Below are positions 1 to 64,000 of a stretch of DNA of 64,000 bases, piece after piece. This DNA comes from an uncultured Planctomycetaceae bacterium. Its GTDB lineage: Bacteria; Planctomycetota; Planctomycetia; Planctomycetales; Planctomycetaceae. The stretch covers positions 62,001 to 126,000 of the forward strand of contig CAXBME010000003.1 of the NCBI GenBank assembly GCA_963976765.1. The letters run 5' to 3'. The first letter of the stretch is position 1; every line of letters begins with the position of its first letter. The translations under genes and the position numbers were made by a program. The notes under the pieces are model-generated. The model had not been told where the DNA came from and ran no database searches. It worked only from the letters and a program-made list of their open reading frames with translations.

Positions 1-2632
1 GCCTGGACAGCCGCACCGTCAGAGAAACCTGACGAAGCCCATTCTCACCTTCCAGAACGACTTCAGATTCTGCAGACACGAGGGCAGGCCCAACAGATCC
101 GAGGACAGCCTGTACCAGTGAGTCGGCAAGGACCTGGCCGGCGTTCGTGTCAGTCGGATCGACTGTAAAATACAGGGGTTCATCGGGCTGGATGGGGTCA
201 TTCGGGATTGTGCCAGCAATAACCAGACCACTTTCATTGACCCCTCCGGTCAGGATCGACAGCGACTCAAGTGGCTGTCGAATCGCACCAAGCGGATCTG
301 TAGGATCAGCTTGAGCTTGCGCTCCCGACGCTCCTCCAATGCCGATCACCCGAATATTGCGTTGAACCAGTTCGTTGATCGTACTCTGGATACTTGCTCC
401 CGACGTAAACGGCACACCCGCAGTACCAACCGGGGCATTTCCAACGGCGCCATTCAGGACATTACTCGCCGGAACGGTAACACCATCAACCCCAACATAC
501 GGATCAACGTTATCCGGCAAGTGCTTTAGCCCGGCATCAGTGCCAACCAGAATCAATCGGATTGATTCCTGATTATTAACGATATCGCGGTTTCGAAAGC
601 CGATCCCATCATTGATGGTCCCCATTTCTGTCGGTGCCAGAACGGGACCGGTTGGATCCGTCATAAATGTAGAAAATGGTGGAACGTCATTACCCATCGT
701 TACCGCGGCAATCTGTGTGGACACAAGGCCGGCCACCCCCTGGTCAATTCTGCTTCCATTGCCATTCCCATCGAAACCGTCACCGGTTGCGATCTGGAAC
801 AACGCCTCGACTACCGACTCCGGAAAATCGGGAATTACCCCCCCGTTACCCAGTGCGTTCCTGGCCGCTGACAAAGCTCCCGTAATTGCTGCGTCAAAAT
901 TTGGTGTACTCGTCGCGATAATTGGTTGATTAAGTACGAATGGAGTACCGCTGCCGTAATCTTCAAATCGAGACACCCCAAACCCAACATCGAACCCCGG
1001 CAATGCGGTCTGAATTCGCTGTACAATCCCTGGAAACTCTGCCGCAAGCAGAGGAGCGACCGGTTCAAAACTATTCGTGGCATCAAGCGCCAACGCCAGA
1101 TCAAGCAGTGGTGGCGGCGGTAAATCATCGTTGACAATTCTGCCTTCGCCAAAACCGTCCAGAATTTCTGCACGCTCAACATTCTGCAGAATCACAAAGA
1201 AGTTCTCGTCAGATTCGACGAGCGTATCCCCATTCACCGAAATTGAGATCGTCTGGATAAGTTCACCAGGAAGGAAGACCAGTCGCCCGCTACTCGCCTC
1301 ATAGTCTGACAAACCAGTCTCAGTTTGAACCACCGACGAAGCAGTTCCATCCATGGTTACATAGTCAACAATCACTTCGTGATCGAACGCCGACGAAAGC
1401 GTGACAGTAAATGTCGCCGTCTGAGTGCCGAGTCCGCCTTCTGGCTCAATGGAGACGTCATCGATTGATATAAACCGATCGAAGGGGCACACACTCGTGA
1501 TCACGTCGGCTCCGCTTCCCCCCCGCACGCTGTCCGCACCGCCGCCTCCACAGAGACTGTCGTTATCACCTTGTCCCAGAACCGTGTCGTCGCCTCTCGC
1601 CCCATTGATCGTGTCCGCTCCAGCCCCTCCTTGAACAAGGTCGTTGCCACTGTCTGCAATGATTGAATCATTCCCAGACTGACCGTTGATCGTGTCATCG
1701 CCGGAGTTCCCGTACACCGTGTCATCGCCACTTCCGGCAGACACTGAATCATTTCCACTATCAGCGTCGATAAAGTCCCGCCCACCGTTCCCGACAATCG
1801 TATCATCGCCATCACCACCGCGAAGCGAATCATCATGTGCCCCACCAAGCATGAGGTCGCTGCCATCATTGCCGATCAGCGTATCAAACCCACTTTGCCC
1901 ATTGAGCGTGTCGTCACCGAGGCCACCGTCGATCCTGTCCGCCCCATCGCCACCATGAATTACATCGTTGCCGACATTTCCCAATACACTGTCGGCACCA
2001 TTTCCGCCGATCACGAAATCGTCACCAGCTCCGGCGTCAACCACGTCGTCGCCATCGTGAGCATCGATCGTGTCATTGCCTGATCCGCCAGTGATGGTGT
2101 CGTTACCGTCGTCGCCGAAGATCGTCAGATTACCCAGGCCAGAACTGATTGTGATGACGTCGTTTCCGTCGCCACCGTCGAGCGTGTCATCAAACCCGTC
2201 GGACGCAATGATCGTGTCGTCGCCGTTGTCGGCGTCAACCGTGATCTGCAGCGGGTCGCCATTGATCGAAACGAAGGTGAATGCCGCTGTCGTCACACCG
2301 CTCAGGTCGATCAGGTTTTCCGTATCGCTACCGATGATCGTCAGACGCTCGACATCGCTGGCCCGAAGGTTCGGCAAAGACTGATCAACGACACCGTTCA
2401 CAAGCACCTGCACCTGAGTCGAATCGGCAGGATTCGTCCTCACCGCAACGCTGTCGTTGCCTTCTTCGATGACAATGCTCAGCTCGCCATCGAAAAAAAG
2501 TGTCGAAGCTGACAGGTAAGTTCGTTCTTCAAGCACCTGAACCGGGCGATCGATTCCTGGTGATCGCCGCTTCGACTGCTTGCTCTGAAGCCGCCGTCCG
2601 AGTTTCCAGATATTGGAAAGAAGCATCTTCAT
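1..2632 (-). CDS. Large secreted planctomycete adhesin-like protein (LEPR-XLL-type N-terminus, RTX/hemolysin-type Ca-binding repeats, Calx-beta, vWA domain, second Calx-beta); 3' end runs off window
   Basis: Absent from ORF track because no stop in window. Manual translation from ATG 2632 (RBS AGGAGA): MKMLLSNIWKLGRRLQSKQSKRRSPGIDRPVQVLEERTYLSAST...; GGDGND-type repeats ~1500-2230; Calx-beta-like VDYVTMDGTA...DENFFVIL...GRIVNDD ~1125-1480; vWA DLALALDATNSF ~1065-1105; VVLEGENGLRQVSLTVRLS at the edge. Confidence 0.88.
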   Translation of the reverse strand, partial: MKMLLSNIWKLGRRLQSKQSKRRSPGIDRPVQVLEERTYLSASTLFFDGELSIVIEEGNDSVAVRTNPADSTQVQVLVNGVVDQSLPNLRASDVERLTIIGSDTENLIDLSGVTTAAFTFVSINGDPLQITVDADNGDDTIIASDGFDDTLDGGDGNDVITISSGLGNLTIFGDDGNDTITGGSGNDTIDAHDGDDVVDAGAGDDFVIGGNGADSVLGNVGNDVIHGGDGADRIDGGLGDDTLNGQSGFDTLIGNDGSDLMLGGAHDDSLRGGDGDDTIVGNGGRDFIDADSGNDSVSAGSGDDTVYGNSGDDTINGQSGNDSIIADSGNDLVQGGAGADTINGARGDDTVLGQGDNDSLCGGGGADSVRGGSGADVITSVCPFDRFISIDDVSIEPEGGLGTQTATFTVTLSSAFDHEVIVDYVTMDGTASSVVQTETGLSDYEASSGRLVFLPGELIQTISISVNGDTLVESDENFFVILQNVERAEILDGFGEGRIVNDDLPPPPLLDLALALDATNSFEPVAPLLAAEFPGIVQRIQTALPGFDVGFGVSRFEDYGSGTPFVLNQPIIATSTPNFDAAITGALSAARNALGNGGVIPDFPESVVEALFQIATGDGFDGNGNGSRIDQGVAGLVSTQIAAVTMGNDVPPFSTFMTDPTGPVLAPTEMGTINDGIGFRNRDIVNNQESIRLILVGTDAGLKHLPDNVDPYVGVDGVTVPASNVLNGAVGNAPVGTAGVPFTSGASIQSTINELVQRNIRVIGIGGASGAQAQADPTDPLGAIRQPLESLSILTGGVNESGLVIAGTIPNDPIQPDEPLYFTVDPTDTNAGQVLADSLVQAVLGSVGPALVSAESEVVLEGENGLRQVSLTVRLSR

Positions 2633-3094
2633 ATTCTCCTGGAATCTTCTTCCTTGAGTGACGACGACAGCCGCAAAGCCTCAGAGGCAACAGCGTCTGT
2701 TAACCCGCACAGCCTGAAATACCCTGACGGGCGATTCGACTGCTCTACCTGATTCAACAGTTCCAAGCCGTAAACGCCGCACCAGAACCCCAGCAAGGCG
2801 AACCCTTACCACTGGATCGGCTGGCACGACCGATGCGTCACACAAAACCGTGAGCATTCGTTACAGGCCGGAAAAGCGTTTCAGTCGCTACAATCGGATT
2901 CTTTTAACACTCGTCCGAGCGTCCTCTAACGTCGCGACAGGCTTCAATTCTTTGACGAACGCCCCCACGCGCGCTACTGTGCCGGTTACATCGAGCGAGT
3001 TTCCCCAATCAGGCCAGCAACTCAGTCTTTGCCTCAAGTTTCGAACCGAAATCCCGAGCGAAAGACGTCCCTCTGTGCGGAACGATGAATCAGC

Positions 3095-4081
3095 ATGTCG
3101 AAACTATTTCCACGATGTCAGATTATTCCTCTGCCCGACCAGCAGGTTTCAGTCCGGATCGATGGCTCTGAACGAACCCGCTGGCATTACGGAAGTCAGT
3201 ATCCACGACCGTTCTTCTTCCCGTTCAACGGCCCATCCGGTGAAACTCTGACCCGCATGGGACATCCCGGAGCTCCCAATCACGAGCACCACCGCTCGGT
3301 CTGGTTTGCCCATCACAAGCTGCTGGGTATCGATTTCTGGAGTGACAACTCCGATGCCCGCATCCGGCAGAAAGAGTGGCTCGTCTTTGAAGAAGGCGAT
3401 GAGCGAGCGATTCTTGCCACGCGGCTCGGCTGGTACGACGGCCACGAACCCAAAGAGCTGCTCGACCAGATCGTCATCGCCGTGTTCCGACCTGCCGGCG
3501 GCGGAGAAACACTGCTGGAACTTCAGTCCATTTTTCATCCGACAGCAGAATCGATCGAATTTCAGCAGACGAACTTTGGCTTCCTCGCCGTCCGCATGGC
3601 TCGATCCATCTCCGAACATTTTGGAACGGGAAAACTGACCAACAGCGACGGACTGGTTGGAGAGAAAGACGCTGCCGGAAAACCTAACATTTTCGGCAGA
3701 CAGGCTCGCTGGATGGACTACAGCGGCCCCGTTCTTCCCGCCGCAAATAACGGTGCCCGGACCACGCCGCAAAAGACAGCCGACAACGGATTCGTCGAAG
3801 GGATCACCTACTTCGATCACCCGAGTAATCCCGGATTCCCCAATCGCTGGCATGTTCGAGAAGACGGCTGGATGGGCGCGTCACCGTGTATGGACGGCCC
3901 ACTTCTGACAACCCGCTCGGCACCGTTGCGACTGCGATTTCTGCTGCATGCGCATTCCGGCAAGGTCGACCCGTCAAACGCCAACGCCATCGCTGAACAA
4001 TTCGCCGCGTGGCCCGACTTCGACGTCATCAAGTCTGGAAAACCGCATCAGCAGAACGAAATCCGTGAGCTGTCCCCCTGA
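3095..4081 (+). CDS. PmoA-like/DUF6807 family protein (not a true methane monooxygenase)
   Basis: 328 aa; RPFFFP...HEHHRSVWFAH...GFLAVRMA...W(M)DYSG...WHVREDG motifs typical of this family. Confidence 0.75.
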   Translation: MSKLFPRCQIIPLPDQQVSVRIDGSERTRWHYGSQYPRPFFFPFNGPSGETLTRMGHPGAPNHEHHRSVWFAHHKLLGIDFWSDNSDARIRQKEWLVFEEGDERAILATRLGWYDGHEPKELLDQIVIAVFRPAGGGETLLELQSIFHPTAESIEFQQTNFGFLAVRMARSISEHFGTGKLTNSDGLVGEKDAAGKPNIFGRQARWMDYSGPVLPAANNGARTTPQKTADNGFVEGITYFDHPSNPGFPNRWHVREDGWMGASPCMDGPLLTTRSAPLRLRFLLHAHSGKVDPSNANAIAEQFAAWPDFDVIKSGKPHQQNEIRELSP

Positions 4082-4378
4082 GCCCGTTCGCGAAATGCCA
4101 GTTCGAACGAATAATCCGAACGTCTCGAACTGACAGGAATGCCCGACAGAAGGAGCGTTCGCTAATGCGGATTCTTCCGACCGGAACGAATCGCGGCAAT
4201 TCTCATGTGCAAATCCTCGGACAGCTTCTTGTCTGAGAGGGACTCTCTTCCGTAAAGTCGTAAGGTTGCTGTTAATTGCGTGGAATAATTCACGTCCTGC
4301 TGAATATCAGAGTCGGCGGCTGAGCCTTCCCAGTCCGCCACGTCCGCCCCTGGCGATTCCGTTTGAACTGAGGCTGCT

Positions 4379-4816
4379 GTGAGCAAACTCGCATTCTTCT
4401 TCATGACGCTCGTCGGAGCCATTCCCGCCGGTGGAGCACTTTACGCTCTTATCATGAACATCCTCGACCGGGCGAACAGCATCGGGACGGTTCTGCTTGC
4501 CGTGACAATTACCGCCACGGTCTGCACAGCCCTGATCGTGCTGACGCCGTTCATCGTACTCGTCTTTTACAAAGACACGCGTCTGCCAATGACTCCACAA
4601 CCGGAAGGTGCTGCAGCCGGAGCAGCCGCTGCGGCGCCACAGAAAGCCGATCAGGAAGAAGGCTTTGGAGACGCCATTCCCGAAGACTTCGACGAAGCAG
4701 AACTCGCCGCCAGCACTGACGCAGAGTTCGATGACGACGTGGACGCCTACGAAGACGATGAATTCGGCGACTACGATGAGGAATACGAAGAATTCGACGA
4801 CGACGAAAATCTCTGA
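4379..4816 (+). CDS. Hypothetical two-TM membrane protein with highly acidic C-terminal tail
   Basis: Two hydrophobic helices, Ala-rich linker, D/E-rich tail (EFDDDVDAYEDDEFGDYDEEYEEFDDDENL); GTG start with GAGG upstream. Confidence 0.7.
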   Translation: MSKLAFFFMTLVGAIPAGGALYALIMNILDRANSIGTVLLAVTITATVCTALIVLTPFIVLVFYKDTRLPMTPQPEGAAAGAAAAAPQKADQEEGFGDAIPEDFDEAELAASTDAEFDDDVDAYEDDEFGDYDEEYEEFDDDENL

Positions 4817-4939
4817 GCCGCTTCGAAACAGACCGTCATCAGTCGGCACAGGGTGCTTCCCCGACGCACCATCAACTCATGTGATGTCCAGACAACACTG
4901 CAGCGCATCGAGCTGAACCCTGAAGTTCATCCGGAGTTG

Positions 4940-6457
4940 TTACCCGGCGCCGACGTCGCTTTCGTAGTAACGGACCAGCGACTGGTTATCGAGTCGATTG
5001 ATCTCAACGTCGACCGGAGCCAGATCCGTCGGCAGACTGAACAGGCTGGAAAGCATTTCATCGTTCAGAAACCGCAGTTCGCCGGTCAGCTCGCCGGACA
5101 GCTTCCGAGGCGTTTCAAACGCTGAAAGACTCGCCAGCGCGAACCCCCAGTCGCCAAACGATGGCACGGCCGCATGAAATGGCCGCACATGGAAACCCGC
5201 TGCTTCCATCGTTCGGATGACGCACCAGTAAGCTTTCCGCGACAGAAGGGGCGACGTGCACTGAATGCAGACTCGCGAATCGGGACTCAACCGCTGAGCG
5301 AGCAGCCGATAGAAACGGGTCGTGTAGAGCTTGCCCAGTGAGAAGGAATTCGGATCCGGAAAGTCGATCAGCACCAGATCGAAATGCTCAGACACTGATT
5401 CCAGCCAGATCATTGCATCGTCGTTGACAATCGTGACTCGCGAATCTTTCAACGCACCGCCGTTCAACTTCGCCAGTGGCGGAAACGATTCGGAAAGAGC
5501 AGTCATCTCCGGGTCGATGTCCACCAGCGTCACGTGTTCAACACTCCGATACTTCAGCAGCTCCCGCAGAGCCAGCCCGTCACCCCCTCCCAGAATCAGC
5601 ACGTTTCGAATGGAACGTGCCGTCGCAACAGCCGGATGGACCAGCGCCTCGTGATACCGATATTCGTCCGACGAGCTGAATTGCAGATTCCCATTCAGGT
5701 ACAGCTGAAACCCCGTCCGGTTCTGCGTAACGACAATCCGCTGGTAAGCAGTCGTCTGCGTATGAACGATCGGGCTGGCGAACATGCTGTTTTCAGCGAG
5801 CGACGTCAGCGAGTCTGCCTTCACCAGCCCGGCCACAAGCAGCGTCAGCACCACAACAGCGCGAATACGCAACCCCGTCACGCTGCCAGCCAGAATCGGA
5901 CGCAGGAGCGACGTTCCCCACAGCCCGACGAGAGCGTTGAGAATTCCGAAGACCAGCGACGTTCGCACCAGCCCCAGCGTCGGCACCAGAAACATCGGAA
6001 ACATCAGCGACGCCACCAGGGCGCCGATGTAATCAAACGTCAGAACTTTGGAGACCAGGTCGTCAAAGTCCAGATGCCCTTTCAGAATCCGCATCAGCAG
6101 CGGAAGCTCCAGCCCGACCAGCACGCCGATCCCGAAGACGACTCCGTACAGAACCGGCAGAAACCAGGCCAGCTTCGCGAAGCATAGAAAGAGCAGCGGA
6201 GCACTCGTCCCTCCGAGCAGCGCTACCCCCAGCTCCACTTCAACAAACGTCCGGGCAACGTTTTTCTTCACGAACGACGATACCCAGGCACCTGCTCCCA
6301 GAGCTGACAGATAGACGCCAATGATCAGCGAAAACTGCGTTACCGAATCGCCGAGCACATAGCTGGCCAGCGTCCCGGCCAGCAGCTCGTAAACGAGTCC
6401 GCACGTCGCAATGATCAGAACGTTCAAATAAAGCAGAGACAGCGGCGCGTCATTCAT
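4940..6457 (-). CDS. speE: Membrane-anchored polyamine aminopropyltransferase (spermidine synthase-like)
   Basis: Multi-TM N-terminus ([17 protein letters not shown]...) plus aminopropyltransferase domain: [35 protein letters not shown]. Start placed at ATG 6457; the ORF-track extension to 6724 runs through a REP-like repeat. Confidence 0.88.
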
Positions 6458-6680
6458 CAGCGGCGAGCGAACTGGTTCGTTACCGGACGTCGCTTCTGCC
6501 TGCCGTGTCCCGTCAATCAGATTGCGATCGACTGTCGGCACCGACACTTCGGACCTGCCCACCAGCTCCACGACGATCTCGTCATCCGCGTCGAAATCGT
6601 CGGTCACTGAACACACCGCCTGACACTCACCTTTGAAACTCCAAAACCGCTGCGTTGAACTTGACTGCCCGTTAACAAAG

Positions 6681-6757
6681 TATGCCACTGGCTCTACCAG
6701 TGCAGATTTGCTTTCGGCGTTCACGCGAAGCCCTGCATTGGCTGAGCCTGTGGCACG
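6681..6757. repeat. REP/REPIN-like inverted pair, copy 1
   Basis: TATGCCACTGGCTCTACCAGTGCA ... TGCATTGGCTGAGCCTGTGGCACG; same 77-bp span and related sequence as 21912-21988. Confidence 0.75.
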
Positions 6758-6771
6758 CTTCCGATCGGGAA

Positions 6772-7068
6772 TCAGCCATGAATCGCCGCGGCGATGATGA
6801 TCGAAATCCCGATCACAATGGAGCCGACCATAATCCCCAGGGCCGTATTCTGATCCTCTTCGATTTCCTTCCAGAACGGAAGCGGCATCAGCTTGCTCAT
6901 CAAAACGATCGAAATCGCCAGCACGACCAGGCCGATCACCGCAAAAATGATTGCGGCGATGGCGTTCTGAGCAACCATCGCAAACCCGCCGCCATCCCCC
7001 TCAGCCGCCAGTAATGCCATTTCGAAACCATTCATCCCGGCCAACAATTGGCCCACGAAACTCGACAT
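6772..7068 (-). CDS. DUF350 family small membrane protein
   Basis: Two TMs flanking [15 protein letters not shown] and ending IIIAAAIHG, characteristic of DUF350; RBS GGAG. Confidence 0.85.
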
Positions 7069-7139
7069 GGTTCTCGCTCCTGATTCTTATTCATTCTCAA
7101 ATTGAGTGATCGATCAAAACGCCTGCTGAATGCGGCGTT

Positions 7140-7331
7140 CTACTTACCAAAATGAAAGCCGCCACTGCCACTCCCGCCGCCGCTGAAAAAGAAGAACCCG
7201 CTGCGGCCTGTTCCGCCGCTCGATTTACCATCGAAGAGGTCCGGAGCCTTCCACCCCAGGGCGAATGCCGCTCCCAGCCCAATGCACAGCGTCAGGCCAA
7301 CAACCTGATAGATTTTTGTAAGCATTGCCAC
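7140..7331 (-). CDS. Small single-TM peptide with Gly/Ser-rich tail ending in Lys
   Basis: 63 aa: TM segment then GKSSGGTGRSGFFFFSGGGSGSGGFHFGK; lies co-oriented between the DUF4178 and DUF350 genes. Confidence 0.7.
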   Translation of the reverse strand: MAMLTKIYQVVGLTLCIGLGAAFALGWKAPDLFDGKSSGGTGRSGFFFFSGGGSGSGGFHFGK

Positions 7332-7411
7332 ACCTTTCAGCGATTCGCCAGCGACTGTTCAGTCAGCAGTTCATCGTACGCTTCAGAATTCAACAGCAGG
7401 TCCGCACGTCA

Positions 7412-8983
7412 TCAATCATCCGAGGCGTACGGCGAGTAGTCACTTTCCGACCAGCGTTTCACATCGAAGCTGTGATTGACGATGAGGGCGCCAACCGGAA
7501 TAACCGACACAAGAAACAGTCCCCACGCAAGTACCCACGGGTCGGCCGAGTCGCTCATTGCAGCCGCGCCGAGATAAATCACCCCCATCGCCAACCCGAA
7601 CATCAGCCACTGCAGATAGATCCCTCGATCGCACGGAAACGGTTGGTTCGGGGCGACTTTCCATCCGCGAGGCAGTTCATGCTCCAGTTTGAAAGCTCCT
7701 TCGATGACTTCATGCTCAATGTACCTGCCGAGCGACACGTTGACCTCACCCAGATTCATCCGCTTGCCTGCCAGCTGATCTTCTGGAGAAGCCATTGCCA
7801 TCGAGCGTTCAACCGACATCGCGTACGGCGGGCAGATCAGGTCACGCGAGGTCACTTCTTCGCCGACTTCGACCTTCCAGTAAAACTCACCCAGCACGTA
7901 CTCCACCCGAGCAATCGCACGCTGAAACAGCTTGAATGTCTTTCCGTCCCAGGCCGCTGACGTTTTGTAGTCATGCACGTCGGCAGGCGAGAGCGGCTCG
8001 GAAAAACTCCAGTGCTCGTCGCTGTGGACCAGCCACCGAAACCCTACTTCCGTATTGTAGAGCAGGTACTCCGTCCAGAAGTATTTCCGGTCGAACGTCA
8101 CCGACCGCTGCATGAAGCCAATGACGATGTACTCAACATCGTAAAGCGTGCCTGTCGAACCGATCTCGATCAGTGGGTCAACTTTCGTCGTCAGCGTTTC
8201 CAGGTACTGAAGGTTGCCTCGGTCACAGTCGAGCACCGCGCCGCAGTACGGACAACCGACTCGCTTTGTTTCATCCGGAGCCTGCAACTTCAGCGAGCCG
8301 GCACACTGGGGACAACTGACATCCCTGGCGGCGATCCGTTTTACTTCTTTCTCCGCCGCTCGCAGACCAGACATACCGATCTCGTCGAGCGACACCTGCC
8401 AGCCGATATACCCCGCTGGCTGACTTCCGTAATCCAACGTGGCAAACTGACCGTCCGGCCCGTACAGATCGGCGAACGGGTGAGCCTCGCCAGGATGAAA
8501 GTCGAACGGAATTTCCCCCTCGGCTCCGGCAGCGGTTCCTTCGCCCACTTCCGCAACCGTGAACTCGTTATCGCCCAGTTTGATCCTCTCACCGGCTTCG
8601 AGCGAATCCAGACCGGGCAGTTCACTTCCGTCTTTCACCTTCTTCTGGAAGGTCATGTAGAAGCGGCCCTGAGCTTCCGCCAGCCAGCCCCACTTACCGT
8701 TGGGAAACTGAGCGTACCACTCGTCCCACACGCCGCCGGCTGAATGCTGATACTGAATCCGGCCAACGATCCGAAACGGCTTACCGCGAAACCTGCCTTT
8801 AACATCGAGGCTCAACGGAGACTGAGTTTCGACCAGATCGGCAACCTTGCCGTGATCTTCGAACTTCTTGTCCCCGCGCGCGACGACGCTCTGGCAGTAC
8901 GGGCAAATGGTGACCAGCGAGGTCCGCGACCTGAACTCAACGGGAGCAGCGCACGAGGGACACGGAGCTTCCAGTCGCGCCAT
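7412..8983 (-). CDS. DUF4178 domain protein with zinc-ribbons and two C-terminal TMs
   Basis: CPSC..CPYC and CPQC..CPYC pairs; two repeats of GRIQY/GFMQR..W(D/T)E(W/Y)..WL; YVLGEFYWKV motif; RBS GGAGAGG. Confidence 0.85.
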   Translation of the reverse strand: MARLEAPCPSCAAPVEFRSRTSLVTICPYCQSVVARGDKKFEDHGKVADLVETQSPLSLDVKGRFRGKPFRIVGRIQYQHSAGGVWDEWYAQFPNGKWGWLAEAQGRFYMTFQKKVKDGSELPGLDSLEAGERIKLGDNEFTVAEVGEGTAAGAEGEIPFDFHPGEAHPFADLYGPDGQFATLDYGSQPAGYIGWQVSLDEIGMSGLRAAEKEVKRIAARDVSCPQCAGSLKLQAPDETKRVGCPYCGAVLDCDRGNLQYLETLTTKVDPLIEIGSTGTLYDVEYIVIGFMQRSVTFDRKYFWTEYLLYNTEVGFRWLVHSDEHWSFSEPLSPADVHDYKTSAAWDGKTFKLFQRAIARVEYVLGEFYWKVEVGEEVTSRDLICPPYAMSVERSMAMASPEDQLAGKRMNLGEVNVSLGRYIEHEVIEGAFKLEHELPRGWKVAPNQPFPCDRGIYLQWLMFGLAMGVIYLGAAAMSDSADPWVLAWGLFLVSVIPVGALIVNHSFDVKRWSESDYSPYASDD

Positions 8984-9034
8984 CAGTCGTTCCCTCTCCA
9001 GTTCTTAGAAATCCTCAGCGTCCCACACACGTCA

Positions 9035-9085
9035 CAAACCCGAATTGCAGACGGGAATTGCAGACGGGAATTGCAAACCCGAATT
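9035..9085. repeat. 13-bp-period tandem repeat upstream of the DUF4178 operon
   Basis: CAAACCC-GAATTGCAGACGG-GAATTGCAGACGG-GAATTGCAAACCC-GAATT. Confidence 0.75.
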
Positions 9086-9595
9086 CTGTCACAACCCCCG
9101 CAGCACGTCGACCCTTCTCCAGAACTCGGCGACTCCAGCCACAACCACACGGAACCTATTCAAGAGCTGCGTACGCAATCCATCTCAACGGCTGCAAGCC
9201 AGACTCTTCGCAGGGCGCGTCAGCATCTTTCATAGGCTACGTCTTGACGCACCAGCAATCTGCCCCGTGACAAACTGCCTCGTGACGAACCGGTGCACTG
9301 GTCCTGCTTCTACACATGGGACGGCCGTACTGAATTCGCACGCGAGTCGTTTGATTACGAAGTCGCCCGAGTTGTTTCATCTCCTCTGCATGGAACGGCA
9401 CACGCAGATGATGAAATCGCGGTGTTCGTTGATATTGCGGAGGCAGTGTGAGGTGCTGACGGTTTCAGGGACAGGTAACGCCCGATGTCGTCAACTTCAC
9501 AGAAGAAGGCGAGTGAAGGCGTAGTTAAGAACTACCTCTGCAGAACGTCATCAATACGGTAGTAGTCTCAAGAAAACATTTGTGAGTAAGACGCA

Positions 9596-11521
9596 TCAAA
9601 GGTGACTGAGGTCGTGTTCATTTCCAAGTGCTTGCAGGAATTCGCCGATCCACGGTTCGTAGCGTTTCCATTTGGCGACGGACGTCTTGTAGATTGGTTT
9701 TCGAACCTGAAGTGGGTTTGTTTTGATTCGGCGGTCGGTCTCGTGGAACGAAAGGCAACTGTCTGACCACGGAAGTTCAAGGTACTCGATCAGTTCACGA
9801 GTTTTCTGCTCCTGATTGCTGGTCAGCTCTTCGTAGTGACTTGGATAGATTTCAGTGCCGAGCACCTTGTGCCAGTGTTTGCAGAGTTCGGCGTGGTGCC
9901 TGCAATAGTCCCCGAGTTCGTACAAGTCCCAACTGAATGGCTGCCCTTTGGCGAAGTATCGGAAGAAGCACGACATGGCGATGTCGCGGTAGTCTCGAAC
10001 GCAATGGACAATCTTTGCATTCGGCCAGAGAAGCCGGATGAGTCCGACATGGACGAGATTCTTCGGCATCTTGTCAACGACATGCTTTGCTTCGGGTGCC
10101 ATCTCCTTGAGTCTTGCCACATGCTCAGTTGCGAGTTTTCTGCCTGCTTCCTGCGTGAGCAAATCGAGACATTGCGGAAATGCTGTCTTCGGTTTCACTC
10201 CGGCAGGCATCCGTCGAAACATCCGCTCGACAAAGGGGAGTTCACCGGCACCGTGAACATCGGGATGGCTGGCGATGATCTGTTCGACAAGTGTGGTGCC
10301 GGACCGGGGCATACCGACAACAAAGATCGGAACAGACGAGTCGTCCGCAAAACGGTTTCCTACTGATTCGAATCGTTCTGCTGAGAAGTAATCAATCAGA
10401 GAATTCATCTGAACGCGAAGCTGCTCTGCGTCATGGTGGATCAACTGACGCTTCAGTTGATTGCCCTGTTTGTACTGGCTGAATGCTTCCTCAAAGCGTT
10501 CGGTGTCTTCGTACGCTTTCCCCAAAGCAAAGTGCATCTTCGAACGGGATTCCGGTGGAATCGTGTCCCGAGTAATGAGCGATTCAAGTTTTACAATAAT
10601 TGGATCGTCTGTTGTGATTTTCGCCGACTGACTGAGAGCAAGAAATGCTTCGGCATTCTGGGGAGCGATTTCAAGCACTCGATGAAGTCGTTGACGACCT
10701 TCATCAATTCGCCCCACTTGAACACAAGTAACGCCAAGACTTGTGAGGATTGGTGGTGCATCTGGATTCAGCGTGGCGGCTCGTTCCCATGTGGCGATCG
10801 CTTTATCCGTATCGCCCTGTAACTCGTAGACGTGCCCCAGACCATCAAGCCCGCGTACATTGGTCGGGCTGAGTTCGACAGCTCGCTCGAAGTAGGGAAG
10901 TGCCTGTTCGGGTTCATCCCGGTCAAGCCAGACAAAGCCCGTTTCGGTCAACGACGGGACGTGGTCTGGCACATACTCAAGTGCCTTCTCGTAACCTTCA
11001 ATGGCTTCATCGATCTGGCCGAGTGAATGCTGGGCTCTCGCTCGGTTGAAGATGACCTCGCCCGATTCGGGATTCAGTTTCAATGCCCGCTCCGCAACTC
11101 GAATCACTTCCTGAAACTGGCCGATGTCCTGTAAAGCGATCAGCAGATTCTTAATCGCGTCGAAATAGTCTGGCTGCCCGGCAATGGCCTGCCAGAAATG
11201 ATGGACTGCCGCTGCGAATTGCCCGTCTCGAACGTAAGCAACTCCCAGAGAGTTCTGGTACGCAGGAGCATCCGGTCTCAGCTCGACAGCACGCAATAGA
11301 TGCCCAAAAGCTATCTCCCGTCGCTTACGCTCCATCGCGATGACACCAAGCAAATGATGTGCATCTCCTGAATTCGGATCACTGATCAGCACACGGCGAA
11401 AAAGTTCATCAGCCGAATCAAACTTTCCCGATTTGTAGTCGGCTATTCCACGCTGAATGAGTGCAGCTTTCTGATCGGCCCGTTGCATGCAGTTGAGTCC
11501 TTCGAATGAATCGCCCGCCAA
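9596..11521 (-). CDS. TPR-repeat sulfotransferase family protein
   Basis: Multiple TPRs followed by PAPS-binding PIFVVGMPRSGTTLVEQIIASHP, VDKMP, IVHCVRD..DIAMSC, YEEL. Start may be ATG 11488. Confidence 0.9.
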   Translation of the reverse strand: MAGDSFEGLNCMQRADQKAALIQRGIADYKSGKFDSADELFRRVLISDPNSGDAHHLLGVIAMERKRREIAFGHLLRAVELRPDAPAYQNSLGVAYVRDGQFAAAVHHFWQAIAGQPDYFDAIKNLLIALQDIGQFQEVIRVAERALKLNPESGEVIFNRARAQHSLGQIDEAIEGYEKALEYVPDHVPSLTETGFVWLDRDEPEQALPYFERAVELSPTNVRGLDGLGHVYELQGDTDKAIATWERAATLNPDAPPILTSLGVTCVQVGRIDEGRQRLHRVLEIAPQNAEAFLALSQSAKITTDDPIIVKLESLITRDTIPPESRSKMHFALGKAYEDTERFEEAFSQYKQGNQLKRQLIHHDAEQLRVQMNSLIDYFSAERFESVGNRFADDSSVPIFVVGMPRSGTTLVEQIIASHPDVHGAGELPFVERMFRRMPAGVKPKTAFPQCLDLLTQEAGRKLATEHVARLKEMAPEAKHVVDKMPKNLVHVGLIRLLWPNAKIVHCVRDYRDIAMSCFFRYFAKGQPFSWDLYELGDYCRHHAELCKHWHKVLGTEIYPSHYEELTSNQEQKTRELIEYLELPWSDSCLSFHETDRRIKTNPLQVRKPIYKTSVAKWKRYEPWIGEFLQALGNEHDLSHL

Positions 11522-11736
11522 AAATTTGATCGGGCAAGATACGTGAACTGCCTGGCGTCAACCCCGCAGACACTGAATATATGAACTTTACAAATTTTTC
11601 GTGACGACCAGTATTCAGTTTGAATTCGTCCAGTACCCGGAATACTGTCCACGTCTGATTTCTGCGACATGATAGCATCTGTGATATGCGGAGAAACTTC
11701 CAGACAACTGACTTCAACTTCAGGGGAGACAGGGCC

Positions 11737-13890
11737 GTGGTATTTCCGAACTGGTTAGGCGAATTTGCAGACCGCATCAAAGCTCAGAGGCCAAAGCGAA
11801 CGAATCGGAAAGACAAGCAGCACCGTCGGCATGAAATCAGTGCTCCTGTTGAAGTTTTTGAGGATCGCACTCTGCTGGCCAGTACGCCGGTCGTTAATTT
11901 GACCTCAACACCGCCTTCAAATATCGACGAGGGCGACTCGTTCTCGATCAGCGGGACAGCTACCCATTCGGGCTCAGAAAGCATCAACGTCTATGTTCGC
12001 TGGTACGGTGGCACAGGTACCACAAGTTCATCTTCGTCAGCGTATTCAGATTCTGCTCAGATTTCGCCGGGTGGCTCTTTCAGTTTCTGGAACCAGTACA
12101 ACGACGATGACCAGCTTACGGTGAGCGTCTGGGCATCTGTGACTGACAGCGGAACGACGAGCACAGGAACGACTACTGGAGGATCGACAACGACAAGTGG
12201 GACAACGACAAGTGGGACAACGACAAGTGGGTCAACAGCCACAGGGTCGCAGACTCTCATGTCGACCCCTGATTCATATTCAGTGACAGTCGATAACGTG
12301 GCTCCTACTCTGAATGTGACTAATCCAACTGGCTCCTCTATTTCCGTTCTCCCCTACCAACCATTTACACTTTCGGGAAATGGAAGTGATGTTGGAGTGT
12401 CAGATTCATTGGCGCTGTCAGTTAATTGGGGAGAAGGCAGCTCTTCTCAGACAACTTCAATCAATAATAGCGGGTCATTCTCCATCGGTTACTCTTATGA
12501 GTTTCCTGGAACCAGAAATGTCACTCTCACACTTTCAGATGATGACGGCGGAAGTGATGCGAAATCAGTTCAAGTGAATGTGCTGCCAGATCCTGCTCCG
12601 GTCTTCTCAAATTTAATCTGGCCAACTGGTCCAATTGATGAAGGAAGTCAATTCCAAGTCAAAGGACGTCTTAATGACAATCAATATGATGATCTAACAC
12701 TGACGATTCATTGGGGAGACTCCTTGGACCCGTCGGGTAGCGGCATCGAAGTCCCTGTTGGACAGGATTTCACAGCTACCTATTCATATTATGATGACAT
12801 AATGTCAGGAACTGGATTGGGGATTACATACACGATTACGATGACCGCCACCGACAACGCCGGCAATTCTACATCTGTCACTCATTCTCTGGATGTCGAT
12901 AACGTTGACCCAACAGTCACACTCGACACTTTTCCCGATGAAGTAGACGTGCATGAGCCTTTTACCATATCGGGGACCGTCAGTGATCAAGGTGCTTTTG
13001 ACGATCTGACAGTCCTCCTTGATTGGGGAGACGGAAGTAGCTTAGAGGCTATTTATAATTTGTCAGACGGTGATACATTCGAAGCAAGTCACCAGTACTT
13101 AGTTCGCAAAGCGTTCACGGATTACGATGTAGTCGTCACCGTAATAGATGACAATTTTGGTACATCTTCTGTAACTGAAGCAGTACCGGACGATCCCGAA
13201 GTCATAGCATTGTTTGACGGAATCACAAACTACCAAGTGATTGACACTTTTGGTGCAACAATTGTTGTCACTCAATCATTTGGAACAGTGTCAGGCGGAA
13301 ATCCCGGGTGGCAACACTCTTTCCGCTACCTTCCATATCAGCCTGCTGACGGATCGACCGAGTTCGATGTCATCCAAGTCGCGAAAATAAGAAAGAAACT
13401 GCCAAATGGAAACTGGGGCTACTTCATTCCATCTCCTCCGGGAACTGATAGGGCTAACTACTACAATGAGGTCAACAGCAACGGCTACTTCGTTGATGTT
13501 GTGCCTGAAGACGGAGAGGCGGACGGCTGGTCACCATTCTGGTCCGATACTGTTGGAGGCAACGCTGCCAGCACAGATAGCAATGGATATTGGGAAATAG
13601 GCGGCTCATCAGATACGCCTATAGCTGCAGCTAATTCAACAACGCGTCACACAGTCAACGGCGTACTTGAATACCACGAAATGGAGTGGCGTTTTGAGGC
13701 AATAATCATGCAAAAGCCAAATGACGTTGAAGATTACCCTGAAGCATACATCGGAGGTATATCCTGGGGATTCTCAGTAGCACCTGATGGCTCAGCAGCC
13801 ACTCTCGGTGACTCGGCAATCAACACGATGTCAGATTCATTCAGCGACGCATTATCGAGTTTCTATAGCGAGAAACATCCTGAAGAATGA
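11737..13890 (+). CDS. Secreted LEPR-XLL-type protein with PKD-like Ig repeats and an unrecognised C-terminal domain
   Basis: GTG 11737 after GGGGAG; basic N-region then VEVFEDRTLLAS; repeated (N/H/D)WG(D/E)GS and TLSDDDGG/TATDNAG/NVAPT PKD signatures; Thr/Gly linker. Confidence 0.85.
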   Translation: MVFPNWLGEFADRIKAQRPKRTNRKDKQHRRHEISAPVEVFEDRTLLASTPVVNLTSTPPSNIDEGDSFSISGTATHSGSESINVYVRWYGGTGTTSSSSSAYSDSAQISPGGSFSFWNQYNDDDQLTVSVWASVTDSGTTSTGTTTGGSTTTSGTTTSGTTTSGSTATGSQTLMSTPDSYSVTVDNVAPTLNVTNPTGSSISVLPYQPFTLSGNGSDVGVSDSLALSVNWGEGSSSQTTSINNSGSFSIGYSYEFPGTRNVTLTLSDDDGGSDAKSVQVNVLPDPAPVFSNLIWPTGPIDEGSQFQVKGRLNDNQYDDLTLTIHWGDSLDPSGSGIEVPVGQDFTATYSYYDDIMSGTGLGITYTITMTATDNAGNSTSVTHSLDVDNVDPTVTLDTFPDEVDVHEPFTISGTVSDQGAFDDLTVLLDWGDGSSLEAIYNLSDGDTFEASHQYLVRKAFTDYDVVVTVIDDNFGTSSVTEAVPDDPEVIALFDGITNYQVIDTFGATIVVTQSFGTVSGGNPGWQHSFRYLPYQPADGSTEFDVIQVAKIRKKLPNGNWGYFIPSPPGTDRANYYNEVNSNGYFVDVVPEDGEADGWSPFWSDTVGGNAASTDSNGYWEIGGSSDTPIAAANSTTRHTVNGVLEYHEMEWRFEAIIMQKPNDVEDYPEAYIGGISWGFSVAPDGSAATLGDSAINTMSDSFSDALSSFYSEKHPEE
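12186..12230 (+). repeat. Three perfect 15-bp tandem copies encoding a TTTSG linker
   Basis: GACAACGACAAGTGG x3. Confidence 0.95.
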
Positions 13891-13915
13891 AAAGCATCAA
13901 TGATGCTCAGATAGT

Positions 13916-14452
13916 ATGCACAAACATTGGATCCGAAAATTATTATTTGGAGTAACTTTCTGTCTCTTTTTCTGCGCCAGCATATTCTCGGTACTGGAGT
14001 ACGTGCAATGGAAATACATGATCCATCTCGTCAACCGAATTGAAGGCCGTCGCGGCCCATACACGTTGGAGCACAAGTCGTATCCTTTTAATGTTGAGTG
14101 GATTCGGAAAATTCCGTATGTAAAAGAGGTGACTTATTGTTTTGAAGAAATATATTTAAGAAACATGATGCTGACTTCAGACGACTTTCGTGCAGTCGCT
14201 TCTCAGTCTCAACTTAGGATGCTTGATTGTTCTGGAAGCAAACTCGATCTAGGCCATATCCAACAGCTAAAAAACCTACAACAACTCGCCATCGTGAACG
14301 CTAGTAGTACCAACTTGGATGATTCTGCTTTTGAATACATATTAGGACTACCAGCGATAAAGGAGCTAGACGTTTCAAACACATACGTTTCCAGCGAAGC
14401 TGTTCGCAGGGCAAGGATGGCGAATTCGGAATTAGTGATTCACTGGCCGTAA
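13916..14452 (+). CDS. Membrane-anchored leucine-rich-repeat protein
   Basis: N-terminal TM, then LRMLDCSGSKL, LAIVNASSTNL, IKELDVSNTYV repeats; AT-rich; 25 nt after the PKD gene. Confidence 0.75.
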   Translation: MHKHWIRKLLFGVTFCLFFCASIFSVLEYVQWKYMIHLVNRIEGRRGPYTLEHKSYPFNVEWIRKIPYVKEVTYCFEEIYLRNMMLTSDDFRAVASQSQLRMLDCSGSKLDLGHIQQLKNLQQLAIVNASSTNLDDSAFEYILGLPAIKELDVSNTYVSSEAVRRARMANSELVIHWP

Positions 14453-14456
14453 CCCT

Positions 14457-15708
14457 CAGGGCGATTGCGCCATGATGGGCAATCTGCAAAACTGAGGCAG
14501 CGGCCTGTTGCTTGGGGTGGCGGGCGATTGAATATTGCCTCAGGACTGGATACGGACATGTCAAAATCACAGGGATGTGCGCAGTTGCGTGATCACTTTT
14601 CGGAGCTGACGGACCCTCGTACGGGGAAGGTCACTCACCCGTTGTTGAATATTATCACGATCACGGTTTGTGCGGTGATCTGCGGGGCCGACGACTTTGT
14701 GGCTATCGCGGAGTTCGGACGTTTGAAGCGAAAGTGGCTGGCGAAGTTTCTTGATCTGTCGAACGGCATCCCATCGCACGACCGGTTTAATCAGGTTCTG
14801 GCGGCGGTTCGGCCAGCCGAGTTCGAGAAGTGTCTGCTGAGCTGGATTGTGGCTCTGCATGAAATCACGGACGGTCAGATTATCGCTATCGACGGCAAGA
14901 CGTTGCGTCGCAGTTACGATCGTGCGAGTTCCAAATCGGCCATTCACATGGTCAGCGCGTGGGCCAGCGAGAATCACATTTCTCTCGGGCAGGTCGTGGT
15001 TGATGAGAAGAGCAACGAGATCACAGCGATCCCGAAACTGCTGCAGATGCAGGAAATCAACGGCTCGCTGGTCACCATCGACGCGATGGGTTGTCAGGTG
15101 ACAATCGCTGAAACGATCGTCGATCAGCAGGCAGATTATGTACTGGCGGTCAAAGGCAACCAGCCGACTCTACACGATGGAGTCGTCTCTCACTTCGCCG
15201 TTCACCTGAGTGATGACAACGTCTTCAAAGGCCGCGGTTTTCATCGGACGAAGGAGAAAACACACGGTCGCGAGACCGAACGGGAATACTTCGTGTGTTC
15301 CGTGCTTGACGATCTGCCCGATGCTTCCCGCTGGCCAAAGCTGCGAGCGATCGGCATGACGGTCAACCGGACGCTGCGTGAGGGGAAGGAAACGATCGAA
15401 GGTCGTTATTACATTCTTAGTAGAAAGCTGACGGGCAGGCAGTTTGCCGAAGCCGTCCGAGGCCACTGGTCCATCGAAAACTCTCTGCACTGGCAACTGG
15501 ATGTGACCTTTGGAGAAGACCAGTGTCGAATCCGAAAAGGCCACGCAGACGCCAACTTCAGTCTGCTTCGTCGGCAGGCATTGAGCTTGCTGAGGAACGA
15601 ACGGACATCGAAAGTGGGAATCAAAAACAAACGACTCTCAGCAGCACTCAACGAAAACTATCTGCTCAAAGTACTGTTTGCAGCATGACCTAACGTGCAA
15701 TCGCCCTG
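14457..15708 (+). mobile_element. ISAs1-family insertion sequence (1252 bp)
   Basis: Terminal inverted repeats CAGGGCGATTGCGC / GTGCAATCGCCCTG (13/14 match) around the transposase; flanks (CCGTAACCCT / GTTGCCAATC) show no target duplication. Confidence 0.93.
14558..15688 (+). CDS. ISAs1 family DDE transposase
   Basis: DPR, IPSHDRF, IAIDGKTLRRS, KSNEITAIP, TIDAMGCQ, VKGNQP, HGR, HWSIENSLHWQLDVTFGED motifs. Confidence 0.96.
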   Translation: MSKSQGCAQLRDHFSELTDPRTGKVTHPLLNIITITVCAVICGADDFVAIAEFGRLKRKWLAKFLDLSNGIPSHDRFNQVLAAVRPAEFEKCLLSWIVALHEITDGQIIAIDGKTLRRSYDRASSKSAIHMVSAWASENHISLGQVVVDEKSNEITAIPKLLQMQEINGSLVTIDAMGCQVTIAETIVDQQADYVLAVKGNQPTLHDGVVSHFAVHLSDDNVFKGRGFHRTKEKTHGRETEREYFVCSVLDDLPDASRWPKLRAIGMTVNRTLREGKETIEGRYYILSRKLTGRQFAEAVRGHWSIENSLHWQLDVTFGEDQCRIRKGHADANFSLLRRQALSLLRNERTSKVGIKNKRLSAALNENYLLKVLFAA

Positions 15709-16192
15709 GTTGCCAATCCTGTCCAAATACGAAATCTACATTCGGCTATCCGAGGCCGCCAAAACACTTGATCGCAGCTGCACAGAAACCGAACGCGTAC
15801 ACGAGTTGACTAAGGTTCGAAACGAATTTGTCCACCCGAAGATGCAATCGATTTCTGCTACGGTAGGTGCCTTCGAACAACAAGGTGAAAACGTCGCCCT
15901 TCCGTTGACGCTCGACGGAGAACACTGGAACGCTGTTGGTATCCCGAAACGTCCGCTCTTCTGGTCAGCTGACAACGCCAAGTCCGCCTTCACCGCTGTG
16001 GTTACGTTCTTGAGAATGGTAATTTGTGATTACGTCCACATGTCGCCGGAGGACGCGCGGTATCACTTGCACTCGCGAGTGGAGATTGGCACGGCAGCAA
16101 CAATCGCCACATTTGACGAGTTTGTTTCCGAACTTACTGCCGAAGATCTCGGCGTAGATGTCGCGTTTCTCGGTATCTCGCCACACCCATGA
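15709..16192 (+). pseudogene. 5'-truncated cassette ORF with HEPN-like RxxxxH motif
   Basis: Frame is open from the IS end with no native start; LTKVRNEFVHPK; followed by attC1. Confidence 0.6.
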
Positions 16193-16217
16193 CTTAGTTG
16201 GCGGATTGAACACGGCT

Positions 16218-16308
16218 GCCGAACAATGCGTTCAACCGGAGCGACCGTCGGGTGCGTCTTCTGAAATCCATGTCGCTGGCGGCCGCCCGACGATGTGGGT
16301 CGTTATGT
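16218..16308 (+). other. attC site 1 (91 bp)
   Basis: R'' GCCGAAC, 5 nt, L'' GTTCAACC, degenerate L', R' GTTATGT. Confidence 0.75.
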
Positions 16309-16687
16309 GGGAAGAAGTGGTTGCTGGATCTGGTGGTAGTTGATTGTGTGTTCGGTCGGTGCTCGGTCGAGAATCGTTTGATTGACTTGTCCGGCCTGAC
16401 GTAGTGGCGTGAGAAGCTGGTGGTACACGGTCAGGTGAGTTGCTCGTTCTGGTGTTGCGGTTGCTGCGTCCAGAGATCGGGCATGGGGAGTTGCGGTTTC
16501 CAATCCCGTTGGCGCTGGCGTGCTCAGCTTTGTGGTAAACATTTTCCAAATGGCTGGTTTGCACTCGACAATTGAATTGTCGGTTTTCAGAATTCCACGT
16601 CAGCTTCAATAAGGTGCTCGGTCGAAAAAGTGCTCGATCACTGCCGCGATCGACTGCCGGCTTGAAGTGTTCTCAGTTACAAACCCC

Positions 16688-16778
16688 ACATAACAAAGCG
16701 ATCAACCCGAGCCGCCGGCCACCTGGATTTTTCCATTGCCAAATAACTCGCGCCGGCCGGTAAATTTGGTGGTTCGTC
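16688..16778 (+). other. attC site 2 (91 bp)
   Basis: R'' ACATAAC, L'' GATCAACC, L' GGTAAAT, R' GTTCGTC; CCCACATAAC complements upstream GTTATGTGGG (16302-16311). Confidence 0.8.
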
Positions 16779-16805
16779 GAAAAAATCGCGTAGTTCTACA
16801 CAACC

Positions 16806-17150
16806 ATGAAAAAACTGAAGTTGATTCTCTCGGCTGTTCTGTTTGTTTTCGGAGTTCTGATCACTTGCACATTCGTAATAAATAATCTTGCTCCAAGCCC
16901 GGTGACGGCTGCAAAGGCACACTCTGTCGAGCAAGGATGGACTGACAATGAACTCTCACTGCTGGGATTCGAGACATCTGCCAAAGTCAGTGGCAGCGAA
17001 GGCACTGTTCGCCTCAAGGGCAACAAGCCGGATCGACAGGAGACAATTCGCGTTGAACTTCGCAAGCCCCTATTTGCAACAACGTGGCAGGTTGTTAAAT
17101 ACGACGAGTCACGTGTCGACGAAGATCGCCCCAAAGATGCAATACCCTGA
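16806..17150 (+). CDS. Cassette-encoded small secreted/membrane-anchored hypothetical protein
   Basis: 114 aa, MKKLK + hydrophobic helix; starts shortly after attC2. Confidence 0.75.
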   Translation: MKKLKLILSAVLFVFGVLITCTFVINNLAPSPVTAAKAHSVEQGWTDNELSLLGFETSAKVSGSEGTVRLKGNKPDRQETIRVELRKPLFATTWQVVKYDESRVDEDRPKDAIP

Positions 17151-17247
17151 GCCTTCACCTTTACTGTTTTGGGACCGAAAACTGCGGGAAAGTATACTTA
17201 GCTGTGGTTGCACGATCACTCGAACGCTACTTTGACTCCGCAAAGCC

Positions 17248-17338
17248 GACGAACCATCACATGCACGGGAGCGTGCGTGACCAGCGGGTTTTGAACTCAA
17301 CGTCGACTCCCACCTCCCCGTGATGCGGGACGTTCGGC
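17248..17338 (+). other. attC site 3 (91 bp)
   Basis: R'' GACGAAC, L'' CATGCACG / L' CGTGATG (one extra base in L''), R' GTTCGGC. Confidence 0.88.
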
Positions 17339-17376
17339 GACCAGAGAGCCACGCCAAGTGACTATGCGGATGAGCT

Positions 17377-17772
17377 ATGTCAGTCCCCGATGAATCCGAC
17401 AGACCTGCCCCTCCTACCGAGCTTGCGGAACTGACTCTCCGCCAGATCGGCCATAAGATTAGAGCATGCATAGGCTCGGTTCTTGCTGGACTCACTCCTC
17501 GCTCTATCGATGCTCGCATCAAAACGCTTGCGGGTACCGAGGAACCGACCTGGGGAGGCGATACCCGTTTACTTCTTTGCTGGTTTTTGGTGTGGCTGTC
17601 CGTCCTACTTTCGGCAGTCGTTTCTCCGATCATTGTCTTGTTTCAGTACATCTTTCAGGAACGTCGTTGGCGGCTGGTACTGGTGTTCTTTGTAGGTACC
17701 CCTCTCGTCCTGGCAGTGGTACTTTTCGCGGTACTTGCCATCGGTATGGCGGGCTTTCAGTTTGGCAAGTAG
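17377..17772 (+). CDS. Cassette-encoded two-TM hypothetical protein
   Basis: 131 aa with two C-terminal hydrophobic helices; stop 4 nt before attC4. Confidence 0.7.
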   Translation: MSVPDESDRPAPPTELAELTLRQIGHKIRACIGSVLAGLTPRSIDARIKTLAGTEEPTWGGDTRLLLCWFLVWLSVLLSAVVSPIIVLFQYIFQERRWRLVLVFFVGTPLVLAVVLFAVLAIGMAGFQFGK

Positions 17773-17776
17773 GCTC

Positions 17777-17867
17777 GCCGAACCAGACATTCAACCCGAG
17801 CGGCGCCTCAAATGAGTCTTCGATTCAATCTTACTCGGCGACCGCCGAGTTAACCTGGTCGTTAGTC
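17777..17867 (+). other. attC site 4 (91 bp)
   Basis: R'' GCCGAAC, L'' ATTCAACC, L' AGTTAAC, R' GTTAGTC. Confidence 0.85.
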
Positions 17868-18103
17868 GGTGTGATCCTCGGTCTATTACTGGTGCTCGGT
17901 CAATGTCCTCGACCGAAAGTTCAGGCGGTCAAACCTGTCGTCTGTGCCTTCGCCGTCTATGGGGCACTTCGAAACTCAAGCGGTGAAGAATTAAGGAAGG
18001 CAAGGGGCGGCTTCGGTCGTCCGTTTATCTTGCCTGGCGGACTGACTCGTCGCACAATCAACGCTGATCATAATCCTCGGTCAGTAGCTTCGCTCATGAC
18101 ACC

Positions 18104-18182
18104 GACTAACAAAGCAATGAACCGGAGCACTCGGCAAGCCCGCTCTGAATTCACCGTCAAACTATCGTGCCGAGTGTTAGGC
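18104..18182 (+). other. attC site 5, truncated (79 bp, L' missing)
   Basis: R'' GACTAAC, L'' AATGAACC, inner stem CACTCGGCA/TGCCGAGTG running directly into GTTAGGC. Confidence 0.75.
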
Positions 18183-18217
18183 GGCTTCACACGTTATCAA
18201 ACAGATCACCCAACAAA

Positions 18218-19276
18218 ATGAAAACGACCACCATCATCTTCCTGCTTCTCGCATGCTCGAAGTGCGCATTTTCGCAGACCGTACCAACGACACAGCAAAC
18301 GCTCACGAAGCCGCAGATCGTGCAGGAGGCGAAAGGCTACAATTCGTGGCCGATGATTCAGGCCCTCGGAGAAAAGCTGGTGTGCGTCTATAGCCGCGGT
18401 TCAGGACATACGATCGGGGAGGACGACCGCGCGGTTTACGCGCGCACCTCCGTAGACGGAGGGGAAACGTGGACGGCTGAAGCGGTCGTCGCCAACTCGC
18501 CGGGCTACGGCGATGTCGAGGTGGGGAAGGGGCTGGATTCCAACGGGGCGATGCTCCTTTGGGTGCGCCGGGTTGGCAAGGAGTGGCACCACGACCTCTA
18601 TCGTACTACGGATGGTGTCACTTTCACTTTGGTGGCGACGCCGCAGCTTGACGTCCGCCCGATGCAGATCACCGACATCTTTAGCGTGCCAACCATCGGG
18701 CTCATGGCCCTGTGGTTCGCTGGCGACTATGGAGATAAACCGACGAATGCGTGGGGCACGCTGACAAGTAGCGACAACGGCGAAACCTGGAAGCAGACCC
18801 CCATCGAGTCCGGCCTCCCCAAAGCGCAGTGGCCAACTGAGCCCGCCGCGGTTTATCTCGGCGATGGCAGGATTCTCGCGATCGGTCGCACAGAGGTGGC
18901 AAGCACTCAATTCCAGTTGGTCTCATCTGACCACGGCGTGACTTGGAAGCGTGCACCAACCAACATCGGCGATGTCAAGGCCTCCACCCCAAGCCTGATT
19001 TTTGATACCGAAACCGGCCTGCTGAGCAACTACTACTATCATCGCGGGGCCGGCGTGCTGCGTCGTCGCGTCGTCGATCCCGAGCATGTGTTCGACCGCC
19101 CGCGGAATTGGCCGGAGTCCGAGCCGGTCGCTATAGGCAGCAAGGTCACATTCGACGCTGGCAATGCCAACGCCACAGTGATCGGAAACACCCATTACAT
19201 TACCTTCTACTCTGGCAAAGCTCCTGACACAGCTGTTCTCGTCTCCGCGCTCCGGGCACCGCCAGATGGGAATTAA
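18218..19276 (+). CDS. Cassette-encoded secreted sialidase-family (BNR/Asp-box) protein
   Basis: Signal peptide MKTTTIIFLLLACSKCAFS; Asp-boxes SVDGGETW, TTDGVTF, SSDNGETW, SSDHGVTW; ATG 18218. Confidence 0.85.
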   Translation: MKTTTIIFLLLACSKCAFSQTVPTTQQTLTKPQIVQEAKGYNSWPMIQALGEKLVCVYSRGSGHTIGEDDRAVYARTSVDGGETWTAEAVVANSPGYGDVEVGKGLDSNGAMLLWVRRVGKEWHHDLYRTTDGVTFTLVATPQLDVRPMQITDIFSVPTIGLMALWFAGDYGDKPTNAWGTLTSSDNGETWKQTPIESGLPKAQWPTEPAAVYLGDGRILAIGRTEVASTQFQLVSSDHGVTWKRAPTNIGDVKASTPSLIFDTETGLLSNYYYHRGAGVLRRRVVDPEHVFDRPRNWPESEPVAIGSKVTFDAGNANATVIGNTHYITFYSGKAPDTAVLVSALRAPPDGN

Positions 19277-19304
19277 CGGCTCCCAGGAGCAGCGTTCAAC
19301 CGTC

Positions 19305-19395
19305 GCCTAACCATGCGGTGAATCGGAGCCGCCGTTCACGAGAGTTCTGAGGTTAAAGTCTTTTGGCGGCGGCTTGGTTACCGCCAGCGCTATTG
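19305..19395 (+). other. attC site 6 (91 bp; R' core reads GCT instead of GTT)
   Basis: R'' GCCTAAC, L'' GGTGAATC, stem GCCGCC/GGCGGC, L' GGTTACC, R' position GCTATTG. Confidence 0.8.
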
Positions 19396-19781
19396 GGCAC
19401 AGGGGCATTCGGTCGAAATGTCAGGCTGGCAGGTGCCCGGTCCTCCGGTCTTTGTTCGGTCAAAGAATTGGGCTGTCCAGCTATCAGTTGGTGTTTTCGG
19501 TTGAGTGCCCAACGCTGGGCAACGCTCAGAGGGAATAGTGGTGTCTGGTTTTCCTTTGCGTCTTTAGCATCCGGGTAAGCTCAGCGGATGGTGCTTTTGC
19601 TTTGCCACTGCGTGGTAAGTGTTTCGGCAGGGCGCGTCGGAAGTTAAAGAGGCAGCCGCCAGGGGGCCTTCGAGAAGTTGTCCGGCCTTGGAAAAGCGTT
19701 GGGCGCGTTGGAGCCAACGCTGATTTCAAAACTCGGCAACGCTGTCAGAAAGTGCTCATGGCTGGTCCTCGGCCACACTCC

Positions 19782-19800
19782 AAATAACAAAGCGTTCGTC
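19782..19800 (+). other. attC site 7 remnant (R'' + spacer fused to next core site)
   Basis: AAATAAC-AAAGC-GTTCGTC; the AAC-AAAGC spacer matches attC2/5/8 and GTTCGTC complements R'' of attC8. Confidence 0.65.
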
Positions 19801-19839
19801 ACCTGACATGCATCAGTTGAGAATTAGGGAATACAAACC

Positions 19840-20304
19840 ATGAGCGAACGAAATCGACGGGATCTATCACTGGACACATTGGATGATGTCGTGGCTGAGA
19901 TCGAACGCCTCGCTGCAGGTGAGGTCAAGACGATGGGAAAGCACAGCTTTCCCCAAATCGTACGTCACCTGGCACTTTCCAACAGCATGATGACCGGGCG
20001 CATCCCAGCTCCACAACCACCGTTGATTATGAAACTGCTGCTCCCGTTCATTCGCTCATCGATTCTGAAGGGGCCCGTCAAACCAGGCGTTAAGCTTCCG
20101 GCAAATGCTGAGGCCGTGTTCTGGTCGGATGAAGAAATTTCCCTCCAGGACGCTATTCAGATGCTGAAGGAGTCGGTTGCGCACTACAAGGAACATGGAC
20201 CATTACCGGTCCATCCAATCTTCGGCAAGGCATCACGCGAGCAATTGGACAGGCTCACATGCAGCCACGCGGCGATGCATTTAAGCTTCGTTCACCCATC
20301 ATAA
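19840..20304 (+). CDS. Cassette-encoded DUF1569 (DinB-like) protein
   Basis: RRDLSLDTLDDVVAEIERL, QIVRHLA, HPIFG, HAAMHLSF His pattern. Confidence 0.85.
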   Translation: MSERNRRDLSLDTLDDVVAEIERLAAGEVKTMGKHSFPQIVRHLALSNSMMTGRIPAPQPPLIMKLLLPFIRSSILKGPVKPGVKLPANAEAVFWSDEEISLQDAIQMLKESVAHYKEHGPLPVHPIFGKASREQLDRLTCSHAAMHLSFVHPS

Positions 20305-20320
20305 CGAAAACCAGACCGCC

Positions 20321-20411
20321 GACGAACAAAGCCGTGAACCGAGGAGGCGAAGTCGGGCGGATTTGAAATGGACAATCTTTCGTCGCCGCCCGGTTACGGC
20401 CATCGTTATGC
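20321..20411 (+). other. attC site 8 (91 bp), last of the array
   Basis: R'' GACGAAC, L'' CGTGAACC / L' GGTTACG, stem GGCGA/TCGCC, R' GTTATGC. Confidence 0.9.
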
Positions 20412-20611
20412 GACGTGGCGACCTGCCTCTGTTTGCACATATTGCCACATCAACATGCAATGTTGCCACTTGCCAGAACCGACAGCAAGAGGACTCTGGT
20501 CCAGAGCGTTCCGCGAATATAGTTATGCAAACAGACACGTCGCAGCATTTTGGGGTGAGACTTGAAGTCTCGACTGCAATGAGGAACAGATCGCCAATCT
20601 CAATTCAAACC

Positions 20612-21841
20612 TTACCTGCCGATGCAGTAGAGGTTTCTGGTGGAGCGGATGAAGAGCTGACCGGCGCTGGGGGTAATGGATGCTCGGAAGATTTCTTCGT
20701 CGTCGGTTTGCAGGTTGCAGCGACTGACAATCTTCAGGGTGTCGGCGGGCTCGACGACAATGGCTTCTCCGCCATCTTCGATGAAGGCGACCAGGCCGTC
20801 ATAGGCGACAGGGCTGGCGGTAACGGTCCCGCCGATGCGTTCGGCCCAGAGTTGTGCGCCGGTGGTCGCGTTGTAACAGGTCAGAATCCCGCCCTGCATG
20901 CTCATAGCGAGGAGGTAGTTACCGACGACGATCGGTGACGGCAAATCTCGACCTTTACGCGGCTGGTTCCAAACGATGTTGCTGGCGGTAACGTCGCCCT
21001 GGCCACCTGGTTTGACCGCAAAGAGTGACGGGCCTCGACCGGGAATCACGTAGACCAGACCGTTGGCTGGTGTGACGGTCGGTGTGCCTCGGCCTTTGGT
21101 TCCGGAGACTCGCCAGAACTCTTCGCCATTGACGGGGTCGTAGGCACGAATTCCGGTATGCCCCTGCACGACCAGTTCTCGGCGACCGGCGGCTTCGATC
21201 AGGATCGGAGTGCTCCAGCCGCGTTGTTGTTCACGCGGCGCCGTCCAGAGTGTGTCCCCGGTCAGTTTGTCGACAGCCAGCAGAAAGCCTTTGTCGTCCG
21301 AGTCGCAGTTCTGAATAAGCATATTGTCGATCAGGATCGGGCTGGCAGCCGTGCCCCACGGTCCGGGAAACTCTCCGAGGTCGCGATTCCAGATCTGCTT
21401 GCCGTCCATCGACAGGCAGAACAACCCACCGCCCTGGCCGAAGAAGCACCAGACTCGTTCGCCGTCGGTCACGCAGGTTGACGATGCCCAGCCATTCATC
21501 GCGTGTGAATCTTCTGGTCTGCCTTTCCACAAGCTTGTCTGCCAGACAACGTCTCCGGTTTTTCGGTCGACGCACATCGCAACCCGTTCGGCACCTCGAT
21601 CGAGAGCAGCCGTGAGAAACAGTTGCTCGCCCCAGATAATGGGCGTCGACTGCCCGGCTCCGGGCAGCGGAGCCTTCCACTTAACGTCCGACGGACTCCA
21701 TTTGCGAGGGAAGCCGGTTTCGCTTGAGTGGCCATCTTGATTGGGGCCACGCCAGCGCGGCCAGTTAGAATCGGCCGAAGCGGTGTCGAAAGAGGACAGT
21801 GCAAAGCAGGTCAGACAGGCCAGGGCGGTGAGTCTCGACAC
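20612..21841 (-). CDS. PQQ-binding-like beta-propeller repeat protein
   Basis: Signal peptide, NWPRWRGP, repeated (A)SP..G..W blades. Start moved to GTG 21841 (RBS GGAG); the ORF-track extension crosses the REP-like repeat. Confidence 0.88.
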   Translation of the reverse strand: MSRLTALACLTCFALSSFDTASADSNWPRWRGPNQDGHSSETGFPRKWSPSDVKWKAPLPGAGQSTPIIWGEQLFLTAALDRGAERVAMCVDRKTGDVVWQTSLWKGRPEDSHAMNGWASSTCVTDGERVWCFFGQGGGLFCLSMDGKQIWNRDLGEFPGPWGTAASPILIDNMLIQNCDSDDKGFLLAVDKLTGDTLWTAPREQQRGWSTPILIEAAGRRELVVQGHTGIRAYDPVNGEEFWRVSGTKGRGTPTVTPANGLVYVIPGRGPSLFAVKPGGQGDVTASNIVWNQPRKGRDLPSPIVVGNYLLAMSMQGGILTCYNATTGAQLWAERIGGTVTASPVAYDGLVAFIEDGGEAIVVEPADTLKIVSRCNLQTDDEEIFRASITPSAGQLFIRSTRNLYCIGR

Positions 21842-21911
21842 AGTAATTCTCCGGAGTGGGGGGATGCGTTCTTTGGAATAATGATCAGGCAGCAGCTGTT
21901 TGTCCGAATTT

Positions 21912-21988
21912 TGTGCCGCTGGCTTTGCCAGTACAGATTTAACTTGAATGTCGAACGTGTTTCCGCACCGGCAGAGCCAGTGGCACAC
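21912..21988. repeat. REP/REPIN-like inverted pair, copy 2
   Basis: TGTGCCGCTGGCTTTGCCAGTAC ... GCACCGGCAGAGCCAGTGGCACAC; first 29 nt match copy 1 at 24 positions. Confidence 0.78.
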
Positions 21989-22072
21989 GCAAGACAGATT
22001 GTACCGCGGGGTCGGCCCAAATGACCGTGTTCTCAAACTGTTGGTCGGTGAGAACCGGCTCCATGAACGGTG

Positions 22073-22297
22073 TCAGTAGCCGGCATCGTCGAACGGTTCG
22101 TCCATTTCGTCTTCGAAGATTTTTTCCGCCAGTTTTTCGGCAGAAATCGGCTCGACAATGGCGTACTTTCCGTCGCTCCAGCGCAGCAGGTCGACCTCGC
22201 GACAACGGGCACTGCAGAAGGGAAAGTCTTTGGATTCGGTGGCGGCGGTTGCTGACAACTCGATCTTGCAGATCGGGCAGGAAGGGAGTCGGACCAC
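22073..22297 (-). CDS. yacG: DNA gyrase inhibitor YacG
   Basis: CPIC...FPFCSARCREVDLLRW..G.Y.I zinc-finger with acidic tail. Confidence 0.92.
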   Translation of the reverse strand: MVRLPSCPICKIELSATAATESKDFPFCSARCREVDLLRWSDGKYAIVEPISAEKLAEKIFEDEMDEPFDDAGY

Positions 22298-22594
22298 GGG
22301 AATTGTCTCCGGGTTGTGGCAAGTTTTCGATCAGAACGTGTATCGATAGGCCATCGTGCTATCAGCGGCAAGTGTTTCGCGCAATAATTGCCGCCTCTGG
22401 TTCAAATGTCGGGAAGCGACTGGCCAATGCTTGCAGACGCTGGCTGAAATCCAGGTCTCGACAGACAAAAGTAAGGGAACGCCGTTAGCCGCCAGTCTTC
22501 GCGAATGAGACGGCGATTTCAAATGGTGAAGTTCAGTAGCTATCACCGTTCCAGGCATGAAGCGTCTTTCGAATTGATACTAAGGAAGGACTCG

Positions 22595-23872
22595 ATGACG
22601 ACAGACACCATATTTCAGATGACCGGCTCGCATGTTCGATTTGGGGTAGGAGCGACTCGTGAAGTCGGCCTGGACTTTGCGGACCTTGGTGCAAAGCGGG
22701 TCATGCTGGTGATTGATCCGGCGGTGCGGGATCTATATCCGGGGCAGACAGCGATCGAGTCTTTGAAGTCGGCGAACGTCGAATTTGAAGTATTCGACAA
22801 GGTCCGTTGTGAACCGACTGACGCTTCGTTTCGCCAGGCGATTGAAGTCGCGCTGAGCGGCAGCTTCGATGCGTTTCTGGCGGTTGGAGGCGGGTCAGCA
22901 ATTGACACCGCAAAAGTAGCCAATCTCTTTGCCAGCTGGCCAGCGGAATTTACCGAGTACGTGAATCCGACGCTTGGCAAAGGGACGACCCCACCTGGAC
23001 CGTTAAAACCACTGATTGCTGTCCCTACGACGGCGGGCACCGGCAGCGAGACCACAGCCGTCGCCGTTTTCGACTTTGAAAAAGAGCGAGTCAAAACTGG
23101 AATCGCCAATCGTTACATGCGGCCGATTCTGGGCGTGCTCGATCCAGAGAACACTCGGACCTGCCCGAAAGAAGTGGCAGCCAGCGCCGGGCTTGATGTT
23201 CTGTCGCACGCTCTGGAGTCGTTCACAGCTTTGCCGTTTCTCTGTCGAGAAAAGCCGGAGCGGCCGTCGATGCGAACGGCGTATCAGGGGGCGAATCCGA
23301 TCAGCGATGTGTGGGCACTGGAAGCGTTGCGGGTCGTGGCTGAATTCCTGCCTCGGGTATTCGCCGATTCGGGCGACGACGAAGCTCGCGGACGCATGCT
23401 GCTCGGGTCGTCCTACGCGGGAACAGGATTCGGCAACGCGGGAGTCCACTTGCCTCACGCGATGGCTTATCCCGTGGCGGGGCAGGTCAAAGATTACCTG
23501 CCGCCTGGCTATAACGCGGACCATGCGATGGTACCTCACGGAACGTCGGTCATTGTTCACACGCCGGCAGTTTGTCGCTTCACGGCACCGTCAGCTCCGG
23601 AACGGCACTTACAGGCAGCTGCCGCACTGGGAGCGGATATTCGCGATGCCTCGCTCGACGATGCTGGAGAGATACTGGCCGAGCGAGTCACTCACTTCAT
23701 GAAGCTGATGGAACAGCCCGGCGGCATCGAAGACTTCGGCTACAGTGAAGCCGACATTCCCAAACTCGTCGACGGCACGCTGGTTCAGGCTCGGCTGCTG
23801 AAACTGTCTCCGCTGAAAACGGGAGCTGCCGAACTGACAGAGCTGTTTCAAAATTCGCTCAGGTTGTATTGA
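22595..23872 (+). CDS. Hydroxyacid-oxoacid transhydrogenase-like iron-containing alcohol dehydrogenase
   Basis: GGGSAIDTAK, PTTAGTGSETT, DVLSHALES, YQGANPISD, GVHLPHAMAYPVAG, VPHG; ATG 22595 after AAGGA. Confidence 0.88.
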   Translation: MTTDTIFQMTGSHVRFGVGATREVGLDFADLGAKRVMLVIDPAVRDLYPGQTAIESLKSANVEFEVFDKVRCEPTDASFRQAIEVALSGSFDAFLAVGGGSAIDTAKVANLFASWPAEFTEYVNPTLGKGTTPPGPLKPLIAVPTTAGTGSETTAVAVFDFEKERVKTGIANRYMRPILGVLDPENTRTCPKEVAASAGLDVLSHALESFTALPFLCREKPERPSMRTAYQGANPISDVWALEALRVVAEFLPRVFADSGDDEARGRMLLGSSYAGTGFGNAGVHLPHAMAYPVAGQVKDYLPPGYNADHAMVPHGTSVIVHTPAVCRFTAPSAPERHLQAAAALGADIRDASLDDAGEILAERVTHFMKLMEQPGGIEDFGYSEADIPKLVDGTLVQARLLKLSPLKTGAAELTELFQNSLRLY

Positions 23873-23987
23873 GATGCCGATGCGTTGCTTCGAAACTGCT
23901 TCTTGAACGTTCAAAAGAGAACCGTCAGCAGGTCTCAGTATCCGAAGGCAGCTTCAAAGATCGTTATTATTTTCAAAGGAATCAGCT

Positions 23988-24794
23988 ATGAGTCGATCGT
24001 TGTCAGCCCTGACACTGCTTGTGGGAAGTCTAATCAGCATGGATGTTCGAGAAGCCGTCGCCGAGCAGGATTTCGGGATTGGAGAGATCCTGTTCACCGG
24101 CGGCAAGTATGAGAAAGAGAAATTTACTTATCTGATTTTGCCGCCGCTCAAAATCGAAGAGGGCAAGCAGTACCCGTTGCTGTTTTTCATGCACGGAGCG
24201 GGCGAGCGAGGGAACGACGTCAAGAAACTGCTGCCTCATCTGCCGAATCAGATGTCTAAAGAGGAATGGCTCGGAAAATATCCCTGCTTCATGGTGATCC
24301 CGCAGTGCCGCAACGGCGAGCAATGGGTTGATCAGGCCTGGAGCCAAAAGCAGTCCGTGCCTATCAAAGACCAGCCGACCGATCAAATGGCAATGGCAAT
24401 GGCCGTGCTGGACCAGTCCCTGAAAACTTTGCCAATCGATAGAAGCCGCGTCTACCTGACGGGGTTGTCAATGGGCGGCTTTGGATCGTGGGATCTGGCG
24501 ATGCGCAAGCCGGAACTGTTCGCGGCAGTGGCTCCCGTCTGCGGAGGCGGGGACGAGACGCAGGCCGCACGTCTTAAAAACATTCCGATCTGGGCGGCTC
24601 ACGGAGACGCCGACACCGTCGTGTGGCCAGTCCGCTCGCGCACGATGGTGGAGGCGATTCAAGCCGTCGGCGGAAACGTGAAGTACACCGAGTACCCCGG
24701 CGTTGGTCACAACTCGTGGACACCGTTTTACTCGAATCCGGACGGCGTGATTGCATGGATGTTTCAGCAGCGAAAGCAATCGGCGAAGGAATAG
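23988..24794 (+). CDS. Secreted alpha/beta-hydrolase (phospholipase/carboxylesterase/peptidase-like)
   Basis: HGAGERG, GLSMGGFG nucleophile elbow, HGDAD, GHNSW. Confidence 0.88.
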   Translation: MSRSLSALTLLVGSLISMDVREAVAEQDFGIGEILFTGGKYEKEKFTYLILPPLKIEEGKQYPLLFFMHGAGERGNDVKKLLPHLPNQMSKEEWLGKYPCFMVIPQCRNGEQWVDQAWSQKQSVPIKDQPTDQMAMAMAVLDQSLKTLPIDRSRVYLTGLSMGGFGSWDLAMRKPELFAAVAPVCGGGDETQAARLKNIPIWAAHGDADTVVWPVRSRTMVEAIQAVGGNVKYTEYPGVGHNSWTPFYSNPDGVIAWMFQQRKQSAKE

Positions 24795-24983
24795 TTCTTC
24801 AGGTTCGCTGAAATCCAAACTGAAATCGATCGTCGCATTCAGACAGGCGAGCGACCGTTTTACAGTCACTTCGGCACTGCCGAGCGCTGGGTGGATGCGT
24901 CGCAAAAAAACGTCACAATGTCTCGCTCGCAGAGAATCGGTGATTGCTTGACACTCTTTCAACTGACCAGATCGGGAAGCGAA

Positions 24984-26609
24984 ATGCCACTTAACATTCA
25001 ACGATTGGCTTTGCAGAAGTGTCTGTGGGCTGTTCTTGTCTGCCTGTTTATTGCTCCGACGGTCGCAGCCGATCGACCGAATATTCTGTTTATCTTTTCG
25101 GACGATCACGCTCCACACGCGATCGGTGCCTACAACGGCTGGCTGAAAGAAGTCGATCCGACTCCGAACATCGACAAACTGGCAGCACAAGGGACGTTGT
25201 TCGAAAACAGCTTCTGTACAAATTCAATCTGTGGCCCGAGTCGCGCGGTGATTCTTTCAGGAAAGCACAGCCACAAGAACGGGTTCATGAACAATGGGAA
25301 CTCGTTCGACTGGAATCAGCAGACCTTTGCAAAAATTCTGCAGAAGTCAGGCTACAACACGGCGATCTACGGGAAGTCTCATCTGAAGGGAGAGCCGCAG
25401 GGCTTCGACGACTGGAAGGTCCTGCCTGGACAGGGACTCTACTACAACCCGGACATGAAAACGCCTAACGGCATGAAGCGAATCGAAGGTCACTGCACGG
25501 ATATCGTGACCGACCTGGCCATTGAATGGCTGAAAGAAGGCCGTGAAGCGGACAAGCCGTTCTGCCTGATGGTTCAGCACAAGGCGCCTCATCGAAACTG
25601 GATGCCAGCCGAACGGCATCTGCACCTGTACGATGACATCGAGATTCCTTACCCGAACACGCTGTTCGACAAGTGGCATGACAACGCGCCGCCAGCCCGA
25701 TTCCAGGAGCTGGAAATCGATCGGCACATGCACCTCAATTTTGACCTGTTCGTCGACCTGACCGCCGACTTTCCAGGGAACGAACTCAAAGGCCGATTCG
25801 ACAAGTCTGCGTGGAACAATCTGAAGCGAATGTCGCCGGAGCAGACGAAAGTCTGGCGAGACGCTTACGGGCCGAAAGACGCCGAATTTCATCGAACGAA
25901 TCCGCAGGCGGACGATCTTGTCCGATGGAAATTCCAACGTTACGCAAAGAACTACCTCCGTTGCGTGAAGGGCGTCGATGAGAGCGTCGGCAAGCTGATG
26001 GCGACGCTGGACGAAATGAATCTCGACGATAACACCGTCGTGATTTATTCATCAGACCAGGGCTTTTACATCGGGGACCACGGCTGGTACGACAAACGCT
26101 GGATGTACGAAGAGTCTTTGAAGATGCCGTTTATCTGCAAATGGCCGGGCGTGACGAAGCCGGGTTCGCGAGTGCAGGAAATGATACAGAATCTGGACTA
26201 CGCCGAAACGTTTCTGGAAATGGCCGGAGCGGAAATTCCGGACGACATGCAGGGTAAGTCGCTGGTTCCACTGTTGAAGGGCGAAAAGCCTGACGACTGG
26301 CGAAAGTCGATCTACTACCACTACTACGAATATCCCAGCGTCCACATGGTCCCTCGGCATTACGGAGTCCGGACCGAGCAGTACAAGCTGATCTACTTCT
26401 ACCAGTTCGACGAGTGGGAATTTTACGATCTGAAAGCCGACCCGGACGAACTTCAGAACGAGTACGAAAACGCTGAGTACGCCGAGCAGATTGCCGTTTG
26501 TAAAAAAGAACTCGCTCGTCTCCGCAAACATTACGACGACGACAGCGACACAGGTGTCATGCCCAAAGAATGGCAGGACAACGTCCGCAATCAGCAGGCG
26601 GCAAAGTAG
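24984..26609 (+). CDS. Formylglycine-dependent sulfatase
   Basis: RPNILFIFSDDH, CGPSRAVILSGKHSH (CxPxR), GKSH, SSDQG, DKRWMYEES. Confidence 0.93.
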   Translation: MPLNIQRLALQKCLWAVLVCLFIAPTVAADRPNILFIFSDDHAPHAIGAYNGWLKEVDPTPNIDKLAAQGTLFENSFCTNSICGPSRAVILSGKHSHKNGFMNNGNSFDWNQQTFAKILQKSGYNTAIYGKSHLKGEPQGFDDWKVLPGQGLYYNPDMKTPNGMKRIEGHCTDIVTDLAIEWLKEGREADKPFCLMVQHKAPHRNWMPAERHLHLYDDIEIPYPNTLFDKWHDNAPPARFQELEIDRHMHLNFDLFVDLTADFPGNELKGRFDKSAWNNLKRMSPEQTKVWRDAYGPKDAEFHRTNPQADDLVRWKFQRYAKNYLRCVKGVDESVGKLMATLDEMNLDDNTVVIYSSDQGFYIGDHGWYDKRWMYEESLKMPFICKWPGVTKPGSRVQEMIQNLDYAETFLEMAGAEIPDDMQGKSLVPLLKGEKPDDWRKSIYYHYYEYPSVHMVPRHYGVRTEQYKLIYFYQFDEWEFYDLKADPDELQNEYENAEYAEQIAVCKKELARLRKHYDDDSDTGVMPKEWQDNVRNQQAAK

Positions 26610-26659
26610 TTAAAAAGCAATTTGCTTGAGGACGCACAGAGCGGCGAATGCTGGAAAGA

Positions 26660-26788
26660 CTGGACAACAAATTTCTCAGTCACATCCGCGAAATCGATGC
26701 CATTGCGCTGGTCGTTCGATGCTTCGAAGCCGTCGACGTAACAAGTTGCCAGGGAATTGACCCGCTTCCGACACCGAGACCATCGAAA
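26660..26788 (+). pseudogene. Decayed duplicate of an internal ychF segment (matches 32108-32240)
   Basis: About 9 mismatches in the first 84 nt, then small deletions; direct orientation relative to ychF. Confidence 0.88.
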
Positions 26789-26812
26789 GGATTTCCTTGT
26801 CGCATGAGCGGT

Positions 26813-29800
26813 CTAAGGTGAAGCGTGTTCTGTACCAGTACCGGTTTCTGGCTTTTTTTTTCGCATGACAAGTTGGCTGAGGTCGTCGCAGAAGCTGTAC
26901 AGCACCGGAATCGCCAACAGTGTCAGGAGCAGCGATAACGTCTGGCCCCCGACCGCCAGAACGGCAATTGAGCGGCGTTCTTCAGCACCAGGGCCGGTGG
27001 CAATCAGCAGTGGCATCAGGCCGGCCACAAATGACAGTGTGGTCATCAGAATCGGACGCAGGCGATCGCGGTTGGCCTGAATGATTGCTTCGTCACGAGG
27101 CATGCCACCACGACGCAGAGCGTTCGTATGGTCGACCTGCAGGATCGCGGCTTTCTTCACCACGCCAAACAGCACCAGCACACCAAGTGCCGAGTACACG
27201 TTCAATGTCTCGCCGCCCCAGTACAGGCTCACCAAACCGAATGGCACCGCCAACGGTAGCGACAGCAGAATCACAAACGGATGCACGAGGTGTTCGTACT
27301 GTGCGGCCAGCACGATGTACATGAAGATGAAGGATAGAATGAACGTCGCGCCGAAGTCAGTAATCAGTCGTTCCATCTCGCGACCGCCGCCAAGGATCTC
27401 GACACGAAAACCGGGCGGTAGACCGATCTCGTCAGCCGCAGACCGAAGTGCTTCGATGCGATCGCCTAATGCAAAACCGGCGGCAATATTCGCTCGTACG
27501 GATACCATTTTCTGTCGGTTAAGCCGGTCGATTCGCGACGCTGATTCCTGATGCCGGAAAGTCACCAGGTTATCAAGCCGCGTGTGTACAGGACCAGAAG
27601 TATCGCTGCCCAGTAATTCGATGGGCGAAAGAATGCCCGGATCAGGGTTCGCTCGCACGTACAACTGCGAGATCGACGCGATGTCGTCTCGATCAACGCC
27701 TACCAGCCTCAGTTCAACATCGTACGCGTCGTCGATGCTCTGGTCGCGGTAACGGGATACACGGTCGTCACCACCCACGGCGACGCGCAACGTGTCAGCG
27801 ATTTCGCGGACATCAACTCCCAGGGCGGCTGCACGTTCTCGATCAATCTCAGCCAATAGTTCCGGGTTGTCGATCTTCAGTGTCGAATACACATCGACGA
27901 GTCCGGGAATCGTTTTGGCCTTTTCGCGCAATGCTGAGCTGAATCTCAGCAATTGCCCCATTTCCGGGCCGGTAATAGCAAAGTCAATATCCACCGGTGC
28001 GCCCTGCCGAAGCGATGTCAGATTTCGCACCGACAGTTGTACTCCCGGGACACTTCTGAGTCGTTTACGGACTTCGGCCATCTTGTCACGCTGCGAATAA
28101 TTGCCCTCGAATGCTGATCGCGGTTCTCCTTTGAGCAGCGCATAAAAAAGACGGCTGACGGAAAAGGATCGCTCAGCACTGTCCCGCAGACGGATGAAGT
28201 ACTGCAAACGGTTGACATCGCCGAATCCGCCAGTGCCAACCGTCGTCAGGATAGTAGTTATGCCGTCGAGCTGCTGCAGCTCAGCTTCAATCTGCTCCAT
28301 CGTCTCGCGCATCGCCGCCAGGCTTGCTCCCTGCTTGGCCTCCGCGCGGATTTCAAATTCGGATTCGTCAACATTCAGCGGCACGTACCCCTTCGGCACG
28401 TGCTCATAAAGCCACACATTGGAATACATGACGACGAGCGAACCGATCAGCACGAGCCAGCGAAACTTCATCGCCTGATGCAGCATCCACAGGTATGAGC
28501 CCTCAATCCAGCTATAGAATCCGCGACGAGACGCCGGGCCACCCGAAGGCTGTTTTCCTGGTTTGAGGAGCCGGCTGCACATCATCGGCGTCAGCGAAAA
28601 GCTGACCAGCAATGAGATTAGAATGGCCACGGTCGCCGTCACACCAAACTGAAACAGCATCCGCCCGGTGACACTCGACAGAAACGACACGGGCAGGAAC
28701 ACAATGACCAGCGACAGCGTCGTGGCAAGCACCGCCAGACCGATTTCCTTTGTGCCTTCGATGGACGCCGTGTGCGGGTCCATCCCTTTTTCTTCGATGC
28801 TGTGGAATACGTTTTCGAGTACGACAATGGCGTCGTCGATCACCACGCCGACCATCAGTACCAAAGCCAGCATCGTGACGTTGTTCAGCGTGAAACCGAA
28901 CATGGCCATAAACGCGAATGTGGCGATGATCGACGCGGGAATCGCCACCGAGGCAATCAGCGTCGAGCGCCACGAACGCATGAAAGCAAGCACCGTCAGG
29001 CAGGCCAGAATGCTGCCGGTGATAAGGTGCTGTTCGATTTCGTGCAGAGCCGCGACAATGTAGCGTGACTGGTCGGAGATGATTTCCACCTCGACACCGT
29101 CAGGCAACAGTTCACGACATCGCGGTAGCATTCCTTTAATGCGGTTAATGACCTCAACAGTATTCTCGCCAGACTGACGTTGAATATTGAGCACCACGGC
29201 TGGCTCGCCATTCAATCGCGCGAGCGTGCGAACTTCTTTCGTCGAATCTTTGACCTCGCCGAGATCGCTGAGACGAATCGGTGTTCCATTGACATTGGAG
29301 ACAACCAGATCAGGGAAATTGCGTGAGTGCTCCACGCGCCCCATCGTGCGAAGCGCCCGCTCGCGCATTCCCTCGTCAATACGTCCGCCGGGAACTTCCG
29401 CATTCTGTCTCACAAGTGCTTCGCGGATCTCCAGAATCGACAGTCTGTGAGCCGCCAGTCGCCGGGCATCGACCTCAACACGCACGGCGCGGTCGGCGGC
29501 CCCGACAATTTCGACTTCGCCCACACCTTTAGACGACTCGATGACATTCTTCACATACCGCTCGGCCAGTACGTAAAGTTCGCGTGAAGAACGATCACCC
29601 GACACAGTCAGCGTCAGAATCGGCGAAGAATCAAGTTCCCGCTTAGCGACGATGGGAGGATCGATTCCCGGCGGTAATCGTCCCATGGCCCCGGAAACCG
29701 CATCACGCACATCCTGCGTGGCGGCGTCGATGTTACGGTCGAGCGAGAACGTGATGATGACAAACGATCTTCCGTCGCGTGAGATAGAGCGAAGTTCTTC

Positions 29801-30034
29801 GATTCCGGCTACGGTGGCGACGGCGTCTTCAATCACCGAACTGACCTCCGATTCAACTTCGGCGGCGGCAGCACCGATGTAGTTGGCTCGAACGAAAATG
29901 CTCGGTTGGTCGGTGTCGGGGAAACGGTCAACACCCAGCCGTGGAAATGCCGTAACGCCAGCCACAACCAGCGCGGCGATCAGCATCAAGGCAAAGATCG
30001 GTCGTTTAACGCAGACTTCAGCAAGCCAGTACAC
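26813..30034 (-). CDS. RND efflux transporter permease subunit (AcrB/AcrD/AcrF family)
   Basis: 1073 aa; [34 protein letters not shown]. Confidence 0.95.
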
Positions 30035-30099
30035 GCGTCACTCTTTCCAAGAGATCGTTCATTATTGTTTTCAGTGATTTCACGCAGTGAATGTCGCTT

Positions 30100-31359
30100 T
30101 TATCCGCCGGATTCAGGCTTCAACATTGCGACGCGTCCTTTCGATCCATCCTTCAGGATCACGTCCCCCGGTTTTAAACCTTGCAGAATCTCAATTTCTG
30201 AATCCCGACGTTCACCTGCCAGCACGACCTGCTCGGTGCATTTGCTGTCCACCACTTTCCATACTTTTTCTGTCCCGGCGAATTCCACGAGTGCTGACAG
30301 AGGAATGACAACCGCGGTTGCTTCCGTGTCAATCACAATCTCTGCTTCAGCAAACAGGCCGGACCGCAAGGCGCCATCTTTGTTCCCAACGATGGCTTCA
30401 AAGAGCAGTCCTCGACTGAGCATGTCCACCGACGGACTGATCCGTGAGATCGTTGCTTCAATGGGGGCCGCCACCATCTGCACATCCAGTTGCAAACTCT
30501 GGCCTTCATTCAAAGCCAGGGCGTACCGTTCAGGGATATGTCCTCGAAAACGTAGAGGATTATTTCTGACAACCGTCATCAAAGCATCCCCCACGCGGAC
30601 ATAGCGGCCCGGAGCGATCTGTTTTTGCTGAATGTCGCCATCGAACTGAGCTCGGATGATCGTGTCATCCAGATTCTGCCTGGCCAGCCCCAGCTCTGCG
30701 GCATTTACTTTCACGAGAGCAATCTTCTCGCGGACGGCGTTCAGTGACGAGTCGTAGCGTGCTCTGGCGACGTCGACGGCCGTTTCAAGCTTAAGAAATC
30801 CGGCATCCGTAATCGCATTTCCTTCGAGCAGACCTTTTCCTCGCGCGAGTTCCGCCTGAGCGTCCTGCCACTCGGCTCGGCGTTCACGCACTGGCGGCGA
30901 ATTCTCAGGATCGACAGCATCGAGTGAATCGTCAGCCTTAAGCCCGATTGCAGAACGGACCTGTTGTAGCTGAGCCTGTGCCCGTTCGAGCTCAAGCTGA
31001 AACTGCTCTTGTCGGAGAGTCACTAGTGGCTGACCGACCGTAACCCGGTCCCCCAGATCGACATGAACTTTGTCCACAAGCCCCTCGACTCGCGTTCCGA
31101 TCACCACGACTTCATCAGCAATCAGGCTACCCTGAGTGCGAATCAAGGTCGGCCAGGCACGCATCTCTACAGAGACCGTCTCTTCGGAGATTGCGGGCAA
31201 TGGAAGCGGCTCAGCACGTTGGGGGACTCCAGTCTCCTGTTGGCAGCCAGTGCCGAGCATGGAGAGCACAGCAATGGATAGAAACAGGCAGCTGCCGGGC
31301 CGACAAAGAACGGAAGGTTGAAAGGTTGGCTCAAACATATGATTTCGTCTGGCTGTCAA
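30100..31359 (-). CDS. RND efflux periplasmic adaptor (MFP) subunit
   Basis: Lipobox-like LGTGC, lipoyl halves VDLGDRVTVGQ / IRAQFDG, coiled coil, GLKPGD; start may be ATG 31338. Confidence 0.9.
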   Translation of the reverse strand: MTARRNHMFEPTFQPSVLCRPGSCLFLSIAVLSMLGTGCQQETGVPQRAEPLPLPAISEETVSVEMRAWPTLIRTQGSLIADEVVVIGTRVEGLVDKVHVDLGDRVTVGQPLVTLRQEQFQLELERAQAQLQQVRSAIGLKADDSLDAVDPENSPPVRERRAEWQDAQAELARGKGLLEGNAITDAGFLKLETAVDVARARYDSSLNAVREKIALVKVNAAELGLARQNLDDTIIRAQFDGDIQQKQIAPGRYVRVGDALMTVVRNNPLRFRGHIPERYALALNEGQSLQLDVQMVAAPIEATISRISPSVDMLSRGLLFEAIVGNKDGALRSGLFAEAEIVIDTEATAVVIPLSALVEFAGTEKVWKVVDSKCTEQVVLAGERRDSEIEILQGLKPGDVILKDGSKGRVAMLKPESGG

Positions 31360-31852
31360 GCTGAAGGAATTCGTTTACCTGTTTTCGGACTCTCAAGTTA
31401 ATCTCCAGAATCAACTTTTAAACGATACCAACTCGACCTGCAAAACGTTGCCTATGCCTGATGGAGCAACGTGCGGCATGCCGCATCAGCAAGAACTTCT
31501 GCAATGCAGAAAATGCTAACTGCGATAAAGAATTCTGGTGGATCAAGAAGTCTGCTGTAACGATGGCGTTGGCAAATCAGATTCTGGGGTGGGGCAATTT
31601 CTGAATAACCTTCATGTCGTTTCTGCCTACGATCACAAATGAGATCGGCGTTTTTCATCGCCAATAAATCCAGCTTTTGAGTGATCACTCCGATAGAGCG
31701 ATCTGTATTTTGCGTTGATGTTGTCGACCGAGTATTCGGACGGAAGACTTCCGAATCAACTTCCGGTATAGAGCGTCCTAAGTGGCTGGTTCTTAAGTTT
31801 TGTTTGTCAAGAAGTGAGTTGCCGCTCTCAATCGACGTTGTAGCAAGGGGAT

Positions 31853-32947
31853 GTGATGGAAGCTGGAATTGTTGGGTTGCCGAATGTCGGGAAGAGTACG
31901 CTGTTCAATGCGCTGACGATGTCTCAGGCTGCGGCCAGCGCGAACTACCCGTTCTGTACGATTGAGCCAAACGAAGGCATCGTTCCAGTGCCCGATAGCC
32001 GTTTGGAGCGAATCACAAAATACATTGTTCCGCAGAAAATTATCCCAGCGACGCTCAAGCTGGTCGACATTGCAGGCATCGTCAAAGGGGCAAGCGTTGG
32101 CGAAGGGCTGGGCAACAAATTTCTCAGCCACATCCGCGAAGTCGATGCCATTCTGCAGGTCGTTCGATGCTTCGAAGACGCCGACGTCACACACGTTGCC
32201 GGCGGAGTTGACCCGCTGTCCGATATCGAGACCATCGAAACAGAGCTTCTGCTCGCTGACATGCAGGTACTCGAAAACGCCCTTCCCAAGGCGGAGCGAA
32301 CCGCTCGCAGCGGAGACGCCGATGCAAAGCTCGCTGTGTCGGTGATTAAGAAATGTCAGGATTGCGTGAACGACTCGCTACCGATCCGGACTCTCGAACT
32401 GGATGCCGACGAGCGAAAAGTCGTCAATGGATATGGCCTGATGACTGCCAAGCCGATTCTCTATGTCGCAAACGTCGACGAGGACGATCTTGACGGAAAG
32501 GGACCGCTCGTTGAGAAGGTTCGCGAGTTCGCAACAAAACACGGAGCGGATGTCGTCCCAGTCTGCGCCAAGCTCGAAGCCGAACTGGCCGAAGTAGACG
32601 AAGAAGACCGTGTGGAGCTGCTTGAATCGGTTGGCCTGACCGAGCCGGCGCTCGCGCCATTAGCTCGCGCGGCGTATCACACGCTGGGATATGCGAGCTA
32701 TTTTACCGCCGGTGAAAAGGAAGTCCGCGCGTGGACGATTCCGATTGGAGCAACGGCACCTCAAGCCGCCGGCGTTATTCATACTGACTTCGAACGCGGT
32801 TTCATTCGAGCTGAAGTTTATTCACTGGACGACCTTGAAAAATATGGCAGTGAGAAAGAGATTCGTGCCGCCGGCAAGCTGCGGATCGAGGGAAAGGCCT
32901 ACGTGATGAAAGATGGAGACATCTGCCACTTCCTGTTCAATGTCTGA
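31853..32947 (+). CDS. ychF: Redox-regulated ATPase YchF
   Basis: [58 protein letters not shown]. Confidence 0.98.
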
Positions 32948-33034
32948 GCGGCCCGACGGAGGCCAACTGCCTGGACCTGGTCGTCAATCTCTCAGGAATT
33001 TAAGGATTCGACGGCATCAGTTGGAGTAGAGTGA

Positions 33035-34282
33035 GTGTCAGCAGGGGACTCGACAACAGAACCCGCGAAACAGAAGCGGAAGCGGAGATCGTCCTGGAAG
33101 CTGCGTTGCCTCTTGTTGTTCCTGGGGTTGTCGCTGGGAATTCTGCTGGCCGAAGGCCTGCTGGTTGTCGCTGGAGTTTCCTACCCGCTGCCCTATCGAG
33201 CAGATCAGTATTGCGGGACAGGCCTCGCTCCTAATTTTCGCGGTTGGTGGTCGAAGGAAGGGGCGGCTGAAATTCGGACGAACTCCGCCGGGTTTCGCGA
33301 CCGAGAACACAGTCTGCAGAAACCCGAAGATGTAATTCGAGTCGCTGTCCTTGGCGATTCGTATGTTGAAGCGTTTCAGGTGTCACAGGATGAGATGTTC
33401 GGATCGGTGCTGGAAACGGAACTGACTTCGCGACAGTTTGGAGGCGATCGCAAAGTCGAAGTCCTGAGCTTCGGCGTTTCCGGATTCGGCACTGCTCAGG
33501 AACTGCTGATGCTGCGTCATCATGTCTGGCAATTCGATCCGGATATCGTTCTGCTGGCGTTTCTTCCCGCGAACGACCTGCGCAACAATTCCTCGCGGCT
33601 GGAGTCTCAGAAGCTGCGTCCGGTGTTCGAGATAATCGATGACAAACTGGTGCTCGACAATTCTTTTCGGAACGATTCTCAGTACCTTTTTGCAGTGAGC
33701 GATTCGTTTCGAATAAAGACGTGGCTGATCAATTCGTCGCGGGTATTGCAGGTCATTCAGTCGATTCGAACGGGTGAGTTCGCCGCTCGACGCGTGGAGA
33801 GAGAAAAGCAGGTCAAGGCTGCCTCGACTCGAGACCGCATCGGGCTTGATGATCAGTGTTTCAAACCGCCGACAGATGATGATTGGCGTCATGCCTGGAA
33901 TCTCGCAGAGCGATTGATTCGGCAGATAAATGACGAAGTTGTTGAACACGGCAGCCGATTCGCGATGGCCGTGGTCACAGCCGGAGTGCAGGTGACCCCG
34001 GACATGGCAAAGCGGCAGCAGTACTGCAAGGCGCTTGGGGTATCGGATCTGGATTATGCGAATTCCCGCCTGAATCGGCTGGGACAGGAGACGGGGTTTC
34101 CGGTCGTCGTTCTTTCAGAAGGAATGCGTGCCTTTGCTGAAGAAAACAACATTGATCTTCACGGGTTCGAGAATACGGCGCCGGGGGAAGGACACTGGAA
34201 CGCGGTCGGGCATCGTGAAGCGGCTCGCCTTTGTGCCGACGAACTTTCGCGCGTCTGGAAAAGCGAATTCGCAGGCGAGTGA
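33035..34282 (+). CDS. Membrane-anchored SGNH/GDSL hydrolase family protein
   Basis: TM, TNSAGFRD, VLGDSY, GVSGFGT, ND, EGHWNAVGH. Confidence 0.85.
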   Translation: MSAGDSTTEPAKQKRKRRSSWKLRCLLLFLGLSLGILLAEGLLVVAGVSYPLPYRADQYCGTGLAPNFRGWWSKEGAAEIRTNSAGFRDREHSLQKPEDVIRVAVLGDSYVEAFQVSQDEMFGSVLETELTSRQFGGDRKVEVLSFGVSGFGTAQELLMLRHHVWQFDPDIVLLAFLPANDLRNNSSRLESQKLRPVFEIIDDKLVLDNSFRNDSQYLFAVSDSFRIKTWLINSSRVLQVIQSIRTGEFAARRVEREKQVKAASTRDRIGLDDQCFKPPTDDDWRHAWNLAERLIRQINDEVVEHGSRFAMAVVTAGVQVTPDMAKRQQYCKALGVSDLDYANSRLNRLGQETGFPVVVLSEGMRAFAEENNIDLHGFENTAPGEGHWNAVGHREAARLCADELSRVWKSEFAGE

Positions 34283-34328
34283 CGACGAAGCAGCCTCCGT
34301 CGAAACTCGAATGGAGAAAGCGTTCGAA

Positions 34329-35417
34329 TCAGCTCAGACTATGCGGAGCCGTCATCTGGTAAATGCACAACTTGCCGTCGAACTGAGGAACGGCAAGCTG
34401 TCGCTTGTCTGGAGTCACGTCCAGGCCGCGGGCACAATGTGACAGCGTCACCGAGTGGAACGGTTTTTCTTCACCAGGTTTCAGGAACCAAAGCATGCCC
34501 TTGTTGCCCCCCTGTGGAGCGCCGGAGGCGACAAGGAATCCCTCGGGATGCTCGCACACTCCCCAGACCATGCCTTTGTAAGCATCGTCCTTCCACTTGT
34601 GGAGATGTTCGAACTTCTCCCAGTCCACACACAGAACCATCGGCTTGTGGACGCCGGCGAAGGCGTTGGAGACTTCGGTCAGGCCGGCGACGATCAGCGC
34701 CTTACCGTCCTCGCTGAACCGCATGTCGCGAGCACCGCCCATGTCGGCTCGGAACTTCTGATCGAAGCCCCACATAAACTTTGCTTCGAGCGACCGGACT
34801 TCTTTGCCGGTTTCGATGTCCCAGTCCTTGATGACGCCCATCAGGTCAAACGAAGCGAGGCGTTTGCCATCCGGATGGAAAACCGCCGCGTAGGGATACC
34901 GTTTGTGGCCAGCAAATTCCTGCCGAAGTTTCCCATCAGGAACGCTCCAGATTCTGACCAGGTTATCGTTCCCGCACGACGCCAGAAGTTTCCCGTCGGG
35001 GCTGACGCGAACCCAGCGGACCCAGCCTTGGTGGGCATCGATCATCTGGATTGGCGACGGATTTTCATCAGCGGCGTTCCAGATTCCGATACGGTGATCG
35101 TAGCCGGCAGTGAACAACAACCTGCCGTCGCATGAAAAATCCAGACACCGCACCCAGCTCTGGTGGCCGGTGAAAAGTGTCTTTGAGGAATCGTCGCCTG
35201 AAAGAGCCCAGCGATAGACGTGAAAGTCTTCCGCCCCAGCAAAGACGAATCGCCCGGTCGGGTCGATGCGGCACGTGGTCAGCGGAATATCGTGTTTGAA
35301 TTCAGTGACGACGTGCGTTTGCGAGACGTCGATCGGATTCTCGGGCAACGGTGGCGAAGCAGGACGTTGCACTGTTTGCGTCGAAGTGGACAGAGTATCG
35401 CTGGTGGGTGTCTTCAT
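34329..35417 (-). CDS. WD40 repeat protein
   Basis: GHQSWV..WN, AHQGWV..WS, GHKRYP..WD repeats; 4-nt overlap with the DUF1501 gene. Confidence 0.88.
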   Translation of the reverse strand: MKTPTSDTLSTSTQTVQRPASPPLPENPIDVSQTHVVTEFKHDIPLTTCRIDPTGRFVFAGAEDFHVYRWALSGDDSSKTLFTGHQSWVRCLDFSCDGRLLFTAGYDHRIGIWNAADENPSPIQMIDAHQGWVRWVRVSPDGKLLASCGNDNLVRIWSVPDGKLRQEFAGHKRYPYAAVFHPDGKRLASFDLMGVIKDWDIETGKEVRSLEAKFMWGFDQKFRADMGGARDMRFSEDGKALIVAGLTEVSNAFAGVHKPMVLCVDWEKFEHLHKWKDDAYKGMVWGVCEHPEGFLVASGAPQGGNKGMLWFLKPGEEKPFHSVTLSHCARGLDVTPDKRQLAVPQFDGKLCIYQMTAPHSLS

Positions 35418-36676
35418 GCCAGAAGCTCCTCAATCGGCGAGGCGGCCGGATCGCCAATCGGAACGGGGCGGCCCGGAATGTCGTGGTTGGCCGACGTGTC
35501 CAGGCCCAAAGCTCGGAAGTATGTATGGAAAAGGTCTCCGCCGCTGACTTCACGTTCGGCGACTTCTGTTCCTTCCGCATTGGTCGAACCAACGACCGCC
35601 CCTGGAACAATTCCGCAACCGCCCAGCGCGACCGAGACCGACGCTCCCCAGTGATCGCGACCATAACGCTGATTGAGCTTTGGCGTCCGTCCAAATTCAG
35701 AGTAAATCAGAACGAGCGTCGACTCCAGCATTCCCGAATCGTGCAGATCGTCGAGCAGCATGCAGAACGTTTTGTCAAACTCGTCGAGCTGTTCGAGGTG
35801 AAAGTTGAAGTTCTCGGCGTGGGTGTCGTATCCGTGGTGAGTGACTTTGACGCAGGTCGCGCCGTTGCTCAGAAGTTCGCGGGCAAGAATGCAGCGGACA
35901 CCGAATGGGTGCGAACCGTAGCGTTCAATATCTTTTGCGGATGGCTCCTGCTCAAACAAAGATTTCCGCTTCATCAGTCGCCGCGCCATTTCAAACGACG
36001 AGTCGAAGGCTTCGGTGAAGGCCGGCTGTCCGCCGCGTCCAGCGAAACGCTCATTGGCAAGTCGTCGGAATTCGTTGCGGCGTTGAGCGGACTCTTCGTC
36101 CAGACTCGCAGGCCGGTCCAGGTTCTCTGGAGCGTTGACGCCGAGCAGTTTCAGTTGAGCGTGCTGCGCTCCCAGAAACGCGTTGGTGTTATCTTCCAAA
36201 CCTCGCGTCGTGATGTGCAGGTAGCCTGGCAGCGGCGGATTCTCCGCGGCGAGGTATTTCGAAGCGACGGCTCCGACGTAGGGGAAGTCGCCAGCCGTGC
36301 GTCCCTTCTCGATCCGAAGTCGGCCAATGCGATGATCGTTTGTCTTGAGGTCGAGGCTGCGGACAATCGACAGGCGATGCATCCGCTGCGCGATGTGCGG
36401 CATCAGCTCGCAGATATGAATTCCCGGAACGGACGTTGGAATCGCCCGAAACGGTCCGCCATACCTGGTGCCCGGTTTTGGATCCCAGCTTTCAAATTGA
36501 CTGAGACCTCCTTGCAGAAAGACCTGCAGGATTCGTTTCTGACCTGACTTGACGGCCTCGGCCTGGGCAGGAGTCAGAAGCCCGCCAATCGCAACCGCGC
36601 CGGCGGCGGAACCCGCCACGAAACCTCGTCGCGAAAGCTGGTGATCAATATGGTTGCATCCAATGTCGCGTCGCAC
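35414..36676 (-). CDS. DUF1501 domain protein (Tat signal)
   Basis: SRRGFV Tat motif, FLQGGLSQFESWDPKP, YDTH, SEFGRTP, GRDHW. Confidence 0.92.
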   Translation of the reverse strand: MRRDIGCNHIDHQLSRRGFVAGSAAGAVAIGGLLTPAQAEAVKSGQKRILQVFLQGGLSQFESWDPKPGTRYGGPFRAIPTSVPGIHICELMPHIAQRMHRLSIVRSLDLKTNDHRIGRLRIEKGRTAGDFPYVGAVASKYLAAENPPLPGYLHITTRGLEDNTNAFLGAQHAQLKLLGVNAPENLDRPASLDEESAQRRNEFRRLANERFAGRGGQPAFTEAFDSSFEMARRLMKRKSLFEQEPSAKDIERYGSHPFGVRCILARELLSNGATCVKVTHHGYDTHAENFNFHLEQLDEFDKTFCMLLDDLHDSGMLESTLVLIYSEFGRTPKLNQRYGRDHWGASVSVALGGCGIVPGAVVGSTNAEGTEVAEREVSGGDLFHTYFRALGLDTSANHDIPGRPVPIGDPAASPIEELLA

Positions 36677-36743
36677 GATGCACTCCTGTGAAATTTCGTC
36701 TGATCGCAGCCGCCAGCGCAGGCAGCTAGCCGGTCCGAACGGG

Positions 36744-38510
36744 TCAGTGATTGAAGCGGAATTCGGCAGAGGAAAGCAACGCCCACGTTATTTCACGGAT
36801 GGCCATCGTCCGGTCGCTGACTGAATCAAGGTAGCTCGTGACGGCAGCCGTTTCGTCCTCTGCCGGAGATCGAGAGAGGATCGAGATGTATAATTCTTCG
36901 GCAAGAAGTTCGGGCGAGTCCAGCTTGAGCAGCCGATCCGTCAATACTCCACCCTGCGGCTTTAACCATTTTTCAACGTTTGCTCCGTTGATAACAAACA
37001 GTGCCTGGTCGGCTGTCGCGTCGAAGCCGGTTTTCTGTCCACCCTGTCCGGCAAAGCGTGCCACGACAAGGTCAAGCTCCGGCTTCAACGCTTTGTGGAG
37101 CGTTTCTTCGCGCCACAGTGGGTCTACTTTTTTATTGGCTGCGGCTTCGGGTTCTGCTTTCAGCAACGCCGCTTCCTGAGCTGACATGGTCACTGTCGAA
37201 AATCCAGTGGCAACCAGCGACGACCATCCGAACTGCTCGGGAGAGAGTGGTTTCAAATGCCCGCAGGCAAACGCTGCCGACGCATCACCGCCTTGTTCGG
37301 AATCAACAGCGAGCCTGCTCGACCGCTGGTAGGTTTCGCTCAAAGCAAGTTCGCGAAGCAGCCATCGCACGTTGTAGTTGTGTCTCTGAAATTCGTCAGC
37401 CAGCAGGTCGAGAACTTCAGGATGCGATGGCGGGTTGTCCGAATGTCTGATATCCAATGGTTCGACCAGACCGCGACCGATCATCAGTGCCCACAGGCGG
37501 TTGACGATGTTGTGTCTGAAGTCGACGTTGTCCGCAGCAATCATCGCCTTCGCAAGTTGCAGGCGGCGACTGTAGGCTGGCACGCCTCGCACCTTGCTGG
37601 CTGGTTTAGCGATGTACAGTTCTTTGGCAGGCTCAGGATCCGGGATGCCCGGCAGGTCGAGCACGCGAGGATCGGTCTGCCCCTCTTCGGCCGTGAACAC
37701 CGACGTGAATTTCACATCGCCTTCGGCCTTCTCGCCCAGCACTTTCTTCTTCGTCTTCGGATCGGTGAAAAGGTAACTGCGTTTCAGAAACGCGCTCAGC
37801 CCGTAGTAGTGACGCTGAAGATAGTCATCAATGCTGGGATGGTCGTGGCATTGAGCGCACTCAAGATCGACTCCCAGGAAGACGCGTCCGATATCTCGAG
37901 TGATGAGGTCGACATCGAACTTTCGATCGAGGAAAAATTTCGCAGCCGGTCGCTGCTGTTCGTCGACTCCGTCCGCCGAAAGTATTTCTGTGACGAGTTG
38001 GTCCCAGGGCTTGTTTTCGCGGAAGGATTCCCGCAGCCATCTTTGCCAGTCGGCATCCGGAACGTCGGTGCCGACACGACGCTCCATGAGCATTTCATCA
38101 AACACGTACTGAAGTCGCCGAGCGTGCTGCGGGCTGGCGAGCAGTTGGTTGATCAGCTGCTCGCGTTTCTTTGGTGACTGGTTGGCCAGGAATTCTCGCG
38201 TCTGAGTGCCTGTCGGAATCGTCCCGGCAAGATCGAGATAGACTCTTCGTACGAATTCTTCGTCGGAAGAACGCGGCGAGGCCAATGAGGCGAAGTTCGG
38301 CGTTGCCGCTACGACCAGCTCGTCGAGTCGAGCACGCAACGTTGGCTCACCAGCATCTGGACTTGCAGCGACCGCCGATACTGATTCGGCGAGCAGCGGC
38401 GGAGCGGGCACGTTTTCGATGTTCGCGCCCAGAGCGTTGTCGGGAAGGCGGACGCAGGCCAGACTCAAGCCGGCAATAGCGACGATCGTTGTGAAACGTC
38501 GAGTGAGCAT
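36744..38510 (-). CDS. DUF1549/DUF1553 (PSD1) domain protein
   Basis: FVRRVYLDLAGTIP, LECAQCHDHP, VNRLWALMIGRGLVEP, PSHPEVLD, WALLSSAEFRFNH. Confidence 0.93.
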   Translation of the reverse strand: MLTRRFTTIVAIAGLSLACVRLPDNALGANIENVPAPPLLAESVSAVAASPDAGEPTLRARLDELVVAATPNFASLASPRSSDEEFVRRVYLDLAGTIPTGTQTREFLANQSPKKREQLINQLLASPQHARRLQYVFDEMLMERRVGTDVPDADWQRWLRESFRENKPWDQLVTEILSADGVDEQQRPAAKFFLDRKFDVDLITRDIGRVFLGVDLECAQCHDHPSIDDYLQRHYYGLSAFLKRSYLFTDPKTKKKVLGEKAEGDVKFTSVFTAEEGQTDPRVLDLPGIPDPEPAKELYIAKPASKVRGVPAYSRRLQLAKAMIAADNVDFRHNIVNRLWALMIGRGLVEPLDIRHSDNPPSHPEVLDLLADEFQRHNYNVRWLLRELALSETYQRSSRLAVDSEQGGDASAAFACGHLKPLSPEQFGWSSLVATGFSTVTMSAQEAALLKAEPEAAANKKVDPLWREETLHKALKPELDLVVARFAGQGGQKTGFDATADQALFVINGANVEKWLKPQGGVLTDRLLKLDSPELLAEELYISILSRSPAEDETAAVTSYLDSVSDRTMAIREITWALLSSAEFRFNH

Positions 38511-38852
38511 GGTTCGCTACCGAGGTGGGACGTGACTGCCAACGGTGGCAATGAACGTTGAGGGAGTCAGCGGTGGGAAGCGCGTCTGAAAACGCATCAG
38601 TGCATGCTAACCCGTTTCTGTGTCGTTTCGCAAAGTGAATCGCCTGAGAGTCATGGAATCGATTCGCTGGCACGAGACTCAATCCCGGATGTTGTCGTCA
38701 GTTCGGTTCGCCTTGAAGAAGAATTTCAGTAGTCTGACTCGTCCGCATCCGGCGTCGCTGGTGTCTCGATTCTTTTTTTGCGAGAAGCAGTCACCAACCG
38801 ACCTGCGTTTTTGAACTTTCCTCTCGACCCGTCTCAGATCGATGAGTCTGCC

Positions 38853-40208
38853 ATGAATGAACCTGTTTCTGCTGTCGTAACATCACGTCCCTGGTATCAG
38901 CGAATCGGTCCTGGTCTGATTACTGCCTGCGTTGTGATCGGCCCAGGCAGCATCCTGACCAGCTCGACCGTCGGAGCGAACAACGCTTACTCGATGCTGT
39001 GGATCGTGGCAGTCTCGGTCGTCTTTATGATGTTCTACATGACGATGGGGGCACGGCTCGGTGTGCTGGCTGAAAAAGCTCCGGGTGATCTTATTCGTGA
39101 ACGGGCCGGCAGGTGGCTCTCGATTCTTGTCGGAGTCAGCGTATTTTTTATCTCGGCGGCGTTTCAGTCCGGGAACAACATCGGAGTGGGTGCCGCGTTT
39201 GAAGCGTTCATCGATAACAAGACGGTCGTTGCCTGTTTGATCGTCGGCTTTAACGTGATCGCCATTTCGTTCCTGTTCCTCTTCAGGAATCTCTACCAGA
39301 TGCTGGAACGCGTCATGATGGTTTTTGTCGGGCTGATGCTGGTCAGCTTTGCAATCAACCTCCTGCGACTGCAGCCGGATGTCGGAGCGATGGCCCAGGG
39401 TTTTGTTCCGTCATTCGGCAACATCGACCTCGCCGTGCTTGGTCTGGTGGGGACGACATTTGTGATCACAGCGGCGTACTATCAGGCTTACCTGGTCCGT
39501 CAGAAAGGCTGGAAAGAGCCGGAACTGCAAAGCGGGTTGATCGACGCCCGCATCGGTTCCGGCATCATGTTCCTGATAACGCTGATGCTGGTGTCGACAG
39601 CCGCTGCCGGGATCTACAACGGACAGCCAGTAAAACTGTCCAGCCCGATTGCTGTGGCAGCCGCGCTGGAGCCGACATTCGGACAAAGTGGGAAAATCAT
39701 CTTCTGCTTCGGATTGTTCTCTGCCGCATATTCTTCGTTTCTCGTGAACTCGATGATCGGCGGCTTCATTCTGGCCGACAGTCTGGGACTGGGCAGTAAG
39801 CCATCTGACTTGTGGCCGAGGCTTCTGACAACCGCCGCACTCCTAACTGGCATGATCATCGCGCTGGCAACGATGCTTCTCGGTTTCGACCGAACTCCGA
39901 CGATCATTGCCGCGCAGGCCGTCACCGTCCTCGGTGCTCCACTAATCGCCATCGTCCTGCTGTGGCTGACCAGTCGGGAAGACGTCATGGGGAAGGCGAA
40001 AAACGGAGTCATTCTGAAAACGGTTGGTGGTTTAGGACTCGTTCTGCTTCTGGCAATGGCCTATCGAACCGCCTTTGTCTCGATCCCCGCGACGTGGAAC
40101 AACTGGAGGAATCCTCCAACGGTCATGGTGCCGACCAAGACGGTGAGTTCTGTTACCTCGCCGCTGGAAAACAGAAGCGAACTGCAGGAAAGTCAGGACG
40201 GAGAATGA
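38853..40208 (+). CDS. NRAMP-superfamily membrane transporter (lacks DPGN metal motif)
   Basis: About 11 TMs; RIGPGLITACVVIGPGS, LVGTT, GLFSAAYSSF; ATG 38853. Confidence 0.82.
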   Translation: MNEPVSAVVTSRPWYQRIGPGLITACVVIGPGSILTSSTVGANNAYSMLWIVAVSVVFMMFYMTMGARLGVLAEKAPGDLIRERAGRWLSILVGVSVFFISAAFQSGNNIGVGAAFEAFIDNKTVVACLIVGFNVIAISFLFLFRNLYQMLERVMMVFVGLMLVSFAINLLRLQPDVGAMAQGFVPSFGNIDLAVLGLVGTTFVITAAYYQAYLVRQKGWKEPELQSGLIDARIGSGIMFLITLMLVSTAAAGIYNGQPVKLSSPIAVAAALEPTFGQSGKIIFCFGLFSAAYSSFLVNSMIGGFILADSLGLGSKPSDLWPRLLTTAALLTGMIIALATMLLGFDRTPTIIAAQAVTVLGAPLIAIVLLWLTSREDVMGKAKNGVILKTVGGLGLVLLLAMAYRTAFVSIPATWNNWRNPPTVMVPTKTVSSVTSPLENRSELQESQDGE

Positions 40209-41626
40209 GCGTCGGAAAGACTACGGACATTCGTGTCATCGCCGCAGATCTTTATCTGCTTCCCGTGCAGACTCGAGTGCCGCTCAAATTCGGGCCGGAG
40301 GTTTTGACGGAGGTCACGTGCGCTCGTGTCAAAGTCACAGTCGAGGGCCGCGACGGTCGGACCGCGCACGGCTGGGGAGAGACGCCGCTCAACGTGCAGT
40401 GGGCGTGGCCGAGTTCGCTGACTTATGCGGCCCGACACGATCGTCTGGTCGATTTCTGCCGACGGATTGCTGCGGCATGGATCGACTTCGAAGGCACAGG
40501 TCATCCGCTTGAGATTGGTTCGGATTTTCTGACGCTCGTCCTGCCAGAGTTGATTGAGTCGGCAAACGCGACTGAAATTGCTCAGGAAGCGATGCCGTAT
40601 CTGGCCGCCCTGGTTTGCAGCAGTGCGTTCGATGTCGCGATGCATGACGCGTATGGGGTTCTTCACGAGCGGGACATTTACGATCTCTACGGACCGGAAC
40701 ATCTCTCAAGAGATCTCGCTGCCTTCCTGGAACCGGCGGCGGATGCGCGCGCCGTTTCGTTTGCCAGTCGCTGGCCGTCGGAGTTTCTCGTTAAGAATGG
40801 TCGAACCGTCAATGCGTCGCTTGCAGCCTGGCACCTGGTGGGTGGCCTCGACCCACTGACCAGAGAAGACTGTCGCGGGGACGAACCCGACGACGGCTAT
40901 CCGGTCACTCTTTCCGAGTGGATCGAGCGGGACGGCCTGAACTGTCTCAAAGTCAAACTGCGAGGCAACGATCAGAAATGGGATTACGATCGGATCGTCA
41001 ATGTCGGGCAACTGGCAGTCGCGCATGACTGCGAGTGGCTGACCGCCGATTTCAACTGCACGGTGACCGATCCTGAGTACGTCAACGAGATTCTCGATCG
41101 GCTGCGCGACGAGCACTCGCGTCTGTACGGGATGTTGCTCTACATCGAGCAGCCACTTCCGTACGAGCTTGACCGAGACCGCATCGACGCGCGAAGCATC
41201 GCAGCACGCAAGCCGGTGTTTCTCGACGAGAGCGCTCACGACTGGCTGCACGTCAGACTTGGTCGAGAACTCGGCTGGTCAGGAGTCGCTCTCAAAACGT
41301 GCAAGACTCAGACGGGGGCAATCCTTAGCCTCTGCTGGGCAAAGGCTCATGGTATGCCGCTGATGGTTCAGGATCTGGCGAATCCAATGCTCGCTCAGAT
41401 TTCGCATTTGAGACTCGCAGCTCACGCCGGCACGATCATGGGCGTCGAGACGAACAGCATGCAGTTTTACCCGGACGCGTCTCTACCGGAATCGCGGGTC
41501 CACTGCGAAATGTTCCGCCGCCGAAACGGGCACGTCGACCTTTCATCGCTCGCCCCCACGGGATTCGGATTTCGCGTCGACGAAATTGGCCGAGAGCTGC
41601 CGCAACCCATCGATGCGGCTCGATAA
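40205..41626 (+). CDS. Mandelate racemase/muconate lactonizing enzyme (enolase superfamily) protein
   Basis: ATGA overlap with the transporter; GWGE, LKVKL, TADFN, IEQP, LDES, ALKTCK. Confidence 0.85.
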   Translation: MSVGKTTDIRVIAADLYLLPVQTRVPLKFGPEVLTEVTCARVKVTVEGRDGRTAHGWGETPLNVQWAWPSSLTYAARHDRLVDFCRRIAAAWIDFEGTGHPLEIGSDFLTLVLPELIESANATEIAQEAMPYLAALVCSSAFDVAMHDAYGVLHERDIYDLYGPEHLSRDLAAFLEPAADARAVSFASRWPSEFLVKNGRTVNASLAAWHLVGGLDPLTREDCRGDEPDDGYPVTLSEWIERDGLNCLKVKLRGNDQKWDYDRIVNVGQLAVAHDCEWLTADFNCTVTDPEYVNEILDRLRDEHSRLYGMLLYIEQPLPYELDRDRIDARSIAARKPVFLDESAHDWLHVRLGRELGWSGVALKTCKTQTGAILSLCWAKAHGMPLMVQDLANPMLAQISHLRLAAHAGTIMGVETNSMQFYPDASLPESRVHCEMFRRRNGHVDLSSLAPTGFGFRVDEIGRELPQPIDAAR

Positions 41627-41954
41627 GTCGCTGAGCTTTGATCGCGTTGCCCCGTCTGTTCAGACCATTTTCATGGTTTCTGTGCAGGAGCTGGCACCCG
41701 AAATAACAATTGTTCGCTTTGTGGCCAACCTGCAGAACATTGAAAATGAATTCTGAAAGTGCTCTGGAAACCGCGTCATCGGTGCGGTCACTTGTGAGCA
41801 GATTCAGACAGTCACTCGCCGATCGAACCAGCAACGCAATCCTTGCGGCCGGAATATCCGGCAAAGGTTCATCCAGCCCCGGCGAAAATGCCGAGAAAGA
41901 ATCAAGTCCGGCGTTGCCGGTGCGCGCTCTCATGACGACTACAAACGAGAACGG

Positions 41955-44900
41955 ATGTGTTCTGCGATGCGGAAGCTTGATGACCGATCTTTACCTGCAA
42001 CGTCCACCTGTCTTTCAAATCGACCGCTCATTGCTGCTGGTTGGTTTTCGATTGGCCTGACGCTGCTTGCACTGATGATGTTCCCTGCCGGCGTTTCCGC
42101 GCAGGGTGTCAAGCATGCCGTCCTGCTTCAACCCGCCACTCCCGGTGAGCAAATCACGACAGAAATCATTGAGGCTCGCCGCAAAGAAGTGGCCGAATCA
42201 ACCGACCTCAGTGACGAAGTTAAGAAGAAGGCCGACGAGCATCTGAAAGTTGCGTCTGAGGGCTTGAAACGAATTTCGGAACTCGCCGCCGCCGCCGCTC
42301 AGTTCAAGGTTGACACAGACGAGGTTCAGTCCCGAGTCGCGGATAGAAAGCGACGACTGGCCGATCTGCAGACTCTGAAACCAGAGTTGCCGAAACTTGC
42401 AACGCTGGCGGAACTTGAGCAGGAACGATCGAAGCGTGATGTTCAGCTCACAGAACTGAAGACCGTGCTGGCGCAGATTGAGGGTGAACCAACCGCGCGA
42501 GCGAATCGTCGAAAAGAGATTCGAGCTTTACTCCTGTCAGCGACTCAGCGGGCAGCAGACCTTGAAAAGCAGCTGGTCAGTCCGCCACCTGCTGACGAAT
42601 CTGCCCTGCTGACTCAGGCTCGGCTGACGGAACTTCGAGTACGACGGCTGTTAATTGACGCTGAACAGCCGGCTCTGCAGAACGAACTGACAAAGTACGA
42701 CGCTGAAGATGCAGCCGACTTCGTTCGCCTGGAACGCGACGTTCGAACCCAGGAAGTCCTCCTGGTTGAAGCTGAGCTGAAGCTGATCGATGAAGAAATC
42801 GCGAAACGTCGCGCGGAAGAGAATGCCGCCGCACTGAAACGTGCTCGCGACGAAGCCATTGCTGCCGAGCCGCTCCTTCAGAGTGACGCCGATCTCAACA
42901 AAGAGCTGGCCGAAAAGGCTGTCAAGCTGAGTACTCCGATCGACGAGACACGTACGAAACTCGAAGCAACTAAACTTCGACTCGACGGTGTGCAGAAACA
43001 GTTCACGGAAATTCAGAAGAAAGTCGACAACATCGGCCTCAGTGATGCCATTGGCGGACTCCTGCGTCGACAACGAAGTGAATTGCCGAACGTTCTCAAG
43101 CGTCAGGCAAACGTTTTGAATCGACGCGAGCAGATCGAAGATGCCCAGTACGAACTCTTCGAAGCGGACGATCAGCGCGCACGTCTCGCAAACCGCGACC
43201 CGTTTGTGGCCGAAATTCTGGGCAAGGCTTCCCCGGGCATGTCAGAAGCTGAGCTTGCCAGACTTGAGACTGCGGCGCGAGACGTTTTCGACCGTCGCGC
43301 CGAGTATCTCGATCAGTTGATCAGAAGTTCGAACACATATCTCGACACGCTCTTCGAACTCGATCAGACCGAGCAGCTTCTGATCGCTGAAACGAATCGT
43401 TACATCACCTATATCGACGAGCGAGTCCTTTGGATCCGCAGCAACAAACCACTGTTTTCAAAACTTGACCTTGACACTTCGGACCAGACTTTTTTTGAAC
43501 CAGCAGGCTGGGTCGCGACATGGGAAAAGTTCATCGAAGATGTCAGTGAAAATCTGCCACTTCACGCGGTCGCATTACTGCTGTTCGCAATTCTCATTCT
43601 GCTGAGACCAAGATTTCGGCGAGAGCTGAACCAGGCGGGCACACTGGCTCGTCGAGGAAACTGCACGTCTTTCGAACCTACCTGGCATGCTACGTGGTGT
43701 ACGATTCTGATGTCAGTCACCTGGCCGGGGCTCATGTGGTTCTTCGGAAACCGCTTGTCGATTGTTTCCAGCGGCCCGACTTTTCCACTGGCAGTCGGGG
43801 CTGGCTTAACAGCAACCGCCTGGTGCTATTTGCCGCTGGAGCTGCTCCGTCGAATCTGCCGTACAGGTGGCCTGGCCGACAACCACTTTGACTGGCCGGA
43901 TTCGAGTATCCGTTTGTTTCGTGTCACATTACCCGGCCTGACGATGTTCGGCCTGCCACTCGTATTTCTCACGACAACGCTCTACATGAGTGACACTGAA
44001 CACGGCCTCGATGTCCTCGAACGAACAGGCTTCGTGGCAGCAGCACTCGTACTGGCAGTTTTTCTGCGGCGAGTATTTCGACCCGACACGGGGGTGCTGT
44101 GCGAACTTCTGGTCACTCATCCAACCGGCTGGCTGGTACAAACCAAATGGCTGTGGTACTGGGGCAGTGTATTGGCCCCAGTAAGCCTGGCGATTCTGAC
44201 AATTGCCGGTTTTTACTACACAGCTCAGCAGCTTTCGTGGCGGCTGTTCGCGATGATCGTGCTGGTCCTCGCTCTGCAACTGGTTCGAGCATTGCTGCAA
44301 CGGCTGCTGATCGTGCAACGTCGCAAACTCAGCATCGAACACGCCAAACAACGACGTCTTGAACTGATGGCAAGAAAGGAAGCGGCGGAACACGCAGCAG
44401 CAGCAGTCAAGGCCGCAGAAGCAGCGTCCAATCAGAATGCTGAAGAATCGAAATCGACAGGCTCAACGACAACAACAAAGCGAATTGCCAGCGAATCGCC
44501 AACGGTTCCCGCGCCGGCGACTCCGGCAATGATCGTCCCGGCGGAAGAATTGCGAGCCGACGTCGAAGCGAGCACCGAGCAAAGTCGCCGCCTGCTGAGC
44601 ATTGCCGTTGTGACAACATCACTGGTTGGAGTCTGGTTGATCTGGGTCGACGCTCTACCTGCGCTGCGAATTCTTGATCAGTGGCAACTTTGGGCAACGA
44701 CTGTCGAAGTCTCGGCAGAAGATGTGGGGCTTGCCAGTTCACCAATGCCAGGGATGGGAGCTGGACAGTCTCAATCCGCATCGGCATCAGAGTCCGCCAA
44801 ACAGGAACTCGTTACGGTCGTTCGATACGTCACACCGCGCGACATCGGTCTGGCATTGCTGCTGGTAATGATGACAGTCGCGTGCGCCCGAAATATTCCC

Positions 44901-45656
44901 GGCCTGATGGAAATGTGGATCCTGCAGCGGCTTCCGCTGGATCAGTCAGTCCGTTACGCCGTCACAACACTGACAAGTTATCTCATCATTCTGCTGGGGG
45001 TCATTCTCAGTTTTAACGCGATCTCCGTCGGCTGGTCGAAGGTGCAATGGCTGGCGACGGCTTTGACGTTTGGTCTCGCGTTCGGCCTGCAGGAGATATT
45101 TGCCAACTTCGTCGCCGGTTTGATTCTTCTTTTCGAACGGCCCATCCGCATTGGCGATGTTGTCACCGTGGACGAAATTTCGGGAGTCGTTTCCCGCATC
45201 CGCATTCGAGCAACAACGATCACGAACTGGGATCGCAAGGAGTATGTGATTCCAAACAAAGAATTCATCACCGGACGAATGCTGAACTGGACATTGTCCG
45301 ACAAGGTGAATCGGGTCGTTATCAACGTGGGTATCGCGTACGGCTCCGATGTTGAAAAAGCAAAAGCCCTGCTGCTTCAAGTGTGCAATGATCATCCACT
45401 GATACTGGATGATCCTGCCCCCAGAGCAACGTTCGAAGGGTTCGGCGACAATACTTTGAACTTTGTCATCCGTACTTACCTGCCGGACCTGGACAACCGC
45501 CTGTCGGTCATCGACGCTCTTCACACGAATATCGACCGAGTGTTCCGGGAAGCGAAGATCGAAATTGCGTTTCCGCAACGAGATCTGCACTTGCGGTCCG
45601 TCGATCCAGCGGTGGCAAATGCTCTGCGAGGCAGCACCCCGCCAACAGCGGCGTAG
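41955..45656 (+). CDS. MscK/KefA-like mechanosensitive channel
   Basis: Long periplasmic coiled coil, multi-TM region, MscS core GLAFGLQEIFANFVAGLILLFERPIRIGD...IPNKEFITG...IAFPQRDLH. Confidence 0.92.
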   Translation: MCSAMRKLDDRSLPATSTCLSNRPLIAAGWFSIGLTLLALMMFPAGVSAQGVKHAVLLQPATPGEQITTEIIEARRKEVAESTDLSDEVKKKADEHLKVASEGLKRISELAAAAAQFKVDTDEVQSRVADRKRRLADLQTLKPELPKLATLAELEQERSKRDVQLTELKTVLAQIEGEPTARANRRKEIRALLLSATQRAADLEKQLVSPPPADESALLTQARLTELRVRRLLIDAEQPALQNELTKYDAEDAADFVRLERDVRTQEVLLVEAELKLIDEEIAKRRAEENAAALKRARDEAIAAEPLLQSDADLNKELAEKAVKLSTPIDETRTKLEATKLRLDGVQKQFTEIQKKVDNIGLSDAIGGLLRRQRSELPNVLKRQANVLNRREQIEDAQYELFEADDQRARLANRDPFVAEILGKASPGMSEAELARLETAARDVFDRRAEYLDQLIRSSNTYLDTLFELDQTEQLLIAETNRYITYIDERVLWIRSNKPLFSKLDLDTSDQTFFEPAGWVATWEKFIEDVSENLPLHAVALLLFAILILLRPRFRRELNQAGTLARRGNCTSFEPTWHATWCTILMSVTWPGLMWFFGNRLSIVSSGPTFPLAVGAGLTATAWCYLPLELLRRICRTGGLADNHFDWPDSSIRLFRVTLPGLTMFGLPLVFLTTTLYMSDTEHGLDVLERTGFVAAALVLAVFLRRVFRPDTGVLCELLVTHPTGWLVQTKWLWYWGSVLAPVSLAILTIAGFYYTAQQLSWRLFAMIVLVLALQLVRALLQRLLIVQRRKLSIEHAKQRRLELMARKEAAEHAAAAVKAAEAASNQNAEESKSTGSTTTTKRIASESPTVPAPATPAMIVPAEELRADVEASTEQSRRLLSIAVVTTSLVGVWLIWVDALPALRILDQWQLWATTVEVSAEDVGLASSPMPGMGAGQSQSASASESAKQELVTVVRYVTPRDIGLALLLVMMTVACARNIPGLMEMWILQRLPLDQSVRYAVTTLTSYLIILLGVILSFNAISVGWSKVQWLATALTFGLAFGLQEIFANFVAGLILLFERPIRIGDVVTVDEISGVVSRIRIRATTITNWDRKEYVIPNKEFITGRMLNWTLSDKVNRVVINVGIAYGSDVEKAKALLLQVCNDHPLILDDPAPRATFEGFGDNTLNFVIRTYLPDLDNRLSVIDALHTNIDRVFREAKIEIAFPQRDLHLRSVDPAVANALRGSTPPTAA

Positions 45657-45686
45657 TCCACAGGAGTTGCTGACCGTTTCTCTCGG

Positions 45687-46220
45687 GTGAGAATTCATAA
45701 AATGTCATCGCTGGTTACTCTCGAATATCGAGATAAAATCGGCGTCATGAGCACTTGCACTCCCCGATTTTCGACCAGCACATTGACACCCGGTGTCGCA
45801 CACCGGTGGTTGTCGTTTGCCGGATTCGGTTTGGTGGCTGTGGTCGTTTGTCTGCTCGTCGCCTTGGCATTCACCGTAACCAGCGTCGAGAACCAATCGT
45901 CGCTGGCTGGGTGTGTTGAGTCTTCGTCGTCTTACCAGAGCGAGACGCCCAGCTCCACTGGTGTATCCGGTTTGGACAACGAGAGCGGCTGGACGGTTAA
46001 GTCTCAGTCTCTGCCGGATGGTCATCCTGCTGAAAATCAGGTGGCGTCACGCCGTACGGTTGAACTTCGCTGGTCAATCGACTCCGTCAGCTATCGGACT
46101 TCCGTTGGACGACGACTGATTTTGACTCCGTCGACAGGATGCCATCCGCCGATGCGCTCCGTCGCGATGTCTGTGGGGCATCCGACCCTGGTGAGTTTGA
46201 GAATTCGTCTGCAGGCATAG
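45687..46220 (+). CDS. Hypothetical single-TM protein
   Basis: One TM, Ser-rich region, C-terminus PTLVSLRIRLQA; start uncertain. Confidence 0.4.
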   Translation: MRIHKMSSLVTLEYRDKIGVMSTCTPRFSTSTLTPGVAHRWLSFAGFGLVAVVVCLLVALAFTVTSVENQSSLAGCVESSSSYQSETPSSTGVSGLDNESGWTVKSQSLPDGHPAENQVASRRTVELRWSIDSVSYRTSVGRRLILTPSTGCHPPMRSVAMSVGHPTLVSLRIRLQA

Positions 46221-46464
46221 GACTGACGACGCGCCGACCATGACTTTCAGCTGGCCGGTCGTGACTCGACCCTTCGCACTCATGTTGCCTGATCAGAATC
46301 GATTCCTGACCTGTTTTACGGTTGCTTGTTGGATCACGTATTCAGCATCAGGCGGGTCACAGATTCGGTCTTCCTGGCGACGGAGCATCAGAATGCTGAT
46401 GCTCAGACTCTCTTACATCCCAACGGCCCCTTGTGGTCGAATTTTCTTCTCAAGGTCAATAAAC

Positions 46465-47046
46465 ATGTCTGCTCATAAAGTCGTTCGCTATTCCGTTTTT
46501 TCAGTCGATTCAAATGATCGGTCGATATCCGCGGTTCTTCCAGAGGCAATCGGACTTGCTGACGCGGGAGACGTCGAACGTGCCCTCCAGCTAATCAAGA
46601 CCATCGGAAAATCTTCCGACGCTTCAATCAATGCCCGCAGTGTCTGCCTGATGCGTCTTGGACGCTACGATGAAGCTCGAGATGTCATGCGTGGAGTCGT
46701 TTTTCAGAAAGGAACGACATGGCTGAAGCCTGAGACTCCGGTCATTTATCGAGCCAATTTCTGCCTGGCCCTGCTTTTATCCGGGCATCCAGGTGGTTGC
46801 CGGAGCCTGCTGACCGAAGTGGCAGAACAGGGCCATCCGTCGATACTGCGGCTGTACCAGACGCTTGAAAACTGGAGAAAGATGTTGACCTTCTGGCAAC
46901 GTCTGCAATGGGCTGCGGGTCTGGATCCGGAATCGCCAGTTGTCCTGGATTTTGTACCAGGTGAATTCATGGAATCGTTCTCGGCTCCAACGTCTACCGG
47001 CAATGTTCCGGATTCAAACGTGATGCCCGCCAGCCAGGCGGTCTGA
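46465..47046 (+). CDS. Hypothetical TPR-like protein
   Basis: GDVERALQLI, NARSVCLMRLGRYDEA helical pair; ATG 46465 after AAGG. Confidence 0.6.
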   Translation: MSAHKVVRYSVFSVDSNDRSISAVLPEAIGLADAGDVERALQLIKTIGKSSDASINARSVCLMRLGRYDEARDVMRGVVFQKGTTWLKPETPVIYRANFCLALLLSGHPGGCRSLLTEVAEQGHPSILRLYQTLENWRKMLTFWQRLQWAAGLDPESPVVLDFVPGEFMESFSAPTSTGNVPDSNVMPASQAV

Positions 47047-47086
47047 TTAAGCGTTCAACCATTTGACGCGCATTAAGTCAACCACT

Positions 47087-47133
47087 CGATCAGCAACAGT
47101 CTGCCGCTCTTTGCTGAAGACTGTTGCTGATCG
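47087..47133. terminator. 16-bp perfect hairpin between convergent genes
   Basis: CGATCAGCAACAGTCT-15 nt-AGACTGTTGCTGATCG, 40 nt after the 47046 stop; no clear U-tract. Confidence 0.55.
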
Positions 47134-47346
47134 TTCAGAACAGCGAAAACGACGCAAGTTGTGCTGGTGAATATCTCACTTCTCGCCGCGGGAGGCATCT
47201 CGCTGACATCAATGTTGCGAGAAATCCACCGGAACTAATGATGTTGCCTGCAGCGGATGCTCTCTGCGAAGTGCAAACTTCCGCGACGCTGACTGATTCT
47301 GATCGGGAGCCGAGCTTCGTCGTTTGTCTTCGTTCAAGACAAGGGC

Positions 47347-48684
47347 TTACTTACTCCCGCTCAGACGTTTGAGGCGAATCCGGCGGTACTCCATCTGGCC
47401 ACGGTCGCCTTCGAGACCGATCGGACCAGACTCCGGAACGGCCATGTCATCGGTCAGAAGTTCGCCGTTGCAGGTTGCATGAGCGATGCCGCCTTTAACC
47501 GTGACGACAAGTTCGTTCCAGCCGCCGGCCTTGTAGTTCTTCAATTCTGTGTAAGGGCCAGCCAGCAGAAAATCACGACACTGAAGCTGCGGTTTGCGAA
47601 TGAAGACTCCGCTATCGGCATTCGGAGTCGCTCGAAATTCCAGCTTGAGCACAAAGTCGTCGCCGAATTCTTCGGTCGTCCAGAGCTGCTGAATTCTCCG
47701 TCCTTCGGCAGGCGTCGTCACAACAAGTCGCCCGTTGACCACAACATAACGTCCGTCGCTGCTCGCCAGTTTTCCATCGAATGAGACGGCTTCTTTGATT
47801 TCAACAAACACCGGAGCATCCGGGCGAGGACTCTTTGGTTGCCTGCGAGGTGGCGTCGGACGGAAGCCCCATCCAGTCAAGTCTCGTCCGTTGAAGAGGC
47901 TGACAAACTCTGGCTCCAGCCTGAAGTCGTCGGGTTCGGTTTCGACGAACCCAAGCGTCGCAAAGACGGGCTGCAGAGCAGCAGCCCAACGGTCGTAGCC
48001 TTCGGCGTTCAAGTGAAGCCGGTCGCGGAACCACTTCGGATCAGCATCTCCGCTTTTGTCGGCAAACAGCGTCCACGTATCGACGACGGTGACCTGCGAG
48101 TCTCCTCTGACCGCAGCGTCGTAGAACTCGTTGACTCGCTGAATGATCTCTTTCGGTCGTTTCATTTCAGCAGAGCTTGGAAACACACGGCAGAGGACTA
48201 CCGGGGTCTTGGGATTGTGCTGCTTGATCGCCGCCAGAATCTTCTCAAAATTTCGCCCGATCGCGCCGGCATCAATCTGAACCTCAACATCGTTTGTGCC
48301 AAGCAGCAGGACAATCGCGCTGGGGTTCAGAGCGAGCACGTCTTCCGTCAGCCGGATCAGCATCCCGCGAGTCGTGTCGCCGCCGATGCCTCGATTCGCC
48401 AGTTTCATTCCTGAGAACTTGTCCCGGAAGTCTGCCCCCCAGCCCTGAGTAATGGAGTCGCCGAGGAAGACAACCGCTCCCTGATCCTGCTTGACTCGCT
48501 TGGCCCATGCCGCACGAAGCTGAGGCCACCTTTTGACGTAACCTTCGTATCGACGAAGGGCGCCTTCACCAGGCAATCCATCTTCAGATGCCGGAAACGC
48601 AAACGGTTCAGCAGCAACTGCGGCAGTGTCGCACAACGATGCGGCAACAATCAGGGCAAGGAACAATCGAAAGATGTCAGTCAT
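47347..48684 (-). CDS. GDSL/SGNH esterase fused to DUF1080 (3-keto-disaccharide hydrolase-like) domain
   Basis: FLGDSIT, NRGIGGD, GTND, DRLHLN; then SLFNGRDLTGW, ADSGVFIR, GPIGLEGD. Confidence 0.9.
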   Translation of the reverse strand: MTDIFRLFLALIVAASLCDTAAVAAEPFAFPASEDGLPGEGALRRYEGYVKRWPQLRAAWAKRVKQDQGAVVFLGDSITQGWGADFRDKFSGMKLANRGIGGDTTRGMLIRLTEDVLALNPSAIVLLLGTNDVEVQIDAGAIGRNFEKILAAIKQHNPKTPVVLCRVFPSSAEMKRPKEIIQRVNEFYDAAVRGDSQVTVVDTWTLFADKSGDADPKWFRDRLHLNAEGYDRWAAALQPVFATLGFVETEPDDFRLEPEFVSLFNGRDLTGWGFRPTPPRRQPKSPRPDAPVFVEIKEAVSFDGKLASSDGRYVVVNGRLVVTTPAEGRRIQQLWTTEEFGDDFVLKLEFRATPNADSGVFIRKPQLQCRDFLLAGPYTELKNYKAGGWNELVVTVKGGIAHATCNGELLTDDMAVPESGPIGLEGDRGQMEYRRIRLKRLSGSK

Positions 48685-48720
48685 GGTTCTATTGGCTTTC
48701 TGCTGCCGAAATGAGGAGAG

Positions 48721-49755
48721 TTACTCAGCTACTGGCAGTGTTTCGAGCAGGCCGATTGCTGCCCAGGTGGTTCCCCAGTAGACGGCCGTTTCTTCGATAC
48801 TGGCCTTCTTCTTTTCTTTCGTTCCTTTGACTGCCCACGAACCATCGTCTCGTTGAGTTTCAACAAGGAACTTAATCGCCGATCGAACGGCTGCGTCGGT
48901 CGACGTTGAGGCTGCGGTCGACTTTTCGAGAGCGTAGAGCGCCATGCCCGTTGCCAGCGCATCCCCAGGATCGGACTTCAACCAACCCCAGCTGCCGTCG
49001 GATTTCTGAAGAGCCAGCAGTTCTTTGGTCGTCGCGTCGACCGCAGATTCGTCGTCCGTTGCCACCGCAAGCAACAGCCGAACAACGTACCACTCCGTGC
49101 TCGCCGCTTCTTTGCGTGCACTGAAACTCTTCGTTGCAGCATCGATCGTCGACAACAGTTTTTCTTTGCGGGCCGAATCGTTCTCCGACGCCAGTTCACG
49201 GGTCAGAGCCAGCGAGTGCCAGACAGCCGACACATCAGTCGTCTCGTCGAGCTTGCGTTTCTGGCCGGGTAGTTGCCCGGCTGGCTTCCACGATCCATCC
49301 GCACGTTGTTCTGCCAGAATCAAGTCGACATACCTGCGCCACACTTCAGCCCGATGTTCGACTGACGGGTACTCGTCCCGCGAGATCAGTTGCTGAGAAA
49401 GACCGTCTGCATTTTTTGTCGCAGCGGGCTTGTCACCTTCAGGCTTCGGAATCCCCTGCTCGATCGACCAGTCGATCCATTCGTTGACTCTGGCGAGATC
49501 AACGTCAAACCCTCGTCTGGCGGCAGCCGACAGACTCCAGGTCATGAAGCTGACGCGGTGGCAGGAGACGCACTTTTTTTTCTCGATCCAGTAAAGCCCC
49601 TGTCTTTCGATATAGGGGAGGCTCTTCAGGACCGTCTGCCGCACAGCGGTTTCCGAGGTTGGCTCTTCAGATGCAAACAGCCTGGAGGACAGCGGCAGAG
49701 TCAGCACCCCAAAAACACCGGCGACAAGCAGCGCAGAAACCGAGCGAATTGTCAT
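48721..49755 (-). CDS. Prenyltransferase/squalene-cyclase-repeat protein with CxxCH motif
   Basis: Signal peptide, CVSCH, QW-type repeats QRADGSW, QKSDGSW, QRDDGSW. Confidence 0.8.
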   Translation of the reverse strand: MTIRSVSALLVAGVFGVLTLPLSSRLFASEEPTSETAVRQTVLKSLPYIERQGLYWIEKKKCVSCHRVSFMTWSLSAAARRGFDVDLARVNEWIDWSIEQGIPKPEGDKPAATKNADGLSQQLISRDEYPSVEHRAEVWRRYVDLILAEQRADGSWKPAGQLPGQKRKLDETTDVSAVWHSLALTRELASENDSARKEKLLSTIDAATKSFSARKEAASTEWYVVRLLLAVATDDESAVDATTKELLALQKSDGSWGWLKSDPGDALATGMALYALEKSTAASTSTDAAVRSAIKFLVETQRDDGSWAVKGTKEKKKASIEETAVYWGTTWAAIGLLETLPVAE

Positions 49756-49954
49756 GATTGCCCCTCGCCTGAAAATCACTCACCCGCGGCGACGACGAAA
49801 GCGGCGACCGCCACAAAGCACGGCAGGCAGGATACCGTGCCGATTCACGATTACGCCATGCTCAGACGTCTGGGCACTCGATACCTGCGAGATTGCTGGT
49901 CTCCCACGGTTCGAGCGAATCGCCTGACAGTGTCTAAGTCTGAAGCGTGACGAC

Positions 49955-51115
49955 TTATGCAGATGGAGCGTTCTCCAGAAGCCAGTCTTCCAGAATGACG
50001 TTTTCGATCAACGGAGTTCGCAGCAGGGACGCGTTCTTCGACAAGTACTTCGCCAGCCACGGTCGACTCTGGACAATGCTGGAGACGGCTCGCAGGCTGA
50101 AACCCGAGATCGATCGAGCGTTGAGCTGCGATTCGATATTCATACTCAACCGGCCGAGTGTGGCTGGAATGATGTTCGGATCGGGCCCGACGTGAATCAG
50201 CGTGTGGATGTCGGTGGCCAGGACGCGTTCGATAACGCTCCAGAGTTTCTGCGGATGATCCACCCAGTCGTAAAGGATGGCGCGGCTGTTGTAGTCGTTG
50301 TACGACTCCGTGCCGGTAATGCACGAGATGATCGGAATCGTCGGGGCTTTCATCCCGCCCGGAACTGTTTCCAGCATCACGCTGGCTCGGTCAGGAACGT
50401 TGCGTTGCCGAACAATGGCCGTGTGAATTGGTGGCCACTTATCGGGATTCTTCTTGAAGTGCACCTGTCGATTGAAACGTTTCTTCATCGCTTCACGGAA
50501 GAGATCGATAGCCCCCCCCTGCCCCAGAATCAGAACGGTGTTCGGGGCGATGAAACTGGAGATGCAGACCGTTCCCTGGTTTCGAGCGGTAGTTTCAACG
50601 CAGAGTTTTTCGATGGCTGGCAGATCAAGTTCCGGGCCGCGAGAAAACACAATTCCCATCTGAATATTCTGAGCAAGTTCGACGCAGTCTCCCGCGAGTT
50701 TAAGAATCGGCGTCAGCAGCGCTTCGGCTTCGTAGACTTCGGCGGCGATCAGTGCGCTGATCTCGCCAAGACTGTAACCAAGTGCTCGTGATGCCTGAGT
50801 AAACTCTATCCCGAAGAACTCGTTGAGAATTTCAAGCTGAGCAGCCTCAGCGGCGGTGATCAGGCTGATCGCCTCGGAGTAGGTTTCCAGACAGGTTTCT
50901 TCACGCAGTCGAACCCGCTTGACCAGATCGATCCGCTGCAGAGTTGCTGCCGTGTAAATCTCGGATGCTTCTTTGAGATGCTTCTCGACGATCGGTCCGT
51001 AAGCCGGATGTTCGAGCAGTTCCGGAGTGCGACCGAGGTTTGTGACGTTGTAGCCTCGGAAGGCAAACGCCGCCTCACTCATCTTGTCGCTGAGTTCTGA
51101 CTCGGTCACTCGCAC
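49955..51115 (-). CDS. FabD-like acyltransferase with divergent motifs
   Basis: AFAFRGYN, GYSLGE, PPIHT, IHVGP correspond to FabD FPGQG, GHSLGE, AFHS, IEVGP. Confidence 0.75.
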   Translation of the reverse strand: MRVTESELSDKMSEAAFAFRGYNVTNLGRTPELLEHPAYGPIVEKHLKEASEIYTAATLQRIDLVKRVRLREETCLETYSEAISLITAAEAAQLEILNEFFGIEFTQASRALGYSLGEISALIAAEVYEAEALLTPILKLAGDCVELAQNIQMGIVFSRGPELDLPAIEKLCVETTARNQGTVCISSFIAPNTVLILGQGGAIDLFREAMKKRFNRQVHFKKNPDKWPPIHTAIVRQRNVPDRASVMLETVPGGMKAPTIPIISCITGTESYNDYNSRAILYDWVDHPQKLWSVIERVLATDIHTLIHVGPDPNIIPATLGRLSMNIESQLNARSISGFSLRAVSSIVQSRPWLAKYLSKNASLLRTPLIENVILEDWLLENAPSA

Positions 51116-51263
51116 GCCTCCATGCGTCGTTCGTGATGGCAGCTGAATCGCCCGCAGACGGAATCGTACCAGCGAAACGGAATCGGATGAACGCGTGTTT
51201 TGAACAGAAATCGCAGGGGCCAGGATGAGAATGAGCGAACGTCGAGCCTGAATCGTCGGAGTT

Positions 51264-53570
51264 TTACGTCAGCAGCAACATACCGAGCTGGTAGGTGACC
51301 AACGCTCCGATGTAGGCCAGAGTGGTCATGTATGCAAACGTGAAAATCGGCCAGCGCCAGGAATTCGTTTCGCGGCGAATCACCATCAGCGTCGCGGCGC
51401 ACTGAGCACACAACGCAAAGAACACCATAATCGAACAGGCAACCGCCACGTTGAAGATCGGCGTTCCATCCGGGTACTTCGCCTCACTGAGCTGCTGAGC
51501 AAGACTGTCGTCATCCTCTCCGACGTCTCCGCCAAGGCTGTAGATCGTCCCCATCGTCGCAATGATGACTTCTCGGGCGGGAAACGAAGCGATGACTCCG
51601 ACTCCGATTTTCCAGTCCCAGCCAAGCGGTCGGACAGCCGGTTCGATGGCATGCCCCATTCGCCCGAGAAAGCTGCCTTCGATCAGGTGAGCACTGAGTT
51701 CATTATTCTGCTCACGCAATGCTTCCAGCTCAACGGCAGCCTGGTCAGACTTTTCCTGCTCATTCAGTATGTCGAACTGAGCAATGCGGAATTCCGTATT
51801 CTCAATCTGCGCCTGAAGCTGATGATGTTCGGCGTGGTCAGCCGGAAAGTATCCTGCAGCCCAGACAAGAATCGTTGTCGCGAAAATGAGCGTTCCTGCC
51901 CGAACGACAAACGCTTTCGACCGGTCGTAGACGCGGGCCATGACGATGCGGAACGACGGCCACTTGTACGACGGCAGCTCCATCACAAATGGAGGTGTCT
52001 CGCCTTTGAAGAATGTCTTGCGGAGTATCCAGGCAACGGGAACCGCGACGACGATTCCAACAAGGTACATGGAAAACAGCACGATCTCGCGCAACGAGAC
52101 CCAGCCGCCCGCATACATCACGGGCGGAATGAACGCCGTCGTCATCAGAATGTAAACCGGGAGCCTGGCCGAACAGCTCATCAGAGGCGCGACGAGAATT
52201 GTCACCATGCGATCACGGCGGTTTTCGATCACGCGAGTGGCCATGACTCCTGGAATCGCACACGCGAACGATGACATCAACGGTACAAAAGACTTACCGC
52301 TGAGCCCCAGCTTTGTCATGAGCCTATCCATCACGAACGCTGCGCGAGCCATGTAGCCGCAGTCTTCCAGAATCGCGATAAAGAAAAACAGCAGCGCAAT
52401 CTGAGGTAGAAAAATCAGGACACCTCCGACGCCAGCCACGACACCGTCAACCAACAGGCTCCGCATAGGGCCGGGAGGAATATTGGACGAAATCAGGTCG
52501 GCAACAACTCCCTGCCCGGCATCAATCTGATCCATCAATGGACCGGACCAGGTGTAGATGGCCTGGAAGACCAGAAACATCACAGCAGCGAAAACGAAAA
52601 GTCCGATGAACCGGTGTGTCAGAACCCGGTCGATACGATCGCTGCGTGTGCTGACGCGTGTTTTCGGGGCCGAAGCGATTCCGTCAAGTGTTTCACGAGC
52701 CCATTTGTAGCGAGCCTTTGCTTCCCCAATCGGAACCCGGCAGCCGGTCTCTTTCAGCCTGGCCCGTGCATCTTTGAGGACCGATATCAGTTGCTCGCCG
52801 TGCTTATCGGTCAGCTGCTTTTCAACGTGGCCGTCGACATCAATCAGAAGCCGCTCGACCAGATAGAAGGGCAGTTTTCTGCTGCCGAGTGCCGAAAGTG
52901 TTTTCTGAAGAAGCGTGCATTCCGTGTAAAATATTTCGGGGAACGGCTTCGGTCGTTCGGGAGCAACGAGCGTGTCAGAATGAATGATTGCCTGACGGAG
53001 CTCATGCACGCCCATTCGGCGATGAGCTTCGCAGACGATGACCTGCACTCCCAATCGTTGACGCAATCCTTCGACGTCGATGCTGACCTGCCGGGCCTGA
53101 GCGACGTCCCACATATTGAGCACCAGGATGGTTGGCAGCCCCAGATCCAGCACCTGACTGAGCAGATAGAAGTTCCGTTCAAGATTCGACGCATCAACGA
53201 TGCAGACGACGGCGTCGATCTCGCCGACGTCCTGCTGCCGCCCCAGCAGAACTTCAACAGACACCATCTCGTCAGGAGTTCTTGGCGAAAGGCTGTACGT
53301 TCCCGGAAGATCGATCAGGTCGATTGTTCGGTTTTCCAGATGAAGTCGCCCGATTTTTTTCTCGACGGTGACTCCAGGAAAGTTGCCCGTGCGGGACTGC
53401 ATTCCGGTCAGCGCGTTAAACAGTGTGCTTTTGCCGGTATTTGGATTGCCGATGACAGCCACTTTGCGAAGTGTGGCGTTGACGGGGGAATCGGTCGCGG
53501 GCATGAGTGGTTGTAAATCCGGGATGGGGCTCGCAATGGAGCGGACGGGAGGATAAGCCTCAGCCTGCAA
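51264..53570 (-). CDS. feoB: Ferrous iron transporter B
   Basis: [60 protein letters not shown]; start may be ATG 53504. Confidence 0.97.
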   Translation of the reverse strand: MQAEAYPPVRSIASPIPDLQPLMPATDSPVNATLRKVAVIGNPNTGKSTLFNALTGMQSRTGNFPGVTVEKKIGRLHLENRTIDLIDLPGTYSLSPRTPDEMVSVEVLLGRQQDVGEIDAVVCIVDASNLERNFYLLSQVLDLGLPTILVLNMWDVAQARQVSIDVEGLRQRLGVQVIVCEAHRRMGVHELRQAIIHSDTLVAPERPKPFPEIFYTECTLLQKTLSALGSRKLPFYLVERLLIDVDGHVEKQLTDKHGEQLISVLKDARARLKETGCRVPIGEAKARYKWARETLDGIASAPKTRVSTRSDRIDRVLTHRFIGLFVFAAVMFLVFQAIYTWSGPLMDQIDAGQGVVADLISSNIPPGPMRSLLVDGVVAGVGGVLIFLPQIALLFFFIAILEDCGYMARAAFVMDRLMTKLGLSGKSFVPLMSSFACAIPGVMATRVIENRRDRMVTILVAPLMSCSARLPVYILMTTAFIPPVMYAGGWVSLREIVLFSMYLVGIVVAVPVAWILRKTFFKGETPPFVMELPSYKWPSFRIVMARVYDRSKAFVVRAGTLIFATTILVWAAGYFPADHAEHHQLQAQIENTEFRIAQFDILNEQEKSDQAAVELEALREQNNELSAHLIEGSFLGRMGHAIEPAVRPLGWDWKIGVGVIASFPAREVIIATMGTIYSLGGDVGEDDDSLAQQLSEAKYPDGTPIFNVAVACSIMVFFALCAQCAATLMVIRRETNSWRWPIFTFAYMTTLAYIGALVTYQLGMLLLT

Positions 53571-53575
53571 ATCAG

Positions 53576-53594
53576 AATGAGACTCAGTCTCGAT
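53576..53594. promoter_or_regulatory. Putative Fur-family-like operator
   Basis: AATGAGACT-C-AGTCTCGAT palindrome (perfect GAGACT-N-AGTCTC core) between feoA and feoB. Confidence 0.5.
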
Positions 53595-53666
53595 TAAATT
53601 GCAGGCGAAGAGTGCGTACGTGTCGTGCAGGGTTCTCAGACGGAGAAATTGGGAGCACCATTACGT

Positions 53667-53897
53667 TCAGGCAATCAGCTCAACGACAACCCGCCGTGCT
53701 TCGGTCGCCCGTAAAGAAAGTCGATAACCGCGAATCAGAAACTCAATCGGGTCACCGAGCGGAGCACAGCCCAGATGCTCGACTTCCTCGCCATCAGTCA
53801 GCCCCATTTCCATCAATCGAATGGCGATTGCGTCTTCGCCACTGACATCGAGTATGCGTGCTTTCTGACCCTCATTCAATAAGTCGAGCGTTGTCAC
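53667..53897 (-). CDS. feoA: Ferrous iron transport protein A
   Basis: RLMEMGL..G, APLGDPI, LSLRATEA. Confidence 0.95.
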   Translation of the reverse strand: MTTLDLLNEGQKARILDVSGEDAIAIRLMEMGLTDGEEVEHLGCAPLGDPIEFLIRGYRLSLRATEARRVVVELIA

Positions 53898-53971
53898 AAG
53901 CAGATTCCGTAATTCGCGCGGACGATTTGTTAGTTGACCAGCGGACCAAACCTGAAAATCACGACAATGCT

Positions 53972-54721
53972 CTACGAACTGCTGCGTCGTCGAGTCGATT
54001 TCGTGTCGTCTTCCTTGAAGAACTCTTCAGATTTCAGAGGCTCCTCAAGAAGAACCCTCAAAGCGGTCACCTGAATCCGACCGCCGTTGAGAAGCTGAGC
54101 GATGAACTCGACTTTGTCACCTTCTTCGACGAGTTCTGTCTCGGTCATCGAGACGGTAACCGAGGCCCCCTTGTCGATGTAAACCGGCGCACGTTTCAGT
54201 TGAGCAATGTTGGTGATTACCGTTTCATAGTCCGGATAATCAGTATCCTGCTGCCGGGACATGATCGTGCCGGCAAAGTCGTAACTGTTCCGACTCTGGC
54301 CGATGGCTTTCGCCGATTCCTTAACAAACGGTCTGATCTTTTTCGCCGCCAGACCAACGTGGACGGTCCAGCCCTTAACGAACAGTGATTTGTTCGTCAG
54401 TGTGCCTTTTCCGGAAACAACCTGCTTCTCAGCAAGAAATCCGAGATCACCTTTCGCTTCGACGGCAAACTGGATTCGCGGCGTGATGGGAACGGGGATT
54501 GGATCGCCGCCCGCTTCACTCTGAATCATGAGTGACGTCGCCCGCCCTTTACGAACAATTTCGGCGATGGTCCCCTTGGTAACCGTTGGTTCCGGAGGCT
54601 GAGTCTGCTGCTGGTTTAACTGAGCCGACGCGTCACGGACGACACCGACCATCAGCGTCCCAAACAATAACGAAAGAGCGATTGGCTTAACGGTGGCCAT
54701 CATTCGGCTGGTTAAAGTCAT
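53972..54721 (-). CDS. Secreted hypothetical protein
   Basis: ATG 54721 after AAGGAG; signal peptide ending ASA-Q. Confidence 0.7.
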   Translation of the reverse strand: MTLTSRMMATVKPIALSLLFGTLMVGVVRDASAQLNQQQTQPPEPTVTKGTIAEIVRKGRATSLMIQSEAGGDPIPVPITPRIQFAVEAKGDLGFLAEKQVVSGKGTLTNKSLFVKGWTVHVGLAAKKIRPFVKESAKAIGQSRNSYDFAGTIMSRQQDTDYPDYETVITNIAQLKRAPVYIDKGASVTVSMTETELVEEGDKVEFIAQLLNGGRIQVTALRVLLEEPLKSEEFFKEDDTKSTRRRSSS

Positions 54722-55050
54722 GATGAACTCCTTAGAGATCGCCGCTTCCATTTCATCGGAACGGCTTTGAGTTAGCGGATGCGGGCCGGAGCGGCTACTT
54801 CGTTCGCTGAGTGTCCGTCGCAACTCGCGGCGACGGAAGAATCGTTCAGGATACCTGGTTTGCCCCCGTCGGTTCCAGCCTCGCGAGTTGATTCGACCAT
54901 AACGACCGCTGTTCACTCGACAACCCGGCATCCCATAGTCATTTTAGAGCAGCGTCTGGTCGAGTCGGTTCTCGACGTCGTTGAAGGCTGGCCAGTCAGT
55001 ATCGGGATCGCACGATACGGCACTCGTGCAGGAATTGAATTCACATACCG

Positions 55051-57072
55051 ATGCCTCTTCGCCCGCTAATATCTTCTCGCCGATTTGTTGCTTTCCGAAA
55101 GGAATGCCGTGCCGAGTCTCCACTGACTGTCTCAATCGATAATTCGCCACGTCGCAGGTCCGGCTGCCTGCTTTGCCTCTGCCTGCTTTTCCTGACGGGG
55201 CTTCTGCCTGTCGACGTTCGCGCTGCTGGCAAAATAGAGATTGAATACGCCGACTGGGGTTTCGACGGACGTGCAGTGCCTCGAACTTTCAACCTGTTGA
55301 CGCTCGGCGTTCAGAACCTGACGGACGAGCCGTTCGAAGGAACCTTGCGGTGCCGCCGCCTGCTGTCGGCCGCTGGTGGCTGGTCGGGCGCGGAAATTCT
55401 GCAGGACGTTTACCTGGGACCGAACGCTGTCCGCATCGTGCAGTTTTATCCTTACATGCTGGACGAGGGCGAAGTCTGGGAAGTCCGCTGGGGTGACGGG
55501 CTGGAAGATGCGTTTGTCACCGAGCGGCCTCAATTGACCAGCGGGTCGAGAATTATCCTGAACGACCCGATCGCCAATAGCGGTATCCAGCAAGGCTTGA
55601 AGGGTTTTCTCGAGAACTGGTTCCCGGTCACAGTCGTCGCCACCGATGCGCTGCGTCTCGTCGTGATGGACCACGCTCCTCGCTGGGAAACAACCAGGCG
55701 AGACGTCTTTCGCGACTGGCTCTTCCGCGGAGGAATCCTGCACATCCTCAAAGAACCGTCAGGAAAATACCCGGACGTTCCGATTCCGGAATTGAACCTC
55801 GAACCTCGCCCGACGCGTTTAGGCGCGGGACGGATTTACTGGCATGATCTGACTCGGGAAGCACTCAGCAGGAGCTACGTCTACGAAAAAATGTATGCGA
55901 CCAGTCAGGATCTGGTCGCGGTGGTTGACAGAGACGGTTCGACGTTCGACATCGACCCGACATCCACCGAATTCATCCGGCGCGATGAGGAATTCTTCGA
56001 AGCGTACGCCGAATGGGACAGCGACCGACTGATCCCGACGCGGCTCAAAGAATTTATTCGCCCCAACCACGAATGGCCGCTGATTTATCTGCTGTCGGGT
56101 GTGTATCTGCTGACGTTGTTTCCGGGGGGCTATCTGCTGGTTCGATCGAAAATCGATTACCGCTACAGTCTGGCGGCACTGGTGGTCGTCGTGGCTGGCT
56201 TCAGCTGGCTGTTTTCAGCCATGGGGGCACGAGGTTACGGCGAGTCGACATCGACGACGTCCGTCGCTACGGCTCGGCAGCTACCCGATGGACGCTGGGA
56301 TGTTGAACAGTGGCACAGTCTCTTTGTGACATCGGGCGGTGACTACTCGATTCGACTTGCTGGCCACTTTCCGATCTATTCAACCGTCGAGAATCGCGAA
56401 CGGGTTTCAGGTTCCGTCATCAACGGGCGAGACGGTCGCTTTGCCATCGACATGCCACCATTCACCTATCGAACATTCGCGACCAGGACCGAAGCGCCGC
56501 TGGGAAAGTTCGCAGCGACAGTCATCGGTGCAAAGGTTGAAAACCAGACATCTGCAGTGCCCGGAGAAGACGCCACAACGGATGCCCCTGTCGAAGAATC
56601 TCCGAAGAATCTGTTGTCGCTGGATGTTCAATTTGACGGAGTGCCCGCCAGCCAGGTGCGTCATGCGGTGATTCTGTTTGGCGACTCGTTTTATCCGGTG
56701 AATCTCGACGTGTTGCGATCCGGAACTGGAAACATCCTCGACGGCCCCGGTGTCCCGATGTTCGAGCGGATCAATCTCTCGCGACAGTTTCAAAGATTTG
56801 ATCGCAGCCGCATGTCGACGCCCGACGACACGCTCGATCAGTTCCAGTGGTGGCTGATCGCTCGCGATCTGCAGTTGCGTCGCCGCGCCGATGTTGGAGA
56901 TTTTCAGCTGCCTGCCGGCCAGGCACGCCTTTACATTCACGCAGCCCTGCCCCGCGAACTGGTGTGTCAGAATGCGGTCGATCCTGAAGCCCCGTTTGGA
57001 AATCACAATGGCCGGATCGTCTACCGTATTGACCTCACGATCCCGCAGGACAAAACGTCAGCCGAACAATAA
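55051..57072 (+). CDS. Membrane protein associated with the ABC transporter
   Basis: 673 aa, signal/TM, two central TMs; co-oriented with the ABC genes; start uncertain. Confidence 0.7.
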   Translation: MPLRPLISSRRFVAFRKECRAESPLTVSIDNSPRRRSGCLLCLCLLFLTGLLPVDVRAAGKIEIEYADWGFDGRAVPRTFNLLTLGVQNLTDEPFEGTLRCRRLLSAAGGWSGAEILQDVYLGPNAVRIVQFYPYMLDEGEVWEVRWGDGLEDAFVTERPQLTSGSRIILNDPIANSGIQQGLKGFLENWFPVTVVATDALRLVVMDHAPRWETTRRDVFRDWLFRGGILHILKEPSGKYPDVPIPELNLEPRPTRLGAGRIYWHDLTREALSRSYVYEKMYATSQDLVAVVDRDGSTFDIDPTSTEFIRRDEEFFEAYAEWDSDRLIPTRLKEFIRPNHEWPLIYLLSGVYLLTLFPGGYLLVRSKIDYRYSLAALVVVVAGFSWLFSAMGARGYGESTSTTSVATARQLPDGRWDVEQWHSLFVTSGGDYSIRLAGHFPIYSTVENRERVSGSVINGRDGRFAIDMPPFTYRTFATRTEAPLGKFAATVIGAKVENQTSAVPGEDATTDAPVEESPKNLLSLDVQFDGVPASQVRHAVILFGDSFYPVNLDVLRSGTGNILDGPGVPMFERINLSRQFQRFDRSRMSTPDDTLDQFQWWLIARDLQLRRRADVGDFQLPAGQARLYIHAALPRELVCQNAVDPEAPFGNHNGRIVYRIDLTIPQDKTSAEQ

Positions 57073-57134
57073 CCCGTTCGCAGGGTGCGTCCTGACGCGC
57101 CGCAGAGTCACCCCCGAAATCCATTGAAGCAATC

Positions 57135-58106
57135 ATGACCTCACCCGAGCCGCAACCCGCATCCAATGAGCCCGCCGTTGTGCTGCGCGGAGTTCAGCAT
57201 TCGTTCCGCAAATTCAAAGCGCTGGTCGATATCAGCTTTGATGTGCCGTCGCAGTCGCTGCACGGATTTGTTGGTCCAAATGGTGCGGGCAAGACGACGG
57301 TTCTCAAGCTGATCTGCACGCTGCTCAGACCGCAAAACGGCAGTGTGAAAGTCTTTGGCCGGGACGTCGCCACCGACTACCTGGAGGTGCGTCGTCGGCT
57401 GGGATTCATGCCCGACCACTTCAGTATGTATCGACAGATGACGGTCTACGAGTATCTCGACTTCTTCGCGGCCGCGTATGGTCTGCCGCTGGCGACTCGA
57501 ACAAAAGTGCTCGACGACGTTCTTGAATTAACCGACATGGGCGGTCGGCGGACTGACCTGATCAATGGGCTTTCACGCGGGATGCAGCAGCGTGTCGGAC
57601 TGGCGAGAGTGCTGGTCAACGATCCGGATATCCTTCTGCTCGACGAGCCGGCCTCGGGACTTGACCCTCGAGCCCGCATCGAGCTGATGGACGTTCTGCG
57701 AGCACTCCGCAGCATGGGCAAAACAATTATCATCAGCTCGCACATTCTCAGCGAACTGGCCGAACTGTGCGACAGCGTCACCATCATCGATCGCGGCACA
57801 ATCCGGTACTGCGGCACGATGCAGGGTCTGCTCGACCATCAAGCGGACTATCCGACCTACCGACTGACTCCGGCAGAACCGCTCAACGGGCTGCGGAATA
57901 AACTCGGCGAGGCCGCCGGCATCGTCAGCGTAGAGGAGGTCGAAGGTTCGTCCGACGTCCGCGTGGCGTTTGACCCGGAGCAGCTTGATTCAAACGGTGT
58001 GCTGCGAGCGGCGATGGACGCCGGCATTACGGTGACAGGTTTTGCGAAGGCACAGCGGCACCTCAACCAGGCCTTCATGGACCTGACGGAAAAGGGAGTC
58101 CGCTGA
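57135..58106 (+). CDS. ABC transporter ATP-binding protein
   Basis: GPNGAGKTT, LSRGMQQR, LLLDEPASGLDP, SSHIL. Confidence 0.95.
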   Translation: MTSPEPQPASNEPAVVLRGVQHSFRKFKALVDISFDVPSQSLHGFVGPNGAGKTTVLKLICTLLRPQNGSVKVFGRDVATDYLEVRRRLGFMPDHFSMYRQMTVYEYLDFFAAAYGLPLATRTKVLDDVLELTDMGGRRTDLINGLSRGMQQRVGLARVLVNDPDILLLDEPASGLDPRARIELMDVLRALRSMGKTIIISSHILSELAELCDSVTIIDRGTIRYCGTMQGLLDHQADYPTYRLTPAEPLNGLRNKLGEAAGIVSVEEVEGSSDVRVAFDPEQLDSNGVLRAAMDAGITVTGFAKAQRHLNQAFMDLTEKGVR

Positions 58107-59638
58107 TGGCTGCCCGCGGCACCTTTGCACTCGTCGAACGAGCAATGCGCGTCGATACTCGACTCGCACGAACTCACCTGATCAGGTTGGGTTTTGCGTT
58201 GCTGATTCTTCTGTTCGTCGTGCAGGTCCAGCTCGGCATCGCCAATTACAGCGCGCCCGGCCGCGACGTTTTCCGATCCATGTGCTGGGTCAACTTTTTT
58301 CTGCTGAATCTGGCAGGCGTCAGTTTCTTCTCAACGGTCATCACTGAGGAGAAAGAAGAACTGACGCTTGGGCTTCTTCGCATGGCCGGGATCAGCCCGG
58401 TCGGCATCCTTCTGGGAAAAGTGACACCACGTCTGCTGGGTGTGATCCTGCTGCTTTCCGTTCAGCTTCCGTTCACAATTCTGGCGATCACGCTGGGCGG
58501 CGTTTCGATCGACCAGATTTTTGCGGCCTATGTCGCGCTGCTGGCCTTCGCCGTTCTGATGGCGGGACTGGGAGCGTTCCTGTCGACAGTCTGTGCGCGC
58601 TCCAGTCTGGCGGCATCGCTGACAACGGCAACACTCGCGACGGTTTTCATTACCCCCTATTTGCTGCGCGATACCGGCCGCGAGATGTTCCGCGCCAAAG
58701 ACATCAGCGTCACAACGCGCGAGACACTCTACGAAGCCGCTGAAACCGTCGAACAAACAACGCCGCTCGGATCACTCGACGTCATTCTGACCACCGGTTT
58801 CAACGGCAGTCCGTTGAGCTTTCAGGTGATCGTTGACCTGTCATGCGGAGCGGCACTGTTTCTCATGGCATGGGCATTGTTCGACGTTTTTACTCGCAAC
58901 GAAGCAGTCAGCACGCCCGCACGCGGGATGATGGCTCTGTTTTCAAAGCGAGTCGCTTCTCAAAGCCGCGTCTGGAATCACGCCATCGTCTGGAAAGATT
59001 TCAACTTTCTGACCGGCGGCGTAACGGCAATCGTCATCAAGCTGCTCGCCTACTCCATCCTGATGGGGGCAATGAGCATGATGATTTCGAAGCGGGTCCG
59101 GACCGACGTAACAGACAACGTCGGTGCAACACTGATGGCATCAATGCTGACCGCTCTAATCGTCGAAATACCGATCTACCTCTCACGACTGTTTCGCGAA
59201 GAACTTCGCTGGCAGACATGGTCCTGCCTGACGCTGCTTCCTAAATCAATGACTCGAGTCGCGCTGGGAAAACTCGCGGGCGTCGCTCCGGCATTCCTGC
59301 CGGCGATCATCGTCTTCACGGTCGGAGCCTTCATCGCGCCGAGATTCTTCGAGAACTACCTGTTCAAGAGGATCTTCATTCGGGAAGACGGCTGGTACTG
59401 GGTGCTGCAATACATCCTGGCGGTTCACGTGATCGTCATGCTGTCGCTGATCGTCAAATGGGGAGCCGTACCGTTTGGTATTTCGGTCGTGGTCGTTCCC
59501 AACGTTATCTTCATGGCGACAGCCGGACGAAACGCACCAGACACAATCCTGGTGTCCATCGGTGTCTGCACCTTCCTGATCACTCTCTTTTTTCAATGGT
59601 TGATCATCCGGCAGCTCAAGACTCTGGCGGCAACCTGA
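58106..59638 (+). CDS. ABC-2 type transporter permease
   Basis: Multi-TM; ITEEKEELTLGLL...ILLGK motif, repeated in the C-half; 1-nt overlap with the ATPase. Confidence 0.85.
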   Translation: MAARGTFALVERAMRVDTRLARTHLIRLGFALLILLFVVQVQLGIANYSAPGRDVFRSMCWVNFFLLNLAGVSFFSTVITEEKEELTLGLLRMAGISPVGILLGKVTPRLLGVILLLSVQLPFTILAITLGGVSIDQIFAAYVALLAFAVLMAGLGAFLSTVCARSSLAASLTTATLATVFITPYLLRDTGREMFRAKDISVTTRETLYEAAETVEQTTPLGSLDVILTTGFNGSPLSFQVIVDLSCGAALFLMAWALFDVFTRNEAVSTPARGMMALFSKRVASQSRVWNHAIVWKDFNFLTGGVTAIVIKLLAYSILMGAMSMMISKRVRTDVTDNVGATLMASMLTALIVEIPIYLSRLFREELRWQTWSCLTLLPKSMTRVALGKLAGVAPAFLPAIIVFTVGAFIAPRFFENYLFKRIFIREDGWYWVLQYILAVHVIVMLSLIVKWGAVPFGISVVVVPNVIFMATAGRNAPDTILVSIGVCTFLITLFFQWLIIRQLKTLAAT

Positions 59639-59749
59639 TTTTAATCCGAGGTTTTTGTTTCATACTTGCTGCTTACTGGCAGAGCTGCTTTGGCCGCCTA
59701 TCATCCGTCTCTTCAACTGGAACAGACGGTTTCTTATTCGGATAGTTTG

Positions 59750-61126
59750 ATGAGTGACGCTCTTTCGATTCAGACAATTAACAGCCGCCAGAACAACGCT
59801 CGCGAAGTGCTGGACAAACTGCGTGATAAGCTGAGCCCTCGCGGAAACATCGTGTCAGAAGCCGGTCGCCAGCGAACGATCGAGCTGTTTGGTGAGCCGC
59901 TTTCGCCGCAGCAGGTCGTCGAGAGAATCTGCGATGACGTCCGGGTCGGCGGTCTGGATGCCGTGCTGGACTACTCGAAAAAACTCGACGGAAAGGAGCT
60001 CACGGCGCAAACGCTGCGAGTTTCCACCGAAGAATTCGAAGCCGCTCACAAAGCAGCCGATCCGGAATATCTTTCCACCATCCGCCGAATTCGAGACAAC
60101 ATCACTGAGTTCCAGACGGCAATCCTTTCCGAAGACATCGTCCAGATTCGTGAAAAAGGCGACGCTCGAATTGAACTCCGTCAGCGGTACCTGCCTCTGC
60201 AGCGAGTGGGAATCTGCGTGCCGGGCGGCGCAGCCGCTTATCCGTCAACCTTGTTAATGACCGCCGTGCCGGCTCAGGTGGCAGGCGTGAAAGAGATCGT
60301 CGTTGTTGTGCCACCGACCGATTTCGGTGGCTACAACACCGACCTGCTGGCAGCTTGCCACGAGCTGGGCATTTCTGAAGTTTACCGGATGGGCGGTGCG
60401 CAGGCCGTCGCCGCGATTGCTTACGGAGTGCCAGGAATTCAGCGAGTCGACAAAATCGTGGGGCCTGGCAATCTGTTCGTCGCACTGGCCAAGCGACACG
60501 TCTTCGGCGAGGTCGACATCGACAGTATTGCTGGCCCGAGCGAAGTCATCGTGCTGGCTGACGAAACCGCTCGCCCGGACTTTGTCGCTGCCGATCTGAT
60601 TTCGCAGGCCGAACACAGTCCCGGTTCTGGCGTGCTGATTACCTGGCACGAGCCGCTGATCGAAGCCGTCCGCGCAGAACTGACGCAGCAACTCGATCGT
60701 CTGCCGCGCGGCGACCTCGCTCGAATCAGCCTGCTTGACTACGGTGCACTGATCCTCGTCAGGGATGCGGAGGAAGCCGCTGAACTGACTGACCTCATGG
60801 CGCCCGAGCATCTCCACATCTCAACTGCCAAGCCCGACAAAATGCTGAAGAATGTTCAGAATGCCGGAGCGATTTTCCTGGGACATCACACGCCCGTCGC
60901 GGTAGGAGACTACATCGCCGGTCCGTCGCACGTTCTGCCAACCGGCGGCACCGCACGATTCGCCAACGGTCTCTGCTCAAACGATTTCCTGAAACGATCG
61001 TCCGTCATCTGGTACAACGAAGCGGCACTGTCAGAAGCCGCCGACGATTTGCGCGCAATGGCAACCAGGGAAGGTCTGACTGCCCACAGCGAAAGCGTCG
61101 ACATCCGCCTGCACGAGAAACGCTGA
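59750..61126 (+). CDS. hisD: Histidinol dehydrogenase
   Basis: VPGGAAAYPST, GGAQAVAA, KIVGPGN, AGPSEV, QAEH, APEHL, GDYIAGPSHVLPT, EGLTAH. Confidence 0.97.
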   Translation: MSDALSIQTINSRQNNAREVLDKLRDKLSPRGNIVSEAGRQRTIELFGEPLSPQQVVERICDDVRVGGLDAVLDYSKKLDGKELTAQTLRVSTEEFEAAHKAADPEYLSTIRRIRDNITEFQTAILSEDIVQIREKGDARIELRQRYLPLQRVGICVPGGAAAYPSTLLMTAVPAQVAGVKEIVVVVPPTDFGGYNTDLLAACHELGISEVYRMGGAQAVAAIAYGVPGIQRVDKIVGPGNLFVALAKRHVFGEVDIDSIAGPSEVIVLADETARPDFVAADLISQAEHSPGSGVLITWHEPLIEAVRAELTQQLDRLPRGDLARISLLDYGALILVRDAEEAAELTDLMAPEHLHISTAKPDKMLKNVQNAGAIFLGHHTPVAVGDYIAGPSHVLPTGGTARFANGLCSNDFLKRSSVIWYNEAALSEAADDLRAMATREGLTAHSESVDIRLHEKR

Positions 61127-61159
61127 ACAGCAGGCCAATGGACTTGCTGAGCGAAGTCT

Positions 61160-62275
61160 TTACGACAAGAGTTCGGCAAGTAACCCGACGATCTGGTTCG
61201 ACGTCGTGCCATCGCCGTAAGGGTTAATTGCTTCGGCCATTTGCTGGTAATGCGACGCGTCGGAAAGCAGACGCTCGGCTTCGGAAAGAATCTTCTCTTC
61301 GTTAGTCCCGACCAGCCGGACTCCGCCGTCCAGCCCTTCCTGACGCTCAGTCTGGTCACGCATGACGAGAACAGGCTTGCCGAGCGACGGTGCTTCTTCC
61401 TGAACGCCTCCCGAGTCTGTCAGAATAAACGTCGCACCACACATCAGCGCCACGAACGGCTCGTACGACTGCGGCGCGATCAGGCGGACATTCGGCAAGT
61501 CACCAAGGACGCGGTTGACTGGCTCCTGCACTCGTGGGTTCAAATGCACGGGGTAGACTATCTCCAGTTCCGGATGCCGCTGAGCGAGCGTAGCGATCGC
61601 TCGGCAGATGGACTCAAAGCCGTCTCCGAAACTTTCTCGACGATGCCCGGTGACCAGAACGTAGGGCCGTTCAAACTGACTGGTCAGTTCTTTGGTGGCG
61701 TCACTCTGCTGTCCGGACTCAATCCGGTCGCGAACCTGCAGCAACGCATCGATGACTGGATTTCCGGTGACAAAGACCGAAGCCTCGTCGACCCCCTCAT
61801 TAAGCAGCGTCTGGCGGTTGTTGTCTGTCGCGGCGAAATGCCAGCGTGCCAGTCGGGTCGTGAGAACCCGGTTCATCTCTTCCGGAAACGGCGCGCGAAT
61901 GTCGCCCGTGCGAAGGCCGGCTTCGACGTGCCCGATCGGAATATCCTGATAAAACGCTGCCAGCGCCGAGCAGAACGTCGTCGTCGTGTCCCCCTGAACC
62001 AGAATCGCATCCGGTTTCAGTTCGCCGATCACTGGCGTCAACTGGTCGATAATTCGCGAAGTCAACGCCGCCAACGTCTGGCCAGGCTGCATCAGATTCA
62101 GATCGACGTGCGGAGTAATTCCGAACAGTTCGAGGATCTGATCCAGCATCTCTCGGTGCTGAGCAGTGACGACGACCTGCGGTTCAAAGTCTGGATGTTT
62201 CTCCAGAGCCTGGACCAGCGGAGCCATTTTGATCGCTTCGGGACGCGTCCCGAATGCCAGCATGATCTTTTTCAT
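61160..62275 (-). CDS. wecB: UDP-N-acetylglucosamine 2-epimerase (non-hydrolysing)
   Basis: [56 protein letters not shown]. Confidence 0.97.
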
Positions 62276-63393
62276 GCGGTCGCTCGACGTTCAGAATATT
62301 GCTGATAAATCGCGACCGTTTCGCTGGCGATGCGGTCCCACGAGAATTGCTCGATAGCACGCTGGCGAGCTTCGTCACCCATTCGGCGACGCAACTGAGC
62401 ATCGGCTGCCAGACGGTGAATCGCTTTGGCGAGACCTGCCGGATCGCCTGGTTCAACGAGCAGTCCTGAATTTTCGTCGTCGATCAGAACGGGAATGCCG
62501 CCGACGCGAGTCCCAACCAGCGGAAGTCCGCAAGCCATCGACTCCAGACCGGTGATACTTGTGGCTTCCATAAACGAAGGCAGCACCGAGATGTCAGCCG
62601 ATCGATAAATTTCAGGCATGGTCCCGTTCTGAACGTTGCCAAGAAACACCGACGAGTTAATTGCGTTACCTTTGGTCAGAATGTTTGTGACGGCTGCTCG
62701 TTCTGCTCCGTCGCCAGCAAAGATGGCGCGAAACTTCAGTCCAGCGTCGGCAAGCCTGGTGAGCGCTTCGGCAAAGACGGTAACTCCGTTTTTCTCGACC
62801 AGTCGGCGAGCCAGTAGAATGACCACTTCATCATCCTGCACGCCCCACTCCTCACGAAACGTCGCTGCTCCTGGCGTAAAACGCTCGGTGTCGACGCCGT
62901 TCGAAATGAAAGTCACAGGCCCGTGGTAACCAACAGTCAGCGTCGCATCGACAAGTTCCTGACTGGGAGCCAGCACGTGAGAAATGTGAGAAAGCCGTCG
63001 GGCGATTTTTCGATGTTCTGCTGGCCCTTTCTGGATCCGCTTCAGAAAGCCGGAGGTGTGATTGGTAAAGACGACCGGTATCGCCAGATGTTTCGTTGCT
63101 TCCAGCGGTCGCATTCCATGAACGTGCACCACGTCGACACCCTGGTCGGCGATAAATTTCCGAAGCCAGCGATGAGTCATCCACGAATAGATTGGTTTCT
63201 GCTTCGGGATTGACGGACGGTGGACCGTCATGCCATGCAGAGTGCTGACCGGAGATCGCTCTGTTCCACACGGAATTGTGACCACATGCACATCGTGATT
63301 CTGCCTGGCCAGAGACTTGCCGAGTTCAACGACGTGAGCCGCAACTCCCCCCACATTCGGCGGAAAATCTACAGAGACAAGTGCGACTTTCAT
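62272..63393 (-). CDS. Glycosyltransferase family 4 protein
   Basis: [34 protein letters not shown]. Confidence 0.92.
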
Positions 63394-63640
63394 GGTGTAA
63401 AACCTCGGGTTGCCTTAACGATGCCGGCAGGAATCCTGGAAAGTGGTTCGTGGTCGTGTTCAGGGCTGAGCGTGAATCAGGGCTGAGGTTGAGCGCCGGT
63501 GAGCCTGAAGGTAGCTGGCTGCGAGGGCGCGGCCTATTGTCAGCTGTCGATGTTCAATTTCCGACGATGATCGCTTGAACTCAGGCTCTCAGAAGTTCGT
63601 CGGAATGAACGATTTTCCAAATTACAGAGTGCCATGCGAT

Positions 63641-64000
63641 TCATGCCGCCCGCCCCCGCTCGTGATGATCGGCTGGCTGGCCAGTCGAGTGATCGTCGGT
63701 TCGAAGGGTCTTGTCGCCTGAGCGGGCGGCGATGTTTTCCGGATGCAGATCCGGAAGCAGACTCGTACCGTGGTGTTCGTGTTGAAAATGTTCGTAGAGT
63801 TTGGCGTACTTCAGAAATGCGTAATTTGCCATGCAGACAGAACCGATCAGGCCGGCCCATCCATTCAAGAAGTTGCGTTTAAAGATGTATGACTTCAGAA
63901 ACATGAACGGTGGATAAAAGATGCAGACCCAGGGGTTTGATTTCTTGCGCCGCCTGGCTTTGTATTCAACAAGACCGGTCGAATACATGTTCAACTTGTC
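63641..64000 (-). CDS. C-terminal part of a family 2 glycosyltransferase (5' end outside window)
   Basis: KMNMYST...FLKSYIFKRNFLNGWAGL...YAFLKYAKLYE, like the C-terminus of LPS beta-1,4-glucosyltransferase-type GT2 enzymes. Confidence 0.75.
   Translation of the reverse strand, partial: DKLNMYSTGLVEYKARRRKKSNPWVCIFYPPFMFLKSYIFKRNFLNGWAGLIGSVCMANYAFLKYAKLYEHFQHEHHGTSLLPDLHPENIAARSGDKTLRTDDHSTGQPADHHERGRAA

Follow-up and report, generated by a model that had tools for sequence, protein, structure and literature searches.

What is the run of repeats and small open reading frames at 15709-20411 (+ strand) of this window, by which we mean the whole 64,000-nt stretch of DNA analysed here, and can its cassettes still be moved? 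A sequence-only reading had called it an integrase-less integron cassette array of a planctomycete (a CALIN), assembled cassette by cassette and either served in trans or orphaned. A PSCyt2/PSD1 protein and a DUF1569 protein in the window fit the taxonomic label, and the CALIN designation is right: the array comprises eight attC junctions (seven sites and one remnant), and its 477-kb contig, C3, gives no integron integrase match. We consider the array to be, probably, an integrase-less fragment of a chromosomal integron that is now stranded and slowly decaying.

Architecture of the attC array

The junctions, with their scores against a covariance model, and the sequence that follows them are:

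16218-16308, + strand: attC S1, 91 nt, R'' GCCGAAC, R' GTTATGT, 77.6 bits
16688-16778, + strand: attC S2, 91 nt, 69.5 bits
17248-17338, + strand: attC S3, 91 nt, L'' CATGCACG with extra G, L' CGTGATG, 78.3 bits
17777-17867, + strand: attC S4, 91 nt, 80.3 bits
18104-18182, + strand: attC S5, damaged site, 79 nt, canonical left half, R' GTTAGGC
19305-19395, + strand: attC S6, 91 nt, good L''/L' stem, R' GCTATTG, 74.4 bits
19782-19800, + strand: attC remnant S7, 19 nt, consisting of R'' AAATAAC, 5 nt and GTTCGTC
20321-20411, + strand: attC S8, last site of the array, 91 nt, L'' CGTGAACC with extra G, L' GGTTACG, 80.8 bits
20412-20606, no strand assigned: tail of unknown origin, 195 nt between the last R' and the conserved chromosome, no convincing ORF

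All eight positions given in the earlier reading are confirmed, and six of the eight sites (S1, S2, S3, S4, S6, S8) are exactly 91 nt long with the spacing it described, R''(7)-5-L''(8)-51-L'(7)-6-R'(7). The inverse core AAC occurs at R'' in every site and the core GTT at R' in seven, the exception being S6, a damaged crossover site from which the conserved GTT is gone (R' reads GCTATTG, not GTT as had been supposed). S5 lacks both the L' box and the 6-nt spacer preceding R' GTTAGGC, and the covariance model aligns to it only over 18104-18148 (18.6 bits). S7 is missing the 72 nt from L'' through the spacer and by itself scores at chance level (8.4 bits, E 8.4); we accept it as an attC remnant because its left half is 83% like S2 over 24 nt and because of the logic of the junctions. 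The extra G in L'' is clear in S3, S6 and S8, and in S1 and S2 the two L boxes pair less well. Five sites (S1-S4, S8) thus look intact, at 69-81 bits, and three consecutive ones (S5-S7) are damaged. A covariance model search of the window found no attC upstream of 16218.

Covariation and folding of the repeats

Covariance model R1 was built from six of the array's eight sites, and the bulged hairpin it describes covaries across 54 sites, 48 of which were not used for building it. In this alignment, which was fitted to R1 and therefore favours structure, helix positions pair in 93.9% of cells, compared to 78.0% when shuffled and 17-44% when slid; compensatory changes occur at 7 of 9 L-box pairs, and paired cells make up 92.8% of the bulged L helix and 97.5% of the AAC/GTT positions. 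The expectation of the earlier reading that these sites form attC hairpins with extrahelical bases is supported by this covariation. Predicted folds of single sites are less telling: the stem is visible in S4, S6 and S8, and bottom-strand z-scores (-2.25 to +0.43) are unremarkable. When circular sites were reconstituted, as that reading had proposed, the R box was predicted to close with 8-12 pairs in six of six, each 0.6-7.5 kcal/mol more stable than its in-array version. No Rfam family matches the repeats. Searching the 8.57-Mb genome with R1 returned 15 matches in only a few clusters on 4 contigs, and we estimate about 18-20 detectable attC sites genome-wide on these four contigs of a fragmented assembly.

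Footprint of cassette insertion

IntI crossover at G/TT leaves a footprint: the 5' core of a cassette is complementary to the R'' at that cassette's own 3' end. All six core/R'' pairs quoted in the sequence-only reading are exact, with 10, 8, 9, 12, 8 and 7 contiguous complementary nt (R'' of S2, CCCACATAAC, for instance, is complementary to GTTATGTGGG at 16302), and at the seventh junction R' of S6 matches the R'' of its own cassette at 7 of 9 positions. R' and R'' of the same site are complementary over only 1-5 nt, a mismatch also claimed earlier, and in the 8x8 matrix the 57 pairings of a core with an R'' other than its own, same-site pairs among them, have a mean of 3.5 nt and a maximum of 8. 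The observed sum is reached by only 2 of the 5040 permutations of the seven junctions, the second of them tying because GACGAAC is common to S3 and S8. Own-cassette complementarity also recurs in independent arrays, where the earlier reading had suggested looking for its failure: in the remaining arrays of this genome and in those of five congeners, 19 of 35 adjacent own site pairs are complementary over at least 7 nt, versus 180 of 2174 among non-own pairs and 5 of 47 within single sites. This is the pattern of circular cassettes inserted singly by crossover at G/TT.

Cassette contents

The junctions delimit eight cassettes, five with one + strand ORF each (counting the probably truncated cassette 0) and three without:

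15709-16302, + strand: cassette 0, frame open from the insertion sequence boundary to 16192, containing RNEFVH (Rx4H motif)
16303-16772, + strand: cassette 1, lacks a convincing ORF, belongs to a ~380-nt ORF-less family with GTGCTCGGTCRA motifs
16773-17332, + strand: cassette 2, ORF 16806-17150, 114 aa, hydrophobic N-terminus
17333-17861, + strand: cassette 3, ORF 17377-17772, 131 aa, hydrophobic stretches (by eye)
17862-18176, + strand: cassette 4, 315 nt, no ORF, one GGTGCTCGGTCAA motif
18177-19389, + strand: cassette 5, ORF 18218-19276, 352 aa, BNR/sialidase-like (PF13088, PF02012), hydrophobic N-terminus
19390-19794, + strand: cassette 6, no ORF, second member of the ~380-nt GTGCTCGGTCRA family
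19795-20405, + strand: cassette 7, ORF 19840-20304, 154 aa, DUF1569 / DinB-like (PF07606, E 8.1e-16)

The proteins of cassettes 0, 2 and 3 match no family in Pfam, NCBIfam or PADLOC. For cassette 0 a protein search returned only the query itself, and an atlas lead to HEPN_LA2681 (0.79) makes HEPN a weak lead only. The partner of the S1 R'' (GTTCGGCAG) is absent upstream; this absence, together with a frame open for 44 codons, weakly suggests that the 5' end of cassette 0 is truncated by the insertion sequence, which we regard as likely. Promoter-like sites are not above chance (2 found, 3.0 expected).

Genomic setting

The array lies within a larger segment particular to this strain, directly downstream of an insertion sequence:

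9047-20606, no strand assigned: strain-specific segment, 11.5 kb, with TPR-sulfotransferase, PKD and LRR-like genes, the insertion sequence and the cassettes
14457-15708, + strand: ISAs1-family insertion sequence, transposase 14465-15688 (NF033564, 411.8 bits)

Seven congeners match only the window's 8000-9046 and its sequence from 20607 onward, plus three items within the segment: the insertion sequence, one attC and a BNR homologue at 71%. In congeners the flanks of the segment adjoin blocks that in this genome are located at C3:246490 and C3:455255. Two synteny breaks enclose the strain-specific segment that holds the array, in a comparison that is unrooted; no array is found at either partner breakpoint. 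GC content falls to 42-53% across 9200-14400.

At its 5' end the array stops at the ISAs1-family element, which probably cuts it there. The element has perfect 12-nt terminal inverted repeats (14457-14468 / 15697-15708) and no target-site duplication, its flanks being GTAACCCT and GTTGCCAA. It is single-copy in this assembly; two congeners carry copies at 92% over exactly 14457-15708 and a third has a partial copy at 91%. Neither intI nor attI is found beside the array, the sequence upstream being occupied by the ISAs1 element and then the LRR-like, PKD and sulfotransferase genes.

Search for an integron integrase

No match to the integron integrase model TIGR02249 (E <= 0.001) occurs on C3, in agreement with the absence of an integrase noted earlier, and none above the model's cut-off of 265 bits occurs in the whole 8.57-Mb assembly (95 contigs, 100% complete by marker genes). 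The genome-wide search that the earlier reading had called for yields one recognisable intI, a remnant at C2:519297-519847 (-). Relative to an intact gene of a congener, nt 1-731 and 1107-1392 are matched at 92-94% identity, and the intervening 385 nt, catalytic core included, are deleted between 10-nt repeats; the two pieces score 114.2 and 132.8 bits. Two R1-type attC sites, at C2:521098 and C2:521981 (+), adjoin this remnant, and in congeners G001, G003 and G004 such sites stand divergent from intact IntI genes above the cut-off. By this adjacency to intI in four genomes, and as far as sequence can tell, the array's sites can be counted as attC of this genus, whose ~91-nt class is homogeneous and whose linked IntI genes carry a long N-terminal extension.

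Two further tyrosine recombinases, on C33 and C20, were considered as IntI and rejected. Each matches TIGR02249 in two stretches and below cut-off (217.6 and 206.7 bits), skips model positions ~178-239, the IntI-specific insertion, and scores similarly against Xer models.

Origin and present state of the array

That the repeats are other intergenic palindromes, such as REP-like elements or terminators, has in its favour the weak single-site folding z-scores and the missing Rfam family, and is nonetheless extremely improbable. The array shows every canonical attC feature, the crossover footprint marks own-cassette pairs specifically, matches are confined to a few clusters rather than spread genome-wide, and the sites adjoin intI genes in four genomes; having been tested against layout, footprint and adjacency, this explanation is not supported.

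The array might instead be a live reservoir from which an IntI encoded elsewhere in the cell still excises cassettes and puts them back, the gene lying in a gap of the assembly, on a plasmid or on DNA acquired by transfer. The full canonical layout of five of the eight sites would fit such activity, as would cassette contents that are unique among 8 congeneric genomes and so suggest recent turnover; the intI remnant is 92-94% identical to the intact congener gene, so its inactivation would be recent, and the assembly is in 95 contigs, so a gap could hide an intact copy. Mobilisation of CALINs in trans has also been proposed (PMC4889954; 10.1101/2025.06.18.660453). These points must be set against an assembly complete by its marker genes in which nothing exceeds the TIGR02249 cut-off, the sub-threshold and Xer-like scores of the best full-length tyrosine recombinases (218 and 207 bits), and damage at three consecutive junctions, and we hold a live reservoir to be improbable. 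Quite improbable, too, is an origin in situ, in which a secondary GTT site in the chromosome received the first cassette (attG-type insertion) and later ones were added at that cassette's attC, with no linkage to intI at any time. Consistent with it, the locus carries no array in three congeners whose right-flank neighbourhoods were read, insertion of cassettes outside att sites has been reported (10.1101/2022.09.11.507474), and Cury et al. name secondary sites as one place where CALINs may have been created (PMC4889954). An 11.5-kb foreign segment, an insertion sequence without target duplication and two synteny breaks fit a rearrangement better, and the left end, where a secondary site would show, has been removed by the insertion sequence. 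Moreover, eight cassettes at one such site need repeated attC x attC insertions, which are the less favoured reaction.

We thus return to a stranded, decaying integron fragment. Of the two fates offered by the sequence-only reading, 'orphaned' fits better and 'served in trans' is less favoured, because the sole recognisable intI has lost 385 nt and three of eight sites are damaged. The lineage's own IntI would have gathered the cassettes; a rearrangement in which the insertion sequence probably took part would have severed the array and removed its upstream part with any Pc promoter; and the sites, without a working IntI, would drift, through loss of an L' box (S5), change of GTT to GCT (S6) and a 72-nt hairpin deletion (S7). 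The three damaged junctions would leave cassettes 4 to 7 fused together and unable to move, and cassettes 1 to 3 would remain excisable given a supplied IntI. Decay is partial, since five sites look intact. That the insertion sequence is single-copy and that the partner breakpoints hold no array both weigh against this account of how the array reached the locus. A bolder, joint reading, which we think unlikely, is that one genome records the whole course of a chromosomal integron's death (intI deletion, array broken at insertion sequence and inversion breakpoints, three modes of attC failure) and that its private ~380-nt ORF-less GTGCTCGGTCRA cassettes are functional non-coding elements, either regulatory RNAs or protein-binding modules, and not junk.

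Comparison with known systems

CALINs, planctomycete integrons and intI decay have all been published (PMC4889954, PMC8352920, 10.1101/2025.06.18.660453), so that elements of this type are already well documented, in this phylum too; the array adds an example and leaves the knowledge of integrons unchanged. Its worth is as a clean, internally documented integrase-less cassette array from a planctomycete-type genome, which shows that attC sites in the genus form a homogeneous ~91-nt class, and that the IntI genes linked to it have a long N-terminal extension. It is also a natural experiment, with intact and damaged attC of one class side by side, in which the requirements of IntI are directly testable.

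Cury et al. 2016 (PMC4889954) defined a CALIN as a cluster of attC sites lacking an integron integrase and proposed loss of intI, or a rearrangement splitting an integron, as origins. The array shares with the CALINs described there at least two attC on one strand, 4-10 kb free of intI, cassettes of unknown function with no resistance genes among them, and an insertion sequence nearby. It differs in nothing of kind; here the history can be traced within one genome, by a deleted intI on another contig, an insertion sequence at the cut end and three types of attC damage. Planctomycetes are one of 11 taxa given a taxon-specific attC model by Ghaly et al. 2021 (PMC8352920), a class to which we liken the array by its published description rather than by the model. 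Like sedentary chromosomal integrons of the Vibrio superintegron type, this genome and genus have attC of uniform length (90-92 nt) and sequence, and mostly small genes of unknown function together with ORF-less cassettes; the difference is one of size, with only about 18-20 detectable sites on four contigs. Cury et al. call an integron sedentary when it has more than 19 attC or is found in every genome of the species; that count, from a fragmented assembly, lies around this threshold, and the comparison covers one genome per species. In Xanthomonas, intI is disabled by deletions, frameshifts and stops in many lineages, arrays are then frozen, and CALINs lie away from intI (10.1101/2025.06.18.660453; Gillings et al. 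2005, cited therein). An inactivated intI and a separate CALIN are common to both cases; Xanthomonas belongs to another phylum and, as that source describes it, has its integron at the conserved ilvD locus, whereas in this genome both the intI locus and the CALIN locus lack synteny with congeners.

Architecture of the attC sites

The window, C3:62001-126000, belongs to an assembly of 8.57 Mb in 95 contigs. Sites were located by reading window positions 15400-20800 and then parsing outward from each R'' box, which yields eight + strand junctions (S1-S8). Six of these (S1, S2, S3, S4, S6, S8) share the layout R''(7)-5-L''(8)-51-L'(7)-6-R'(7) and are each exactly 91 nt, so that the count made in the sequence-only reading, eight sites with six at 91 bp, stands when each R'' box is parsed. 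One extra base in L'' and 5-nt versus 6-nt spacers characterize the classical attC (59-base-element) layout.

attC junctions of the array (window coordinates)
16218-16308, +, S1, 91 nt
16688-16778, +, S2, 91 nt
17248-17338, +, S3, 91 nt
17777-17867, +, S4, 91 nt
18104-18182, +, S5, 79 nt; canonical left half, stem running directly into R' without L' box or spacer
19305-19395, +, S6, 91 nt; good L stem, R' is GCTATTG
19782-19800, +, S7, AAATAAC-AAAGC-GTTCGTC and nothing more
20321-20411, +, S8, 91 nt

The damaged sites, S5, S6 and S7, occupy consecutive positions (3 of 8). The left half of S7 and the 8 nt preceding it form an S2-like stretch (83% over 24 nt). An aberrant crossover at L'' by the integron integrase, IntI, might be behind this remnant; we set this reading aside, as the L box is not known to be cut in attC recombination, and prefer a putative slippage deletion between the GTTC that opens L'' and the GTTC of R'. 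When R1, a covariance model built from the six 91-nt sites, was run over the 64-kb window, its best match beyond the training sites was S5 (18.6 bits); S7 alone scored 8.4 bits, at chance level.

Pairing was assessed in 54 aligned sites, drawn from five congeners as well as this genome, 48 of them independent of R1 training. Across the alignment both the bulged L helix and AAC/GTT pairing are supported: 93.9% of cells pair, against 78.0% after shuffling (none of 500 as high) and 17-44% with the partner slid. The alignment was fitted to the model and hence favours the structure, a bias that is limited by the controls with slid partners and by the sites independent of training. Compensatory changes appear in 7 of 9 L-box pairs. 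Predicted bottom-strand folds of single sites are unremarkable (z from -2.25 to +0.43). When a site is extended by the first bases of its own cassette, mimicking the circular form, its R box is predicted to close with 8-12 pairs, and the predicted fold becomes more stable by 0.6-7.5 kcal/mol in all six cases.

Crossover footprint

Complementarity was scored contiguously outward from GTT/AAC for all R' junctions against all R'' boxes. Own-cassette R'/R'' values are 10, 8, 9, 12, 8, 1 and 7 nt, the 1 belonging to the GCT site (S6), where 7 of 9 positions match nonetheless. Pairs within the same site reach 1-5 nt; in the 8x8 matrix, the 57 pairings other than own-cassette ones (same-site included) average 3.5 nt with a maximum of 8. 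Among the 5040 assignments of seven junctions to seven downstream R'' boxes, 2 attain the observed sum, a tie that arises because S3 and S8 have GACGAAC in common. The same complementarity, whose absence around cassettes elsewhere had been named as evidence against the sequence-only reading, is present in other arrays: at least 7 nt in 19 of 35 adjacent own-cassette pairs, compared with 180 of 2174 non-own and 5 of 47 same-site pairs. The failing own pairs mostly span gaps of more than 900 nt, where an intervening site was probably missed.

The same attC class alongside IntI genes

R1 identifies nine further sites in this genome, none from the training set, on contigs C2 (2), C53 (3) and C75 (4), and two or three weaker ones with filters off. 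The C2 sites at 521098 and 521981 (+) lie just past an integron-integrase remnant at C2:519297-519847 (-), in the canonical divergent arrangement. Matches above the curated cut-off (265 bits) of TIGR02249, the integron-integrase profile, occur in 14 of 41 genomes (40 relatives and this one), including 4 of 7 congeners, and in three congeners R1 sites diverge from an intact IntI gene.

R1 sites divergent from intact IntI genes in congeners
G003, contig C14: IntI 6567-7502 (+), R1 sites 3144 and 3711 (-)
G004, contig C754: IntI 2406-3341 (+), R1 site 1123 (-)
G001, contig C328: IntI 1716-2648 (-), R1 site 3884 (+)

Two attC-like sites, in the last 120 nt of C2 and at 1885-1970 of excerpt L026 (C75), have a short palindrome, CCCAGACAATC...GATTGTCTGGG, in place of their left half or interrupting it; the 3' half of the C75 site is 94% identical to that of S8. 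Xer-like tyrosine recombinases, of the type of a 330-aa protein on C33, lie within or adjoining attC arrays of three congeners in either orientation (G002:C100 about 2900-3980, excerpt L129; G004:C754:220-750; G003:C14:7-390), and may represent an element that inserts into arrays.

Loss of the integron integrase

No match anywhere in the assembled genome reaches the TIGR02249 cut-off. Compared with the intact 1392-nt gene of G003, the C2 remnant retains two segments, nt 1-731 (92%) and nt 1107-1392 (94%), whose alignments overlap by 10 nt; it has lost 385 nt and is frameshifted, and a 10-nt repeat is common to the ends of the deletion. Mapped on the congener protein, the deletion covers roughly residues 241-369, which we take to be the region of the box I arginine together with the IntI-specific insertion. 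Against TIGR02249 the pieces reach 114 and 133 bits. Full-length tyrosine recombinases on C33 (330 aa, 218 bits) and C20 (486 aa, 207 bits) score higher against this profile; they were rejected as integron integrases on a two-stretch match that omits about model positions 178-239 and on similar scores with Xer models. The 64 kb thus lack an integrase, as first read, and, judged by sequence, no working IntI is recognisable in the genome as assembled.

In this genus IntI proteins are long, at 463 aa in G003 and with open frames of 464-549 aa in congeners, and have a ~145-aa N-terminal extension ahead of the usual IntI core (excerpt L031, 1063-2454) that is retained in the C2 pseudogene (excerpt L024, C2:512887-522886, at 6393-7399). 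With a congener IntI as query, a contig scan recovered 80 IntI loci spread over many phyla (42-62% identity); the extension is matched in a few distant ones (query residues 15-458 and 26-457).

Cassette contents

Predicted content of the cassettes
Cassette 0: probably truncated 160-aa frame, no family, RNEFVH motif
Cassettes 1, 4 and 6: no convincing ORF
Cassette 2: 114 aa, hydrophobic N-terminus
Cassette 3: 131 aa, hydrophobic stretches as judged by eye
Cassette 5: 352 aa, BNR/sialidase-like
Cassette 7: 154 aa, DUF1569/DinB-like

The scanned cassette ORFs include no defence, resistance or toxin families: PADLOC detected no defence families in five + strand cassette ORFs and one minus-strand ORF, and NCBIfam gave no match for five cassette proteins. 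Rfam returned nothing at E <= 1 over window 9000-21000. A word-index protein search with the cassette 0 product recovered its self-match alone; assignment to HEPN is a mere hint, too weak to adopt (unnamed Atlas clusters at 0.94-0.96, HEPN_LA2681 at 0.79). None of cassettes 0-7 was found in the seven congeners. A BNR homologue in congener G006 lies within a 520-aa gene with no adjoining attC (12.7 bits, E 0.074) and was dropped as a clue to cassette origin. The DUF1569 protein, together with the PSCyt2/PSD1 protein and sulfatases of the window, fits a planctomycete.

ORF-less cassettes form a family of ~380 nt with mean column identity of about 51%: cassette 1 (16303-16772), cassette 6 (19390-19794), L026 (C75) 670-1056, and C53:25811-26197, a copy of the C75 member at the end of C53. 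A profile from the first three recovers all four, with no other genome match below E 0.38. Copies of GTGCTCGGTCRA stand near both ends of every member, in each case on the strand of the array. The family also carries the motif GGTGCTCGGTC; of its 19 genome-wide occurrences, 7 fall inside cassette arrays, and cassette 4 (17862-18176) has one motif copy. Nine congener array loci lack the related motif G[CT]TCGGTC[AG]A. We make no claim that cassette 1 is a structured RNA, as 6 of 100 shuffles fold as well or better (z -1.59).

Promoter-like sites in the array are at chance level. Any cassette expression would have to come by read-through, which might start, for example, in the co-oriented transposase gene of the adjoining IS.

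Insertion sequence and genomic setting

Immediately left of the array is an ISAs1-family element (transposase 412 bits against NF033564) with perfect 12-nt terminal repeats at 14457-14468 and 15697-15708. Copies in congeners confirm its limits: two genomes carry 92% copies that span exactly 14457-15708, and a third has a partial copy at 91%. This genome has a single copy, which shows no target duplication (flanks GTAACCCT and GTTGCCAA). The frame of cassette 0 runs open right from the edge of the IS, and S1's R'' lacks its partner; the array was therefore probably truncated on its 5' side.

Homology to the seven congeners is confined to window 8000-9046 and 20607 onward, leaving 9047-20606 strain-specific relative to them, except for the IS, a single attC and a BNR homologue at 71%. 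Across 9200-14400, GC is down to 42-53%. The low-GC genes left of the IS (9047-14456) found no homologue in a DNA search of the seven congeners.

Strain-specific genes left of the IS
9596-11521, -, TPR-sulfotransferase
11686-13890, PKD-domain protein, 734 aa
13916-14452, LRR-like protein, 178 aa, ending 4 nt short of the IS

In all three congeners examined on the right, the gene next to the array follows a block found in this genome at C3:455255-463566 (inverted), and in both congeners read on the left, the flank continues into a block found here at C3:241130-246490 (inverted). A synteny break thus lies on either side of the array. At this locus no array was found in congeners, and the intI locus is also non-syntenic with them. 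Contig C3 differs from the congeners by two overlapping large rearrangements, with breakpoints C3:71047/246490 and C3:82607/455255, compatible with inversions spanning about 175 kb and 373 kb, of unrooted polarity; one breakpoint of each is one end of the 11.5-kb array segment. Inversion through attC x attC recombination is unsupported, since around the partner breakpoints (C3:445000-456500, C3:245000-256000) the attC search gave no hit above 15 bits and no repeats or attC were found.

Proposed history and relation to known integrons

Direct observation covers the architecture of the attC sites, the footprint of crossover, the association of this class with IntI genes, an intI with a deletion, the IS at the array's edge and a strain-specific location. 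Beyond this we propose that cassettes were captured singly by the lineage's IntI, and that a rearrangement, probably involving the IS, then parted the array from attI, intI and Pc. With no IntI the sites would be drifting, which would leave cassettes 4-7 fused; cassettes 1-3 could still be excisable given a supplied IntI. Contigs from two marine-metagenome DNA runs yielded short pieces of low depth with no joints and are uninformative on excision or variants.

The array is a real feature whose original description was correct and has good support, and it agrees with the definition of a CALIN, a cluster of attC sites lacking an integron integrase, in Cury et al. 2016 (PMC4889954), who count 279 CALINs in complete genomes, note integrons in Planctomycetes, and list intI loss and rearrangement among CALIN origins. 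Ghaly et al. 2021 (PMC8352920) built a planctomycete-specific attC model, and for Xanthomonas, intI is described as having been inactivated repeatedly, with CALINs located elsewhere (10.1101/2025.06.18.660453). Beside these systems the array is ordinary in kind; what it adds is modest, namely attC sites decaying in three ways next to one another and ORF-less cassettes that make up a private family.
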